Shown here: positions 1-64,000 of the stretch, in pieces
How positions within the stretch are numbered: the stretch's first letter is position 1
How the letters are laid out: each line of letters begins with the position of its first letter
Assembly (NCBI RefSeq): GCF_032191835.1
Contig: NC_083227.1
Location: 22,382,001 to 22,446,000 of the forward strand
DNA: 64,000 nucleotides
From: Heteronotia binoei
Lineage: Eukaryota
Direction: 5' to 3'
The notes under the pieces: generated by a model
Seen by the model: only the letters and a program-made list of their open reading frames with translations
Told to the model about the DNA's origin: nothing
The model's database searches: none
Made by a program: the position numbers and the translations under genes

Positions 1-596
1 AACTGCGTTCCTGTTTGTTCCTGCTCAAAAGGAAGCTCTGGTGCCCAGCCTCCACAGGAACTGATCTCCATCAACTCAAAACCAGTTGTAATTCTGGGTG
101 AGTGTACCAACCCTTATAGGGAGTGATGTCAACACAGCGAAGGCCTATTGGTCATGACAACCATTATTTATTTATACATTTTACACTGCTCTTCCTCCAA
201 AGAGGTATACTTTACATATTTCTGTACTGTATCTCCATGACCACCAGAAAGGGAGAGTGTGTGACTAGCCCAAGATCACCCTTCATTGGTCTAGAAGGAA
301 TCTGAACTCAGGTCTGCTTAGTCCTAATTCAGCCACTGGCTTGTATAAAATGTCCTTAAAGTCAACATAGTACAAAGTCTCTCTGAAATGAAATGTGGGT
401 TTGATGGGTGGCTTTCCCTCCCTGCAATCCAAGCACATGTAAGATTTTCTGCTCCCTTCCATGGGTTCTTGAATGTGTTTCAACAGTATGTGTAAAGCAT
501 TTCCATAACATAAATGGTTCTTGGAAAATCTCCCAGTTTGGATCTGTTAGGCTGGAACCGGAGCTCTTTGCCGTCATTCATCTCTAAGCACTGCAG

Positions 597-720
597 ACAT
601 AAGAACAGAAGAGAAGCCATGTTGGATCAGGCTAATGGCCCTTCCAGTCCAACACTGTGTCACACAGTGGCCAAAAACAGGAGCCATCAGGAGGTCCACC
701 AGCGGGGCCAGGGTACATTC
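597..720 (-). mobile_element. CR1 LINE 3' end
   Basis: Reverse complement of ...ggcctgatccaacatggcttctctt(a)tgttctt, the CR1 tail seen repeatedly in this window. Confidence 0.75.
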
Positions 721-1372
721 TCAAAAAAAATTCCCACCCACCAGAATTTTTACCAGTCCACGTGTGTGCCAGGGGTGTTCAAGAATTTCATATACGATGC
801 ACAGACGGTATTATGGGACCCACAAAATCAGCTGAACTGAGCAGCCCAGATCTCCACAGATCTCAGAAGCTAAGCTGGGTCAGGCCTGGTTGGACAGGAG
901 ACCATCAAGGAAGTTCAGGGTTGTTGTGCAGGGGCAGGCAATGTCAATCCACCTCTGAAAGTTTCTTGCCCTGAAAACCCTGCAGAGTCACCATAAGGCA
1001 GCTGAGACTTGATGGCGATTTCCATCCCCAAACTGTTTGCCAAAGGACACCCCCCACCCCACCCTTAATCTTTCCCCCAGTCAGTTTGTTCCCCAGGCAG
1101 TGGCTGATCTGGCTCTGACTTTTATTGCAAAAAGAGTGTTCTTGCTCAGAATGTGGTCCAGCCAATGAACAAATTAATTTGATGACATGGCGGTGCTGGG
1201 CAGCCAGCCAGAACTGGCTTTGTGATGACGTCATAAAGCCAAATCAGAGCAAGGCTCTCTGCCCTCACTAACGGGTGAACATTTTCTCCTGTTCCCTAGG
1301 CCCACAGAGGAGTTTCATGAAGGGCAAAGTTTTCCTTTGAAAAATGTCCTCATGCCCACACATACCTATGTT

Positions 1373-1541
1373 CAGGGGTGGAATTCTAGCAGGAGCTCCT
1401 TTGCATATTAGGCCACACACCCCTGATGTAGCCAATCCTCCAAGAACTTACAAGGCTCTTTTCTGTAAGCTCTTGGAGGACTGGCTACATCAGGAGTGTG
1501 TAGCCTAATATGCAAAGGAGTCCTGCTAGAATTCCACCCCA
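1373..1541. mobile_element. Fully palindromic hAT MITE (CAGGGGTGGAATTC / CAGGGCTTTTTT family)
   Basis: Almost end-to-end inverted repeat with a perfect 8-bp TSD CCTATGTT. Confidence 0.85.
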
Positions 1542-1696
1542 CCTATGTTTATCATCGCTAGTCTACCAACAGCCTTAACAAACCAAATGTCTTCCCATTT
1601 AGAAAAAGGCTCCCCGTTTAATCACCAGGAGGTTAATATGACTCGCCCTAGATGATCAGGCAGCCTGCCTATTTACAAGTCTCCTTTATCTATATA

Positions 1697-2661
1697 TCAC
1701 ACAGGTGTCCCGCTCTTTATCCCAGGAGCGCAGGTGGGCATACATGGGATCATCTGGTTGGCACAGTTGCCCTGCTGTGTGACTTCCCTAATCATGTGTT
1801 TCATAAGGTTCGTGTTACGCGTGAAGCTCATGCCGCAGTTGACACATTTGTGTGGTTTCTCTCCCGTGTGGGTTTTCTTGTGGCTCTTCAGGTTGGTGCT
1901 CCGGCTGAATCTTTTCCCACACTCTGAGCACTGATATGGTTTCTCTCCCGTGTGGATTCTTTGGTGGATAATAAGATGGTGGCTCAGGCCAAAGCTCTTC
2001 CCGCAGTCCAGGCACTCGTACGGTTTCTCTCCTGTGTGGGTTCTCTGATGTCTCATAAGGTGCTCGCCCCGGAGGAAACTCTTCCCGCAATCTGAGCATT
2101 TGTACGTTTTCTCTCCTGTGTGGATTCTCTGATGCCTCAGAAGGTGCTCGCCCCGAGAGAAGCTTTTCCCACAGTCTGGGCATTTGTATATCCTCTCTCC
2201 CGTGTGCAATTTCTGGTGGCTCACAAGGTTCCATCTATTAGAGAAGCTTTTGGGGCACTCTGAGCATTTGTATGGTTTGTCGCCCGCATGGGTTCTCTTG
2301 TGGCTGCAGAGCTGCGAGATCAGAGAGAAAGTTTCCCCGCAGTCGGTGCATTTGTAGTGTTTCTCCCCTGTGTGGATTCTCTGATGTCTGTAAAGCTCTG
2401 AGTCCTTTCCAAAAACTTTCCCACATATCAGGCACTTACTCCTTCGGCTTCCGTTACAGGTTCTCCTTTGCAAGCCTGGGTGACAAGTGACGGATTTATC
2501 ACCTGCATGACAAGCGATGGATTTATTCCTTTGCATTTCTGCCTCTCCCCCCTGCCAGGCACGTCCCTCTGGATTCCTGTTATTTTCTTCCAGCATGCAG
2601 TGCTTGATCTCTTCTATCTCCCTTTGCTGTTCTGCATTTACAACTGGCCAGCCTCCACCTG
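1697..2661 (-). CDS. Gene 1, terminal exon: 7 canonical C2H2 fingers + 1 degenerate finger (HMIRE)
   Basis: C-x2-C-x12-H-x3-H repeats with TGEKPY-type linkers. Phase-1 acceptor tcttctttcttgattccag|CAG. Confidence 0.9.
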
Positions 2662-2696
2662 CTGGAATCAAGAAAGAAGACCATTAAAAGAACAGT

Positions 2697-3221
2697 GGGG
2701 AGGGACAGTGGCTCAGTGGCAGAGCATCTGCTTGGTAAGCAGAGGGTCCCAGGTTCAATCCCTGGCATCTCCAACTAAAAAGGGGTCCAGGCAAATAGCT
2801 ATGAAAAACCTCAGCTTAAGACCCTGGAGAGCTGCTGCCAGTCTGAGTAGACAATACTGACTTTAAGAACATAAGAGAAGCCATGTTGGATCAGGCCAAT
2901 GGCCCATCCAGTCCAACACTCTGTGTCACACAGTGGCAAAAGATTTTATATATACACACACACTGTGGCTAATAGCCACTGATGGACCTCTGCTCCATAT
3001 TTTTATCTAAACCCCTCTTGAAGGTGGCTATGCTTGTGGCCGCCACCACCTCCTGTGGCAGTGAATTCCACATGTTAATCACCCTTTGGGTGAAGAAGTA
3101 CTTCCTTTTATCCGTTTTAACCTGTCTGCTCAGCAATTTCATCGAATGCCCACAAGTTCTTGTATTGTGAGACTTGGATGGACTGAGGGTCTGATTCAGT
3201 ATAAAGCAGCTTCATATGTTC
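2697..3221 (+). mobile_element. tRNA-derived SINE (Squam2-like) split by CR1
   Basis: A-box TGGCTCAGTGG and B-box GGTTCAATCCC. The body resumes at ~3172. Related fragments at ~13640-13790 (-) and ~36395-36590 (+). Confidence 0.65.
2864..3170 (-). mobile_element. CR1 3' fragment nested in a SINE
   Basis: Minus strand encodes ..DKRKYFFTQRVINMWNSLPQEVVAATSI.. followed by the tail. Flanked by short GACTT repeats. Confidence 0.8.
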
Positions 3222-5914
3222 AACACCAGAGATATGATTAATTATACCTATAAAGGGGCCTTATTGGTTCACCCAGACCAGTATTTTCTACTCTGTGCTC
3301 TCCAAAATCTCAGGCCCAGAAAGGTATAGGGGACTGAACCTGGGTCCTTGTTATTATTTTACTATATGTTTGGTGTAGTGGTTAAGTGCACCGACTCTTA
3401 TCTAGGAGAACTGAGTTTGATTCCCAACTCCTCTGCATGCACCTGCTGATGTGATCTTGAGTCAGTCACAAGTTCTCGGAGAGCCGTTCCTCTCAAGAGC
3501 ACTTTTGTTACTTGTAAAAAATTGCTATTGCAAATAAAAAATATAAATGTAAAAAAAGAGAGAACAGTTTCTGTCTGAATTCTCTCAGCTCCATCTACCT
3601 CACAGGCAGTGTTCCCTCAGAGCTGAGTTAGTGTGAGCTAGCACACAGATTTTTGGCCTCCGGTTCACACGTTTTTGTCTTAGCTCAGGAAAGATAGCCC
3701 GAGAGCAAACTAATTTATGCAGCAGCTCACAACTTTAATGCCAGTAGCTCACAAAGTAGAATTTTTGCTCACAAGATTCCATGGCTTAGACGGAACATTG
3801 CTCACAGAGTGTCTGTTGTGGGGAGGGAAAGGAGATTGTAAGCTGCTCTGAGACTCCTTTGGGTAGTGAAGGGTGTGGAATAAATCCAATCTCCTCCTCT
3901 TTTTCTACACTGGTCCTGCTGCATTGTAATTGAGGGTGGGGGGAGTTGTATGTATGTATGTCTGTGTTTTGCACCTGGAAGTTATGGTGATTGACCCCAA
4001 CTGGGGGCCTGAAGGATATTCAGAGAGGTGGCTGAATAGAGCCTGCCTTGTCCTCTTGACTGGGTATTCGAAAGGAGATCTCCAATCCAGGCTGACTGAA
4101 CCACAGTCAACCCTGCTTTCAAGATCTGCATAGTTAAATTTTGTAAAATCCCTAGAGCCTTGGCAAGGAAGGCAGACTATGAACAAATGTTTTATTTCCT
4201 TTGCTACTTATTTTATTGTGTTTGTAGTCCACCTTTCGCACTGAAACTCAGTGCAGTTTACAATGTGAGTTGATGTGATGAACAGTAGTAGAATACTCCC
4301 TCTAAGCTGCGGAGTCTTGCGAGCAAAAATTCTACTGTGTGAGCTGCTGGCATTAAAATGTGAGCTACTGCATCAATTAGTTTGCTCTGGGGCCATTTCT
4401 CCTGAGCTGATGTTGCTTAGAAAGCACACAAAAGCTCACGTTCTGAATAAACTTGGTTGGTCTTAAAGGTGCCACTTGACTCCTGCTTTGTTCAACTAAG
4501 GCAAAAATGTGTGAGCAAGAGGCTTAAAAACTGTGAGTTAGCTCACACTAACTCAGCTTAGAGGAAACACTGGTAGGAACGGATTCCAAAACTAGAAAAC
4601 AATGTGATAAAAACGGTAGAAGACATAAGAAATGCAAAACCCCACAATTCCATTTCGCTGTCTTAAGGCCTCAACCTGGATGGTCCACACTAGTCGCATT
4701 CTGCCAGATCTTAGCAACTAGCAAATACTGCTACAAACAGCACCACTGAAAACAATAATAATACATATGCTTAAATTCTTATATAGGTTTTTTTTTACAT
4801 TTAGTCTTATTATTATCACCAAAAAAGAAAAAACAAACAAAAGATACACCATCAAACAAGACAAACGCACACACACAAAAAGGATGGAGAATGCATTTTC
4901 TATACATAACACAACCCTAACGTACAATCACATATAACGTACAATCACAAATAAAATAAAATAAAATTACCTACCTACATATCCTTTTCACCATTGTTTT
5001 AACTTCTCTTCACTCTAGCTACTACCTCAGCAGTCTCTTTGCCAACTTCGCTCTTTACAATAATCCATTATTTAGATTTATATATCCAATCATTTGGTGG
5101 TAATCACTTCCATACCTCAAGCTAATTCTCTTCTATTTCAGTATATATGACAGGGTATTTTTTTTCTTCTTTCTCTTATTTCCCTTTCTCTCCCTCTCTC
5201 TCTTCTTTATTGGATGGGAGTCATTTATAGAGGTTAATTAGGGTTGCCAAGTCCAATTCAAGAAATATCTGGGGACTTTGGGAATGGAGCCAGGAGACTT
5301 TGGGGGCAGAGCCAGGAGCAAGGGTGGGACAAGCATAATTGAACTCCAAGGGAGCTCTGGCCATCACATTTAAAGGGACCACACACCTTTTTAAATGCCT
5401 TCCTTCCATAGGAAATGATGAACAATAGGGGCACCTTCTTTTGGGGCTCATAGAATTGGACCCCCTGATTCAATCTTTTTGAAGCTTGGGGGGTATTTGG
5501 GGGAGAGGCACTAGATGCTATACTGAAAATGTAGTGCCTCTACCTCAAAAAACATACCCCCCCAGAGCCCCCGATACCTCCATATCAATTCCTCATTATA
5601 CCCTATGAGAATCGATCTTCAGATAGGTAATAATGAAGTGCCCAGCAGACATTTCCCTCCCCCACCCCTTTCTGGCTACTCTGAAGCTAGGGATTGGCGT
5701 CTCTACTCACGAGTCGCTGCCAACGTCTTCAAAGTAACACAGACACACCATCCCAAGAGGATGCCTTTCAATCAGAGACTGAAGCCTCTGGAGGTGGAAA
5801 GTCACATGGTGGCTTTGGGGGCGGGGCTCCCCCCACTGGTCAGCTGACTGGGGGCAGGAAGGAGCCTGAGAAAGCGGAAGAACCCCCGCTGGGACCTGGG
5901 GATTGGCAAGCCTA

Positions 5915-7070
5915 AGGCGAATGTTGATTTTAGTCTTCTCTTCTTCATTAGCCATGGAATTTCTCTCAACTGCTTAGTCTTTCTTTCGGTAATCTTTAGT
6001 GACTGATCCATAAAAATTTTCCAAACCGTCTCCTTAAATATTTTTCTATTAACCCTTCCATGTTTACCCCTCTGAAGTGGGTACTTTCCAATATCAACTA
6101 ATCTGTCCCTCAGTAAACCATCTGTTTCTTTCTCCATATCTAAAGACTCAATTTGCCTTATCACGGCCCATGCATCATTTGATCTTTGTATTGGGGCCTC
6201 TTGCACTCCAGATCCCAAGGCCTCACTCAATACACCAGATAAGCCTTCCTGTACCTGCTGTCCTGGTATATATGCTGTCTGCTTTGCCTCCAATCCAACC
6301 AGCTTTTCTTCTGACTTTTGAACTGTTTCTATGACTTCCTCCTTTTGGCTCATTTCCTTCATCTCCAAACCATAAGACTTGACCATTTAACTTGAACCAA
6401 ACACTTCCACTTTTAAATCAGTTATCTTTCCCTGCAAACCATCCACTTTTGAATTTAGCCTTCCAATCTGACCTAACAGATTGCCCTGCATCTGACTCAA
6501 CGCTGTTGCTAGATACATTTGCATACTGGTTTGCCATTCTTCAACAATCTCCTGTGTAATCATATCATGCACTGGTTCAGGAATCCCTGAGGGTGAGGGT
6601 GTCATTCTCCCTGTCTTACTCATCATATATAGGCTGAGTTTATCTCCTACTCCTTAATTTACTTTTTTTTTTAAACAAAAATGTTTTACCTTCCCTTATC
6701 CCTGTTCCAATTCAAATTAAACTACTCAATTCATTAGTTCACAAGATCACACTATAACAACTTAAGTTAGCTATTTCTCTCACCGTTAATTACTATTCCC
6801 TTGACAAAAATCACCAGTCACCAACCCCACTATGGACCATTCACTATTCACCAAATTCCAGTCACCCATACACTCACAATGCTCCACAATATTTCATTAA
6901 CTACCAGAGTGAATCATTCTAAACAATCAGAGCCAAACAATATAAACAATAATTAAATACTCAGTCTATCCAGTATTAGACTCCCATCAGTCAAGATATT
7001 GTAGTGTATTTATTACCCAAAGTTCATCAAGTATTCAGTTTAAATATCTCTTTCCAGTCTATAATATTTC
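5915..7070 (-). mobile_element. L1-like LINE ORF1 + 5' region remnant
   Basis: ORFs 6387-6626 and 5802-6386 are in the same frame, separated by one stop. Coiled-coil-like N-terminus and a ...KQLREIPWLMKKRR segment resembling squamate L1 ORF1p (from recall). Confidence 0.5.
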
Positions 7071-7484
7071 CGCCAGCTTTCCTTCCTGTCTTCCTAACAC
7101 TCACGTAGGTGCAGGGGTGGAATTCTAGCAGGAGCTCCTTTGCATATTAGGCCACACCTTTCTGATGTAGCCAATCCTCCAAGAGCTTACAAAAAAGAGC
7201 CTTGTAAGCTCTTGGAGAATTCGCTATGTCAGGATGGTGTGGCCTAATATGCATAGGAGCTCCTGCTAGAATTACACCCCTGCATAGGCGCCTTTGGAAA
7301 CTACATTTCCCAGAGTTCCTGGCATCTGGGAGGCTGTTTGTAGCCTGGCCAGTCAGCAACTCCACCAACTGCAGATACCCTCAGTAGTCAGAAAAGCAGT
7401 TTGTGAATGTTAAGATCTTTGAGAAAGTCGACAAAGAATAGACAAGAAAACCCCAAATCTATTTTGGATTGAACAGATTCTTAC

Positions 7485-7611
7485 TGAGAGCGCGGCCGTC
7501 TCCTCCCTCTTGCTTGACCTCTCTGCTGGTTTGTGTTCTTGTGGTTTCTGGAGTAATCCCTTCTGCCAGTGGAAAATTCACACCCCAGTCCTGGAATAGC
7601 TTCCCTTGCAC
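7485..7611 (-). CDS. Gene 1, linker exon (VQGKLFQDWGVNFPLAEG...VKQEGGDGRAL; phase 0 to 1)
   Basis: Acceptor ttcttcttctag|GTG and donor CTCA|gtaaga. 127 nt, open, and joins the SCAN exon to the finger exon in frame. Confidence 0.7.
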
Positions 7612-7613
7612 CT

Positions 7614-7885
7614 AGAAGAAGAAGATATTGGATTTATATCCCGCTCTTCACTCTGAACCTCAGAGCGGCTCACAATCTCCTTTCCCTTTCTTCCCCACAA
7701 CAAACAACCTGTGAGGTAGGTGGGGCTGAGAGGGCTCTCCCAGAAGCTGCCCTTTCAAGGACAGCTCTGCGAGAGCTGTGACTGACCCAAGGCCATTCCA
7801 GCAGCTGCAAGTGGAGGAGTGGGGAAGCAAACCCAGTTCTCCCAGATAAGAGTCTGCGCACTTAACCACTACACCAAACCAGCCA
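7614..7885 (-). mobile_element. tRNA-derived SINE (Squam3-like) abutting the acceptor of the gene 1 linker exon
   Basis: Head TTTGGTGTAGTGGTTAAG and tail ATAAATCCAATATC(TTC)n. Confidence 0.85.
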
Positions 7886-8418
7886 CAGACACGTTAGGCC
7901 TCTGACTCCATAGAAGGAAATATTGTTTCCCCATGCAGTGTGGCATGTTTTGTTATTAATGTGTTAATCCCAATGGTGACAATATTCAGGGCTTTTTTTG
8001 TAGCAGGAACTCCTTTGCATATTAGGTCACACACCCCTGATGTAGCTAATCCTTCAAGAATTTACAGTAGACCCTGTACTAAGAGTCCTGTAAGCTCTTG
8101 GAGGATTGGCTACATCAGGGGTGTATTGCCTAATATGCAAAGGAGTTCCTGCTACAAAAAAAGCCCTGATTATTCATAACAAGAGCCGTGATAAATATAC
8201 ATGGTAGAGTTGTCAGACTCCCGGTGGGACCTGGAGATCCCCTGGAATTACAGCTCATCTCCAGACAGCAGAGATCAGTTTCCCTGCAAAAAATGGATGC
8301 TTTGGAAAGTGAACTCTATGGCATTGTACCTGTCTTCCCTAGCCCCTGTCCTCCCCAGCCTCCTCCCCCAAATCGCCAGGAATTTCCCAACCTGGATTTG
8401 GCAATTCTACCCCCATAC

Positions 8419-8915
8419 TAGGGTTGCCAAGTCCAATTAAAGAAATATCTGGGGACTTTGGGGGTGGAGCCAGGAGACATTAGGGGTGGAGCCAAGATCA
8501 AGGCTGTGACAAGCATAATTGAACTCCAAAGGGAGTTCTGGCCATCACATTTAAAGGGCCATCACCTTTTAAATGCCTTCCTTCCACAGGAAATAATGGA
8601 TAGGGGCACTTTCTTTTGGGGCTCATAGAATTGAACTACCTGGTCCAATCGTTTTGAAACTTGGGGGTTATTTTGGGGAGAGGCACTAGATGCTGTACTG
8701 AAAATTTGGTAGCTCTACCTCAAAAAACAGCTTCCCCAGAGCCCCAGATACCCGCGGATCAATTCTCCATTATTTTCTATGGGAATAAATCTCCATAGGG
8801 AATAATAGAGTTCCCAGCAGACCTTTCCCTCCCCTCCCCCGCTTTCTGACGACCCTGAAGCGGGGGGAGGGCCTCCAGGGGATCCCCTGCCCCCACGTGG
8901 AGATTGGCAACCCTA
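8419..8915. mobile_element. hAT MITE with TAGGGTTGCC termini (Blackjack-like ends)
   Basis: TIR TAGGGTTGCCAA...TTGGCAACCCTA and a perfect 8-bp TSD CCCCATAC. Confidence 0.85.
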
Positions 8916-9399
8916 CCCCATACTCCACTGGTGGTCCGGGGGGGGGGTGGCTACTGTGGGGCTCTAGAAAATTTGAAACTTTATGTGTATTATTCTTCAA
9001 ATGTATTAATTTCTTTTTTTAATCTTATGACACATGGATAAATTTTCATTGCACTTTATGTACATTATATTGCTAGTTGCATTTTTATTCCAAGACAACA
9101 CTGTAAACTAGGGTAGGTTGAAAAAGTGAGCGTTCCAAGGTCACCCACTGAGCCTAATGGCTGTGGGGGTGATTGGAACCCAGGTCTCCCTGTTCATAGT
9201 CCAACACTAAACCAGCTAGCTCTTCAGGATTATTTTATAATCCTTTCAACAACCCTGTAAGGTAGTGTTCTATGATTAATCCCTCGGGTTTGAGAGCAGG
9301 GCTCACCTACGGCCACTTAACAAGTTCACGGCAGAAGTGAGATTTGAATCAGGGTCCATAGTCCCCAACTCTGGACCGCTCCCAATGAAACCCTCTCAC

Positions 9400-10203
9400 C
9401 TGCCGCTCCTGTCCCTTGGTCACTTCCTGCCTCAGGAGGAAATCCTCCACCAGGGCCACTGCCTGGGAGCAGCTCTTGGATCCCCGCTCCTTCACCCAGC
9501 ACTGGATCTCCTGGGGCAGGATGGCTAAGAACTGCTCCAGGATCACCAAGTCCAGGATCTGCTCCTTGGTGCATAGTTCCGGCTGTAGCCACTGACGACA
9601 AAGATCCCAGAGGTGGCCATAAACTTCCCGCGGCCCCTTGGCTTCCTGGTAGCGGAACTGCCTGAAGTTTCGGCGCCATACCTCTGAGCCGACTGCTTCC
9701 TCCCCCTTGACTTTTTTCAGTTGCCCGGATCCTCTTTCCTCCGTGGTGTCCAGCTCTCCACCAGCCCAAGGCGCCCCTCCGTTCATTCCAAGCAGGGGTC
9801 TGGCTGCCCCTTCTTCTGCCAGCCACTGGGTACTGGTGACAGCTAGTCCCTCAAAAAGGCCAAGGGAGGTCTTCGTATCGCCCCACTGTGTTGTCTCAGC
9901 GAGCTGCGCGTTATATAGACATCCAGACTGAGGGACCTGAACTGTCTTGAGGAATTCCTGCCACTGGGCTTCCCACCTCTGCAACACCGGTCCGTCTACC
10001 AGTTCCCTCTTAAACATCTGAGGGGGGCCCCACCTCAGGCACTGCTCAAAGGGCCCCCCTGCTGGAACAACACGAGGGGCTCCCCCGGCTCTCTCCAATC
10101 CCATTTTCAAAATGGCCGCTTCACCCACATTGGCTTCTGTCTGCAGCCCGGACTCCAGGAACCGGAGACCCAAAGCCGACACCTCTCCCAATTCAGCAGC
10201 CAT
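9400..10203 (-). CDS. Gene 1, first coding exon: N-terminal extension + SCAN domain (268 aa)
   Basis: ORF 9349-10203 contains the SCAN signature FRQFRYQEAKGPREVYGHLWDLCRQWLQPE..TKEQILDLVILEQFLAILPQEIQCWV. Phase-0 donor CAG|GTGAGA at 9400/9399. Confidence 0.9.
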
Positions 10204-11004
10204 GTTTGCTGAGCCCCAACTTCAGCTCCTTCTTCAAGAAACGTCTGACCAAGTGGTTTTCCTCTTGTTTGTACAAAATGGCTCACGTTCTCCTTCACCG
10301 TCCCACGAAAATGAGATAGGAACACCCTCACCTCGGGTTCCTAATGCCAGTACAACACAGCAGTTCTGCAAGATTACAGGGTCCCTGTCATCAGCAAATT
10401 TGGCAAAACTGAGAACATTTTCCCAGGTGACCTTTTCTGTGGAGGAACAGAAAAGTGAAATGATATGTGTACACCTTTTGCAGAAGGAAAAAAAAATCTG
10501 AGTTAATTCAGTGTGGGTCAATTCAGACATTAGGGTTGCCAAGTCTGTGTTGGAAAATACCTGGAGGCTTTGAGGGTGGATCTGGGAGAGGGCAGGGTTT
10601 GGGAGGGGAGGGGCCTCAGTATGGTCCAATGCCACAGACTCCACCCTTCCAAGCAGCCATTATCTCAAGGCGAGCTGATCTCTGCCAGCTGGAGATCAGT
10701 TATAAAAGTGGGAGATCTCCAGGCCCCACCTGGAATCTGGCAACCCTACTTGATTATCCAATTCATGGTATCTCCAGTTCAAGGAACTGTGGTACTGGGA
10801 AAGCCTGAGAGACCAGAGAAGTTCTGCCAGAGAAGTCCCCTATTTCTTCCCACCAAACCTCCTTCTCCTTTTATCAGGGTGAGATTTAGAGCCACCTCCA
10901 ATACAAAACCTATTGCTTATCGGAGATTTGGGGGCAGAAGATGAGGAGGGAGAGGTCTAAGGAGGGAAGGGAGTTCAGCTGGTACGTAATGAAGATTCTG
11001 TGAA

Positions 11005-11097
11005 TTTAGGGGGAGGTATTTGTGAGTTTCCTGCATTGTGCAGGGGGTTGGATTAGATGATCCTGGAGCTCCCTTCCAACTCTATGATTCTATGATG
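11005..11097 (+). mobile_element. CR1 3' end with ATTCTATG-type tail
   Basis: ...ccttccaactctatgattctatgat. A related minus copy lies at ~15775-15880. Confidence 0.75.
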
Positions 11098-13039
11098 CCG
11101 AATACATAAAGCCTATCTTCCAAAGCCACCATTTCCTCCAAGCAGGGCATTTTTTGTAGCAGGAGCTCCTTTGCATATTAGGCCACACACCCCTGATGTA
11201 GCCAATCCTCCAAGAGCTTACAGGGCTCTCAGTACAGGACCTACTGTAAGCTCTTGGAGGATTGGCTACATCAGGATGGTGTGACCTAATATGCAAAGGA
11301 GTTCCTGCTGCAGAAAAAGCCCTGCCTCCAGGGGAAGCAATCTCTGCAGTGAGCAGATCATTTGTTATTCTGGAGGAACTCCAGGCCCGACTTGGAGGAT
11401 GGCCACCTTTAATGTGGGAAGGTTAAAATCCCCACACACATTCTCCCTTCCTCCCTTATATCTCGCAATGACCCTGTGAGGTAGATTGGCCTGAGTGCTT
11501 GACTGGCCCAAGGTCATCTAGTAAGCTTCCATGGGGAAGCAGAAATTCAGAAGTGGGTCTCCCCAATGTTTGTCTGATGTTCTGTTTCTCCAGTGCTGTC
11601 AAAGGACATCAAGATGAAAATTAAAAACCTAGCTCACTGTTTGCCTGTCTGTCTCTTGACCTGTGTTCTCCATGTTGTTAAGTATTTGATGCCCTCAATG
11701 TCAGTGAAACTGGCAATCAGGGGTGGAATTCTCGCAGGAGCTCCTTTGCATATTAGGCCACACACCCCTGATGTAGCCAATCCTCCAAGAGCTTACAAGG
11801 CTCTTTTTTGTAAGCTCCAGGAGGATTGGCTATATCAGGGGTGTGTGGCCTAATAAGCAAAGGAGCTCCTGCTAGAATTCCACCCCGGTTGACAATGATC
11901 CAGTGAGCAAAAGTAAAGAAGCACTGTGTGAATCCAACATGTTCAAAATGAGTCACTTGGCTGCTTTCGTTCACCCTTAGAGCATGGAACCTTTTAAGTC
12001 CTTATGTAATTTTATTATCTTATTTTGTTAATTGCTCTGGTTGGGTTACAACATAAAATTATTCAAAATTTGTGGCTGGCTGGTTTTTGTTCCTTGAATA
12101 TATCTGTTAAGAATGAGTACTGCAGTATTTTAGAGGCAGTCAACACTACTGAATGACATCCTAATGAATGTGTATTTTTTTCCTATCTCCTTTTTTAATT
12201 TTTGGCCTCTGTATTAACAAAACAGACCGGCTCGTCATTGTTTCTTTTTCTATTATTATTGCTTGTTAATGGAACTTGTATAATTCTTCAATAAAGTTAC
12301 ATTGGTTGCAACCCCCCCCCCCATAAAATTGTAACAATTTCAACAATCCCTTTCAAAACTTTAAAAACATACAATTACCAATCAAGAAACAATAAGATGA
12401 GATGCAACCCAAGAATCATACCATACTGACTCCATTTCTAAGTTAATTTGCCTTTTTTTTGCCTTTTCTTTTTTTAATGAAACTTTAAAAAAACGATATG
12501 CAACAAGAGCAGCCAAATGTTCACAGGCCCTTTAAATCCCCTCCCCCAGACAAAAACCTATAATCACACATCTCTACCATCATCCTAGGCTCAGATTCGA
12601 ACAGGCAAAGTTCCAGAGGCTGATACAGCAACAAGACAATCTGAACAAAAGAAAAGGCTGCATAATTAACTCCCTACCAAGAGCATACACACGGACAGAG
12701 CTCAGAAGAGCTCAGTTTATGGAATGCACGGAAAATTATGATAGTCTGGCCAGATCGGAGGGTTACGGGCAGTGTTCCCTCTGAGCTGAGTTAGTGTGAG
12801 CTAGCTCACAGTTTTTTGGCCTCCGACTCAAACAATTTTTGCCTTAGCTCAGGAAAAACGGCCCCAGAGCCAGCTAATTTCTGCAGTAGCTCACAATTTG
12901 AATGCCAGCAGCTCACAAAATAGAGTTTTTGCTCGCAAGACCCCCCCCCCCCCCCCACAGCTTAAAGGGAGTGTTGGTTACGGGTATGCCAACTCAGTAA
13001 CTCTCAGATCAGGCCATACTAACAGAATATGAGAGAGAG

Positions 13040-13300
13040 AGAGACTTTTAACTCACGTTTCAGAGCTGTAGGAAAAGACTTCTTAAGAACGCTCCAAAAA
13101 AAAAACACTCCCTGGGAAAATGCAGCAAACAAGCGATCCTCCCGGTTAGGAGGAAGGAGCAAGACAAATCTCTTTCCTCTCCCACCCCCCTTTCTTATTT
13201 TTTTCCCCACATTTCCGGGGCCTGTCTAAGCATCGGGTCTCTCTATTCATTTAACTCTTTAAAGCTCAACCCGAGTGCAAGAGCTCTGGATGGGTGAGCT
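13040..13300 (-). promoter_or_regulatory. Candidate promoter / exon 1 of gene 1
   Basis: Non-repeat stretch retaining several CpGs, with an ETS-like CCGGAAAT and a minus-strand donor AAC|GTGAGT at 13057/13056. Confidence 0.3.
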
Positions 13301-14626
13301 GCGAGTAGCTTTGTTATAATCAGCAAGTAGGGTTGCTAGTGCCCCCCCCCCACCCGGCAACCGGCAGGAAATGGGGCACAAGAGGGTTGCCAGATCCAGA
13401 TTGGGAAATTCCTGGAGATTTGAGGACGGAGCCTGTACAATGCCATAAAGCCCACCCTTCAGAGCAGCCATTTTCTCCGGGGGAACTGATTTCTGGAGTC
13501 TAAAGATGAGCTGTACTTCCACGGGATTCTCCAGGTCCCATCTGGAGGATGGCATCCCAATTGCCAACCCATCTAGCTATAGATACACATATACACAAGA
13601 AGCTGTCATAGGAATCAGGCCCTTGGTCGACCAATGTCCATCTTATCTATTTAGACTGGCAGCATCTTTCCAGGATCTCAGGTAGAGGTTTTGTGTATCA
13701 TCTGATTCTTTTCACTGGAGATGTTGGGGATTGAACCAGGGGCTTCCTGCATGCAAAGCAGAGGCTCCTCCATTGAACCTCAGTCCCTCAGTATCAGGGG
13801 AAATACTGCTTTGAAACACATGGGGCTGCGATCAGTTTTAGAGAGTCACGCAGCTCAGTCTACTTGGGGGCCCTTATTGCTAACCTCCAGGTGGAGATCC
13901 GCTAGCTGGTCTCCAGATGACAGAGATAAGTTCCCTTGGAGAAAATGAGCTACTTTGGAGGGGGGGGGGGAACTCTATGGCATTGTAGGTCCCTCTGCTC
14001 CCCAAACCCCGCCCTTTCCACAGTCCCTCAGAGACGGTAGATTTTGGGGATGAGGGAAAAGCTGACTTGATCAGATGCCCCTTAAGAGGGAAAAGAAACC
14101 ACTGTCACAAACAAATCCCTGCCGTCAAATTTATGTGAAAGTTCTGGTTGCTGATGGGCCTGGAGAAAAGTGTACTTTGATGAGGGTCAGTGTGTGAAAG
14201 CAAACAGGTAAGGGCTTTTCAGGGCATGGTGGGCAAAAGCATCATCTGGTTGATAATACCCTATTAAACCCCTATTGCAGAGGCAGCACATTTTCCTTCA
14301 GACCTGTTGCCAACCTATAACTGACACGTCATGCGTATGATCAGTGGGCTGTGTGAAAAATCTGTTGCCCTTTAAGGTGATCCAGGGACCAAAAGCCAAG
14401 AGAAGCTTTGTGTGAATCCAACATGGTCATAATGAGTTCCTTGGAAGGTTTAGTCCACGCTCAGAACACACAACCTTTAAGTCTTTGTGTAACCCCCTGA
14501 GGCGCAAGAGAAGAGTGCATATGTATCTTAGATCTATCTTTTACTTTTAAAATCTCACTTTTCCTCCAAAACTCTTTGGCTGTTATTTACAGACCTAGAC
14601 TGTGTCAGATACTGGGTCCATTAAGG

Positions 14627-15110
14627 CCGGGGTCCCCAACCCCCGGTCCATGGACTGGTCCCAGTCTGCGGCCTGTTAGCAACCGGGCCGTGAATTGTAT
14701 AATTACTTCATTATATATTACAGTGTAGTAAGAAGACGACGACATTGGATTTACATTCCACTCTCCACTCCAAATTTCAGTCTCAGAGCAGCTCACAATC
14801 TCCTTTCCCTTCTTCCCCCACAACAGACACCTTATGAGGTAGGTGGGGCTGAGAGAGCTCTCCTAGAAGCTGCCCTTTCAAGGACAACTCCTAGGAGAGT
14901 TATGGCTAACCCAGAGCCATTCCAGCAGCTGCAAACAGAGGAGTGGGAAATCAAACATGGTTCTCCCAAATAAGAGCATGCATACTTAACCACCACACCA
15001 AACTAATAGAAATTGTATCATCCCGAAACTTTCCCCCACGCCCTCCGGGCCCTGGAAGAATTGTCTTCCACAAAACTGGTGCCTGGTGCCAAAAAGCTTG
15101 GGGACCGCTG
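14627..15110. mobile_element. MER1/Charlie3-like hAT non-autonomous element with a nested SINE
   Basis: Termini (C)CGGGGTCCCCAAC...TTGGGGACCGCTG and a perfect 8-bp TSD CATTAAGG. Confidence 0.7.
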
Positions 15111-16850
15111 CATTAAGGTATCTGAAGAAGAATTGCAGATTTATACCCCGCCCTTCTCTCTGAATAAGAGACTCAGAGCAGCTTACAATCTCCTATATCT
15201 TTTCCCCCAACAGACAACCTGTGAGGATTGGGCTGAGAGGGCTCTCACAGCAGCTGCCCTTTCAAGGACAACTTCTGCTAGAGCAATAGCTGACCCAAGG
15301 CCATTCCAGCAGGTGCAAGTGGAGGAGCGGGGAATCAAACCTGGTTCTCCCAGATAAGAGTCCATGCACTTAACCACTACACCAAACTGGCTCTCCACAG
15401 CTCCTCCCCTACCACAAATTTTATTAGTCTTTAAGGTGCTCCTGGACTCTTGCTCTTTTCTATTGGTCCATTAAGGTCTATATTGTCTGTTCTGATTGGC
15501 AGTGGTTCTTAGACCCAAGTTAATAGATATTATCCAAGAACAACAAGCAGATCCCCTGTGCTGGAAAGAAGAGAATATCAGATGCTGGAGAACAAACAAT
15601 TAGTGGAGAGGGAGAGCTGTTGCTTACCTGTCTTGTGTGTGGGTGGGTGCTTTCCTGCCAGTATTGGTTGGAGGAGGAGGAAGAGTTGGTTTTCTACACT
15701 GCCCTTCACTACCTGAAGGAGTCTTGGAGCAGCTTGCAATCACCTTCCCTTCCCCTCCCCACAACAGACACCCTAGAGTCATAGACTTGGAAGGGATCTC
15801 CAGGGTCATCTAGCCTAACCCCCTGCACAATGCAGGAAACTCACAAATACCTTCCCTCCCACACCCCCAGTGACACCAAGCCCAGGAGATGGCTGTGACG
15901 TGTGTGGGGCTGAGAGAGCTGGGACTGGCCCAAGATCACCCAAATGGCTACATGTGGGGGAGGAGTCAAGAATCAAACCTGGTTCTCCAGATTACAGTCT
16001 GCTGCTCTTAACCACGACACCACAGCTGAATTTCTGGCCAAACTTGCTTAATGGAAGAGCCATATAGAATAAATGTCAGATGCCTGAGAGCCGCAAGACA
16101 TGAATGTCAGATGTTTGAGGATGGGCAGGCAGAAAAATAGATTGGGAAGGGAGAGGTGGAAAGAAAGCAACTTTAAATGCATTCTCCAGCTGGTTTGACT
16201 TGGAGAAGTGATTTAAAGAGAGAAATGCATTTTCCGAGTCGGCCAACAGGGCAGTAGGGGCTTAGAGAGCCCCACAATATATGTGAAACAAACATGTGGC
16301 TCCCGAGTCGCAGTTTGGCCACCCCTGCTCTAGGTTGAAAGGTACAGAGGGTAGCCGTGTCAATCTGCAGGAGAACAGCTATATCTGAGTCCAGAAGCAA
16401 CTCAGAGACCAACAAGAGCGTAAGTTGGAGCATAAGCTTTCAAGAACCAACGTTTGAATCTAGCTGTTCCTGCTTGACAGGCCTTTTTCCATTTGAATTT
16501 TGTGCATGTAAAAAATGAGGCATTTACTTGGGCTAGAGTTGGTTTGTTCATGTAAGGGTCCTCCAGCTTGTAGCTTTGAGAAAATAAATTTTACAAAAGA
16601 AATAAAAGAGAGCTAAATTGAATAAAGACAAGCCCTTTCAAGGAGAGAAGCCTTTATTGAAAAGCAGGCAACAACCTTCGTCTTGCAAGCTGAGTTGGTG
16701 ATTGCCTCAGACAGCTGGAGTGAAAGGGCTGTATAGGTCCTGCATTTTTGTTTTATTGTATTCTTCTACCCTTCAATTATCAACCAAGCCCCATCAATGT
16801 AACAGTCTAACAGCAGCTATTATCATAATACCATCCCCATAATCTAGCAC

Positions 16851-17045
16851 CAGTGTTCCCTCTAAACTGAGTTAATGTGAGCTAGCTCACAGGTTTTTTA
16901 GCCTCTGGCTCACACATTTTTGTCTTAGCTCAGGAGAAATGGCCCCGGAGCAAAGTAAGGTATGCAGGAGCTCACAACTTTAATGCCAGTAGTTCACAAA
17001 GTAAAATTTTCGCTCTCAAGACTCCACAGCTTAGTGGGAGTATTG
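16851..17045. mobile_element. hAT MITE with CAGTGTTCCCTCT termini
   Basis: Perfect TSD TCTAGCAC. Other copies at ~3607-3800, 4292-4572, 12770-12976, 19229-19424, 20065-20253, 22056-22246, 37676-37891, 53637-53805 and 58790-58975. Confidence 0.85.
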
Positions 17046-17514
17046 TCTAGCACCGATGCATCTCTTTTTCACTTCAAAAATATTATCATGGTACAATCCA
17101 GACAACAATCCTGTAAGGTAGACCAGTATTATCATACCACAGATGCCAAAGGGGACTGGCTTAAATAGGACCACCTAGTCAGTTTGTAGGAAAAATGAGA
17201 TTTGAACCAGGGACCACCTGGATCACAGCGCATTCTCTTGACCACCATGCCACATCAGCTCCCTAGGAAAAAAGAAGGATATGGACATATTTAGGTATTT
17301 ATATCCTCCTTTTCTCTCCAGTGGGCACCCAAAGAGGGTTTCATTGTTCTCTCTTCGATTAATCCTCACAACAACCCAGTGAGGTAGGTGAGGCCAAAAC
17401 TGGCCCAAGATCACCCAGCGAACTCCCATGGCCGAGTGGGGATTCAGTTCCAGGCTTCCCAAATCCTCTTCCAGCTCTTTAACCATGAAATCTGTGCTGT
17501 GACATTGTTCCCAG

Positions 17515-17707
17515 CAGGGCTTTTTTTTGTAGCAGGAATTCCTTTGCCTATTAGGCCACCCCCCCCCCGCCACCACCCATGTAGCCAATCCCCCTGCAGC
17601 TTACAGTAGACCATGTAAGAAGAGCCCTGTAAGCTCATGGAGGATTGGCTACATCAGGGGTGTGTGGCCTAATACGCAAAGGAGTTCCTGCTACAAAAAA
17701 AGCCCTG
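17515..17707. mobile_element. Palindromic hAT MITE, same family
   Basis: Perfect TSD GTTCCCAG. Other copies at ~7112-7282, 7987-8168, 11143-11324, 11718-11888, 33541-33710, 35244-35425, 37912-38088, 40803-40925, 48240-48424, 50214-50395 and 55365-55465. Confidence 0.85.
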
Positions 17708-18373
17708 GTTCCCAGACTTTCAAGATATCAGTTGAAATGAAATCAAAATGAAATAAACAGAAAATCATGTTAAGGGACGCAGAACATCCTTGTGAGGGAA
17801 CTGGGAAAAGAGGCTACTCTGACGGCAGCGTGTCCAATCATGCTTTTGTACAGAAGTCCTGCAGCCCAAGCTGTGGCTGTTTAAACCATTTTGTTCCCAC
17901 ACCTTCCCGGTCTGGTCTACTTAACTCCCTGGCTTTCATTCCTGATCTCCAAAAACCTCCTGTCGATGCCCACTCTGATGTTTTCTGACCAGCCACACCA
18001 ACAGTGGGAGGGCTTCTAGTGTCCTGGCCCCACTGGTGGACCACCTGATGGCACCTGACTTTTTTGGCCAGTGTGCGACACAGAGTGTTGGACTGGATGG
18101 GCCGTTGGCCTGATCCAACATGGCTTCTCTTATGTTCTCATGTTCTTAACTTCCCCCTGTAGCAGACCTACATTACCACTGGTGCAGCTAAACCATGCAG
18201 GTTGAATGCCTGCGCACATTCCGTGCCATCCCATCCGATTCCAGCCACACCAGCTTTCCCTTTAATAGACCTGTGCTACTGTGCCATCCCTATCGGTTTG
18301 TGCAGCTCGGCTTTGGATTCAGAACCAGCTGGGCCCGACGGATGAGATGCAGACATGGCCGCTTCCCCCCGGC

Positions 18374-19113
18374 CTATGACAGGTTCTCTCGCGTGTGGAT
18401 CTTCTTGTGTTTCGTAAGTGCTGGCCTCTCCCGGAAACTCCTCTCGCACACCAAACACTTGTAAGGTTTCTCTCCTGTGTGGATGCGCAGGTGAGCCATG
18501 AGCAGCGCCGTGCGTGTGAAGCTTTTCCCACAGATCGAGCAGGTGTAGGGCTTCTCCCCCGTGTGGACCCGCCGGTGAACGATGAGGTTCGAGTGCTGGC
18601 TGAACCCCTTCCCGCAGTCTGAGCAAGTGTAGGGCTTCTCACCGGTGTGGGACCTCACATGGTCTGTCAGGGCGGAGCTGCGGTGGAAGCTCTTCCCGCA
18701 CTCGAGGCACTTGTAGGGCTTCTCGCCCAGGTGGATCTTTTCATGTTGGTGCAGGCCGGAACTCCAAATGAAGCTCTTGTGGCAGAAGGAACACGAGTAG
18801 GCTTTCTCTCCTGTGTGGATTCTCTGGTGCCCGAGAAGGCAGGAGCCCTGGGTGAAGCTTTTCCCACAATCCAGGCACTTGTATGGCTTCTCCCCTGTAT
18901 GGATTCTCAAGTGCCTGTTGAGGTGCGAGAGCTGGTGGAAACGTTTCCCGCACTCCACGCACTTGTGCGATTTCAGGCCAGGGGGAGTTTTTTCGCAGGC
19001 GCTAATGTCAGAACGCAAACCAAAGGCTCCCCTGCAATCTTCTGACGTTTCCTTTTTCTTAGGGCTATCCAGCTGAGAAAGAGCTGAGTTTTTCCTGGTC
19101 GGCACCTCGCTGT
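18374..19113 (-). CDS. Gene 2, terminal exon: 7 C2H2 fingers
   Basis: Seven canonical fingers with HTGEKPY-type linkers. Phase-1 acceptor ttctcttatcgttcctgcag|AC. Confidence 0.9.
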
Positions 19114-19636
19114 CTGCAGGAACGATAAGAGAATTAGCACTTGAAGGAAGTTTCAGCTGGAACTGACCCAATTTTAATTTTTAGTTAACTTAAGCAGGGA
19201 ATAAAAACCAAGTTTTAAATCTGTGTACCAATGTTCCCTCTAAGCTGCAAAGTCTTGTGAGCAAAAATTCTTGTTTTGTGAGCTACTGGCATTAAAGCTG
19301 TGAGCTACTGCATAAGTTAGTGTGCTCTGGGGGTCACCCTTCCTGAGCGAAGGCAAAAATCTGTGAGCTGGAGGCTAAAAATCTGTGAGCTAGCTCACGC
19401 TCACTCAGCGTAGAGGGAACACTGCTGTGTGCAAACTTCCCTCTCTCCCAGAGGAGGGGGTACATTTTCTTGTTGCAGAGTGAGCTTTTCACTTCTCTCT
19501 CTTTTTGGCTCTCTACTATCATGTGTTTAAAAAACAAACAAACATCCAGGCAAGGTGGAGGGATTGTCTATCCCTCATGCCAATCATAAGGTCACCTCCT
19601 TCCCACATTTCCATCTGGCTGTGCAGGTTGTGAATT

Positions 19637-20064
19637 GCCACAAGGGACAATCAATCAGTGCTCTGAACAGCCAGATGGGAGGCGGCAGGGTGATGGCTTC
19701 ATGACTGTCACAAGGAACAGTTAATCAGCACTCTGAGCAGCTAGATAGGGAGGTGGGAAGGAGGTGGTTTCATGATTGTCACGAGAGACAGTCCATCAGT
19801 GCTCTGCACAGCCAGACAGGAGGAGGGAAGGAGATGGCTTCATAACTGTCATGAGGGACAGCCAGTCAGCACTCAGAACAACCGGATTGGAGGTGGGAAA
19901 GAGATGGCGTCAAGATTTTCACAAGGGAGAAACAGTCTGCATTCTGCACAGCCAGACAGGGAGTTGGGAGGAACGTCTTCCTGACTGTCACAAGAGACTG
20001 TCAATCAGGACTCTGCACAGCCACATGGAGAGGGGGAGAGAGTCAGCTTCATGATTGTCACAAG
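19637..20064. repeat. Diverged ~70-bp tandem repeat, 6 units
   Basis: gtcacaag-type anchors at 19637, 19707, 19778, 19848, 19918, 19987 and 20057. Confidence 0.8.
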
Positions 20065-20321
20065 TAGTGTTCCCTCTAAGCTGAGTGTGAGCTAACTCAC
20101 AGTTTTTTAGCCTCCGGCTCACACATTTGTCTTGGCTCAGGAAAAATGGCCCCAGAGCACACTAATTTATGCAGTAGCTCACAGCTTTAATGCCAGTAGC
20201 TCACAATGCAGATTTTTTTTCTCACAAGACTCCACAGCTTAGAGGAAGCACTCTTGTACAGCTGATTAATTCCTTCATAATATCATAGGTTTCATAGGAT
20301 GCCCTAGAGTTCTAATATTTT

Positions 20322-20725
20322 GATCCTTAGGCAAGTAGACAGCTGGGTGGCGAAACCGCGTACTGACCGTATGGTGACTTGCCTGCCTGGTGCAAAGGTA
20401 GCGGACATTACGCGTGTAGTAGATAGGCTGATAGACAGTGCTGGGGAGGAGCCTGTGGTCGTGGTGCATGTTGGCACCAACGATGTGGGGAAATGCAGTC
20501 GTGAGGTCCTGGAGGAAAAATTTAGGCTGCTAGGTGGGAGACTTAAGGCCAGGACCTCCAAGGTAGCCTTCTCGGAAGTCCTACCTGTTCCACGTGCAGG
20601 GCAGGAAAGACAGGCACAAATTAGAAGTCTCAATGTGTGGATGAGACGATGGTGTAAGGAGGAAGGGTTTAAGTTTGTTAGGCACTGGGATGCTTTCTGG
20701 AACAAGCGGGAGCTGTACAAGAGAG
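20322..20725 (+). mobile_element. CR1 LINE ORF1 fragment (SGNH esterase domain) within a composite insertion
   Basis: Translates to ILRQVDSW..CLPGAKVADIT..VVVHVGTND.., without stops. Starts just after where the GDS motif is expected. Confidence 0.85.
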
Positions 20726-21039
20726 CTGATTTAAAGGAGCTGTACAAGAGAGCTGTACAAGAGAGATGATTTAAGCTGATTAATTCCTTCATAATATCAT
20801 TTTTCTAAGTCTGTTATGATTCTGGCTTACCTGAAGAGGGACAGAAGTAAAAATTGCGTTGTGAAGTATTTAATATAAACTGCAGAGTAAAATGATTATT
20901 ATTTTATTAACTGATATTATTTATTGTCCATCTGAGGCATGCCCTTTGTGGTCCTGCGATACGTGCTGTGCAGGGATGACATATATATCTTTTCAAATAA
21001 AATACAAACAAAGAAGTCAGAAGCGCAGCAAAGCCTTAC

Positions 21040-21151
21040 CCGGTAAAGTGGGATCCGCACTGCTCTCCTGCCTCCCCCTTTTGGAGCTGCCAAGTGGAGC
21101 AGACTTCGTTTTGGAGGAGTACAGGCCCACCTCCGCCAACAGTCCAGAGAC
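21040..21151 (-). CDS. Gene 2, linker exon (VSGLLAEVGLYSSK...ADPTLP; phase 0 to 1)
   Basis: Acceptor ttttcattctgtctcag|GTC and donor CCGG|gtaagg. 112 nt, open, in frame with both flanking exons. Confidence 0.75.
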
Positions 21152-21622
21152 CTGAGACAGAATGAAAATTTGGATCAGGACCCAATCGGGGTGGGCGTCA
21201 CATTGGATGGCAGTGAAACAGAAGGTCTAGGGTTGCCAACCCCAATTCAAGAAATATCTGGGGGTGGGCCAATGTCTCCAGATATTTATTGAATTGGACT
21301 TGGCAACCCTACCTCAAAAAACAGCCCCCCCCCCAGATACCCACAGATCAGTTATCTTATTATATCCTATGGGAATCGGTCTCCATAGGGTATAATGGAA
21401 TGCCCAGCAGACATTTTCCTCCCTCCTCCACTTTCTGATGACCCTGAAGCGGGGGGAAGGCCTCCATACTGGGGGATCCCCTGCCCCCACCTGGGGATTG
21501 GCAACCCTAGGAAGGTCTCCAGTTCAACCCCTGGCATATGGAGGTCTCTCCCATATGACACTGTCCATCAATGACTTCCCACCCCCCTCCTCCAGTCAGC
21601 TCCTGTTTGCTGAACCACTCAC

Positions 21623-21732
21623 ACTGAAGTGTTTTATCTTCCTCTGTCTGAGGCCTGGAGTTTCTCTCTGACCAGGTGGAATGGCTTCCACTGGAGCAGA
21701 CTGGGGAGTGCTCTCTCTCTGTTCCTCTTCCT
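21623..21732 (-). CDS. Possible extra exon of gene 2 (phase 1 to 0; EEEQRESTPQSAPVEAIPP...)
   Basis: Pyrimidine tract + AG and a strong donor AGT|GTGAGT. Open in phase 1, but that phase does not match the SCAN exon donor. Confidence 0.3.
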
Positions 21733-21759
21733 CTTTTTTAAAGGAAAAGTAAAGCATAG

Positions 21760-22530
21760 GAAGGCAACCAAAGTAATTAGGAGGTTGGAGCACCTTCCCA
21801 AGGAGGAGAAGTAGAAGAGTCAGGGACTTTTCAGTTTAGAAAAGAGATGTCTAAAGGGGGGGGGGGGGCATGATAGAGGTTCAAAAATTATGCATGGGAT
21901 GGAGAGAGATGACAAAGAGAAATTTTTCTCCCTCTCTCAAAATATTAGAACTCTAGGGCATCCTATGAAACCTATGGGCAGGAGGTTCGTGACAGACAAA
22001 AGAAAACACTACTTTAAATGGAGACTGATTACAATGTGGCATTTGTTACCGGAGGCAGTGTTCCCTCTGAGTTAGTGTGAGCTAGTTCACAGTTTTTTAG
22101 TCTCCAGCTCGCACATTTTTATCTTAGCTCAGGAAGACTGACTCCAGAGCACACTAATTTATGCAGTAGCTCACAACTTTAATGCCGGTGGCTCACAAAG
22201 TAGAATTTTTGCTCACAAAGACTCTGTGGCTTAGAGGGAATATTGGCTGGAGGATGGAGTGAAGGCCTCAGGAATGAACAGCTTTCTAAGGGAATTAGAT
22301 AAGACTCATGGAGGATAAGCCTATCAATGGCTACTAGCTACAGTGACTGAGGGGAACAGCCACGTTCACAGGCACTAATCTGAATCCCAGAACCAGGAGG
22401 CAACCACAGGGGAAGGCCTCGGCCTCTACGCCCTGTTTTTAGTTCTCCAGAGAAACTGGTTGGCCACACTATGTGAGGCAAGACGCTGCACTGGATGGAC
22501 CACTGGTCTGAGCAGGGCTCTTATGTTCTT
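21760..22530 (+). mobile_element. CR1 ORF2 3' fragment interrupted by a MITE (22056-22246)
   Basis: Encodes degenerate GLFSLEKR.L.G.MIEV.KIMHGMER..; RFVTDKRKHYF. Confidence 0.75.
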
Positions 22531-22574
22531 AAAGCAGTTTTATTTTGGACAGCTTTTCAGTGTTCATCTAGATC

Positions 22575-22709
22575 AGGGGTGGCCAACGGTAGCTCTCCAG
22601 ATGTTTTTTGCCTACAACTCTCATCAGCCCCAGCCAGAACAGCCAATGGCTGGGGCTGATGGGAGTTGTAGGCAAAAAACACCTGGAGAGCTACCGTTGG
22701 CCACCCCTG
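22575..22709. mobile_element. Young palindromic Charlie-type hAT MITE (CAGGGGTGGCCAACGG)
   Basis: Hairpin structure. TSD atctagat/gtctagat fits the Charlie NTCTAGAN target. Near-identical copies at ~62667-62801 and 63838-63954. Confidence 0.85.
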
Positions 22710-23056
22710 GTCTAGATTTAAGCCCAGGAGCATCTTAGAGACCAAGAGTTTTGGGGTATAAGCTTCTGAGACTCAAAGAACATAAGAGAAGCCATGTTGG
22801 ATCAGGCCAGTGGACCCTCAGTCAAGCTTTTATGCAGAAAGAAGCAAGAGGGGGAGAAGGAAGATGACAGCCAGTTGCTCAGGGGCCTGATTCGTCCCCC
22901 GGACCACATGTTTGACACCCCTGATTTAGATGGTGGCCACAATCCTCCCAGCTTCTCCTCAACCAGTTATCCATTTGTGTGTGTGTTTAAGCTCCAGAAG
23001 TTTTTTCTAAATGGGTAGTGGGGTGGGCAGATGAGGCAGGGAAGTCAGATCCTCAC

Positions 23057-23890
23057 CACTTTCTCCATATGTTGTAAGGGCAACAGAGACTCATAGTGCC
23101 CCTCGCCTTCCACAAGAGGCTCAGAGAGATCACAGTCCAGCCTCAGGGGCTCTTCCTGCCGCTGCAAGAAGTCTTCAGCCAAGGCCACCGCCTGAGCACA
23201 AGTCTCAGGGCCGCCTTCCTTGACCCAGTTCTGGATTTCTGGGGGCAGGATAGTCAGGAACTGCTCCAGGATCAGCAGCTCCAGGATCTGCTCCTTGGTC
23301 CTTCTCTCGGGCTTCAGCCACTGATAGCAAAGGAACCACAGGCGACTGCACACCTCCCGTGGACCCTCAGTCTCCAGGTAGCAGAACTGCCGGAAGCGCT
23401 GGCGGCAAACCTCCACACTGACGGTCTCTTCCTCACCTGTCTCATCTTTGGCAAACACCCTGATGTCTGTCTCTGGGCCAGACAGGAGCTCGGCCAGGCG
23501 TTCACCTGTCGGCTGGTGGCTGGAGTTAGTGGCTCCTTCAAAGGGTGGCAGGAAAGGTCCAGCTTTGTCCCATGGGGAGGGCTCTGTGATTTGTGGGTTC
23601 CCCCATCCCACATGAAAGGATTGCAGCTCCTTCGAGAAATCCCGCCACCGGGTTTCCCAAGATTGTGTCAACCTCTCGTCAGCTTCCTCTTTGATTTGTG
23701 GAGGTGTCAGTTTATCTGGAAATTCCTCCATATTCCCACTCTGGATGCTGCAAGGAGTTTCTTTCACTCCTTCAGCTTCTTCTTCTGGTTTGGGACTTAC
23801 CAAGCCTTGTTCTTCTGTTTGCCCTCTAGGCTGGAGTCTGGCTTGGAACAGCAAAAATGAATTTCCCACAGTCTCTTGCTTGGCAGCCAT
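23057..23890 (-). CDS. Gene 2, first coding exon: N-terminal extension + SCAN domain (278 aa)
   Basis: SCAN motif [54 protein letters not shown]. Phase-0 donor GTG|GTGAGG. Confidence 0.9.
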
Positions 23891-24595
23891 TTTGTCTCTC
23901 AGGCTCAGGGCAGCCTAGTTGTAGCGAAAGGCCTCAATCTCCATTGGCATTGGTCCCTGTCTCTCGACCTTTGGGGACAATTTTCTTCTGAGCCTTTTCC
24001 TCAAACCCTCATGGAAGCTGGACTTCCAGCCAGGGTTCAAGTCTTCTCAAAGCTATTCCACAGAAGTGCAATGTTTAAATAAAACAGGCATTACACAGGT
24101 GGCAGCAGACTTGCGTGAGGGACGTCACCCTGCAGGGAAGAGATATACAAAACAATGACATCAAACATATAGAAACAAAGTCTTAGAGAAACGGGTGCTG
24201 AAAAAAAAATCCTGGATTTGGCAACAGGCCAGGACATAAGCCTAATTCTTCTGCCCCCCCCCATCCAATTTTTCATGCCATGGGGGAAAATTGTATTTTG
24301 TTCCTTAAATGATAAAAAGAGAGCCTATATATTACTTTAGCTCATTTTAGTACATCCTTTTTTCAAGAAGCTCTGACTGTCATACATGGTTCTTCCTTTC
24401 CCCTTTCCATCTTCACAACAGTCCTATGAGGTAGGTTAGGCTATGTGGCCCCAAGGGTAGCCAGCATTCTTTGTGGATGGGTAGACTTTGGGAGGGCTTC
24501 TGGAGTTCTGGTGGACCTCCTAATGACCCTTGTGTTTTGGCTGCTGCGTGACACAGAGAGTTGGACTAGATGGACCACTGGCCTGATCCAACATG

Positions 24596-24884
24596 GAGAG
24601 CCAGTTTGGTGTAGTGGTTAAGTGTGCGGACTCTTATCTGGGAGAACCGGGTTTGATTCCCCACTCCTCCACTTGCACCTGCTGGCATGGCCTTGGGTCA
24701 GCCATAGCTTTGACAGAGGTTGTCCTTGAAAGGGCAGCTGCTGTGAGAGCCCTCTCCAGCCCCACCCACCTCACAGGGTGTCTGTTGTGGGGGAGGAAGG
24801 TAAAGGAGATTGTGAGCCGCTCTGAGACTCTTCGGAGTGGAGGGCGGGATATAAATCCAATATCTTCTTCATCTTCATCTTCTT
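24596..24884 (+). mobile_element. Full-length Squam3-like SINE inserted in a CR1 tail
   Basis: A-box TGGTGTAGTGG, B-box GGTTTGATTCC and (TTC)n tail. The host CR1 resumes as cttctcttatgttctt. Confidence 0.85.
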
Positions 24885-25370
24885 CTCTTATGTTCTTATG
24901 AACCTAGGTTTCACAGATTGTAGTCTGGCATTCTACCCCCTATACTACAATTCTGGTTTACCCGTTTTCTCCCTCTCCACATCTTTGGAAGATATATGTA
25001 ACTGCTGCAGATACCCCTGCCTTCTGTGGCTAGGCAGATGGTAACCTTAGATATGGCCTTCTTGTTCATGCTACCAAAACTTTGGAGCTTCCTGATCTAT
25101 CTATCTATCTGTCTGTCTATCTATCATCCATCCATTTATTTATTTGACTTAATGGATTGTCCCATCCCGACAATGCTGGGCTTTGGGTGATGTACAGCAT
25201 AATTTGTCCTTTCCCATCTATCACTGTTTTTCACCAATAGGTAAATACATTTTTTTCATTTCACCTGACTTTCCCTCAGCAACACCTCCTTTCCACTCTC
25301 CATTTTAATGTAGTTTCTGCATCTTTACATATGTACCGTATTTACATTTGGGTTTTAGCTGGCTTTCTTA

Positions 25371-25878
25371 TAGGGTTGCCAAGTCCTATTAAAGAAATAT
25401 CTGGGGACTTTGAGGGTAGAGCCAGGAGACATTAGGGGTGGAGCCAAGATCAAGGCTGTGACAAGCATAATGGAACTCCAAAGGGAGTTCTGGCCATCAC
25501 ATTTAAAGGGACGGCACACCTTTTCAATTCCTTCCTTCCATAGGAAATAATGAAGAACAGGGGCACCTTCTTTTGGGGCTCATAGAATTGGACCCCCGGT
25601 CCAATTTTTTTGAAACTTGGGGGGTATTTTGGGGAGAGGCACTAAATGCTATACTGAAAATTTGGTGCCTCTACCCCAAAAAACAGCCCCCCCCCGAGCC
25701 CCAGATACCCGCAGATCAATTCTCCATGATTTTCTATGGGAATAAATCTCCATAGGGAATAATAGAGTTCCCAGCAGACATTTCTCTCCCATCCCCCCGC
25801 TTTCTGATGACCCTGAAGTGGGGGGAGGGTCTCCAAACTGGGGGATCCCCTGCCCCCACCTGGGGATTGGCAACCCTA
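25371..25878. mobile_element. hAT MITE, TAGGGTTGCC family
   Basis: Perfect 8-bp TSD CTTTCTTA. Other copies at ~5237-5680, 10530-10748, 13327-13570, 21228-21510, 28920-29452, 44658-45105, 58720-59380 and 63450-64000. Confidence 0.85.
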
Positions 25879-26862
25879 CTTTCTTATCAATTTTTATAAG
25901 GCTCTGTTTAAACAGCCACCTTAGTGGCTCTGACCAGGGAGAGAGGCAGCATATCTATTTTGTAAAGAATTAAGTAAAATTCTGTCCAAGTATACAGCCT
26001 TGCTCTCCAGCCCGTCTTCACTATCAAAAGATCTACAAGCCAGCATGACATAGTGGTTTAAAGTCTTGGACTAGGATCTGGGAGACCCAGATTCGAATCC
26101 CCACCCTGCCATGAAAGCTTGCTGGGGTGACCTTGGGTCAGTCACCCCCTCTGAGCCTAACCTACCTCACAGGGTTGTTGTGAGGATAAAATGGAGACGA
26201 GAATGATGCTTTGGGTTCCCATTGGGGAGAAAGGTGGGGTCTATGTGTGTGTGTATGTATCATTGCAAATATTATTGCAAATATTATTGCAGTAATATTA
26301 TTGCAAATGTTTTCATATGAAGATGGAAATGAACTCCTACCTGCAGCCTGAAGTGGTCTGATGGAGACTTTGATTTTGCAGAGCATGATTTTTTAAAAAC
26401 CAACAAAAATACACCAGAGCAAATTCAGACTTTGCTGCTTCTGGAAAGCTGAATGAATTAATATGTCTCCGTTAACAGAGCTCTGTTTACATTATCAATA
26501 GCTCCACTTTGATGCAACATAGCTAGATGTTGAAAAACTGCATAGGGAAAGGTGAACTCACGTTTATACAAAGTGTAGGGAAAGAGAGAGGGAATAACAA
26601 CCCTCCCAGTGGTAGGAAATTACAATCCCTTTCTCAAAGCTATATGTGCCCTATCTTGGCTAAAATAAAGCATAATAATAGAGATCTAAAGAATACAGAT
26701 AATGCATTTTTTAAAAATGGAACTCTGTTCATTTTGCCTTGCTGAAAATGCCTGGCTGTGTTTGCTAGCTTTAAAAACGTGATTCACCCCATAACAGGAC
26801 ATTTTAAATCTCCCAACACCCCCACCTTTAAAGCACCCCCCCTTTTCCCCCCTTCAACTCAC

Positions 26863-27022
26863 CCCAGCTGCTGCAAACACTGGCAATGCAACAATAGCTG
26901 CCCAGCAGAAGCTTAGCTGAGCACCGTAGCAGGAAGGGACTTTACACTGTTTACCGTCCCCTCCCCAACACCTCTCAAAGTTCGGGGGCCCCTCTGCAAA
27001 GGACTTCTCTATGGCTTTAACC
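26863..27022 (-). other. Candidate 5'-UTR exon of gene 2
   Basis: Acceptor cacttttgctttcaag and donor GGG|GTGAGT, lying between the candidate promoter and the SCAN exon. Confidence 0.3.
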
Positions 27023-28426
27023 CTTGAAAGCAAAAGTGACAAGCTTGAGGAAATCAGAAAGCAGATTGGGGCAGGAGATTTCTAAGGATGTGGAGGACCC
27101 GTCTTTTTCTTTCGCCGTTGTCTTATTCCAGATTGCAAGCTCCTTAGGGCAGGGAGCCATCTTGAGCCCTTGCCTGTGTTGCCTCCCCTAAACCCAGTTA
27201 GGGGCAGGGACCTATCTTCCTCAATTCCTTCTGTTACCGTCCCTGTCCCGATCTCCAGACAATTAGCATTTCCCCTGTAAGAAATGGCTGCATTGGGAGA
27301 TGGATTCTATGGCATTAGTTCCCCGCACCCAGGTCCCTCCCTCCCTAAATCCTGTTTTCCCAAGGGCCTGCCCCAAATCTCTCAATCTGGGGGTGGTAAC
27401 CCTGTCTTTCTCCCTTCCCTTTTTTGCATCCCTGAAGGAGGAGGAAAAAGAAGAATCGCATGGCAGAGTTACACACAGGAAGCATATAATAATATAAAAT
27501 ACCTAACCAATTTGAGACAATGGGTATGCAGGTCAATTGGACAGCCCCCCTAAGAACTAATGTCTAAATTTTCAATCCACTCAGCAGCAACTGGGGAGAG
27601 TTCAAAGAGCTCTATCACATCTCCCTGGAAAGCACAACACTCACGTTCCTGTGATGGAGGTGGTAGGGATGCCAGCCTCCAGGTGGCACCTGGGGATCCC
27701 TCGGAATTACAGCTCATCTCCAGACGACAGAGATCAGTTCCCCTGGAGAAAATGGCTGCTCTGGAGAGTGGACTCTATGGCATTGTACACCACTGAGGTC
27801 CTGTCCTCCCCCCGCCCCATCCTCAAATCCTCCGGAGTTTCCCAACCTGGATCTGCCAACCCTTCCCCATCCCACTCCAAAGATCAGGGGAGACCTGGCA
27901 ACCCTATTTGGCAGGCTGAGGCTGCACTACAACTGCATTTGGGTCATGGTATTTTGCCCCATTTAAACGATAGGTCTGCTCTGCACAATGGCCAAAGCCC
28001 GTTCATATTCAAATAGCTGTGCAATTCTAGCTCACCTCTTCGTGTTTCACCCTTAATAACACTAAAGAGCTAGGCTGCCAGACAATTGTAGGATCTCCTG
28101 GCTACACTACACACATGGACTGTAAACTCCATGAGGCAAGATACTGCCCTTCTTCGGGCTACCCCTCCTGGGCTGCCCTACTCTACATGGTTTACATCTC
28201 TCTTTTGTCTCTTGGAAAGACTTTTGTACAGAAGAGTCAGAAATCCAACCAATGCAGATTCTCAGCTCAAAGCTATTTGTGGTTATAGAAAAGCTAATCC
28301 AGGTGGACTTCTGCCTGCTGTTTTAAAGGATGCCCCTCCTCCCAGGGTTCCCAGGTCTGTGTTGGAAAATACCTGGAGACTTCGAGGGAGAATCCAGGAG
28401 AGGGTGGATTTTAGGGAGGGGCCTCA

Positions 28427-28710
28427 ATGATGATGATGATGATATTGGATTTATATCCCGCCCTCCACTCTGAAGAGTCTCAGAGCGGCTCACAATCTCC
28501 TTTACCTTCCTCCCCCACAACAGACACCCTGTGAGGTGGGTGGGGCTGAGAGGGCTCTCACAGCAGCTGCCCCCCTTTCAAGGACAACCTCTGCCAGAGC
28601 TATGGCTGACCCAAGGCCATGCTAGCAGGTGCAAGTGGAGGAGTGGGAATCAAACCCGGTTCTCCCAGATAAGAGTCCGCACACTTGACCACTACACCAA
28701 ACTGGCTCTC
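28427..28710 (-). mobile_element. Squam3-like SINE
   Basis: Same head, body and tail. Further copies at ~3366-3905 (+), 14733-15005 (-), 15123-15394 (-), 15665-16025 (-), 26036-26250 (+), 36866-37025 (+), 46186-46465 (-) and 48970-49110 (-). Confidence 0.85.
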
Positions 28711-29559
28711 TCACTGGCTCAGCATGGTGCAAGGCCACAGAGCCCCCTTCAAAGCAGACATTTTCTCCAGGGGAGCTGATCTCTGCCACCTGGAGATCAG
28801 TTGTAAAAGCCGGAGATCTCCAGGCCTCACCTGGAGGTTGGCAACCCTCCCTTCTACCCAAAGAGTACAAAACAAAATTGGAGTTTAGTGGCACTTTGAA
28901 GACCAACAAAGTGCAAATCTGGTAGGATTGCCAATCCCCAGGTGGGGGCAGGGCATCCCCTGGTTTGGAGGCCCTCCCCCTGCTTCAGGGTCATCAGAAA
29001 GTGGGGGGGGGGGAGAGAAATGTCTGCTGGGCACTCCATTATTCCCTATGGAGACCGATTCCCATAGGATATAATGGAGAATTGATCTGTGAGTATCTGG
29101 GTCTCAGTGGGGGCTGTTTTTTGAGGTAGAAACACGAAATTTTCAGCATAGCATCCGGTGCCTCTCCTCAAAAGATCCGCCAGATTTCAAAAAGATTGCA
29201 CCAGGGGGTCCAATTCTCTGAGCTCCCAAAGAAGGTTCCCCTATCCTCCATTATTTCCAATGGAGGGAAGCAATTTAAAAGGCATGCAGTCCCTTAAAAT
29301 ATGATGGTCAGCACTCCCTTTGGAGTTCAATTATACTTGCCACACCCTTGCTCCTGGCTCCACTCCCAATGTCTCCTGGCTCCACCCCCAAAGTCTCCTG
29401 GCTCCACCCTCAAAGTCCCCAGATATTTCTTGAATTGGACTTGGCAACCCTAAATTCTGGGCAGAAGCTGTCATTTCTTCAGATGCGCAGCTACATTTCA
29501 GTTTCCTGCATTTCTTACTCCATTCAAACCGACTCTGCCCCGGTGAAAGTTACTATTAA

Positions 29560-29900
29560 AGCGTCAGCACACTGATTCCTAGAGAGGCCTGATGAGGGGG
29601 GACAGTTGTGACCGAGGAGCCTTTCCTGTTCCTTTCCTTACCCGCGTAGAAGGGGGGAAATCTGCATTTTGAATTTCCCAAGCTCGAGCATCGGAGTTCC
29701 TTGGTGCAAAGGAGCTGAAGGTGCAAAGGAGCTTCACTGCCGCGCTCAAGTGGCGGTGAGTTTCAAGGCACCTAACCATTTTGCATAAGAAGGTAAAACT
29801 ACCGGGAAATGAGAGGGAGGGCATTAAAACGGGCAAAGCAATGCACCGTCCCTAACTTCCCCCTTCAGAGTCAGGGATGGCCTGGAGAACTGAGCCCTGC
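29560..29900. promoter_or_regulatory. Candidate bidirectional promoter / first exons of genes 2 and 3
   Basis: Local CpG retention between the divergent genes. Outward-facing donors: CGCGG|GTAAGG (minus, 29642/29641) and GGCG|GTGAGT (plus, 29755/29756). Confidence 0.45.
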
Positions 29901-30539
29901 ATGGAAACTCTATCTAGAACCACCTAAGAATAGGACGTATGTTAGGTTGCCAACTCTTCAAACAGCCCCTGGAGCTCTGTCTTTCCCAGAAGTTTGATTG
30001 GCACCCCTGAGCCCGTGACCGGGGGTGGCCAAACTTGCTTAACATAAGAGCCACATAGAATAAATGTCAGGTGTTTAAGAGCCGCAAGACATGAGCATCA
30101 GATGTTGGAGAACTGCGAGGAAGGAAGGAAGGAAAATAGGAGGGAGAGAGGGGTGGAAAGAAAGCAACTTTAACTTTAAAGGCATTCTCCAAGCCACTGG
30201 CTGGTTTGGTGAAGAGATTTAAAGAGACACATGGCTTTTCCAAGCCAGCCAACAGGATGGTGGGGGCTTCGAGAGCCACACAAACTGTGTAAAAGAGCCA
30301 CATGTGGCTCCTGAGCCACAGTTTGGCCACCCCTGCCAGTGGTCATGTTTTACAACCCAAAAATTCTGTGTGGTTTCTGCAGGTCAGGGGCAGGGGAAGA
30401 TCACGATAGTTTTGAAAATTTTTCCAGGCCAGTTGACAACCCTAGAATTGAACCTGAGAAATATTCTCGTTCCTCTGATGGGTAAAATTGAAGATTTTTA
30501 AAAGACAGAGCTGATTTTCACTTGAGAGCTATACAGAAA

Positions 30540-31050
30540 ATTAAGAACATAGCCATGCTAGATCAGACCAGTGGTCCACCCAGTCTAGCATCCTGCCTCA
30601 GAGTAAGAGACCAGTTCCTCTGGAGGGCCAACAAGAGGGCACAGAGGCCAAGACCTACCCCTGATGTTGCCTCCTGGCTCTGGGATTCAGAGGATTTGTG
30701 CCTCTGAACATGGAGGTACCCTTCAGCCACCATGGCTAGTAGCCCTTGACAGACTTATCCTCCATGAGTCTACCTAACCCCCTTTAAAAGCTGTTTATTC
30801 CTGTGGCCGTCATGACATTCTCTAGCAGCAAATGCCACGTTTTAATCATTCTCTCTGTTAAGTAGTATTGTCTTGTTCATCTTGAACCTGCTACCCGTTG
30901 GTTTCATTGGATGCCCTTGAGTTCTAGTGTTTTGGGAGAGGAAGAAAATTTTCTCCTTATCAGCTCTTTCCACCCCATGGATCTTTGCACTGATATGATA
31001 TATTTGCAAATACTTAAAACTCGGTGTTGAAATGACTTCTTTCACAACAG
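30540..31050 (-). mobile_element. CR1 3' fragment
   Basis: KIHGVERADKEKIFFLSQNTRTQGHPMK motif plus a CR1-type tail. Confidence 0.7.
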
Positions 31051-31779
31051 AGAGAACCCATAGCTAGGTTGGCAGAGCTTTTCATGTAGATGATTCCGGG
31101 CTCGATCCCCAACAACTCCAGCTAAAAGGATCTCTTTGCCTGTGAGATCCTGACAAGCCAGCCAGAGGAGATGAACTACCCATCCAACTTGGCCGGTTTC
31201 AAATACAGACTGTTCTGGGGAGTAGCCGTGGAGCACCCAGGCAGAAGGTTCTAAGGTCACTTCCTGCCAATATAAGCCAAAGGATGAGGGAAAAAACCTC
31301 CCTCTCCTTGAGACCTCAAACAACCACCTCCTGTCTCAGAAGAGACCATCTTGAGTAGGAAGGACCAGTGGTCTCTGTGGAACGCAGCTTCAGATATTCT
31401 AAACTAGAAGCGCACATATGTTTGTTGTCAAACCAGGGAGTTTTATTTTGCCATTTTTGAAAAATAATTCTGAGGTACCTGGAAACCCAGTTTGGATTAA
31501 GACTGTGGGGAGGGGTGGGGTGGTTAAGTGTCCTCCCCTGGGCCATTTTCATAACCTGAACCAGGGACCCACTGTTCACCCCACTGAGTTAATTTATGTC
31601 CAAACCCAAACACCTTTATTGGCATAGAAATAAAAAGTACAGCATAGCAAATTCACATAGAGTTTCAGCTATAAAAACCAGTCAAACATCAAGAAGGGGA
31701 GCTAGTCATTTGCTCCCTGATTATTGTGGCAGCCAAGAAGTACTTTGCAACTAGCCTTGTGATTTGGGGACATTGGTCA

Positions 31780-32170
31780 GATAGTAGAAAGAAAACTAAC
31801 TTTGCCTCAGGTAATCCATAAAGATTAGACAAAATAGGTTTGATTACACAGTCCTGCACTTCCCCATAAAAATCACAGTGAAGTAAGACATGGGTGACTG
31901 TTTCGAAGTGCCTTCCATTACATGGGCAGAATCTTTCCTGATAAGGGATATTGGCAAACCTCCCAGACAGTACTGCTGAGGGTAAGTTAATTTATGTGTC
32001 CTGATGGGTTACCCTGAAGTTTCCTTGATGGAACAGTAGTGGTTCTTTGGGGTAAGTTCTGGTCAGGAAAATGGCATGCCGGGTAGAGCTTGAGCCATCT
32101 TCCCCACAAGCTGTGGTCTCCTTTCAAGTCAGGCTGACACAAGCCTGAGTACTCCCTGGCTTCATAGGAC
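31780..32170 (-). mobile_element. Non-LTR retrotransposon ORF2 C-terminal CCHC region (clade uncertain, RTE-X-like)
   Basis: Manual translation: PSAVLSGRFANIPYQERFCPCNGRHFETVTHVLLHCDF. Confidence 0.5.
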
Positions 32171-32555
32171 ACAGGCCAGATGAATGTATGGTCAGTTCCT
32201 CAGGAGGTTGGTTTTGTGGGAGACTCTGGAGAGTTGATAACAGTCAGAAGAGTTGATACCAAGCTAGATGGACTGATTAAATACTGGGATTTCTCCTGGC
32301 TCTTCTTTGACAGTCTGTTCTCTCTCTCTCTCTCTTTTTCAGGGCAATGTCATTTACTAGAGCCACAGCGTTGTCATGGTCTACAAAATGTCTGCCAGTC
32401 TGGGAGCATTAACCACCTGATGCATCTCTCAGGCATCCTGCCATGTTTTGGTGGGTCATTCTGTGAGGTAGATGGCCTTGAATCCAGCCCACATGAACAA
32501 GGGTTGAGAAGAAGAGGTATTGGGCTTGAGCTGAGATTGGCCTTTTCTAGGTGTC

Positions 32556-33305
32556 ATGGCCACAGAGCTTACACACAAGCATAATGATTCCCCTAGGATT
32601 AAACTGGAAGAGCCTGATCCAACCGCCCTTGAACCAGGGGGAGGGTTGGAGTCTGATGGAAAACCCCTACATCCTGTTCAGGCCGGGAGTATCCAGGAAT
32701 TTCTCCACACCACAACACCCTCGCAGGTGAAGCAGGAACCGGATGAGGAATTACCACAGCTTTGGGAAGCCCAGTGGCAGGAGTTCCTGAAGGTGGTAGA
32801 GACTCCCCGTTCAAGGTGGGTCCACCATGCGAAGCGGCCAGAGTTGACATTGTGGGAAGATACGAAGATGATTCCAGCCCTCTGTGAAGGACAGGCCAAT
32901 GCTAATCGACTCCTTCAAAGAGAGGGCAAAGCAAAACCACTGGAAGGCCTCCTCATAATAGATGGAGGTGAGGAAGATGATAGAAAAGTGAAGGAAGAAA
33001 CCCTTGAGGAGAATCACACCAATGTGGTCCCGCAGGGCCACCAGTTCTGGCACTTCTGCTATCAGGAGGCTGAGGGTCCTCGAGAGATGTATGCCCAGCT
33101 CCGGGAATTATGTTACCAGTGGTTGGCGCCGGAGAGGCACACCAAGGAGCAGATCCTGGAGCTGGTGATCCTGGAGAAGTTCCTGGCCATCTTGCCAGCA
33201 GAGATCCAGAGCTGGGTCCGAGAAGGAGGACTGGAAAGCTCTGCCCAGGCTGTAGCGCTGGCGGAAGGCTTCCTGCTGAGGCAGCTGGACAGACCAGTAA
33301 AGCAG
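32556..33305 (+). CDS. Gene 3, first coding exon: N-terminal extension + SCAN domain (250 aa)
   Basis: SCAN motif [48 protein letters not shown]. Phase-0 donor CAG|GTGAGA. Candidate acceptors upstream at 32342 and 32550. Confidence 0.9.
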
Positions 33306-34039
33306 GTGAGAGCTTGAAAGAATACCCAAGGGCCCAGAAAAGAGCAAGAGTACAGGAGCACCTCGGAGACTAACAAAATTTGTGGCAGGGGGGAGGAGCT
33401 TTCGTGCGTCACTGCTCACTGCCTCCAATGCAGCTGGAATATGAGTCCTTCTGTCATATATTGGAAAGTGGAGTGATTTCAGATGCTGAATGACAATAGC
33501 AGGCAAATGATATTAGCAGGTGCGATTGGATTAGATGTGATCAGGAATTTTTTGAGCAGGAACACCGTTCTGGCTGGCTTGGTGCTGGGGGTGTGTGGCC
33601 TAATATGCAAATGAGTTCCTGTTTGTAGAAAAAGCCCTTAGCGAAACAATGGTGACACCAGGGGCTAGGGCCTAATATTCAAATTAGTTCCTGCTGGACT
33701 TTTTCTACTCCATGGAGGTCCCTGCCCTCTCCTGCCGCCATTCCCAAACCTCCAGGAGTTTCCCAACCTGGATCTGGCAACCCTGCTCCCCCCGCATTGC
33801 CCGCTGGTGGAGGGCAGGAAGGACCTGGCAGCCCCTGTTCTCCTTGTTTATATTTTGTTCTGTATTGAGAGCATTAAGCGAACACCTGTTGTTCTAGAGC
33901 AGGGGTGTCAAACATGTGGCCCAGGGGCCAAATCAGGCCCCCGGAGGGCTCCTATCAGACTCCTGAGCAACTGGCTCTTGTGTGCTTCTTTTGCCCTCTC
34001 TCTTGCTTTCTTCTGCATCTCAACATCTCAAGGCTTGCT

Positions 34040-34340
34040 CAATCGCACAAGGGGGGTGGCGGCGGCCGCAGGCATGGACAGCTTCAGGAGGGGAATGGAT
34101 GGGCATATGGAGCAGAGGTCCATCAGTGGCTCTTAGCCACAGGCAACTCTCTGTCTGGGGCAGTGATGCTCTGTATTCTTGCTGATTGAAGGGGGTCACA
34201 GTGGGAGGGCTTTTGGAGTTCTGGCCCCACTGGTGGACCTCCTGATGGCACCTGGGGTTTTTTGGCCACTGTGTGACACAGAGTGTTGGACTGGATGGGC
34301 CACTGGCCTGATCCAACATGGCTTCTCTTATGTTCTTATG
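34040..34340 (+). mobile_element. CR1 3' end nested in a hAT MITE
   Basis: ATGMDSFRRGMDGHMEQRSISG plus tail. Similar 3' ends at ~17970-18150 (+), 24480-24903 (+), 39870-40050 (+), 51790-52305 (+) and 63020-63290 (-). Confidence 0.8.
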
Positions 34341-34689
34341 AGTTACAGAGCAAAAGCTCGATTTTCTCCATTGGTTGAGGGTTCTCCCCCTCCTGGTCCC
34401 CTGGGGACGGAGGGAAATAGCCAGAGCTTCTTAGTTCCCTGGATCTCATGGGAGAAATACAAAGAAAGCACCTTTAAGACCAACAAGTGCCAATGTTTTA
34501 GGCATGTTTTATTTTAAGGGTTTTTTTTAAAAAGCTCTTTAGTCTTGTTTGTCTGTGTCCTTTGAAATCTTAAATAGGTACAAACATGGCCCAGCCCAAC
34601 ATGCCCCGGCCCAGCCTAACAAGGTCTCACTTATGTCAGATCTGGCCCTCATAACAAATGAATTCGACACCCCTGTCCTAGAGGCTCCT

Positions 34690-35050
34690 TGCAACTACAT
34701 TTGGATTGGCTGCCCTTGTGGATCTGGTCAATCAGGTAACATTGGGTTGAATGAAGCCCATGCAAATGAAGGCAGCAGGCACCTGTTTTCCTATTGGTGA
34801 GTTTGTATTCCACTTGTGTTTCCTATTGGTGACTTTGTATTCCATTTGTGTTTCCTATTGGTGCGTTTGTATTCCGTGGGGGGGTGTTTTGGGTTGAGGG
34901 TTTCTGTATATATATGTGGCTTGCCGCTTGTGTTGTAAGCCAAGCATCTGAAGAAGTGAGCAGTGACTCATGAAAGCTTGTACTCCGCCACAGATTTTGT
35001 CAGTCTTTATAGTGCTGCTGGACTCTTCCTCATTTCTAATGCTGCAAACA
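34690..35050 (+). mobile_element. Penelope-like (Neptune-type) pLTR remnant
   Basis: catCTGAAGAagtgagcagtgactcatGAAAgctt hammerhead-like core, followed by ...gtcagtctttatagtgctgctggactc. Short related pieces at ~4440-4495, 15415-15470 and 45515-45590. Confidence 0.55.
34787..34875. repeat. 32-bp tandem repeat x ~2.8, each unit containing ATTGG (reverse CCAAT)
   Basis: Unit tttcctattggtgagtttgtattccacttgtg starting at 34787, 34819 and 34851. Confidence 0.85.
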
Positions 35051-35551
35051 GATGGGGCTCCCCATCTTGACCTGTCTCTGGAGAAACAGTCCAACGTGGA
35101 ATATACAAGCAACACACCATAGAGTTGACCACAGGGGGGAGAGTAAGCTGTGGTTCAGGAGAATGAGACTTTAGTACACCCATTTTATTCCAACAATTTA
35201 GACCTCCTCTCTTGATACCCAGGGCTCCACCAATCAGTAGATACAGAGCTTTTTTTGTCGCAGGAACTCCTTAGCATATTAGGCTACACCCACCTGATGT
35301 AAGCAATCCTTCAAGAGCTTACAAGGCTCTTCTTACAGGGCCTGCTGTAAGCTCCAGGAGGATTGGCTACATCAGGGGTGTGTGGCCTAATATGCAAAGG
35401 AGTTCCTGCGACAAAAAAAGCCCTAGTTATACACATTCCAGGCTCTGCCACTGCAGTACCAGCTCCCAGAGTGTCAGTCAGCATCCAGTTTCTCCCCTCC
35501 AACATGGCTTTCCCAGCCCCCTTTCCCAGACCTGAACAGGATCCTCTTTGC

Positions 35552-36175
35552 CAGGGGTGTCAAACATGTAGCCTGGGGGCCGAATTAGGCCCCCGGAGGG
35601 CTCCTGTCAGACCCCCAAGCAACTGGCTCTTGTTTGCTTCCTTCTCCCTCTCTCTTGCTTCCTTCTGCATCACTCCATTCAAACCTGCATCACAGCTTGC
35701 ATTGCAAGGCTTGCTCAATCGCACAGGAACTACAGAACTACATCTATTTTCTCCATTGGCTGAGGCTCCTCCATGGTGACAAAGGTCGGGAGGAATAGCT
35801 TGCTGTGCCAGGCTCCCTCAATTGCACAGCAAAGCTGCTGAGCTATGCCTCTCTTCCTTCTATTCGCTGAGGCTCCTCCCCCTCCTGGTCCCCTGGGGAA
35901 GGAAGGACAGAGCCAGAGCTTTCTTTGCCCAGTTCCCTGGATCCCACAGGAGAGATACAAAGAAAGCACCTTTGAGACCAACGAGTGCTAACGTTTGAAG
36001 CATGTTTTAAGTTTTTTAAAATATATTTGTGTTTGTCTGTGTCCTATCTAAAGTGTATATCTCTGCTACCTAATCTTAAAGAGGTACACACATGGCCCAG
36101 TCCAACATGGCCCGGCCCAATAAGGTCATTTATGTCAGATCTGGCCCTCATAACAAAATGAGTTTGACACCCTTG
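35552..36175. mobile_element. Charlie-type hAT element (CAGGGGTGTCAAAC termini)
   Basis: Perfect TSD CTCTTTGC. Related copies at 33900-34675 (CR1 nested) and 43405-43987 (perfect TSD CTCTAAAT). Confidence 0.85.
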
Positions 36176-36191
36176 CTCTTTGCTATTTCAG

Positions 36192-36282
36192 GCGCTGAGC
36201 CCATTTGAAGAAGGAGCTTTAAATTCCCGGGCGCCCCTGCTGGCCGTCACAGCAGATGTTCGCAGGGATGCAGGCTTGCTGA
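36192..36282 (+). CDS. Gene 3, linker exon (ALSPFEEGALNSR...DAGLL; phase 0 to 1)
   Basis: Acceptor ctctttgctatttcag|GCG and donor CTGA|gtaaga. 91 nt, open, in frame. Confidence 0.75.
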
Positions 36283-37034
36283 GTAAGACTTTGAATCCCA
36301 GAATTTCACAGATACCTGAGCAAGATGTTTGACTATTATTAACATTCCCATTAGAAGCTCTGTGTTCTTGGGAGTTGGGAGGAGTCAGGCTTACTGGGAA
36401 GGGCTGTGGCTCTGTGATAGTGCGTTTGCATTGCATGTGGAAGGTCCCAGGTCCATGGCATCTCCAGGTAAAAAGATCGGGGAGTAGGCAATGGGGAAGA
36501 TGTCTACCTGAGACCCTGAAAAAGGCCTGCCAGTTTGAATAGACAGTACTGACCCTGGCAGACAAAGGCGCTGACCGTCTACAAGAGATAATCATGGCTC
36601 TGTCTTCATTTGCTTCATATTTGGCTCAGTGGTGAAGGCCCTGCTTTGCCCAGTTTACTTCCCCTGGCATCTCCATTTCAAGAATATCCACAAGCAGAGA
36701 CTGAGAAAGACCTTAGAATGGGGGTCTCTCCTTACCCGGGCAGCTAAGCGGTCCATGACTCTCAGCCGTTCCTGGCAACAGTGGTGATCAGCTGGTGGTG
36801 GGGACGGTGACATCAGTTTGGTATACAGTGCAGTACACCACTGGTAGGCGGTGATAGGGACAGAGCCAGTTTGGTGTAGTGGTTAAGAGTGGCGGACTCT
36901 AATCTAGTGAACCAGGTTTCATTCCCCACTCTTCTACATGCAGCTACTGGTGTGACCTTGGGTCAGTCACAAGTTCTCTCAGAGCTGTTCTCTCAAGAGG
37001 GGTATAAATCCAATCTCTTCTTCATTTAACATCC

Positions 37035-37580
37035 TAAGAACATAAGAGAAGCCATGTTGGATCAGGCCAAATTTCCCACCCAGTCCAACACTCTGTGTCA
37101 CACAATGACCAAAAAACCCAAGTGCCATCAGGAGGCCCACCAGCGGGGCTAGAAGCCCTCCCACTGTGCCCCCCCCCAAGCACCAAGAATACAGAGCATC
37201 ACTGCCCCAGACAGAGAGTTCTAACAATACACTGTGGCTGATGGATCTCTGCTCCACATGCTTATCCAATCCCCTCTTGGAGCTGTCTATGCTCGTAGCC
37301 GCCACCACCTCCTGTGGCAGTGAATTCCACGTGTTAATCATCCTTTGGGTGAAGAAGTACTTCCTTTTATCAGTTCAAACCCAGCTGCTCAGCAATTTCA
37401 TTGAATGTCCACGAGTTCTTGAATTGTGAAAAGGGGAGAAAGGGACTTCTTTCTCTACTTTCTCCATCCCATGCATTATCTTGTAAACCTCTATCATGTC
37501 ACCCCGCAGTCGACGTTTCTCCAGGCTAAAGAGCCCCAAGCGTTTTAACCTTTCTTCATAGGGAAAGTGTTCCAATCTTC
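37035..37580 (-). mobile_element. CR1 ORF2 C-terminus + 3' UTR
   Basis: [36 protein letters not shown] and INTWNSLPQEVVAATSIDS. Confidence 0.9.
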
Positions 37581-38932
37581 TCTCTAGGGCCATCCTAATC
37601 AGAGTTATCACTCTTCCAAGCTCCTTGAAGTCAGTGGGCTTAGAAGGAAACAGCTTTGGTTAGGGGTGCCTGGCGATATTCCCTCTAAGCTGCAGAGTCT
37701 TGTGAGCAAAAATTCCACTTTGTGAGCTCCTGGCATTAAAGTTGTGAGCTCCTGACATTAAAGTTGTGAGCTACTGCATAAATTATTGTGCTCTGGGGCC
37801 ATTTTTTCCTGAGCTAGGACAAAAATGTGTGAGCTGGAAGCTAAAAATCTGTGAGCTAGCTCACGCTAACTCAGCTTAGAGGGAACACTGGTGCCTGGTA
37901 AGTTTCCTGCCCAGGGCTTTTTTTGTAGCAGGAACTCCTTTGCATATTAGACCACACACCCCTGAGGTAGCCAGTCCTCCAAGAGTTTAAAGTAGGCCTT
38001 GTACTCCGTATAAACTCTTGGAGGACTGGCTACATCAGTGGGGTTTAGCTTAATATGCAAAGGCGTTCCTGCTACAAAAAAAACCCTGCCCATCTTTAAC
38101 TAAGGAGAGGCAGTCATCTAATTTTTTTGTCCTCAGTGTCCCTCATCTGGAAAATGGGTGTATTGATTGGGTTGCCTGTGACCAGTTCTCCATATAGCAT
38201 TTTTAGTTGTTCCTGGAATCACTGTGCATAGAAACTGAGAGATGAATTTGTAGGGGCAGATGTTGCGGTGTCATGATAGGTAATTGCAGGTCTTGAATTC
38301 AACAGGAGCACAGCTCCTGAACCCTTCCAAAAGTTCCCAAGGTGCAGTTGCATGACAATTCCTGGATTAGGAGAGCAGCCGACCAGCCAGCCAGCAGGGG
38401 CTTTGTCACCACCACCCCCCACAGCCCTCATTAACCTCTGGAGAAGCCCCCACCTCCCTTTCTCCAATTCTTATGTGATTTTGGATGGCGGGTGGCTTCC
38501 TGGCCTTTTGACTGGGCGGTCGGTGGCCATGGAAAGCCCCTAGCAAGTGAGGCCTGCTTGGGCTGGCTGGATCTCTAGCCAGCCCAAGCAGGCCTTGCTC
38601 GCTCACGGCTCTCCTTTCCTGCATCGGGTTGCTTTTGGCTGGGGGGGGCATATGCTAATGAGTTATGCTAATGATCGCCGCCTGTTTTTCTACAAAATGA
38701 CTCCTGGGTAACTGTGATTGGCTCCATCTTTTGAGGGGGGAGCCATTTTGTAGCTGGCCCCGCATTTGGGAGAAGCCTTCAAAGAGCAGCTCCGCCACCG
38801 AGGAGGACCCTCTTTGCAACTGGCTCCAGCTGGTGAACTATGGTGTTTTAAAAAAAAGCTCTCTCTAATCTCATGTCTTGTATGTACTGTTGTAGAGAAC
38901 GATCTCAAGCAGGAATTGTGTCTTTGTTCCAG

Positions 38933-39723
38933 GAGGTGGACCACTGAGAGAAGGTGGGAAGCTTTTGCAGGGGGAAGATTCCAAAGCTGCGCGTCGACAT
39001 GGAACGCTTCCAGAAAGAGGACAGAACGGAAATCAGTCAGAAATTGAGAGGTTACGGGAAAATAACTTGGAAGAGATGGTGGATATTTGGGAGACAGGCT
39101 GGAACGAAACCAGCCGTCGGCGAAAAATCCATCAGGAGACTACTCCAGAAATACGTGCTGAGAGTTGTGAGAACTTAGGCCCCGTCTCAGTCTTGACAAA
39201 GCGCAAGAGGATTGAAACGGGCGAGAAGCTCCATATCTGCTCAGAGTGTGGGAAAAGCTTCAGCCGAAGGTCGGACCTCATCAGGCACCAAAGGATCCAT
39301 ACGGGGGAAAAGCCTCACAAATGCTTCGACTGTGGGAAAAGCTTCTGCCAGAGGTCGCAGCTCCTTGGGCATCAGCGGACGCACACGGGAGAAAAGCCGT
39401 ATGTGTGCCTGGCCTGCGGGAAAAGCTTCGCCCACCACTCGACCTTCATCGCCCACAAGAGGACCCACACGGGGGAGAAGCCGTACAAGTGCTTGGCGTG
39501 CGAGAAGAGCTTCGGCAACCGCTCGGTCTTGATCAAGCACGAAAGGATCCACACCGGCGAGAAGCCGTACCAGTGCTCCGAGTGCGGGAAGCGCTTTAGC
39601 AACCGGACTGGTGTGTTGAAACATGAGAAGACCCACCAGAAGGAGAAGGCCCGTGGAGGCCCAGGCCGTGGGAAAGACATCCGCTTCTTCAGTCACGAAC
39701 ACAAAAGTGTTGGCAGAGACTGA
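38933..39723 (+). CDS. Gene 3, terminal exon: 5 C2H2 fingers
   Basis: Five canonical fingers. Phase-1 acceptor tgtgtctttgttccag|GA, in frame with ORF 38965-39723. Confidence 0.9.
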
Positions 39724-42700
39724 CCTGATCCCCCTTTCACCTATGTTTTTTGGTCAGGGAAGCAAAAGGGGCTGAAATGATGAGTACTTAGGCTAACAAC
39801 TTAGGAAAAGCAGAAATTGAAGGAGCTGGAGTTTGGGAGAGTATGTTGGTTCATGCTTGCAGAAAAAAAACAAGGAAGCAGTGATGCTCTGTATCCTTGG
39901 TGCTGGGGGGGCCACGAGCAGGGGGGGGACTTCTAGAGTTCTGGTCCTGCTGGCGGACCTCCTGATAGCACCTGAGTTTTGGCCACTGTGTCACTGTGTT
40001 GGACTGGATGGGCCATCGCCCTGATCCAACATTGCTTCTCTTATATTCTTAAATATAGAGGAGGAAGAATGAACTACACCCTTTCACACTGCCAACAGAG
40101 GAATCCCTTTTTTGGACAGCTCCCTCCTGTTTAAAAACTCCTTGCTATTGGAAACACATTGTGGCATACAATGAGAGCAGATAGAATTCATTTTTTTTTC
40201 TTTGTGGCTACTCTTCTAACCTACCTATGTGCGGGTGATGCTTTTTAAAAAAAAAGTTCTTCAGGACTGATGTCTTTGGTTTCGAGCTACTTTCCACATT
40301 CTCCCTTCCTCCTCGCTTAAGAAACTCTCAGACACAATTGTTTCACTAAATGTGCATGTTTGTTTTTTTTACAAATCTGCTTTCTCTAAGGGCCGTGTGG
40401 GTTTCGTTCCATCCTGCCTGCAGTAGGGTTGTGGTCTTGTACTTCTTTGTTGGGGTATCCTGATGTGCGGGAGCCAGTGAGGTGTAGTGGTCCAAGTGTC
40501 CGATCAGGACCTGGGTTCAAATCCTTACTCTGCCAAGGAGCAACCTTGAGCCAGTCACACTCTCAGCCTCTCTTCCCTCCTCAAAAGCAGTATTTTTTTT
40601 TAACATTATGGAGTGAGTCTTGCAGAGCTTTTCATCTGCCTTTGCTTGAGCTTAGAAAAAAAACAAACCATTTGAGTTCTGACATTATGGCCTTAGGAGT
40701 ATTTGCTATTCTCAAAGGAGAAAAAGGTATGCTCTACAAGATGACTTGTGCAAGAAATGACATGGGTGCACCCACATCTGAAATTTCATATGGTCTTAAG
40801 AACAGGGGTGGAATTCTAGCAGGAGCTCCTTTGCATATTAGGCCACACACCCCTGATGTAGCCAATCCTCAAAGAGCTTACAAGGCTCTTTTGTAAGCTC
40901 TTGGAGGATTGGCTACATCAGGGCTGTACATTAAGCTGAGTGTGTGTGTTTGGGTCTTTTATAAAGTTTATATCTCCCTGATCTGGCATTACATTTTATG
41001 ATACACTTGGCCCATCCCAACAAGGTCAAGATCCAGCCCTCATAGCTTATGAGTTCGACACCCCTGGCCTAGAGCATCCCTGACAAGTGTTTGTCCAGCT
41101 GCTGCTTAAAGACTGCCAGCTGAGTCTACTGTTCAGCAATTCTTACTGTAAAAAAGGTTTTCCTAGTATCCAGTTGGTGCCTTCCCGCTCTTAATATAAA
41201 CCCATCATTGCAAGTCCTCTCTTGCTTCCTACAGGAACAGCTCCCTGCCCTCCTCTAAGTGACAGCCCTTCAAATATTTCAAGAGAGCAGTCATGTCCCC
41301 CCTCAACCTCCTTTTCTCCAGACAGAACATTCCAGAGTCCCTCAGTCTTTTCTCACAGGGCTTGGTCTATCTAGCAAGATCCACCTGAGCCCACTGAGGG
41401 ACAGGCAGGTTATAAATATAAATAAATAGGCAACCTTATTGGCAGCCCTAATAACATTACTACTTCATGGTACAAAGGAAAGATCCTTACTGACTTTGCC
41501 TCTCCTGTTTACCCAGCAGGAAGGAATTTGCCCTCCAGCTCTATTTTTGAGACATGGCCTTGTCAAGAGTCGCTCCATTTTGCTCATTTTGTTCCTCTTG
41601 CCATATGTATTCAATTATACGATGCTATGCTGTGTTTTTTATGCTTTTGATATACGGTAACTGTTACTTGCTACTTATCTGGAGGGAGGTTGGCATGTCT
41701 GGGAAATGGCTAGTTGCTACGTAACCAAGGTCAAAGAGCTGGAGGAGACGCGAACCATGAACTGATAGTAGGCACCTGTGGTGATGAGAGCTTAGCAAAA
41801 ACCCTGTGCAAAACCCCCGCTTTTGCTTGGCGCGCTTTGGCTTGAATTATAACGGTCAGGGCAAAGGTTTATAAGTTGGAGGGACTGACAGAGAGGTCAG
41901 TTCCGACAACACGTGTGTATGCCCATGAAGCTGGAATAAAGATCTTGCACTTCAATTGTCTTTTCCTTGACTCTGGGTCTGACAGGCCTTCCTCTGCCCA
42001 CAAGTGCCCATCATTTGAAAGGGAGAGAAATATGGAATCTTTCTTACCTGCTCTTGGAAAAACTATTCCCTTTAATAGGTCAATGACTGGGAAAGTGCAA
42101 CATGAGAACAAAGTGCCATAAGAAATCCTGAAGATTTGGGTAGAAGATTTTTTCCTTCTCCATCACCTTTGTCTCTTTTTCAGGATTTCACCAGCAGGTC
42201 TCATGCAGTGAGGCCATCATAGAAAGGTGCCCCACACAGCCCTTGATGTTTGAGGAAACCTTGACTGTTTCCACATACGTCCAGACTTCCATGCGGTGTT
42301 CTTAAATCATCATTTTTTGTCAGTTTTTCTGCAGGACTTTTGGCTGCTCCAGGAGTTGTTCCAGATCTGTTGTCCCGTTAACACGCAGTTTTCAGACTCG
42401 CTTTCCCCATTTTCTCTCTCCCCGCCCCCCTTAGGTATTCTTGCACTTTTCCAATGTGAATTTCCCAATTTCAGTTTTTGTAGCTGCCCTTGTAGCGTCA
42501 GTATTGCATTGACACCCAGCCCACTGCTACTCCTTTATTCTCCCCGTTGAACAAGCTACTTAATCTTTAATCCTTCTACTGATTGTATTGCAATGCTGAT
42601 TTTCAAAAGGAACAAATTACAATATTACTGCATTGTAATGCTGAGACAAAAGGGGCAGCGTGGTTCAATTTCCGTGGAATTGCCCATCCGTGAACACTTG

Positions 42701-45231
42701 GTATAATTTTTACGGTCTTCTGTTGTGTTGCAAAGCTGATTTTTTTAAAGAAAAAAATTACAATAGTACTGCCCTATAGTGCTGGGACAAAAATAAAGGT
42801 GATAGGGATGCCGCCCTCCAGGTAGGATCTGGGGATCCCCTGGAATTGCAGCTCGTCTCCAGATGACATTGATCCGTTCCCCTGGAGAAAATGGATGCTT
42901 TGGAGGGTGCACTCTGTGGCATTGTGCCCCACTAAGGTTTCTGTCTTCCCCAGGCTCCACCAGGGCCAGATTAACAATTAGGCCAAGTAGGCACTGGCCT
43001 ATGGGTCCCCACGCCTTTAGGGGCTCTAGGACGGCTCCCCCCGCCCCGGTTTTCCCTCTGCTTGCAGCCCTCCCAGCCTGCACACACTGAGCTGCTCTTT
43101 GCCCGACTTGCCTGGTGCGGCTGCCGCTGGCATCGTCACCAAGTTTCCCTCTCTCTGCCTGTCCCCCGCAGCTTTGTCAGAGGGGCTTTCGAGAAGATGC
43201 CTGCAGGCTGCAGCGGGGCTCCAACTCTGAGATAATTTGCAAGGCCCCCCTAGAATTCTGAATGCCTACGGGCCTCCACAGGGTTGAATCTGGCACTGGG
43301 CTCCACCCCCACATCTCCAGGAGTTTCCCAACCTGGATCTGGCAACAGGACAGGCCTAATTTTGGGCAGGAGCTCACAGGACCGGAGCTCTGGAACCTCT
43401 AAATCAGGGGTGTTGAACTCATGAGGGCTGGATCTGACATAAATGAGACCTTGAGGGGCCGGGCCATGTGTGTACCTATTTAAGATTAGGTAGCAGAGAT
43501 ATAAATTTTATAAAGAACACAAACACAAATATATATTTTTTTAAAAACTTAAAACATTCTTAAAACGTTAGTGCTCATTGGTCTTAAAGGTGCTTTCGTT
43601 GTATTTCTCCCATGGGATTCAGCGAATGGGGCAAAGGAAGCTCTGGTTCTTTCCTTCCTTCCCCAGGGACTGGGGGTGGGTGGGGAGCCTCAGTCAATAG
43701 AAGGAAAAGAGGCTTGGCTCTGTAGCTCTGTTGTGCGATTGAGAGCCTGGCAAAGCAAGCTATTCCTCCCCACTTCCTCCCCAAAGGAGGAGCCTCTGCT
43801 AATGGAAAAAATAGAGGTTTTGTTCTTTAGCTCCTGTGCAATTGAGCAAGCCTTGCAAAGTGAGCTGTTATGCAGAAGGAAGCAAGAGAGAGGGAGAAGG
43901 AAGTAGATGACAGCCAGTAACTCGGGGTCTGATAGAAGCCCTCCGAGGGCCTGATTCAGCCCCCGAATTGCATGTTTGACACCCCTGCTCTAAATTGTAT
44001 TATGCTCTTTCTTTCTTATCCTCCCCCCCCCCCCAAAAATACTTGCTTCTGGGCTTCATTGTTCAACCCCCCTGTGAGAATTTTGCTGAACTTTTAAGGT
44101 TTGACAAACTTTCCCATATTCCCTCCCCCGCACACAAAAAATGGGAAAATAACCCAAATATATAAAGCAGACAGTTGGAAATCTTCCTCATGCCACTGTG
44201 GTCACCTGGGAGAAAGCAATTTAAAAAGTATGATGGGAGTCAGGTTTTATTATAACAATTATAATTCAAGAAGCATTTGAAGGCAGATGCTGAGCTGATA
44301 TAATTTAGTACACCTTCTGGTAATGTCAGGGGATGTGTGACATATGCAAATGAATTGTGCCAGTGAGCTCCAGCACCTCTTTTTTTCTACAAAATGACCC
44401 ATGGTAGGAAAGACCTGGCACCCACTGTTCTTCTTCTTGTTGATATTTTGTACTTATTTGTTTTTCCTTTCTTTAATCAATTTCGGGCTTTTGCGGGTAG
44501 GGTAGGTTTTGTTGCCTATCGCTGCTTTGTTTCTTCAGTCCCATCACCCCCACCCCTCTTTCCCAGTTTCTGTCCCTATGTTTTTGATGAACGTTCAGTC
44601 TTGGAAACAGTTTTATTAATAATGGAAAATTAAGATGTGTAGTGTTTCCAATTAGTGTAAGGGTTGCCAAGTCCAATTCAAGAACTATCTGGAGACTTTT
44701 GAGTGGAGCCAGGAGACTTTGGGGGTGGAGCCAGGAGCAAGGGTGTGACAAGCCTAACTGAACTCCAAAGGGAGTTCTGGCCTTACATCTAAAGGGACCG
44801 CACACCTTTTCAATGCCTTCCTTCCATAGGAAATAACAGGAGCACCTTCTTTTGGGGCTCATAGAATTGGACCCCCTGGTCCAATCTTTTTGAAACTTGG
44901 GGGATATTTTGGGGAGAGGCACTGGAAGCTATACGGAAAATATGGTGCCTCTACCTCAAAAAACAGCCCCCCCAGAAACCCGCAGATCAATTCTCCATTA
45001 TCTATGGGAATAAGTTTCCATAGGGAACAATAGCGTTCCCAGCAGACATTTCCCTCCCTTCGCCTCCGCCCCGCTTTCTGATGACCCTGAGGATTAGCAA
45101 CCCTAATTCGCGTCCATTTTTCTAAAAAAAATTATTAAACGGATGCAGTTACCCTGCTGTGTCCTATACAGTTCGAGGAAATGCTTCTCTTCACTCCTCG
45201 GGAGGGGGGAGGTGTCGGGTTATTCCAGGGA

Positions 45232-45247
45232 ACTACATTTCCCAGAA
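45232..45247 (+). promoter_or_regulatory. ZNF143/THAP11-type promoter motif ACTACATTTCCCAGAA (module A)
   Basis: Matches the ACTACAnnTCCCA motif known from ZNF143(Staf)/THAP11-HCFC1 promoters. CpG-retaining context. Confidence 0.7.
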
Positions 45248-45343
45248 GGCCTTGCGAACAGCAGGGGCTCCCCTTCTGCTGGTGGACCGCGCGGAAGGGT
45301 TTTAGGTTTGTTTGTTTTTAAATATTGAGGCGGAGAAGCAAAA

Positions 45344-45433
45344 ATGGGAGCCGTGGAATCTAGCAGCGCTCCTCGTCTTCCTCCTTTGCCCCGGCTGGAG
45401 GGAGAATCCGGTTTCTGCACCGTTGTAGGAAAG
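45344..45433 (+). CDS. Gene 4, module A exon 1 (MGAVESSSAPRLPPLPRLEGESGFCTVVGK)
   Basis: ATG ~100 nt downstream of the ACTACATTTCCCAGAA motif. Phase-0 donor GGAAAG|GTGAGC. Paralogous to 49253-49372 and 59941-60021. Confidence 0.55.
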
Positions 45434-45669
45434 GTGAGCCGAGCATTTCCTAAAAGAGATCATTTGCAAAGAGATAGATCCTGGTGAGCAGCCATGTTGG
45501 TCTGAAGCAACAGGACAAAGTAGGAGTTCAGTAGCACCTTTAAGACCAACAAAGGTTTATTCAGGATGGAAGCTTTCGTATGCATGCATGCCTCAGCAGA
45601 AAGTGGAATGGGGCAAAGTAAACAACGCTACTTGTTCTCGGTTTAACCCAGACTGCAGGAACAATAGAG

Positions 45670-46176
45670 CAGAGGTGGCCAAACAGCGGCTCGGGAGCCA
45701 GCGTGGCTCTGGAAGCCCCACCGCCCCATCAGCCAGCTTGGAGAAGGCATTTCTCTCTTTAAATCACTTATCCAAGCAACCAGTGGCCAAATGACATGCA
45801 TTTAAAGTTAAAGTTGCTTTTATCAAAGTTTTCAGGTTTTCACGGCTGGTAACATCATTAGGGTTTGTAAAATCTTTCGGGCTCAAGTGCCGTGTTCTAC
45901 TGGAGAAAGTTTTTCTTCCAGACGTTTCGTTCTCGGCTGCGGAGAACATCCTTAGTGGCGGAGGATGTTCTCCGCAGCCGAGAACGAAACGTCTGGAAGA
46001 AAAACTTTCTCCAGTAGAACACGGCACTTGAGCCCGAAAGATTCTACAAACCCTAATAAAGTTGCTTTCTTTTCATCTCTTCTTACCCAATTTATTTGCC
46101 TTTCTGTTTTGCGGCTCTCAAGCGTCTGACATTTATTGTATGTGGCTCTTATGTTAAGCAAGTCTGGCCACCCCTG
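45670..46176. mobile_element. hAT MITE (CAG(A/G)GGTGGCCAAAC family) hosting a Penelope insertion
   Basis: TSD caatagag/caataaag. Related copies at ~16030-16328 and 30020-30335. Confidence 0.75.
45821..46057. mobile_element. Penelope-like element: tail-to-tail inverted pLTR fragment
   Basis: 96-bp inverted arms (45857-45952 and 45962-46057, one mismatch) and a 12-bp TSD TAAAGTTGCTTT. 3' end ccagccgtgaaaacc on the minus strand, with hammerhead-like core motifs. Confidence 0.75.
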
Positions 46177-46726
46177 CAATAAAGATGATGATACTGGATT
46201 TATGATATTGGATTTATAACCCACCCTCCATTCTGAATTTCAGAGTCTCAGAACCACTCACAATCTCCTTCACCTCCATTCCCATAACAGACACCCTGTG
46301 AGGTGGGGGAGGCAGAGAGGGCTCTCACAGCAGCCGCCATTTTAAGGACAACTCCTACAAGAGCTATGACCCAAGGCCATTCCAGCAGGTGCAAGTGGAG
46401 GAGGGGGGAATCAAACCCGGTTCTCTCAAATAAGAGGCCGCACATTTTACAGCAAGTTGGCTCTCAGAGCAATTAAACAGACTGCATTTATTTCCTTGTG
46501 ACACTCTCACCATCATTCTCCAATTCTGCCTTTGTTGTTTTCCCATGCAGACGCTATCCAGACCAAATGTTCTTTCAATTTGTTAATTCCAACTATTTTG
46601 CTGTTGGATTCTAACTTTATACCACTTTGCATTCTGAACCACTGCCCACCAGCTATATGTACCACAGCCCACCAGCTCACTGCACCCCATTTCACTGCAC
46701 CCCATTTCATTGTCTGATGAAGGTGC

Positions 46727-47048
46727 TTGTTGTTGTTGTTGTTCAGTCACACAGTTGAGTCCGACTCTTTGCAGCCCCATGGACCAAGTCACGCCAGGCC
46801 CTCCTGTCTTCCACCATCCTCTGAAGTCTGCTCAAATTCGTGTTTATTACATCAGTAACGCTGTCCAGCCATCTCATCTTTTGCCACCCCCTTCTTCTTT
46901 TGCCTTCTGTCTTTCCCAGCATCAGGGTCTTCTCCCTTCTCATTTGGTGGCCAAAGTATTTGAGCTTCAGCATCTGACCTTCCAGGGAACAGTCAGAGTT
47001 GTTTTCCCTTAGGACAGACTGATTTGATTTTCTTGCCGTCCAAGGACT
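46727..47048 (-). mobile_element. RTE-BovB LINE 3' end
   Basis: LKLKYFGHQMRR..KTLMLGKTEGKRRRGWQKMRWLDSVTD..EDRRAWRDLVHG, with a (CAA)n tail. Confidence 0.9.
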
Positions 47049-47234
47049 GGACTCCTACTTCGTTCATTTGCAAGGAGGGAAGAGCAAATCCAGGTGAAGG
47101 GGAGTGGAAGAAAAGGAAGAGGGGGAGCATCCAGACACAGAGAAATCTAATTTCTCCAGTAAGCGTGCTGTACATACTTTCCAGCTACAAGACGTGGTTA
47201 GGTTTGTCACAGCAAGTTAAGTCCCTTCTAGGTC

Positions 47235-47730
47235 ATTCTAGATTAGTTTAGTTTATTTGATTTATATCCTGCCCTCCCCGCCGAAGCAAGCTCAGGGTGG
47301 CTCACAATACATAATAAAGTAACAATAAAAACAGTTAATTTAAACATTTAGATTAAAGCAATCTGAAACAGTTTGGTGCTAATATCATACAATTTAAAGA
47401 TGGCATTCAGTGTTCTTAAACATCCATTTAGATCTAATATCTCAGTTGAAAAGCTAATTGAAATAATATCCTCTTGCAGGCCTTGCGGAATTTGGCAAGG
47501 TCCCGCAAGGCTCCAACCTCAGGCAGTTGGTTCCACCAATGGGGGGCGGCGATTGAGAAGGCTCTTTCTTCAGTCTTGCCTCCCTCAGCCCGGGGATGAT
47601 CGATAGTGTTCCTGACCTGAGTACCCTCTGGGGAACATGTGGGGAGAGACGGTCCCTAAGGTAGGCAGGTCCTTGGCCATGTAGGACTTTAAAGGTAACA
47701 ACCAGCACCTTGTAGCGAATCTGGTATACC
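47235..47730 (-). mobile_element. L2 LINE 3' fragment
   Basis: YQIRYKVLVVTFKVLHGQGPAYLRDRLSP plus an L2-type tail (gggcaggatataaatcaaataaa). Confidence 0.8.
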
Positions 47731-48596
47731 ATGGGGTGATTAAACAGCTACCATCCAGTTCAAGAAACCTTCATATGTTGATTGTAATTTGTACAGTGCC
47801 ATTCTGTGCAGAATTGCTCCAGACCAAGAGCAGCCCCAACACCTGCTGTTTTTTCAAAATGCAAGTGTTGTAGTTTCTGTCTCCAGGCAAGAGCAACTTT
47901 CTGTAGTCACAGAGGGAGAGCTGTGTCAATCGACTGCTGCAAAATTACACAGAAGATCTGTGCATGAGCAGTGGGGCCGGTGGGGGATGGGGAATGCTTC
48001 TTTTTTCAGCCCCTCCAGTGTGTTCCCTGAAACCGGGCTGGACTTCCCTTTTATTCGTAACACCTGGACGGACCCCCAGATGGATTCAACAGGCTTTCTT
48101 GCCTGCTCTTCTTGGGCCCTCTGAGATGGCTGCTCTCTTAGCTGGCCATTTTGACATTTAATTGGACTGGACCAAGAGTAGCCTGATTATATGCAATTTT
48201 CTGAATTTGTATTTCTTGGAAATTTTCAATGTATTATAACCCGGGCTTCTTTTGTAGCAGAAACTCTTTTGCATAGTAGGCCACACACCCCTGATGTAGC
48301 CAATCCTCCTGGAGCTTACAGGGCTCTTAGTACAGGGCCTACTATAAGCTCCAGGAGGATTGGCTAAATCAGGGGTCTGTGGCCTAATATGCAAAGGAGT
48401 TCCTACGACAAAAAAAAAGCCCTGATTTATCAAGCCAACAAAAAAAATATCAAGCCAAAAAAGTTAATGGAATTTTCCTTGCTACCGGTTTGATGTCTGG
48501 CATTCTTTTAATCAACTGAGTGGGTGATAAGATCCTTCTTCTTGAAACTCAGGTACAGGAATAGATGATCAAGCAGGCCCTATTTTCCTCTTTCAG

Positions 48597-48726
48597 AGAT
48601 CCCGAGTGTCCTTTGAGGAGGTAGCTGTTTCCTTCACGGAGGAGGAATGGGCTCTGCTGGATCCAGGCCAAAGAAAGGTCTTCTGGGAAATAATGGAAGA
48701 AAATTATGAGACGGTGGCCTCTCTGG
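48597..48726 (+). CDS. KRAB-A exon, module A ([43 protein letters not shown])
   Basis: Clear KRAB-A consensus. Acceptor tattttcctctttcag and donor CTGG|gtaagg. 130 nt, phase 0 to 1. Confidence 0.85.
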
Positions 48727-49184
48727 GTAAGGCTCTTTCTCCTTTTATTATGAACATGGCAGAGAAGGGAGGGGGTGGCATCTTCCTTGACCCTCTTGGA
48801 TTTAAGAACATACTTTCGCACTCCCCCTCCTTGTTGTTCAGCTTCCCCTTAGTGACAAAATGTTCTTAGGGTAGGAAGTGTAAAGGCTTTGGGTTGCTGC
48901 TATGAGTTGAGTGTTGCATTGATCCTGAAGAGATCACTGATGAAAGGGGTTTGATAACACAAGAAAGGAGGGTTGAAGAAGAAGACAACTGCAGATTTAT
49001 ACCCCGCCCTTCTTTCTGAATCGGAGACTCAGAGCAGCTTACAATCTTCTCCTCACCCACAACAAACACCCTGTGAGGTGGGTGGGGCTGAGGGGGCTCA
49101 GGAAGCTGCCCCAGAAAGTGGTAAATAAGCATGTTCCTCAATACATAGTTGTTTTCTTCTGTTTGGGTGTTGATGTTGCAGGGG

Positions 49185-49200
49185 ACTACATTTCCCAGAA
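49185..49200 (+). promoter_or_regulatory. ZNF143/THAP11-type motif (module B)
   Basis: Identical 16-mer upstream of exon 1B. Confidence 0.65.
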
Positions 49201-49252
49201 AGAACTGCAAGCGCCAGAAGGGTCATACCTGCTTTTCCCAGGTGTCCATGGT

Positions 49253-49372
49253 ATGGTTCTTCCTCATGAAGGATGCGGAAATGTTTGGGATCTGCAGTTC
49301 CGCAGGGCCTCTCTTCTTTCTTGTTTCCCCCAGCTGGAAGGAGAATTTGGGTCTTGCACATCTGCAGGAAAG
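49253..49372 (+). CDS. Gene 4, module B exon 1 (MVLPHEG...QLEGEFGSCTSAGK; may be partly or wholly UTR)
   Basis: Same motif + GGAAAG|GTGAG donor. Open in phase 0 from ATG 49253. More diverged than the A and C copies. Confidence 0.45.
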
Positions 49373-50409
49373 GTGAGTTTTATCTGGAGCTCTTGGGCAA
49401 GAACAGGGGAGGGAGAGAAGATATGTGTGAAGAGGAGTGGAGGAGGAAGAGCTGACTGAAGAGAATCGCTGCTGTGGAGGTTGGGTGCTTTTGTATCCGC
49501 TCCCTACAATCAGCCTGGACTTCGTTTTATTTTTAACATCCAGACAGACCCTTGGTCTAATCCAACTGGGTTCATTGCCCGTTCAAACTGGCCTTTGTAG
49601 CTTGCTTCATTCTCCATTTTGTTTTTCCTATGCTCTGCGGGCTAACCTCAAAAGATGCATTGGGCCATATTCTGCTCCTATGATGGAAGTATTTTAAACA
49701 CCTACTGTTGCTTCTTCTAGAGCAGGGGTTCTTCACCTGGGATGGATTTCAGGGGGCCTTGAGCTTGATTGAGAAACAACTTACATTTTTGTTTTCCCTT
49801 CCTGAAAGTTAGCATTTTCTTCAATGGTGACTGAAGGCAATGAACAACAGTTGTTGTAGAAGTGCATGTGACTTTGTCATCAGTAGGAATAACATGGTTT
49901 CGTAGCACATTGTGTTGTTGCAGATGTGTTGAGATATCATCTACACTAATTAAAAAAAACATTTTGAAGAGGGGTCTATGTGCTTCATGGGAATGCCAAA
50001 GAGGCTCAGGGTACACGAAGGGTTAAGGCCTCCTGCTCTAGAGTGATTCCAATGAGCCTCTCCCTCAAGAACATCTCTGAATTGAAAACCCCAAGGATCA
50101 CATTGCTTTGTTAGGTCAAAAATGAACAAAAACCATTGAGGAAGAATCAACATGGATTGTGAATGGGGACATCTTGTCTCACTAACATGTTAAAAGTTCT
50201 TTGAGGGGGTGAACAGGGCTTTTTTTTGATAGCAGGAACTCCTTTGCATATTAGGCCACACCCCCTGATGTAGCCAATCCTCCAAGAGCTTTCAGGGTTC
50301 TTAGTGCAGGGCCTACGGTAAGCTCTTGGGGGATTGGCTACATCAGGGTGTGGGTGGCCTAATATGCAAAGGAGTTCCTACTACCAAAAAAAGCTTGGGG
50401 GGGTGAACA

Positions 50410-51045
50410 AACTTGTGGTCCAGAGTGACCCAATAGATATAGTTTGCCTAAACTTCCAGAAACCTTTTAATAAAGTTCCTCATCAAAGGCTCCAGAGTAA
50501 ACTCAGCAGACCTGGAATATGAGGACAAGTCCTCTTTTGGATTAAAAACTGGTTAATTAACAGGAAAGAACAGTGAGTCTAAATGGGCAGTTTTCACAGT
50601 GGAAGGTGGTAAGGTGTGGGGAACCGCTGGGTCCAGTGCTTTTTTAACTTTTTAATTAATGATTTGGATCTGAGAGTAAGCAGTGAAGTGGCTAGGTTTC
50701 CGAATGACACTAAATTGTTCAGGGTGGTGAGAACCAGGGAGGATTGTGAGGCTCCCCCAACGGATCTGTTGAGTCTGAGCAAGTTGGCAATAACATGGCA
50801 AATAAGGTTCAACATGGGCACATGCAAAGTAAGGCACACTGGAGCCAAAAATCCTAACTTTGAATTCACAATGATGGGGTTTGAACTGGTAGAAAGTGTC
50901 TAAGAGAAAGCTTGCAGTTGTGCTAGATAACTCACTGAAAATGTTGACTCAGTGTGCAATGGCAAAAAAAAAGGGCCAATGCTATGCTGGGGATTATTAG
51001 ATAGGGAACTGAAAACAAATCAGTCAATATCATAATGTCCTGTAT
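50410..51045 (+). mobile_element. CR1 reverse transcriptase fragment (degenerate)
   Basis: DIVCLNFQKPFNKVPH and FLINDLDLRVSSEVARFPNDTKLF (decayed FADD motif). Confidence 0.85.
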
Positions 51046-51049
51046 AACC

Positions 51050-51625
51050 TATGACCTAACAACTGGCTGCTGGTCGCATACCGGGTTCGGTACAAAGTGC
51101 TGGTTATTGCCATTAAAGCCCTATATGGTCGAGGGCCTGCCTACCTGAGGGACTGTCTCTCCCCATACGAACCCCAGAGAGCACTGAGGTCAGTGGGAAA
51201 GAACCAGCTGAACATCCCTGGGCCGAGGGAGGCCAAATTGAAGAACACAAGGGAACGGGCCTTCTCTGTCGTAGCTCCACACCTGTGGAATCAACTTCCG
51301 GATGAAGTGCGGGCCCTGCAGAGTCTTGACCAATTCCGCAGGGCCTGCAAGACTACTCTTTTTAAGATGGCCTTCACTGAATGCTGAGTTAATGATAGAT
51401 TCGCTGCTGTTGTATTCTGCCATCAATTTATTAAAAACCTGAAATTTAGCACCATAAATGTTAATTTTAATTGGAATGTTGATTTAAACAATGGTTTTAT
51501 AATGTAGTATTTATTGAATTATATGATTTTATTGTATTATATTGAATTAATATGTTGTGAGCCGCCCTGAGCCTGCTTTGGTGGAGAGGGCGGGATGTAA
51601 ATAAAAAGTATTATTATTATTATTA
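51050..51625 (+). mobile_element. L2 LINE 3' fragment
   Basis: KALYGRGPAYLRDCLSPYEPQRALRS..RAFSVVAPHLWNQLP plus tail. Confidence 0.85.
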
Positions 51626-52751
51626 AAGGGATCTACATGTTTTATGAGGGGGGAGCAAAATTAAAAAATGGCACCCCCTTATGGGTCATTCTGTCTTATG
51701 GTCCTATAGAATATAATGGGCTCCATTCCCAATTTGGCATCCCCCTCCGTAGGCGCCCTCTGCCCCGCCCCTAGATCCAGCCCTGCTCACAATAGAAGAA
51801 CTTGTGGACATTCAATGAAATTAATGAGAAGTAGGTTTAGAAAGATAAAAGGAAGTCCTTCTTCACCCAAAGAGTAATGAACGTGTGGAATTCTCTGCTG
51901 CAGGAAGTGGTGGTGGCCAATATTCCCTCCAAACTGTGGAGCCTTGTGAGCAAAAAAGGAAGTACTTCTTCATCCAAAGGGTGATTAACACGTGGAATTC
52001 ACTGCCACAGGAGGTGGTGGTGGCTACAAGTATGGGCAGCTTCAAGAGGGGATTGGATGGACATATAGAGCAGAGGTCCATCAGTGGCTCTTAGCCACAG
52101 CGTATTGTTGGAACTCTCTGTCTGGGGCAGTGATGCTCTGTATTCTTGGTGCTTGGGAGGGGCAACAGTGTGAGGACTTCTAGTGTCCTGGCCCCACTGA
52201 TGGACCTCCTGATGGCACCTGGGTTTTTTGGCCACTGTGTGACACAGAGTGTCAGACTGGATGAGCCATTGGCCTGATCCAACATAGCTTCTCTTTTGTT
52301 CTTAAAAACAGAACAAAATACATAAAGACTTTAATTAGGCCAATTCATGTTTACAGAGCTGGATGCAAGCTTTTGAGTAACACAGGACCCTTCTGTTGAC
52401 AAAAGTGTTCCAAGAAGAAACCACTCGAAGCACAATTTCCATGTATTTCTGGAGTTTAACATACAAAGTAGTGTTATTTCAGCTATATTGTCTATCCCCC
52501 CACCCTGCTTTTAAAGGGTCTTGACCAAGAGAAGTCCAGTTCCTTACAACAGTCCAAGTTGATGTTTCTTGGAGACTTTCAGTAGACTATACGTGTCAAA
52601 GGCTGAAAAATGAACGAATGCAATCTCCTTGCTATCAGTTTGAAGTATTGCATGTTTTAATTTGTGGACTAGCCAATGGGATTCTTCTTTCTTTCTTAAA
52701 TAGTTGGAGAAAGGAACAGATGATCCACTGGGCCATATTTTCCTCTTTCAG

Positions 52752-52881
52752 ATCTCCCCAATGTCCTTTGAGGAGGTAGCCGTGTTCTTCACGTTGGAGG
52801 AATGGGCCTTGCTGGATCCAGGACAGAAGAAACTCTACTGGGATGTTACAAAGGCAAATTATGATACTGTGGCCTCTCTTG
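52752..52881 (+). CDS. KRAB-A exon, module B ([43 protein letters not shown])
   Basis: KRAB-A consensus with an internal ATG at 52761. Acceptor tattttcctctttcag and donor CTTG|gtaagg. Phase 0 to 1. Confidence 0.9.
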
Positions 52882-55800
52882 GTAAGGATCTTTTCCATTC
52901 TGTAACATTCATCTAAGAAAAGGGAGTGGGGCATCTTCCTTTGAACCTCTTTCATTTCAGGGCACACTTTGATTTGCCACAGGGGAAAGAACAGAGTTCC
53001 CACATTTGGGGATCTTAAAGCTTCTGAGGGGGAAAAAGCATAAAGTACATTCACGTGGTAAAGAGAATCATGTTGGTGAAGAGAGCACTAATTGGAAGAA
53101 ATGGTCAGTACCCACTCAAGTTCCTGACAGGAAATCCCAACAGATTCTGCTTTATTCTTCTGCCTCTGTGTTTTGACCAAGAATGACTTTCCTGCAGTCC
53201 TTTGAGTGAGTGAGGCTGACAGGAAGAAAGGGGAAAAGGCGTCATTGATTTGACTAGGCCAGAGGAGGGGCTCTTGCTCAGTAGTGAAGTTTATGATCTA
53301 CCTATTGAAAATTCACTCCACAGCCATTGAAACGGAGATTTGGAGGAGAGACTCTTTAGTTTTACGGCTGGGGAAGCCCCTGTCTGAGGCTCTCCTGAGG
53401 CATCACCCTTTGATTGGAATTGGCTGGGATGCATGGAAAGTTCTAGAGAAAATCTTGGTGGAGGAGAACAAGAGAGTCAACTGTGAGGAAGTTGGTAGGC
53501 AGGGGACTAGAAGCCAGGCAAGAGGCGCTGCAGCCTCCGCCCTCCTTCCAGGTGATGAGTGGGGATTTTGGAGGCAGAAGTGCTTTTCCTCTTAACTGTA
53601 CGCTCTTTCTTAGCTAGTTCACAGCAGGCCCCAGTCAGTGTTCCCTCATAAGCTAGCTCACAGATTTTTAGCTTCCAGCTCACACATTTTTCTCCTAGCT
53701 CAGGAAAGATGACCCCTAATTTTTACTGTAGCTCACAACTTTAATGCCAGTAGCTCACCAAGTAGAATTTTTGCTCACAAGACTCTGCAGCTTAGAGGGA
53801 GCTTGGAAGACAAGTTGAGTTAACTCTCCGCCCTGCCTGCAGGAGTGTGTGTGTGGGGGGGAGAGGCGCGATTCAGTTCAAGCAAAACCCAATAACCAGA
53901 GATGCCCCCTGTGCTGCAGCACTCACCTCTGACCAAGGCCACCAGTGATCTGTGGCGGGGTGATGCTGGGAGTTTAACCCAGGGGACTACCTTTACTTTT
54001 AACCCTCCAATGTACTCCTCTCCCAGATTTTTCTGCAAGCCTGGGTCATTTTCCAGCTTTGTAGAAAGATGTACCTTGTCTGTTCATGTCTCCAGTCTCT
54101 AGATGTGTTTTATATTTTACTAGGAATAAGGCCCAACGGTCTCTAGAAAGAGGCTCTGGGTTGGTGCCATCCAACCTCGCTCTCTTCCCACCCACCCAAG
54201 TGAAGGCATTCACTCCCCCACCCCAAAGGGAGCTGACCTCTGCCGTCTGGAGTGCAGTTGTAATTCTGGGTGATCTCCAGCCCTCCCCGGGAGACTGAGA
54301 ACCAGAGAAAACTGCCGTGTATATAATAATATTTGATAACAGTGATCACACTATCAATTACAACGACTTAACAGCCAAAACTCACTTACTAGATCACATT
54401 TACTAAAATATGTTTGTCACTTGTTTCATAACAATAAAGTTCATAAAGTTTGGCAAAATTACATAAGAGAACAAAAAATACTTCAAATCTGCATGGAATG
54501 CTCATAACAGAGTCCAATAAATTAAATTGATTTACTCTCTCCTTGCGATTGCTGCACTATCCAACTTGTAACAAAGGCACAAACAGTCTTTATGCAGACT
54601 GAAGATGCATATAGGTGCTGAATAATTGTGTTTCTAAGTTGCAGCATGGTGACGTGCTTCCTTAGTTCAATCTTCACGTGTTTCGAAGTGACCTTCACAC
54701 GTAACGTTTATTCTGGAACTGAAATAACATATTTCAGTAAAACGCAAGATTTTTTAAGCGTTTCTTTTCCTATTCTGTTTTATGTGTTCCCTGAACAAAC
54801 GCCAGAAAATGTACTAATCTTAGTGTGATTTCAAGATCAACTTTCTGCAACAGAAGCAAGAAATCTGCCTCTTCCTTTGGTCATCTGTTTCTCCTTTCCC
54901 AGCTCATTCTGGTCTGTGTTTAAATATTGCTGAGGTTTTTAGGACTGAACTGGATAGTCCATGCAAGTCCAATCTCATCAGATCTCGGAAGTTTAGGGCC
55001 AAGCCTGGCAAATATTTGGGTGGGATACCTCCAAGGTAAACCAGGGGCAGGACACAGAGCAGGGGTGAGGAACCTTCATCTCGAGGGCAGTATATGGTCC
55101 TCAAGGTCACTTGGTGTGGCCCTTGGGGATTGCTGGACAGATACATAGATTGCCATGTGGCAGCCTCCCTGGGGCCTGGCTAGCCAGCGAGGATCATGGG
55201 GCCCAGCCACTCAGTGCAGCAGCTTCCCCGGGGCCAGGCAGGGATCACAGGGCCCAGATGTACTGTGCAGCAGCCTCCCTGGGGCCTGACTGGCTGGCCA
55301 GAATTGCTGCAGGGCCTGGAAAAGTTACTGTCACAGTTCAGTTTGCACTTGATTATCCCAGATGGTGTGGCCTAATGTGCTAATGACTGTGTGACCTAAT
55401 ATTAGGGGATGTGGTCTAATATGCTACTGAGTTCCTACTGGGCTTTTTCTACAAAAAAAGCCCTGGACCTACCTATTTGCCTAGGGTGGTGGGCTGTATG
55501 TGTGTGTCAGATTAGGCTCTCCCCACATAACTTCAAATAGAAGGACACTTATTTGCATTAATTTTGCTGGCCTGAATCATTCTCCCTCGGCGGAACACTG
55601 TTTTTTAAGTTGATAATTTTTTATGGCCCGCGAATGATGTTTTAAATATCCATATGGCCCTTGGCAGAAAAAAGGTTCCCCACCCCTGACATAGAGACAG
55701 GCAATAGCAAGCTACCTCTCCTCTCTGAAATGTTCAGGTCCACTAGGGGTCACCAGAAGTCAAACCAGAGGTTTTTCCAGGCCCCACATTCTCCTGATAG

Positions 55801-55930
55801 AAAATAACATTCACTACTCACTCTAACTATTAACTGGCTTATGTACCTGCTGATTCTTAATGCTTTGTGAGTGTGAGTGTATTATCTAAATAAATAAATG
55901 AATTACTAGATTTCTGTCTCTCTTCTGCAG

Positions 55931-57837
55931 TTGTAGATGTGACGAAGATGCGTCATGAGAAGGAATCAGGAAGGAGACTTGTGGGAAAAGACAGCAGTCT
56001 GCAGGTGGAAGCAAAATCTGGAGATCAAGTGGCCCCAAAGAGATATTGCAGAAGAAAAAGGGAAATAAAACAAAAGCAAAAGGAAGAATATACCTGTCAG
56101 AGCAGAAATAAGCCTGAGGTATCAGCCCAAGATGAAACAGGCAAGAGAAAGACAAGGTCTAAGGGTGTCATGAACCAGAGAGGGTTCAGCTCCAAATGCA
56201 GTGTTAAAACATATCAGAATGCTACAACATGCTGGAAAAGGTATAAATGTGTGGAATGTGGGAAGTGCTTCCATTGGAGCAGTGCAAGAAGTAGGCGTCA
56301 AAGGATTCACATGAAGGAAGAGCCATATAAATGCTTGGAGTGTAGAAAGTGCTCTCAGAAGGGTGAGCTAACTGTACATCAAAGGTGTCACACAAAAGAG
56401 AAGCCATATAAATGTGTGGACTGTGGAAAGTGCTTCTTTCAGAGACACCACCTAACTGTACATCAAAGGATTCATACAGGGGAGAAGCCTTATAAATGCT
56501 TGGAGTGTGGAAAGTGCTTCTCTAGCAGTAGCAACCTAAAAACACATCAAGAGATTCATACTGGGAAGAAGCCATATAAATGTTTGGAGTGTGGCAAGTG
56601 CTTCCCTCAGATTGGACGCCTAAAAGCACATCAAAGGGTTCATACTGGGGAGAAGCCATATGAATGCTTAATGTGTGGAAAGTGCTTCTCTAACAGTGGC
56701 AACCTAAAAACACATCAAGAGATTCATACTGGGAAGAAGCCATATAAATGTTTGGAGTGTGGAAAGTGCTTCCCTCAGATTGGACGCCTAAAAGCACATC
56801 AAAGGGTTCATACAGGGGAGAAGCCTTATAAATGCTTGGAGTGTGGAAAGTGCTTCTCTAGCAGTAGCAGCCTAAAAAAACATCAAGAGATTCATACTGG
56901 GAAGAAGCCATATAAATGTTTGGAGTGTGGAAAGTGCTTCCGTCAGATTGGACGCCTAAAAGCACATCAAAGGGTTCATACTGGGGAGAAGCCATATGAA
57001 TGCTTGGAGTGTGGAAGGTGCTTCTCTAACAGTGGCAACCTAAACAAACATCAAAGGATTCATACTGGGACGAGGCCATATGAATGTTTGGAGTGTGGAA
57101 AGTGCTTTCATCACAATGGTGACCTAACTAAACATCAAAGGATTCATACAGGGGAGAAGCCTTATGAATGCTTGGAGTGTGGAAATTGCTTCTCTCGCAG
57201 TGGCTTCCTAAAGAAACACCAAATGATTCATACAGGGGAGAAGCCATTTAAATGCTTGGAATGTGGGAAGTGCTTTTCTCGGACTGACTGCCTAAGACTA
57301 CATCAGAGGATTCATACTGGGGAGAAGCCATATAAATGCTTGGAGTGTGGGAAATGCTTCTCTCGCAATAGTCACCTAAAGACACATGAAACGATTCATA
57401 CTGGGGAGAAACCATACAAATGCTTTGAGTGTGGAAAGTGCTTCTCTTTGAAATCCAGCTTAACTACACATCAAAAGACTCATACTGGGGAAAAACCATA
57501 CAAATGCTTGGAGTGTGGAAAGTGCTTCACTTTGAACATTGGCCTTACTTCACATCATAGGACTCACACAGGGGAGAAACCATATAAATGCTTGAGGTGT
57601 GGAAAGTGTTTCTCTCACAGTAATGCCCTAAGGATACATCAAAATAGTCATACAGGGGTAAAGCCATATAAATGCGCGGAGTGTGGGAAATACTTCTCTC
57701 AGAATGCGCACCTAACTATACATAAAAAAATTCATACTAGAGAGAAGCCATATAAATGCTTCGAGTGTGGAAAGTGCTATTCTCGGAAAGACTGCTTCAG
57801 AGCACATCAAAAGAGTCATGCTGAGGAGAAGCAATAG
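55931..57837 (+). CDS. Gene 4, terminal exon: 19 C2H2 fingers (first two degenerate, 17 canonical)
   Basis: ORF 55939-57837 with CLECGKCF...HTGEKPY repeats. Phase-1 acceptor tttctgtctctcttctgcag|TT, compatible with both KRAB exons. Confidence 0.95.
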
Positions 57838-59822
57838 AAATGCTTGAAGTGTGGAAAGTTCTGTCAGGGTGGCTGTCAAGAAAAAATTTATTCTTACCTC
57901 TCCCCCACAGGGGAGATCCAACTGACAGGTGAACCCACAGAGAAGGGGCTGACTTATTCAGCTCTTTCTCATTCCAGCAGGGGCAGCATTGGAGAAATGG
58001 AGGGCTTCTGCTGCTAAAATCAACCTCCTCAACTCTTGTTATCTTTTCTCTCTTTTTTAAACCAACCTGTAATATATGTGATCTATGGCTGATTTTTTTT
58101 TTACAAATTATCAGATTACAATTCTAACAGAGAAGATGAGGAGACTGCCAGCAGTGCCTAACCATAGAAGTACGAGGAGACATCTTGAAAATGTATGGCT
58201 TTTAAATTACAGATATTTAACAAAAGGTTTATGTGAACAGTGCAGAGATAAATGACTGAACTGTCATTGCCTTCCAAGAAAGCCTTTAGGAAGCAGAGCA
58301 GAAATATTAACTGAGCCAGACCAAAGTATAGCAAGCTTTTTTTCCTTTTCCACTTCTGGATGAAACCTATTCTGTATCATTGTGGATTATCCTTTCTGCG
58401 GATCATACAATGGGTTACATTTCTCTTTTCTCTTGATTTAAAAAAACCTGTTTATTTAAAAGATTCAGTGCCTTGCCTATGGCATGAGGTAGTAAAGAAA
58501 GCAACAGATCGATTGGCTGATTCCCCAAAAGGCTGCTCAAGGGAAATGTGGGCTACAGCTTTAGCTGGGAAGGCCACAAGCATGTTTATGTAACATCCTT
58601 AAGGGTTAACAGTGGCTTGACTGAGAAGAAGTAAAGACAGACCGGTTACCAGCATTCCAGTCTTAGCAATAACATAAATATAACCTGCACTGTGCCTTAT
58701 TGAATCTGTACTAAACAATAGGATTGCCAAATCCAATTCAATATCTCTGGATTTTGGGGGTGGAGCCAGGAGCAAGATTATGACAAGCAGTGTTTCCTCT
58801 AAGCTGAGTGTGAGCTAGCTCAGATTTTTAGCCTCCTGCTCACATATTTTTGTCTTAGCTCAGGAAAAATGGCCCCAGAGCACACTAATTTATGTATTGG
58901 CTCACAGCTTTAATGCCACTAGCATACAAAGTAGAATCTTTGCTCGCAAGTCTCTGCAGCTTAGAGGGAACATTGGTGACAAGTATAATTGAACTCCAAA
59001 ACGACTTTGGGCCATCACATTTAAAGGGACCACACACCTTTTAAATGCCTTCCCTCCATTGGAAATAATGGATAGAGGGACCTTTGTTTGCAATTCATAG
59101 AATTGGACCCCCTGGACTAATCTTTTTGAAACTTGGTGGGTTGTTTGGGGAGAGGCACTGGATGCTGTGCTACAAGTTTGGTGCCTCTACCTCAAAAAAC
59201 TGCCCCCACAGAGCCCCAGATACCCGCACATCAATTCTCTTGTATCCTATGAGAATCATGGAGTGCCCAGCAGACCTTTCCCCCTCCCCTGCTTTCTGAC
59301 TACCATTAAGCATGAGAGGGCCTCCAAGCAGGGAGCATCCCCTGCCCACACCTAGGTATTAGCAAAACTCCTAAGCAACCATAAAGGTAAGGGGGTTCTC
59401 AGAGCCCAAACTGGATTTATCTGGTCAGGGCGGCACATGCAAAGTCAATTTCCTGCATTAATTAATCCTGGCCAATAAGCTGGCAAAGCATATCAGTCCT
59501 GTGTAGCTGGCTCTAGCAATTTAATTAAGCTGGCTGCTGCAACCAATTAGTATGTGTATTATTAATGGCTTTTGTGGCTGGTAGGTTTCTAGGGCTGCTT
59601 TCTTTCTTCATTCCGCCCCCCCCCCCCGCCACTTTCCCTATGTTTGCAATGACTGTTCAATCTTGGAAGATTTTAGAATAATGGACATTTAAGATGTGTC
59701 GTATTTCCAGTTCGCTTCCATTTAAAAAAAAAATATTAAAAGGGCGAAATTACGCTGCTGTGTCGTACACACTTGGGTCGAACTACATCTCTGCAGCCCC
59801 CCGGGTCTGGTTGTTGCGGAGA

Positions 59823-59838
59823 ACTACATTTCCCAGAA
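59823..59838 (+). promoter_or_regulatory. ZNF143/THAP11-type motif (module C)
   Basis: Identical 16-mer upstream of exon 1C. CpG-rich context from 59750 to 60310. Confidence 0.7.
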
Positions 59839-59940
59839 AGCCGTGCGAGGGACAGTGCAAGTCAGTCCTGCCTTTTGCAGGTGGGCAGCCGGAGAGGGTT
59901 TTTTAAAATGACTGAGAGGGAACAGCAACTGTAGGAGGCG

Positions 59941-60021
59941 ATGGCATCCACCAGCGCTCCTCGCTTGCCTCCTTTGCCCCGGCGAGAGGGAGGATCCGGC
60001 GTCTGCACTTTTGCAGGAAAG
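59941..60021 (+). CDS. Module C exon 1 (MASTSAPRLPPLPRREGGSGVCTFAGK) of a gene presumably continuing beyond the window
   Basis: Paralogue of exon 1A. Phase-0 donor GGAAAG|GTGAGT. No KRAB exon seen downstream within the window. Confidence 0.5.
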
Positions 60022-60875
60022 GTGAGTGGAGCGTTTCCTAAAAGAGATCATTTGCATGGAGGAAGCAGAGAGAGGCTTCCCCTTCCCCGGGCGAGATTTG
60101 GGCATCAGCGGAATGTGGGTGCGCTTTTTCCAGACCCTCCAGTGTGTTCCCTGCAGCCAGGCTGGACCTCCCTTTTCTTCTGAATCCCCTCGTAGACGGA
60201 CCGCAAGTCTGACCCAACAGGGTTCCCCGTCTGCTCTTCCTGGGCATCTTCGCGGGCTGCCCTCCCGGTGTTTTTTCGCACATTCCGCGGGCTGACCCCG
60301 CCCCTCCCTCCAATAATCTGGCCTTGTAATTGTATAAATTAAACACTCATAGCAACGCCTTATTATTTTCTTCTTTCATAGTACTATATGTCTATCTTGA
60401 TTGGCTGTATTTTGCTACAGAAATGATTGCCATCATTTTAATTCTGCATAAATCTTGCCCTTTCTCTGTGGCAAGAGATATCTTTTATAATTAGTGTGTT
60501 TTGTTACATCGATATAGGGAAGTTTTTTGTCCTATGATTTTTTTAAGAGTCGAAAACGACTGGTGCTTGCACAGGGGACTACCTTTATCTTTATGTATGT
60601 ATTTGTGCTTGTATTAACTTGTTTCCATAAGATTTTTTAGATGTATGTTTTAAAAAATACATTTTTAGATGTATTTTTTAGATGTATCATATTTATTTGT
60701 TTCCTTCAAAATTAATAAAAATGTTAAAGGTATATTCAGTACATCCTGTTGCATTAATGAGCATCACCCTCAAGAAGACCTCTGAAGTGGAAAGGGGTCT
60801 AAAGATTGGTTTTGTGAAGGAGGGAATGCGCTCCCCTCTCTCTGGCTGGGCTGTCTCCACCTTCCTGCCTTCTTG

Positions 60876-61120
60876 GAGGCAGTTTGGTGTAGTGGTTAAG
60901 TACATGGACTCTTATCTGGCAGAACCAGGTTTGATTCCCCACTCCTCCACTTGCAACTGCTGGAATGGCCTTGGGTCAGCCATAGCTCTGGCAGAGGTTG
61001 TCCTTGAAAGGGCAGCTGCTGTGAGAACCCTCTCTGCCCTACCCACCTCACAGGGTGTCTGTTGTGGGGGGAAAAGATGTAGGAGATTGTAAGCCGCTCT
61101 GAGTCTCTGATTCAGAGAGA
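60876..61120 (+). mobile_element. Squam3-like SINE
   Basis: Same A/B boxes and body as the other copies. Confidence 0.8.
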
Positions 61121-61121
61121 A

Positions 61122-61385
61122 GGAAAGGAAAGATCCCCTGTGCAAGCACCAGTCGTTTCCGACTCTGGAGTGACGTTGCTTTCACATTTTCACGGCAGAC
61201 TTTTTTATGGGGTGGTTTGCCATTGCCTTCCCCAGTCTTTTACACTTTCCCCCCATCAAGCTGGGTACTCATTTTACTAACCTTGGAAGGCTGAGTCAAC
61301 CTTGGGCCAGCTACCTGAATCCAGCTTCCGTCAGAATCGAACTCAGGTCGTGAGCAGAGAGTTCAGACCACAGTACTACTACTAC
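61122..61385 (-). mobile_element. Sauria SINE-like element
   Basis: aaatgagtacccagcttg..ggggaaggcaatggcaaaccacccc.. body. Plus-strand 3' fragments at ~60540-60590 and ~61850-61960 end in ACCTTT. Confidence 0.7.
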
Positions 61386-61629
61386 TTGGGAGTCAACCCT
61401 CTCCTTAATTGCCAAATACTAAAGGGTTTCTGTGGTTTTCTGGTGCCTATGTGGACCAGGATATGTTCAGTCCCTTTGTTTTGGCATTGTAGCTCCCACA
61501 GTCATACAACCCAACGCCGAGGCTCCCAGCTTGCACTTTATTATGGGGAACCCCCCCTTTTGGTAATTTCCCTGCAAGTTTTTTGTTCTATTGAGATGGT
61601 GCAGAGGTAGCTCACTTGCTGTTCCTGGG

Positions 61630-62560
61630 CATGTTGTGCAAACTGCCAACCTTCCACCAGGCACAAAATCCAATGCAGGGTTATAGGGTGGGGGAGACTT
61701 GTCTTTGTAGTAGTATGTGCAAAAAGGATCTAGGGGTCTTAATAGGTCATACACTAAACATGACTCAACAGTGTGATGCAGTGGCTAAAAAGGCAAATGC
61801 GATTTTGGGCTGTATTAGCAGAAGTGTAGTGTCCGGATCACATGAAGTGATGACTGGAGAAGGCAATGGCAAACCACCCCGTAAAAAGTCTGCCATGAAA
61901 ATGTTGTGAAAGCAATGTCACCCCAGAAATGACTGGTGCTTGGCTGCACAGCTTTACCTTTTTTTGTTTACTGAGCAGGGTGTAAGTTTTAGGGTAACCC
62001 AGGAAGCCTCTGCAGAAAGAAATGTTTAAAGCAGAAAGTGGAGTCCCTCAAGGATCTGTTCCGGGGCCTGTTTTGTTCAACATCTTTATAAGTTATTTGG
62101 ATGAAGGAATAGAGGGAATGCTTATTAAATGTACAGATGGTACTAAATTGGGAAGGGTTGCAAATACAGTAGAAGACAATATACAGGATCTTGACAGGCT
62201 GGAAAACTCAGCTAAAACCAATAAAATGAATTTTTTACAATGCAAAGTTATGCATTTAGGTAGGAAAAATCCAGCACATGGTTATAGAACGGGGGAGACT
62301 TGTTTGCCAGTTGTATGTGCGAAAAGGATCTAGGGGACTTAGTGTACCGTATGCTGAACATGAGTCAACAATGTGATGCGGTGGCTTAAAAGGCAAATGC
62401 AGTTTTGGGCTGTATTAACAGAAGTGTAGTGTCCAGATCACATGAAGTGATAGTATCATTTTGCTCTGCTCTGGTAAGACCTCACCTGGAGAATTGTTCA
62501 GTTTTGGGCACCAAATTTTAAGAAGGATATAACTAAACTGGAACCGGGGTCCGCACATGC
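61630..62560 (+). mobile_element. Two CR1 RT fragments
   Basis: SGVPQGSVPGPVLFNIFISYLDEGIEG. Segments 61640-61850 and 62260-62450 are homologous. Confidence 0.85.
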
Positions 62561-64000
62561 AAGTTGGCAAGGTAGGCATTTGTCTAACTCAGTAAACTTT
62601 CCAGAAGGATCTGGCTGCAAGTTGGCTTCTCCCCAACCCCTGCCATGCCGATCTGAAGCCCCTACAGCAGGGGTGGCCAACGGTAGCTTTCCAGATGTTT
62701 TTTGCCTACAACTCCCATCAGCCCCAGCCATTGGCCATCCTGGCTGGGGCTGATGGGAGTTGTAGGCAAAAACATCTGGAGAGCTACTGTTGGCCACCCC
62801 TGCCCTATAGTAAAAATACTGCTCTTGTTCAGAGTGGCGGCAAGTGGTGTTGAGCAAAGGGGGCAGACTGGAGACTCTCCAATGGAGGGGCCATACAGAT
62901 GGAAGGGGGATTGAATGGGCGGCCTCCCCCCCCCCCCCATGGCTACGGGCCTGACCGACATGCCAAAAGACTGCTCAAGGGAAATATAGGAAACAGCTTT
63001 AGTTGGGAAGACCACAACATAAGAACATAAGAAAAACCATGTTGGATCAGGCCAGTGGCCCATCCAGTCCAACACTCTGTGTCACACAGTGGCCAAAAAA
63101 CCCAAGTGCCATCAGGAGGTCCACCAGTGGGGACAGGACACTAGAATCCCTCCTGCTGTGTCTCCCCCCCCCAAACACCAAGAGTACAGAGCATCACTGC
63201 CCCAGACAGAGTTCCAACAATACGCTGTGACTAATAGCCGCTGATGGACCTCTGCTCCATATGTTTATCCAGTCCCCTCTTGAAGCTGGATGTCTTATGT
63301 TAAAGTAACATCCTTAAGGGTTCACGCACACAGCTAGGCCTGACTGAGAAGAAATAGACAGAAGAGCTACCAACATTCCAGTTTTTTCAATAACATAAAC
63401 ATAACTTGCACTATGCTTTACTGAATCTGTATGGTGTTTCTAAGCAATAGAGGTGCCAAGCCCAATTCAAGAAATATCTGGAGACTTTGGGGGCGGAGCT
63501 AGGAGCCAGGTTGTGACAAGCATAACTGAACTCCTAAAGGGCTTTTGGCCATCACATTTAAAGGGACCACACACCTTTTAAATCCCTTTCCTCTTCTATT
63601 GGATATAATGGATAGGGGCACCTTCTTTTGGGGCTCCTAGAACTGGACCCCCTAGTCTAATCTTTTCGAAACTTGGTGGGTGAGGAGAGGCACTGGATGC
63701 TCTGCTACAAGTTTGGTGCCTCGACCTCAAAAAACTGCCCCCACAGAGCCCCAGGTACCTGCACATCATTTCTCTATTACATCCTATGAGAATCCATCTC
63801 CATAGGGAATCATGGAGTACCCAGTAGAGTCTAGACCAGGGGTGGCCAACGGTAGCTCTCCAGATGTTTTTTGCCTACAACTATCAGCCCCAGCCATTGG
63901 CCACGCTGGCTGGGGATGATGGGAGTTGATGATGGGATGATTGGCCACCCCTGGACTAGACCTTTCCCCCTCCCCTGCTTTCTGATAACCCTGAAGCAGG

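What the first reader, a model, noticed from the sequence alone, without database searches (positions are those of the whole stretch)
20260..20800. Composite templated-insertion scar: 27-bp target duplication, 40-bp inverted copy of neighbouring DNA, CR1 ORF1 fragment and re-priming repeats
Seen: AGCTGATTAATTCCTTCATAATATCAT occurs at 20260-20286 and 20774-20800. Inside, 20284-20323 is a 40/40 reverse complement of 21937-21976, 1.6 kb away, joined through a CAT microhomology. The homologous CR1 copy near 30900 differs at many positions, which supports the local copy as template. Next comes ~400 bp of stop-free, CpG-retaining CR1 ORF1 with no LINE 3' tail. Then GAGCTGTACAAGAGAG appears three times (20710, 20737, 20750), with an aborted AGCTGATT join at 20724-20731. 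Established: microhomology junctions, locally templated inverted snippets and iterative re-priming are signatures of polymerase-theta end joining and template-switching repair. Inference: a germline break was patched with local DNA and retroelement cDNA/RNA, rather than by normal target-primed retrotransposition.
Basis: partly seen in the sequence, partly recalled or inferred. Interest (0 to 1): 0.75.

Follow-up and report, generated by a model that had tools for sequence, protein, structure and literature searches.

The report
CR1 cDNA patch at a break
In an intron of a gecko zinc-finger gene, a broken piece of DNA next to a small transposon was mended once with a patchwork of a CR1 retrotransposon ORF1 copy and short copies of nearby sequence, a tidy example of a known kind of repair scar and not a new mechanism.

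Summary
These are the exact 27-mer pair, the 40/40 inverted copy of 21937-21976, a stop-free CpG-rich esterase-type CR1 ORF1 fragment, and three copies of a 16-mer at its 3' end.

I add three things.
1. The 40-mer carries residue states that are rare among CR1 relatives, and its source is an old, decayed CR1 relic. So the copy is local and does not come from the young CR1 that gave ORF1.
2. The locus lies in an intron of a minus-strand SCAN zinc-finger gene. The "inverted" 40-mer therefore has the sense of the host pre-mRNA. The insert reads as [host-intron-sense piece][CR1 sense piece], like a LINE template-jump chimera.
3. The left edge is a rearrangement breakpoint. The adjoining hAT-type MITE is the only one of eight in the window without its 8-bp duplication. 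A 70-bp satellite stops there. An exact inverted 13-mer of the CR1 stutter motif bridges the edge.

My best reading is an endonuclease-independent-like, reverse-transcriptase-started repair of a break with serial microhomology template switches. The 27-mer may be a templated flank copy and not a classical target duplication. Polymerase theta itself cannot be shown.

Unchecked notes from this scan list many other local templated insertions in this genome.

The parts
19562..20064 (+). 70-bp satellite array (about 6 units, with an inverted unit at its left end). It stops mid-unit at the MITE and does not resume anywhere in the window.
20065..20253 (+). hAT-type MITE copy (termini CAGTGTTCCC...GGGAACATTG). 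It is the only one of 8 full copies without its 8-bp target duplication on the right (3/8 match against 6-8/8 in the others). Its right terminus is the left breakpoint of the event.
20251..20263 (-). Exact inverted copy of the CR1 ORF1 13-mer AGCTGTACAAGAG. It bridges the MITE end (CT), a 7-nt filler or flank (CTTGTAC) and the first 4 nt of the 27-mer. It is either a templated inverted CR1 snippet or pre-existing homology.
   Evidence: (I9, I10, I15)
20260..20286 (+). Left copy of the 27-mer: a fill-in target duplication or a templated copy of the right flank.
20284..20323 (+). 40-nt copy of the CR1 relic, inverted relative to its source and in the sense of the minus-strand host pre-mRNA. CAT is shared with the 27-mer and the last A with the ORF1 piece, so 36-37 nt are unambiguous.
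20323..20723 (+). Young CR1 ORF1 esterase fragment, sense strand. It corresponds to residues 143-279 of a 302-aa ORF1 and starts just after the GDS motif. It lacks the ORF1 C-terminus, ORF2 and the 3' UTR.
20710..20773 (+). Stutter zone: unit A 20710-20736 (native ELYKR motif followed by AGCTGATT, the start of the 27-mer), unit B 20737-20749 (13 nt), unit C 20750-20773 (most native-like). GAG triplets sit at each jump.
   Evidence: (D5)
20774..20800 (+). Right copy of the 27-mer, contiguous with a right flank that is unique in the window.
21937..21976 (+). Source of the 40-mer inside the CR1 relic. It encodes QNIRTLGHPMKPM.
21740..22520 (+). Old, decayed CR1 ORF2 C-terminal relic with a stop, a frameshift and CpG o/e 0.16-0.21. 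It is split by a MITE at 22057-22240 that keeps its duplication.
18377..23890 (-). Inferred host transcription unit: SCAN exon at 23048-23890 and C2H2 zinc-finger exon at 18377-19171, both on the minus strand. The event and the relic lie in the intron between them.

Best explanation
A single recent event mended a DNA break at the right terminus of a hAT-type MITE, inside an intron of a minus-strand SCAN zinc-finger gene. The break cost the MITE's right-hand duplication and the rest of a satellite array. I infer the following steps. The 3' end of the right-hand DNA end (...AATCAGCT-3' on the bottom strand) annealed inside the ORF1 region of a young CR1 RNA, at a site that matches it in 8 of 10 positions. 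It was then extended by a reverse transcriptase. Early synthesis slipped three times between GAG triplets and produced the repeated ELYKR motif. After about 400 nt the growing strand jumped to a second template with the sequence of the bottom strand at the CR1 relic 1.1-1.6 kb away. That template was either the host gene's nascent intron RNA or the strand's own resected DNA (snap-back). It copied 37-40 nt there. The strand was then joined to the left end through short microhomologies (CAT, AGCT, CT). In my preferred version this took two more short templated copies, the 27-mer of the right flank and an inverted 11-13 nt of the CR1 cDNA, so the '27-bp target duplication' is a templated flank copy. 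The polymerase could be the CR1 reverse transcriptase, polymerase theta, or both. The product is a dead, non-mobile scar.
For: Shown. (1) All junctions carry 1-4 nt overlaps. (2) The ORF1 piece is young and CR1-type: 89% identity to an intact 302-aa ORF1, CpG o/e 0.57, and no 3' part of the element. In lepidosaurs only canonical CR1 carries an esterase ORF1 (PMC13343379). (3) The 40-mer equals an old relic. That relic has a stop and a frameshift, CpG o/e 0.16-0.21, a MITE nested in it, and at best 52-63% identity to any of 1.84 billion representative proteins. It carries I and L where 116 relatives mostly have T and R, and no relative has I, L and P together. (4) The sibling copy in the window differs at about 7/40 positions. 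(5) SCAN and C2H2 exons flank the locus on the minus strand, so the 40-mer is in pre-mRNA sense and the insert has the 5'-other-RNA / 3'-LINE layout of template-jump chimeras (PMC2104539 and bioRxiv 10.1101/2025.02.02.635956, abstracts only). (6) The left edge is a breakpoint: the MITE duplication matches 3/8 against 6-8/8 in 7 other copies, and the satellite never resumes. (7) The 13-mer occurs only four times in the window, three in the stutter and one inverted exactly at the edge, against 0 expected. (8) Unit A's first 22 nt equal the junction expected if the right-hand 3' end primed at the matching CR1 site. (9) Human non-classical L1 insertions share 3' truncation, no tail, target deletion, 4-312 nt of extra nucleotides and microhomology (PMC1920257). 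Non-LTR reverse transcriptases perform microhomology joining and snap-back in vitro.
Against: No reads, no empty allele and no genome-wide search were available, so uniqueness and assembly correctness are assumed. The native nucleotide sequence of the donor CR1 ORF1 is unknown, so the order of the stutter steps is a reconstruction. The perfect 27-mer pair is what a plain staggered cut with fill-in would give, and that is simpler than two extra template switches. The MITE's lost duplication could come from an older, unrelated deletion. The 7-nt CTTGTAC also pairs, with one bulge, with the MITE's left flank, so its origin is ambiguous. Transcription of the host intron in the germline was not shown. 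CR1-type enzymes are thought to need their own 3' UTR, which is absent here.
Confidence: 0.5

Rival explanations
1. Endonuclease-dependent but aberrant CR1 target-primed reverse transcription. The CR1 endonuclease made two nicks 27 bp apart. The bottom-strand 3' end primed internally on CR1 RNA by microhomology and stuttered. The cDNA jumped to host intron RNA, and the top-strand overhang was joined through CAT and filled in, giving a true 27-bp target duplication. The MITE's missing duplication and the inverted 13-mer are an older deletion and a homology that favoured this site.
For: There is a perfect 27-mer pair with sharp ends. This route needs the fewest steps. The stutter lies at the end where cDNA synthesis would start. 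Unchecked notes from this scan report flank duplications of 11-29 bp at other local templated insertions in this genome. The 13-mer could tether CR1 RNA to the top-strand flank next to the priming site.
Against: It needs two coincidences. One is a 13/13 inverted match at the exact edge, with 0 expected in 128 kb. The other is an unrelated breakpoint 7 nt away at the only MITE lacking its duplication. No CR1 3' recognition sequence is present.
Confidence: 0.27
2. Purely DNA-templated repair with no reverse transcription step (polymerase-theta end joining or replication-based template switching, MMBIR/FoSTeS type). The ORF1 piece was copied from the DNA of a full-length CR1 elsewhere in the genome, and the 40-mer from resected local DNA.
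For: There is serial microhomology, both direct and inverted templated pieces, and a target deletion. Unchecked notes from this scan report many local templated insertions without any LINE part in this genome.
Against: A 400-nt ectopic DNA template from another locus is less usual than abundant CR1 RNA or cDNA. The stutter at a site matching the right-hand 3' end fits priming on a free RNA. The [host-RNA sense][CR1 sense] layout is what a template jump predicts.
Confidence: 0.13
3. Twin priming or inversion during one ordinary CR1 retrotransposition, with both the 40-mer and the ORF1 piece coming from the same CR1 RNA.
For: Both pieces are CR1-derived and lie in opposite orientations between direct repeats.
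Against: The inverted piece comes from the 3' part of the element and the sense piece from the 5' part, the reverse of twin priming. There is no 3' end. The 40-mer matches a decayed relic in every base, including rare residue states. Chance identity with a young master is roughly 0.85^37, under 1% (my estimate).
Confidence: 0.04
4. Assembly artefact, or one copy of a multi-copy composite repeat.
For: Neither could be tested. The exact insert ORFs are not in the protein collection, which says little either way.
Against: Precise microhomology junctions, exact flank repeats and a sensible template for each piece are not what mis-joins give. Nothing else in the 64-kb window resembles the composite.
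Confidence: 0.06

Closest known systems
Endonuclease-independent / non-classical LINE-1 insertions at DNA breaks (Morrish et al. 2002, from memory; Sen et al. 2007, PMC1920257)
   Same: A 3'-truncated LINE fragment without a tail, extra non-LINE nucleotides at a junction, microhomologies, and evidence of lost target DNA.
   Different: The element is CR1 in a gecko, not L1. A perfect 27-nt flank repeat is present, and those authors excluded any such repeat. The fragment comes from ORF1, whereas most human cases come from the 3' half. The stutter at the 3' junction has no counterpart there.
LINE reverse-transcriptase template-jump chimeras such as U6/L1 and tripartite retrocopies (PMC2104539; bioRxiv 10.1101/2025.02.02.635956)
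   Same: A 5' piece in the sense of another cellular RNA is fused to a 3' LINE piece in sense, with short overlaps.
   Different: The second template would be an unspliced local intron, not an abundant small RNA. The LINE part lacks its own 3' end. The RNA nature of the template is not shown.
Polymerase-theta-mediated end joining with templated insertions (review PMC12426944, not read here)
   Same: Microhomology at every junction, short direct and inverted copies of flanks, and repeated synthesis with re-annealing.
   Different: One template lies 1.1-1.6 kb away and one piece is 400 nt of retroelement, both outside what I recall as the usual short-range pattern. The enzyme cannot be identified from sequence.
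Twin priming of L1 (Ostertag and Kazazian 2001, from memory; PMC2837659)
   Same: Opposite orientations of LINE-derived pieces between direct repeats.
   Different: The order of the pieces is reversed, there is no 3' end, and the inverted piece comes from a neighbouring relic and not from the inserting RNA.
Other local inverted templated insertions with 11-29 bp flank duplications noted in this same gecko genome (scan notes s1-330147, s1-328448; unchecked)
   Same: A short inverted copy of DNA 0.7-1.7 kb away plus a flank duplication of similar length.
   Different: As summarised, those notes do not mention retroelement cDNA. This locus links such a patch physically to CR1 ORF1 sequence.

Membership tests
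[quoted passage not shown] | Insert ends with the CR1 3' UTR and its terminal repeat | tested here: not met
   The insert ends inside ORF1 (residue ~279 of 302). No ORF2 or 3' UTR is present.
[quoted passage not shown] | One colinear, 5'-truncated copy of the element | tested here: not met
   The insert has four or five pieces with different templates and orientations.
CR1 ORF1 (esterase type) | SGNH/GDSL esterase domain after a zinc-finger/coiled-coil N-terminus in a ~300-aa protein | tested here: met
   Pfam PF13472 at 1.8e-9. PDB 4c1b at 6.9e-22. 89% identity to residues 143-279 of the 302-aa P0124, which has a CxxC...CxxC motif and a coiled-coil-like N-terminus by eye. The fragment holds only the esterase part.
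Endonuclease-independent (non-classical) LINE insertion | 3' truncation and absence of the element's tail | tested here: met
Endonuclease-independent (non-classical) LINE insertion | Absence of target-site duplication | tested here: inconclusive
   A perfect 27-mer pair exists. It may be a templated flank copy, given the breakpoint and the inverted 13-mer to its left.
Endonuclease-independent (non-classical) LINE insertion | Deletion of target DNA; extra nucleotides; microhomology | tested here: met
   The MITE duplication is missing and the satellite is truncated. There is a 37-40 nt extra piece and 1-4 nt overlaps. That the deletion belongs to the same event is inferred.
Endonuclease-independent (non-classical) LINE insertion | Target does not match the element's endonuclease site | not testable with these tools
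   The cleavage preference of the gecko CR1 endonuclease is not known to me.
Polymerase-theta-mediated end joining | Microhomology junctions with insertions templated from the flanks | tested here: met
Polymerase-theta-mediated end joining | Dependence on POLQ | not testable with these tools
   Sequence alone cannot separate POLQ from a LINE reverse transcriptase, which shows similar activities in vitro.
Twin priming | The inverted 5' piece lies upstream in the same RNA of a sense 3' piece that keeps the element's 3' end | tested here: not met
   The inverted piece is from the ORF2 C-terminus and the sense piece from ORF1. The inverted piece carries relic-specific states.
Template-jump chimeric retrocopy | Both parts lie in the sense of their RNAs on one strand, with the LINE part 3' | tested here: met
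   The 40-mer is in the sense of the minus-strand host transcript inferred from the SCAN and C2H2 exons. ORF1 is in sense on the same strand.
Template-jump chimeric retrocopy | The template of the 5' part was RNA | not testable with these tools
   The piece has no splice junction, and no RNA data were available.

The most novel reading that the evidence does not exclude
In this gecko the CR1 reverse transcriptase acts as a break-repair polymerase that patches breaks with cDNA of whatever RNA is at hand, including the nascent transcript of the broken gene. This locus joins CR1 cDNA directly to a patch in local-transcript sense. It would then be the link showing that the genome's many 'local inverted templated insertions with flank duplications' are reverse-transcriptase products and not DNA-polymerase template switches. 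The break itself might come from abortive transposase cleavage at the MITE terminus.
Probability: 0.12. Interest if true: 0.7.

Novelty: new member of a known kind. Interest (0 to 1): 0.4.

Why it matters
Germline scars that keep every junction intact are rare records of how breaks are mended in vivo. This one shows a LINE-derived piece, a local patch and a flank copy joined in series. It does so in a reptile whose main LINEs (CR1) are thought to need their own 3' end. It suggests a test. If local templated patches in this genome tend to lie in the sense of the host transcript and within one transcription unit, reverse transcription of nascent RNA would be a general source of small structural variants, and not only DNA template switching. 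As a single locus it has no evident effect on the host gene.

Tried and rejected
There is therefore no read support, no empty allele, no donor DNA and no genome-wide count of the 40-mer.

An exact look-up of the insert's own ORFs, including the 162-aa antisense ORF that spans the right 27-mer to the 40-mer, found nothing. That is uninformative.

A word-based protein search with the relic's ORF2 piece found no candidates. The exhaustive search worked.

The search of earlier findings by sequence returned nothing.

I considered that the esterase piece might come from a Ngaro element, prompted by scan notes. I rejected this because the closest proteins are about 300 aa, with a zinc-finger/coiled-coil region followed by the esterase, like ZfL2-1 ORF1p.

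I considered that the right flank continues the satellite. Its alignment score is no better than shuffles.

I considered that the MITE's inverted repeat extends into CTTGTAC. Other copies show no such extension.

I considered that the repeated 16-mer was templated from the flank. I rejected this because it encodes the native ELYKR in frame.

I looked for a paralogue of the right flank that would show the native neighbour of the 27-mer. There is none in the window.

Full report
**Observation.**
- The 27-mer at 20260-20286 recurs exactly at 20774-20800. It has no third copy in the window even with three mismatches allowed, against 0 expected.
- Positions 20284-20323 are a perfect reverse complement of 21937-21976. 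The bases just outside both ends differ, so the copy is exactly 40 nt. CAT is shared with the 27-mer and the last A with the next piece.
- The only other similar stretch, in the CR1 copy near 30900, matches 31/35 by BLAST and about 33/40 in my alignment.
- From 20323 the plus strand is open to 20769.
- The 16-mer starts at 20710, 20737 and 20750. Tandem Repeats Finder reports a 13-nt period there.
- AGCTGATT at 20724-20731 repeats the start of the 27-mer.

**What the pieces are: the ORF1 fragment.** The open frame is an SGNH/GDSL esterase: Pfam PF13472 at 1.8e-9 and the solved ZfL2-1 ORF1p esterase 4c1b at 6.9e-22.
- Its closest relative is P0124, an intact 302-aa protein from a public read assembly. 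It is 89% identical over 137 residues.
- P0124 and its lizard and turtle relatives have what looks by eye like a CxxC...CxxC motif and a coiled coil, then a linker, then the esterase. That is the layout of ZfL2-1 ORF1p.
- A 2026 survey states that in lepidosaurs L2 lacks ORF1, while canonical CR1 carries the esterase type (PMC13343379). The CR1 ORF1 label therefore stands. I checked this because scan notes mention Ngaro elements with esterases in this genome.
- The fragment covers residues 143-279. It begins right after the GDS motif and ends in ...FWNKRELYKR.
- P0124 continues ELYKRDGLHLSREG. So the repeated motif is native CR1 coding sequence, and unit C (ELYKRDDL) is the most native-like copy.
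- CpG observed/expected is 0.57, against 0.25 for the window. The piece is young.

**What the pieces are: the 40-mer source.** The source lies in a CR1 ORF2 C-terminal relic at about 21740-22520 on the plus strand.
- The relic is old. It has a stop and a frameshift and CpG observed/expected of 0.16-0.21. A MITE with its own 8-bp duplication is nested in it.
- A word-based protein search found no candidates for it. The exhaustive search of 1.84 billion representatives gave at best 52-63% identity.
- Across 116 relatives the segment reads SHNTRTRGHPMKLxG. The relic reads QNIRTLGHPMKPMG. Its I, L and P are each seen in 4-6 of about 110 relatives, and no relative has all three.
- The sibling relic in the window has T and Q at the first two of these positions.
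- The snippet therefore carries states that look private to this relic. A young CR1 RNA would match all 37 unambiguous bases with a chance well under a few per cent (my estimate). Local templating is well supported, though without a genome-wide search it is not proven.
- A caution: exact 40-nt runs do occur between diverged copies of other repeat families in this window.

**New context 1: the host gene.** The minus strand carries a SCAN-domain exon at 23048-23890 and a C2H2 zinc-finger exon at 18377-19171. Two other SCAN/zinc-finger pairs in the window have the same spacing and order.
- The event and the relic therefore most likely lie in one intron of a minus-strand gene. This is an inference from exon order.
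- The pre-mRNA has the sequence of the bottom strand. At the relic that sequence is exactly the 40-mer as it appears on the top strand of the insert.
- The insert thus reads 5'-[host-intron RNA sense, 40 nt][CR1 RNA sense, 400 nt]-3'. That is the layout of LINE template-jump chimeras (abstracts of PMC2104539 and bioRxiv 10.1101/2025.02.02.635956).
- The same geometry arises if the growing bottom strand snapped back on its own resected DNA. Both routes explain why the copy is local and inverted.

**New context 2: the left edge is a breakpoint.** The sequence left of the 27-mer is a 189-bp hAT-type MITE at 20065-20253.
- Seven other full copies in the window keep 6-8 of 8 bases of their target duplication. 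This copy has 3 of 8.
- A 70-bp satellite at 19562-20064 runs up to the MITE and never resumes. The right flank aligns to the satellite no better than shuffled sequence.
- So DNA was lost at the MITE's right terminus, 7 nt from the 27-mer.
- The 13-mer AGCTGTACAAGAG, the core of the stutter motif, occurs only four times in the window. Three are in the stutter. The fourth is inverted at 20251-20263, spanning the last two MITE bases, the 7-nt CTTGTAC and the first four bases of the 27-mer (0 expected).
- Because ELYKR is native to CR1, any copying went from CR1 to the edge and not the reverse.
- CTTGTAC also pairs, with one bulge, with the MITE's left flank in a hairpin, so its origin is not certain.

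**Mechanism.** The following is inferred.
1. A break arose at or near the MITE terminus.
2. The right-hand bottom-strand 3' end (...AATCAGCT) matches the CR1 RNA site AGAUGAUUUA in 8 of 10 positions. The first 22 nt of unit A are exactly the junction that priming there would give.
3. Three slips between GAG triplets explain units A to C.
4. About 400 nt of ORF1 were then copied.
5. A jump with 1 nt of overlap led to the intron RNA or to the strand's own DNA, where 37-40 nt were copied.
6. The end ...CCTATG-3' met CAT.

Two endings fit from that point.
- **(a)** The CAT belonged to a 27-nt top-strand overhang of a staggered break, and fill-in made a true target duplication.
- **(b)** The strand made two more short copies, the 27-mer of the right flank (AGCT overlap) and 11-13 nt of its own CR1 cDNA (AGCT is a palindrome). 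It then joined the MITE end through CT.

Ending (a) is simpler but leaves the inverted 13-mer and the nearby breakpoint as coincidences. Ending (b) explains both. It also makes the event match human non-classical L1 insertions: 3' truncated, no tail, target deletion, extra nucleotides in 71% of cases, and microhomology (PMC1920257). I prefer (b), at about 0.50 against 0.27.

**Which polymerase.** Polymerase theta is one candidate. Group II intron-type reverse transcriptases, close kin of LINE enzymes, also do microhomology annealing and snap-back in vitro, and the authors suggest LINE enzymes may share this (bioRxiv 10.1101/2022.03.14.484287). Sequence cannot tell these apart.

**Age.** There are no differences across 27 + 40 + 13 nt of paired copies, and the CpG content is retained. 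Both point to a recent event. It is younger than the MITE family, whose copies are about 80-88% alike, and younger than the relic.

**Limits.** As a result I have no reads, no empty allele, no donor DNA and no genome-wide copy counts. The insert's ORFs are not in the protein collection. Unchecked scan notes name the species as Bynoe's gecko. They also list many local templated insertions with 11-29 bp flank duplications in this genome. I use them as context only.

**Verdict.** This is a well-preserved single scar of a known kind: break repair with LINE cDNA and templated patches. It has two instructive twists. The local patch is in the sense of the host transcript, and the apparent target duplication may itself be templated. 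Interest is moderate, and I class it as a new member of a known kind.

Noticed in passing
window 1700-2671(-), 9352-10203(-), 18377-19171(-), 23048-23890(-), 32556-33314(+), 38965-39720(+): Three SCAN-exon / C2H2-exon pairs, two on the minus strand and one on the plus strand. They form a small cluster of SCAN zinc-finger genes upstream of the KRAB zinc-finger gene at 45-58 kb.
   Followed up: partly
window 3608, 12771, 16852, 19237-19423(-), 20065, 22057, 37682-37889(-), 53651, 58789: A hAT-type MITE family of about 190 bp with 8-bp target duplications and termini CAGTGTTCCC...GGGAACATTG. At least ten copies are 80-88% alike. One is nested in the CR1 relic.
   Followed up: partly
window 19562-20064: A 70-bp satellite of about six units, with one inverted unit at its left end (19562-19626). 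It ends abruptly at the MITE.
   Followed up: partly
window 19276-19315 and 20167-20206: A 40-nt exact inverted match between two MITE copies that are only about 84% alike overall. It shows that exact 40-mers between old repeat copies do occur here.
   Followed up: no
window 45871-45952 and 45962-46043: An 82-nt perfect inverted repeat with a 9-nt spacer. It overlaps the 96-bp Penelope-like hairpin already noted by the scan at 45809-46068.
   Followed up: no
window 21228-21311 and 21494-21510: Short inverted repeats sharing TAGGGTTGCCAA... motifs between the event and the relic. They look like another small repeat family also present near 25.8, 28.9 and 29.4 kb.
   Followed up: no
protein P0124 (public read assembly, 1097-nt contig): An intact 302-aa CR1 ORF1 (zinc-finger-like motif, coiled-coil-like stretch, esterase) that is 89% identical to the fragment. 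This suggests the donor family or a close relative is or recently was active in some squamate.
   Followed up: partly

What the first reader, a model, noticed from the sequence alone, without database searches (positions are those of the whole stretch)
45232..57837. Two promoter+exon1+KRAB cassettes share one 19-finger exon (variable N-terminus / constant DNA-binding exon)
Seen: module A (motif 45232, exon 45344-45433, KRAB 48597-48726) and module B (motif 49185, exon 49253-49372, KRAB 52752-52881) are paralogous, including the intron sequence flanking each KRAB exon. Module A has no finger exon of its own, because module B begins only ~460 bp after KRAB-A(A). Both KRAB exons are open, keep canonical splice sites and end in phase 1, so each joins the exon at 55931 in frame (~708 and ~718 aa). 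Splicing KRAB(A) to KRAB(B) instead reads D-L-P-N-V-L-stop, giving a KRAB-only product or an NMD target. Inference: alternative promoters could attach different KRAB effector domains to the same DNA-binding array, a two-cassette analogue of protocadherin/UGT1A organisation.
Basis: partly seen in the sequence, partly recalled or inferred. Interest (0 to 1): 0.75.

Follow-up and report, generated by a model that had tools for sequence, protein, structure and literature searches.

The report
Gecko zinc-finger gene with two KRABs
The two "promoter + exon 1 + KRAB" modules are most likely joined in series in one gecko gene for a zinc-finger repressor with two KRAB domains, because the second "promoter" has become an in-frame internal exon; other geckos have similar predicted genes, so it is a neat but fairly ordinary case.

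Summary
Both KRAB exons are good Pfam KRAB boxes, and the two modules are paralogous.

It defines a 191-nt exon, 49182-49372. KRAB-A ends in phase 1, and 1+191 nt restores phase 0 into KRAB-B and then the finger exon. That gives one open frame of 815 aa with two KRAB boxes.

The same five-exon layout occurs in predicted proteins and loci of Heteronotia, Gekko and Sphaerodactylus:
- Seven copies of the internal exon keep the AG acceptor. Six are 191 nt and one is 185 nt, and none has a stop in the used frame.
- True first exons of the same sequence type vary in length, and two of four carry stops.
- Modules A and C sit in CpG-rich DNA. Module B is at background CpG level.
- KRAB-A evolves under purifying selection.

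The modules are therefore most likely in series, not alternatives in the protocadherin/UGT1A manner. An internal promoter at B is not excluded.

The scan had not noted this arrangement before.

The parts
45232..45245 (+). M4/SBS-type promoter motif ACTACATTTCCCAG of the gene (module A), inside a CpG-rich stretch at about 45000-46000
   Evidence: Sequence. CpG o/e is 0.68-0.70 against a window background of 0.25. The motif definition ACTAYRNNNCCCR, with its peak about -89 from the TSS, is from PMC5006282.
45344..45433 (+). Coding part of exon 1 (30 codons, ATG at 45344, phase 0 at the donor). The transcription start is not mapped.
   Evidence: There is an in-frame stop between the motif and the ATG, so the upstream part is 5'UTR. 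Homologous N-terminal peptides start RefSeq models P0128 and P0122.
48597..48726 (+).
   Evidence: Pfam KRAB 66.4 bits. Splice sites. dN/dS is 0.15-0.49 against gecko paralogues.
48727..49181 (+). Intron 2 (455 nt), ending in a pyrimidine-rich tract and an AG at 49180-49181. It contains a SINE copy at about 48956-49111.
   Evidence: The acceptor and about 35 nt upstream are conserved in 7 of 7 internal copies.
49182..49372 (+). Internal linker exon (191 nt, phase 1 to 0). It derives from a duplicated promoter motif + 5'UTR + exon 1.
   Evidence: Length is 191 nt in 6 of 7 copies and 185 nt in one. The used frame has no stops. The exon is translated in gene models P0123, P0125, P0128, P0129, P0130 and P0131. 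CpG o/e is 0.20.
52752..52881 (+).
   Evidence: Pfam KRAB 68.1 bits. dN/dS is 0.06-0.39.
55931..57837 (+). Last coding exon: a 104-aa linker, 2 degenerate and 17 canonical C2H2 fingers, and the stop TAG at 57835-57837
   Evidence: The linker has homologues only in gecko proteins.
59823..60021 (+). First module of the next gene in the cluster (module C): M4 motif at 59823, ATG at 59941, donor after 60021. Its KRAB exon lies beyond the window.
   Evidence: CpG o/e is 0.73.

Best explanation
Window 45.2-57.8 kb holds one five-exon gene of a gecko subfamily of KRAB zinc-finger genes that carry two KRAB boxes in tandem. Transcription starts at the CpG-rich M4-motif promoter near 45.3 kb.

The proposed splicing order is:
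1. Exon 1 (ATG at 45344).
2. KRAB box 1 (48597-48726).
3. A 191-nt linker exon (49182-49372).
4. KRAB box 2 (52752-52881).
5. The finger exon (55931-57837).

This gives one open frame of 816 codons including the stop, an 815-aa protein. The protein reads: short N-terminal peptide, KRAB, a 64-residue probably disordered linker, KRAB, a 104-residue spacer, then 19 finger units.

The linker exon is a fossil. An ancestral unit of [promoter motif + 5'UTR + exon 1] plus [KRAB exon] was duplicated in tandem. The second copy gained or kept an AG acceptor just before the motif. The duplicated unit adds 191+130 = 321 nt, exactly 107 codons, so the duplication was in frame.

Shown here: the anatomy, the conserved frame and splice sites, selection on both KRAB boxes, and the loss of the CpG footprint at the second motif.

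Inferred, not shown: that the transcript is made as drawn, and that both KRAB boxes recruit TRIM28/KAP1-type corepressors.
For: (1) Frame.
- The AG at 49180-49181 gives a 191-nt exon.
- KRAB-A leaves 1 nt, and 1+191 = 64 codons.
- Each exon is open in the frame required.

(2) Gene models.
- A search with the unique linker of the finger exon found only gecko proteins.
- A second search, with the two-KRAB N-terminal region of P0125, found further gecko models with the same layout.
- Six predicted proteins read KRAB, a stretch of about 64 aa, KRAB, then fingers: H. binoei XP_060098705.1 (P0125) and P0128, G. japonicus XP_015284758.1 (P0123) and P0129, and S. townsendi P0130 and P0131.

(3) Conserved exon.
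- In loci L001-L005 the internal exon has the same AG acceptor in 7 of 7 copies.
- The six plus-strand copies all have the donor GTGAGT. The seventh, on the minus strand of L003, also ends in GT.
- Length is 191 nt in 6 copies and 185 nt in 1.

(4) Control.
- The 7 internal copies span a tree length of 1.22 substitutions/site with one 6-nt indel.
- The 4 first-exon copies of the same sequence type span 1.10 with at least 6 indel events. Their motif-to-donor lengths are 202, 199, 173 and 167 nt, and modules A and C have in-frame stops.
- Stops in the used frame number 0 in 7 copies, against 4 and 4 in the other two frames.

(5) CpG o/e around the motif.
- First modules score 0.45-0.73. In the window, A is 0.68 and C is 0.73.
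- Internal copies score 0.20-0.39, and the window copy is 0.20. One exception, L004, scores 0.57.
- The window background is 0.25.

(6) Selection. dN/dS is 0.15-0.49 for KRAB1 and 0.06-0.39 for KRAB2.

(7) Relationships. Module A is 76% identical to module C but 58% to B. This fits A and C being first modules of neighbouring genes and B a second module.

(8) Structure. AlphaFold2 of paralogue P0128:1-215 gives pLDDT 73-79 for both KRAB boxes and below 50 for the linker.
Against:
- The gene models are Gnomon predictions, and I could not see whether RNA supports them.
- The linker exon has dN/dS of 0.48-1.17. Only its frame and length look constrained, not its residues.
- Its M4 motif is a perfect 14/14 match in the window copy, perfect in two others and one mismatch off in two more. 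This hints at a function at the DNA level.
- No protein with this window's own finger exon exists in the protein collections, so this locus has no public model of its own.
- The structural model is low-confidence overall (mean pLDDT 51, 7-row alignment).
Confidence: 0.7

Rival explanations
1. There are two active promoters, at about 45.3 kb and about 49.2 kb. Each drives its own exon 1 and KRAB exon, and each KRAB exon is spliced directly to the shared finger exon. The result is two alternative single-KRAB proteins of 708 and 718 aa.
For: - Both routes are in frame, and all splice sites are canonical.
- The M4 motif at 49185 is a perfect match.
- Skipping [linker + KRAB2] or [KRAB1 + linker] removes 321 nt and keeps the frame, by arithmetic.
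- KRAB-B has an in-exon Met that could start a promoter-B product.
Against: - KRAB-B and the linker exon both have conserved strong acceptors. A transcript from promoter A would be expected to include them. Variable first exons of protocadherin/UGT1A type have no acceptor.
- Length and frame are conserved only in the internal copies.
- There is no CpG-island footprint at module B.
- The canonical start Met of exon 1 is lost in the window and L002 internal copies.
- An out-of-frame ATG lies at 49248.
- Every related gene model that contains both KRAB modules joins them in series.
Confidence: 0.12
2. Module A is a dead remnant of a neighbouring gene that lost its finger exon. Alternatively the whole locus is an unexpressed pseudogene, and the in-frame fit is chance.
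For: - No public protein model covers this locus.
- Intron 1 is filled with repeats.
- KRAB-A has Val where KRAB-B has Met.
Against: - All five exons are open, with canonical splice sites.
- KRAB-A scores 66 bits against Pfam KRAB.
- It shows dN/dS of 0.24-0.29 against its H. binoei paralogues.
- The promoter region keeps a CpG-rich footprint.
- The same layout is kept in three gecko genera.
Confidence: 0.08
3. Assembly artefact: a finger exon belonging to module A was collapsed or dropped between 48726 and 49185.
For: Tandem zinc-finger clusters are prone to collapse. The gap between KRAB-A and the module-B motif is only 455 nt.
Against: - The window has no N.
- The same KRAB1, short intron, linker exon order is seen in independent assemblies of Gekko japonicus (846-nt intron) and Sphaerodactylus, and at two other H. 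binoei loci.
Confidence: 0.03

Closest known systems
Human double-KRAB zinc-finger proteins ZNF274 and ZNF333
   Same: Both have two KRAB boxes in one polypeptide, N-terminal to a C2H2 array. For ZNF274 both boxes bind KAP1 in vitro (PMC2999557). ZNF333 was described as a double-KRAB gene by Tian et al. 2002, cited in PMC8479281.
   Different: The two ZNF274 KRAB regions lie about 190 residues apart (aa 2-90 and 278-366). From my own knowledge, a SCAN domain lies between them. Here the two boxes are 64 residues apart. They are joined by an exon that is a translated copy of a promoter motif, 5'UTR and first exon. The family is restricted, as far as seen, to geckos. No homology of the duplication event is implied.
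RefSeq predicted proteins XP_060098705.1 (Heteronotia binoei, 'zinc finger protein 14 homolog') and XP_015284758.1 (Gekko japonicus, 'zinc finger protein 331-like')
   Same: They have the same exon order and phases, a homologous linker exon and a homologous spacer before the fingers.
   Different: They are paralogues, not this locus. The finger exons are 57-60% identical at protein level. The P0125 model extends its first exon through the motif and carries a doubtful 3' tail.
Variable-first-exon clusters (clustered protocadherins, UGT1A)
   Same: Several 5' modules, each with a promoter-type motif, lie upstream of shared 3' coding sequence.
   Different: In those clusters each variable exon is a first exon without an acceptor and has its own active promoter. 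Here the downstream module has conserved acceptors, an in-frame length and no CpG footprint. This comparison rests on my own knowledge of those systems.
Double-KRAB gene models in turtles and other squamates (P0138 Pelodiscus, P0144 Emydura, P0151 Liasis, P0152 Pogona, P0155 Sceloporus)
   Same: The spacer between the two KRAB boxes repeats the protein's own N-terminal peptide. A [first exon + KRAB exon] unit was therefore also duplicated in series.
   Different: The spacers are different and shorter, with no M4-motif translation. These are probably independent duplications.

Membership tests
KRAB-C2H2 zinc-finger gene | A KRAB A box encoded on its own exon | tested here: met
   There are two such exons, scoring 66.4 and 68.1 bits against Pfam PF01352.
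KRAB-C2H2 zinc-finger gene | A tandem C2H2 finger array on a single large 3' exon | tested here: met
   There are 17 canonical and 2 degenerate fingers in 55931-57837.
KRAB-C2H2 zinc-finger gene | KRAB recruits TRIM28/KAP1 and represses transcription | not testable with these tools
   Sequence only. KRAB1 keeps I-M-E-E-N-Y where KRAB2 has V-T-K-A-N-Y.
Gecko tandem double-KRAB subfamily (KRAB1, linker exon, KRAB2, fingers) | The order KRAB1, motif-bearing linker exon, KRAB2, homologous spacer, fingers, all on one strand | tested here: met
   Searches show the same order in L001-L005 and the window.
Gecko tandem double-KRAB subfamily (KRAB1, linker exon, KRAB2, fingers) | A linker exon of 191 nt bounded by AG and GT, open, taking phase 1 to phase 0 | tested here: met
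   Window 49182-49372.
Gecko tandem double-KRAB subfamily (KRAB1, linker exon, KRAB2, fingers) | Transcripts that join the five exons | not testable with these tools
Only predicted models of paralogues are available.
Variable-first-exon cluster (protocadherin/UGT1A type) | Each variable unit is a first exon with no 3' splice acceptor | tested here: not met
   KRAB-A, KRAB-B and the module-B exon all have conserved acceptors.
Variable-first-exon cluster (protocadherin/UGT1A type) | Each unit has its own active promoter | tested here: inconclusive
   The motif is present at both units. The CpG footprint is present only at A (0.68 against 0.20). There are no TSS data.
Variable-first-exon cluster (protocadherin/UGT1A type) | One variable unit per mRNA, spliced to the constant exon | not testable with these tools
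   There are no RNA data.

The most novel reading that the evidence does not exclude
The 191-nt exon is dual-use. In transcripts from the upstream promoter it is a coding linker between two KRAB boxes. In some tissues its intact M4 motif still acts as an internal promoter that yields a KRAB2-only protein on the same finger array. One locus would then make a two-KRAB and a one-KRAB repressor with identical DNA specificity. In addition, the two in-frame 321-nt exon pairs could be skipped, giving further effector variants.
Probability: 0.25. Interest if true: 0.6.

Novelty: new member of a known kind. Interest (0 to 1): 0.4.

Why it matters
This corrects an attractive but probably wrong reading, protocadherin-like choice of repressor domains. 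The simpler reading is a serial duplication that gave a zinc-finger repressor two KRAB boxes.

It gives a clean example of a duplicated promoter and 5'UTR becoming a protein-coding linker. The event is still legible, because the translated M4 motif survives as the first residues of the exon and the CpG footprint has decayed.

Tandem KRAB boxes recur in predicted reptile genes. I found no paper describing them in reptiles. If both boxes bind corepressor, these proteins could serve as natural tests of KRAB dosage or cooperativity.

Tried and rejected
- A word search with the whole finger exon returned only generic zinc-finger proteins at 61% identity or less, with no model of this locus.
- A word search with the linker region, restricted to lengths of 349-1110 aa, found nothing.
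- An exact look-up of the finger-exon ORF found nothing, and so did an exact look-up of P0130.
- I tested whether L005 (Gekko), which has a SCAN-ZNF gene followed by a double-KRAB gene, is the orthologue of the window. The SCAN exon is only 48% identical, so I make no orthology claim.
- I considered in-situ duplication of module B as the origin of module A and rejected it, because A is much closer to C than to B.
- I found no KRAB exon for module C inside the window.
Exons were searched one at a time by reference. The fold used stored paralogue proteins. The only joins were made inside a local script, to check reading frames.
Full report
OBSERVATION. I read 45.1-49.5 kb and 52.4-58.3 kb and checked every coordinate by script.
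- Exon 1A (45344-45433, 90 nt) starts with ATG and ends at a GTGAGC donor.
- KRAB-A (48597-48726) and KRAB-B (52752-52881) are both 130 nt. Both follow an almost identical ...ttttcctctttcag acceptor and end at GTAAGG.
- Exon 1B (49253-49372) is 120 nt.
- The finger exon begins after a cag at 55931 and stops at 57835-57837.
- A to fingers gives 708 aa and B to fingers gives 718 aa.
- Both KRAB exons are strong Pfam KRAB hits (66.4 and 68.1 bits against a cut-off of 20.4).
- The two KRAB exons are 77.7% identical, with alignable flanks of about 150 nt upstream and 90 nt downstream.
- The finger exon holds 17 canonical and 2 degenerate fingers.

SURROUNDINGS. The window is a zinc-finger cluster.
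- There are three SCAN-ZNF genes. Two lie on the minus strand: fingers 1700-2671 with SCAN 9352-10203, and fingers 18377-19171 with SCAN 23048-23890. One lies on the plus strand: SCAN 32556-33314 with fingers 38965-39720.
- A third module lies at 59.8-60.0 kb: motif at 59823, ATG at 59941, donor after 60021.
- Module A is 76% identical to this module C but only 58% identical to B. A is therefore not a local copy of B. A and C are the same kind of module, and B is another kind.

THE TURN. The big searches with the finger array were uninformative. An HMMER search with the non-repetitive 104-aa linker of the finger exon found seven gecko proteins and nothing else. Two of them carry two KRAB boxes in series: XP_060098705.1 of Heteronotia binoei (P0125) and XP_015284758.1 of Gekko japonicus (P0123). 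The 64 residues between the two boxes are a translation of an M4-type motif followed by an exon-1B-like peptide.

In the window there is an AG at 49180-49181, preceded by a pyrimidine-rich tract and directly before GGGACTACATTTCCC. The exon 49182-49372 is 191 nt. KRAB-A leaves one base, and 1+191 is 64 codons. The frame therefore runs on into KRAB-B, which starts in phase 0, and then into the finger exon. The total is 90+130+191+130+1907 nt. That is 816 codons with the stop, an 815-aa protein with two KRAB boxes. The duplicated unit of linker exon plus KRAB exon is 321 nt, exactly 107 codons.

IS THE INTERNAL EXON REAL? A second search found more gecko models with the same layout:
- P0128 in H. 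binoei.
- P0129 in G. japonicus.
- P0130 and P0131 in Sphaerodactylus townsendi.
- P0135, where the same N-terminus is fused to a Harbinger-type transposase.
- P0136 in Euleptes, where a SCAN exon is joined to the motif-bearing exon.

I fetched five double-module loci (L001-L005) and one single-module Eublepharis locus (L006) and mapped the exons. The evidence is as follows.
- Splice sites and length. Seven internal copies, including a seventh on the minus strand of L003, all have the AG acceptor at the same place. The six plus-strand copies have a GTGAGT donor, and the seventh also ends in GT. Length is 191 nt in six copies and 185 nt in one.
- Indel control. The seven internal copies have a tree length of 1.22 substitutions per site yet carry a single, in-frame indel. 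Four first-exon copies of the same sequence class have a tree length of 1.10 and at least six indel events. Their motif-to-donor lengths are 202, 199, 173 and 167 nt. Window modules A and C have in-frame stops between motif and ATG, as real 5'UTRs should.
- Stops. The used frame has no stop in any of the seven internal copies. The two other frames have four each.
- Residue constraint. dN/dS of the internal exon is 0.48-1.17, so its residues are nearly free and only the frame is kept. KRAB1 (0.15-0.49) and KRAB2 (0.06-0.39) are constrained.
- Structure. An AlphaFold2 model of paralogue P0128:1-215 has both KRAB boxes at pLDDT 73-79 and the linker below 50. This fits a flexible linker, though the model is weak overall.

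IS MODULE B STILL A PROMOTER? CpG observed/expected in 500 nt round the motif is 0.45-0.73 for the six first modules examined. In the window, A is 0.68 and C is 0.73. Six of the seven internal copies score 0.20-0.39, and the window copy scores 0.20. The seventh, L004, scores 0.57. The window background is 0.25. The second motif therefore lies in DNA that has decayed like methylated gene body, unlike the promoters of A and C.

Against that, the motif itself is a perfect match in the window copy and in two others, and one mismatch off in two more. The M4 motif is a promoter-proximal element with a peak near -89 (PMC5006282). I therefore treat an internal, non-CpG-island promoter as possible but unsupported.

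MECHANISM. Most likely (0.7), a single promoter near 45.3 kb drives a five-exon mRNA for a tandem double-KRAB zinc-finger repressor. The 'promoter + exon 1' of module B is a translated fossil of the duplication.
- the conserved acceptors of the linker and KRAB-B exons;
- the frame constraint that is specific to internal copies;
- the missing CpG footprint;
- the loss of the ancestral start Met in the window's internal copy;
- an out-of-frame ATG at 49248.

A dead remnant (0.08) conflicts with the intact exons and with purifying selection on KRAB-A. An assembly collapse (0.03) conflicts with the same compact layout in independent assemblies.

COMPARISON.
- Double-KRAB zinc-finger proteins are known in humans. 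ZNF274 has two KRAB boxes that both bind KAP1 in vitro (PMC2999557). ZNF333 is the other example (Tian et al. 2002, cited in PMC8479281).
- Predicted double-KRAB proteins built from a duplicated first exon plus KRAB exon also occur in turtles and other squamates.
- This locus is a new member of a known kind. Its special feature is the promoter-derived linker exon.
- It fails the defining test for a protocadherin/UGT1A-type cluster, because its variable units have acceptors.

LIMITS.
- The related gene models are predictions.
- The species name Heteronotia binoei comes from an earlier scan note. It fits the nearest relatives found, but I did not verify it independently.
- This locus has no public protein model of its own.
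The joins were made only inside a local script, to check frames.

Noticed in passing
window 56480-57070: Inside the finger exon a two-finger unit is repeated three times in a row. Its recognition helices are of the types [13 protein letters not shown] and [13 protein letters not shown]. This points to recent internal expansion of the array.
   Followed up: partly
window 1700-2671 and 9352-10203 (-); 18377-19171 and 23048-23890 (-); 32556-33314 and 38965-39720 (+): Three SCAN-domain zinc-finger genes lie upstream of the double-KRAB gene. No KRAB exon was detected for them by tblastn with the two KRAB peptides.
   Followed up: partly
window 45851-46063: A 213-nt stretch in intron 1 pairs with its own reverse complement at 93.9%, a long hairpin. 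It is the same object as the Penelope-like hairpin noted earlier by the scan.
   Followed up: no
window 48236-48425, with copies at about 7990-8170, 11140-11324, 17515-17710, 35248-35431, 37911-38088 and 50214-50394: A palindromic repeat of about 185 nt is present in both orientations at many sites of the window. It looks like a MITE-type element.
   Followed up: no
L003:6073-9106 (-), H. binoei unplaced scaffold: A neighbouring gene model (P0133, named GTF2IRD2-like) has the same exon 1, KRAB, linker-exon N-terminus, followed by fingers and a hAT-type transposase part. Its first KRAB exon has an in-frame stop in the genomic sequence.
   Followed up: no
P0135 (Sphaerodactylus townsendi): In this predicted protein the KRAB, linker exon, decayed second KRAB N-terminus is fused to a Harbinger-type transposase domain.
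   Followed up: no
P0138, P0144, P0151, P0152, P0155: Predicted double-KRAB zinc-finger proteins occur in turtles, a python, Pogona and Sceloporus. Their inter-KRAB spacer repeats their own N-terminal peptide. Serial duplication of [first exon + KRAB exon] therefore seems recurrent in reptiles.
   Followed up: partly
window 49248-49255: Two overlapping ATGs lie in the linker exon.
   Followed up: partly
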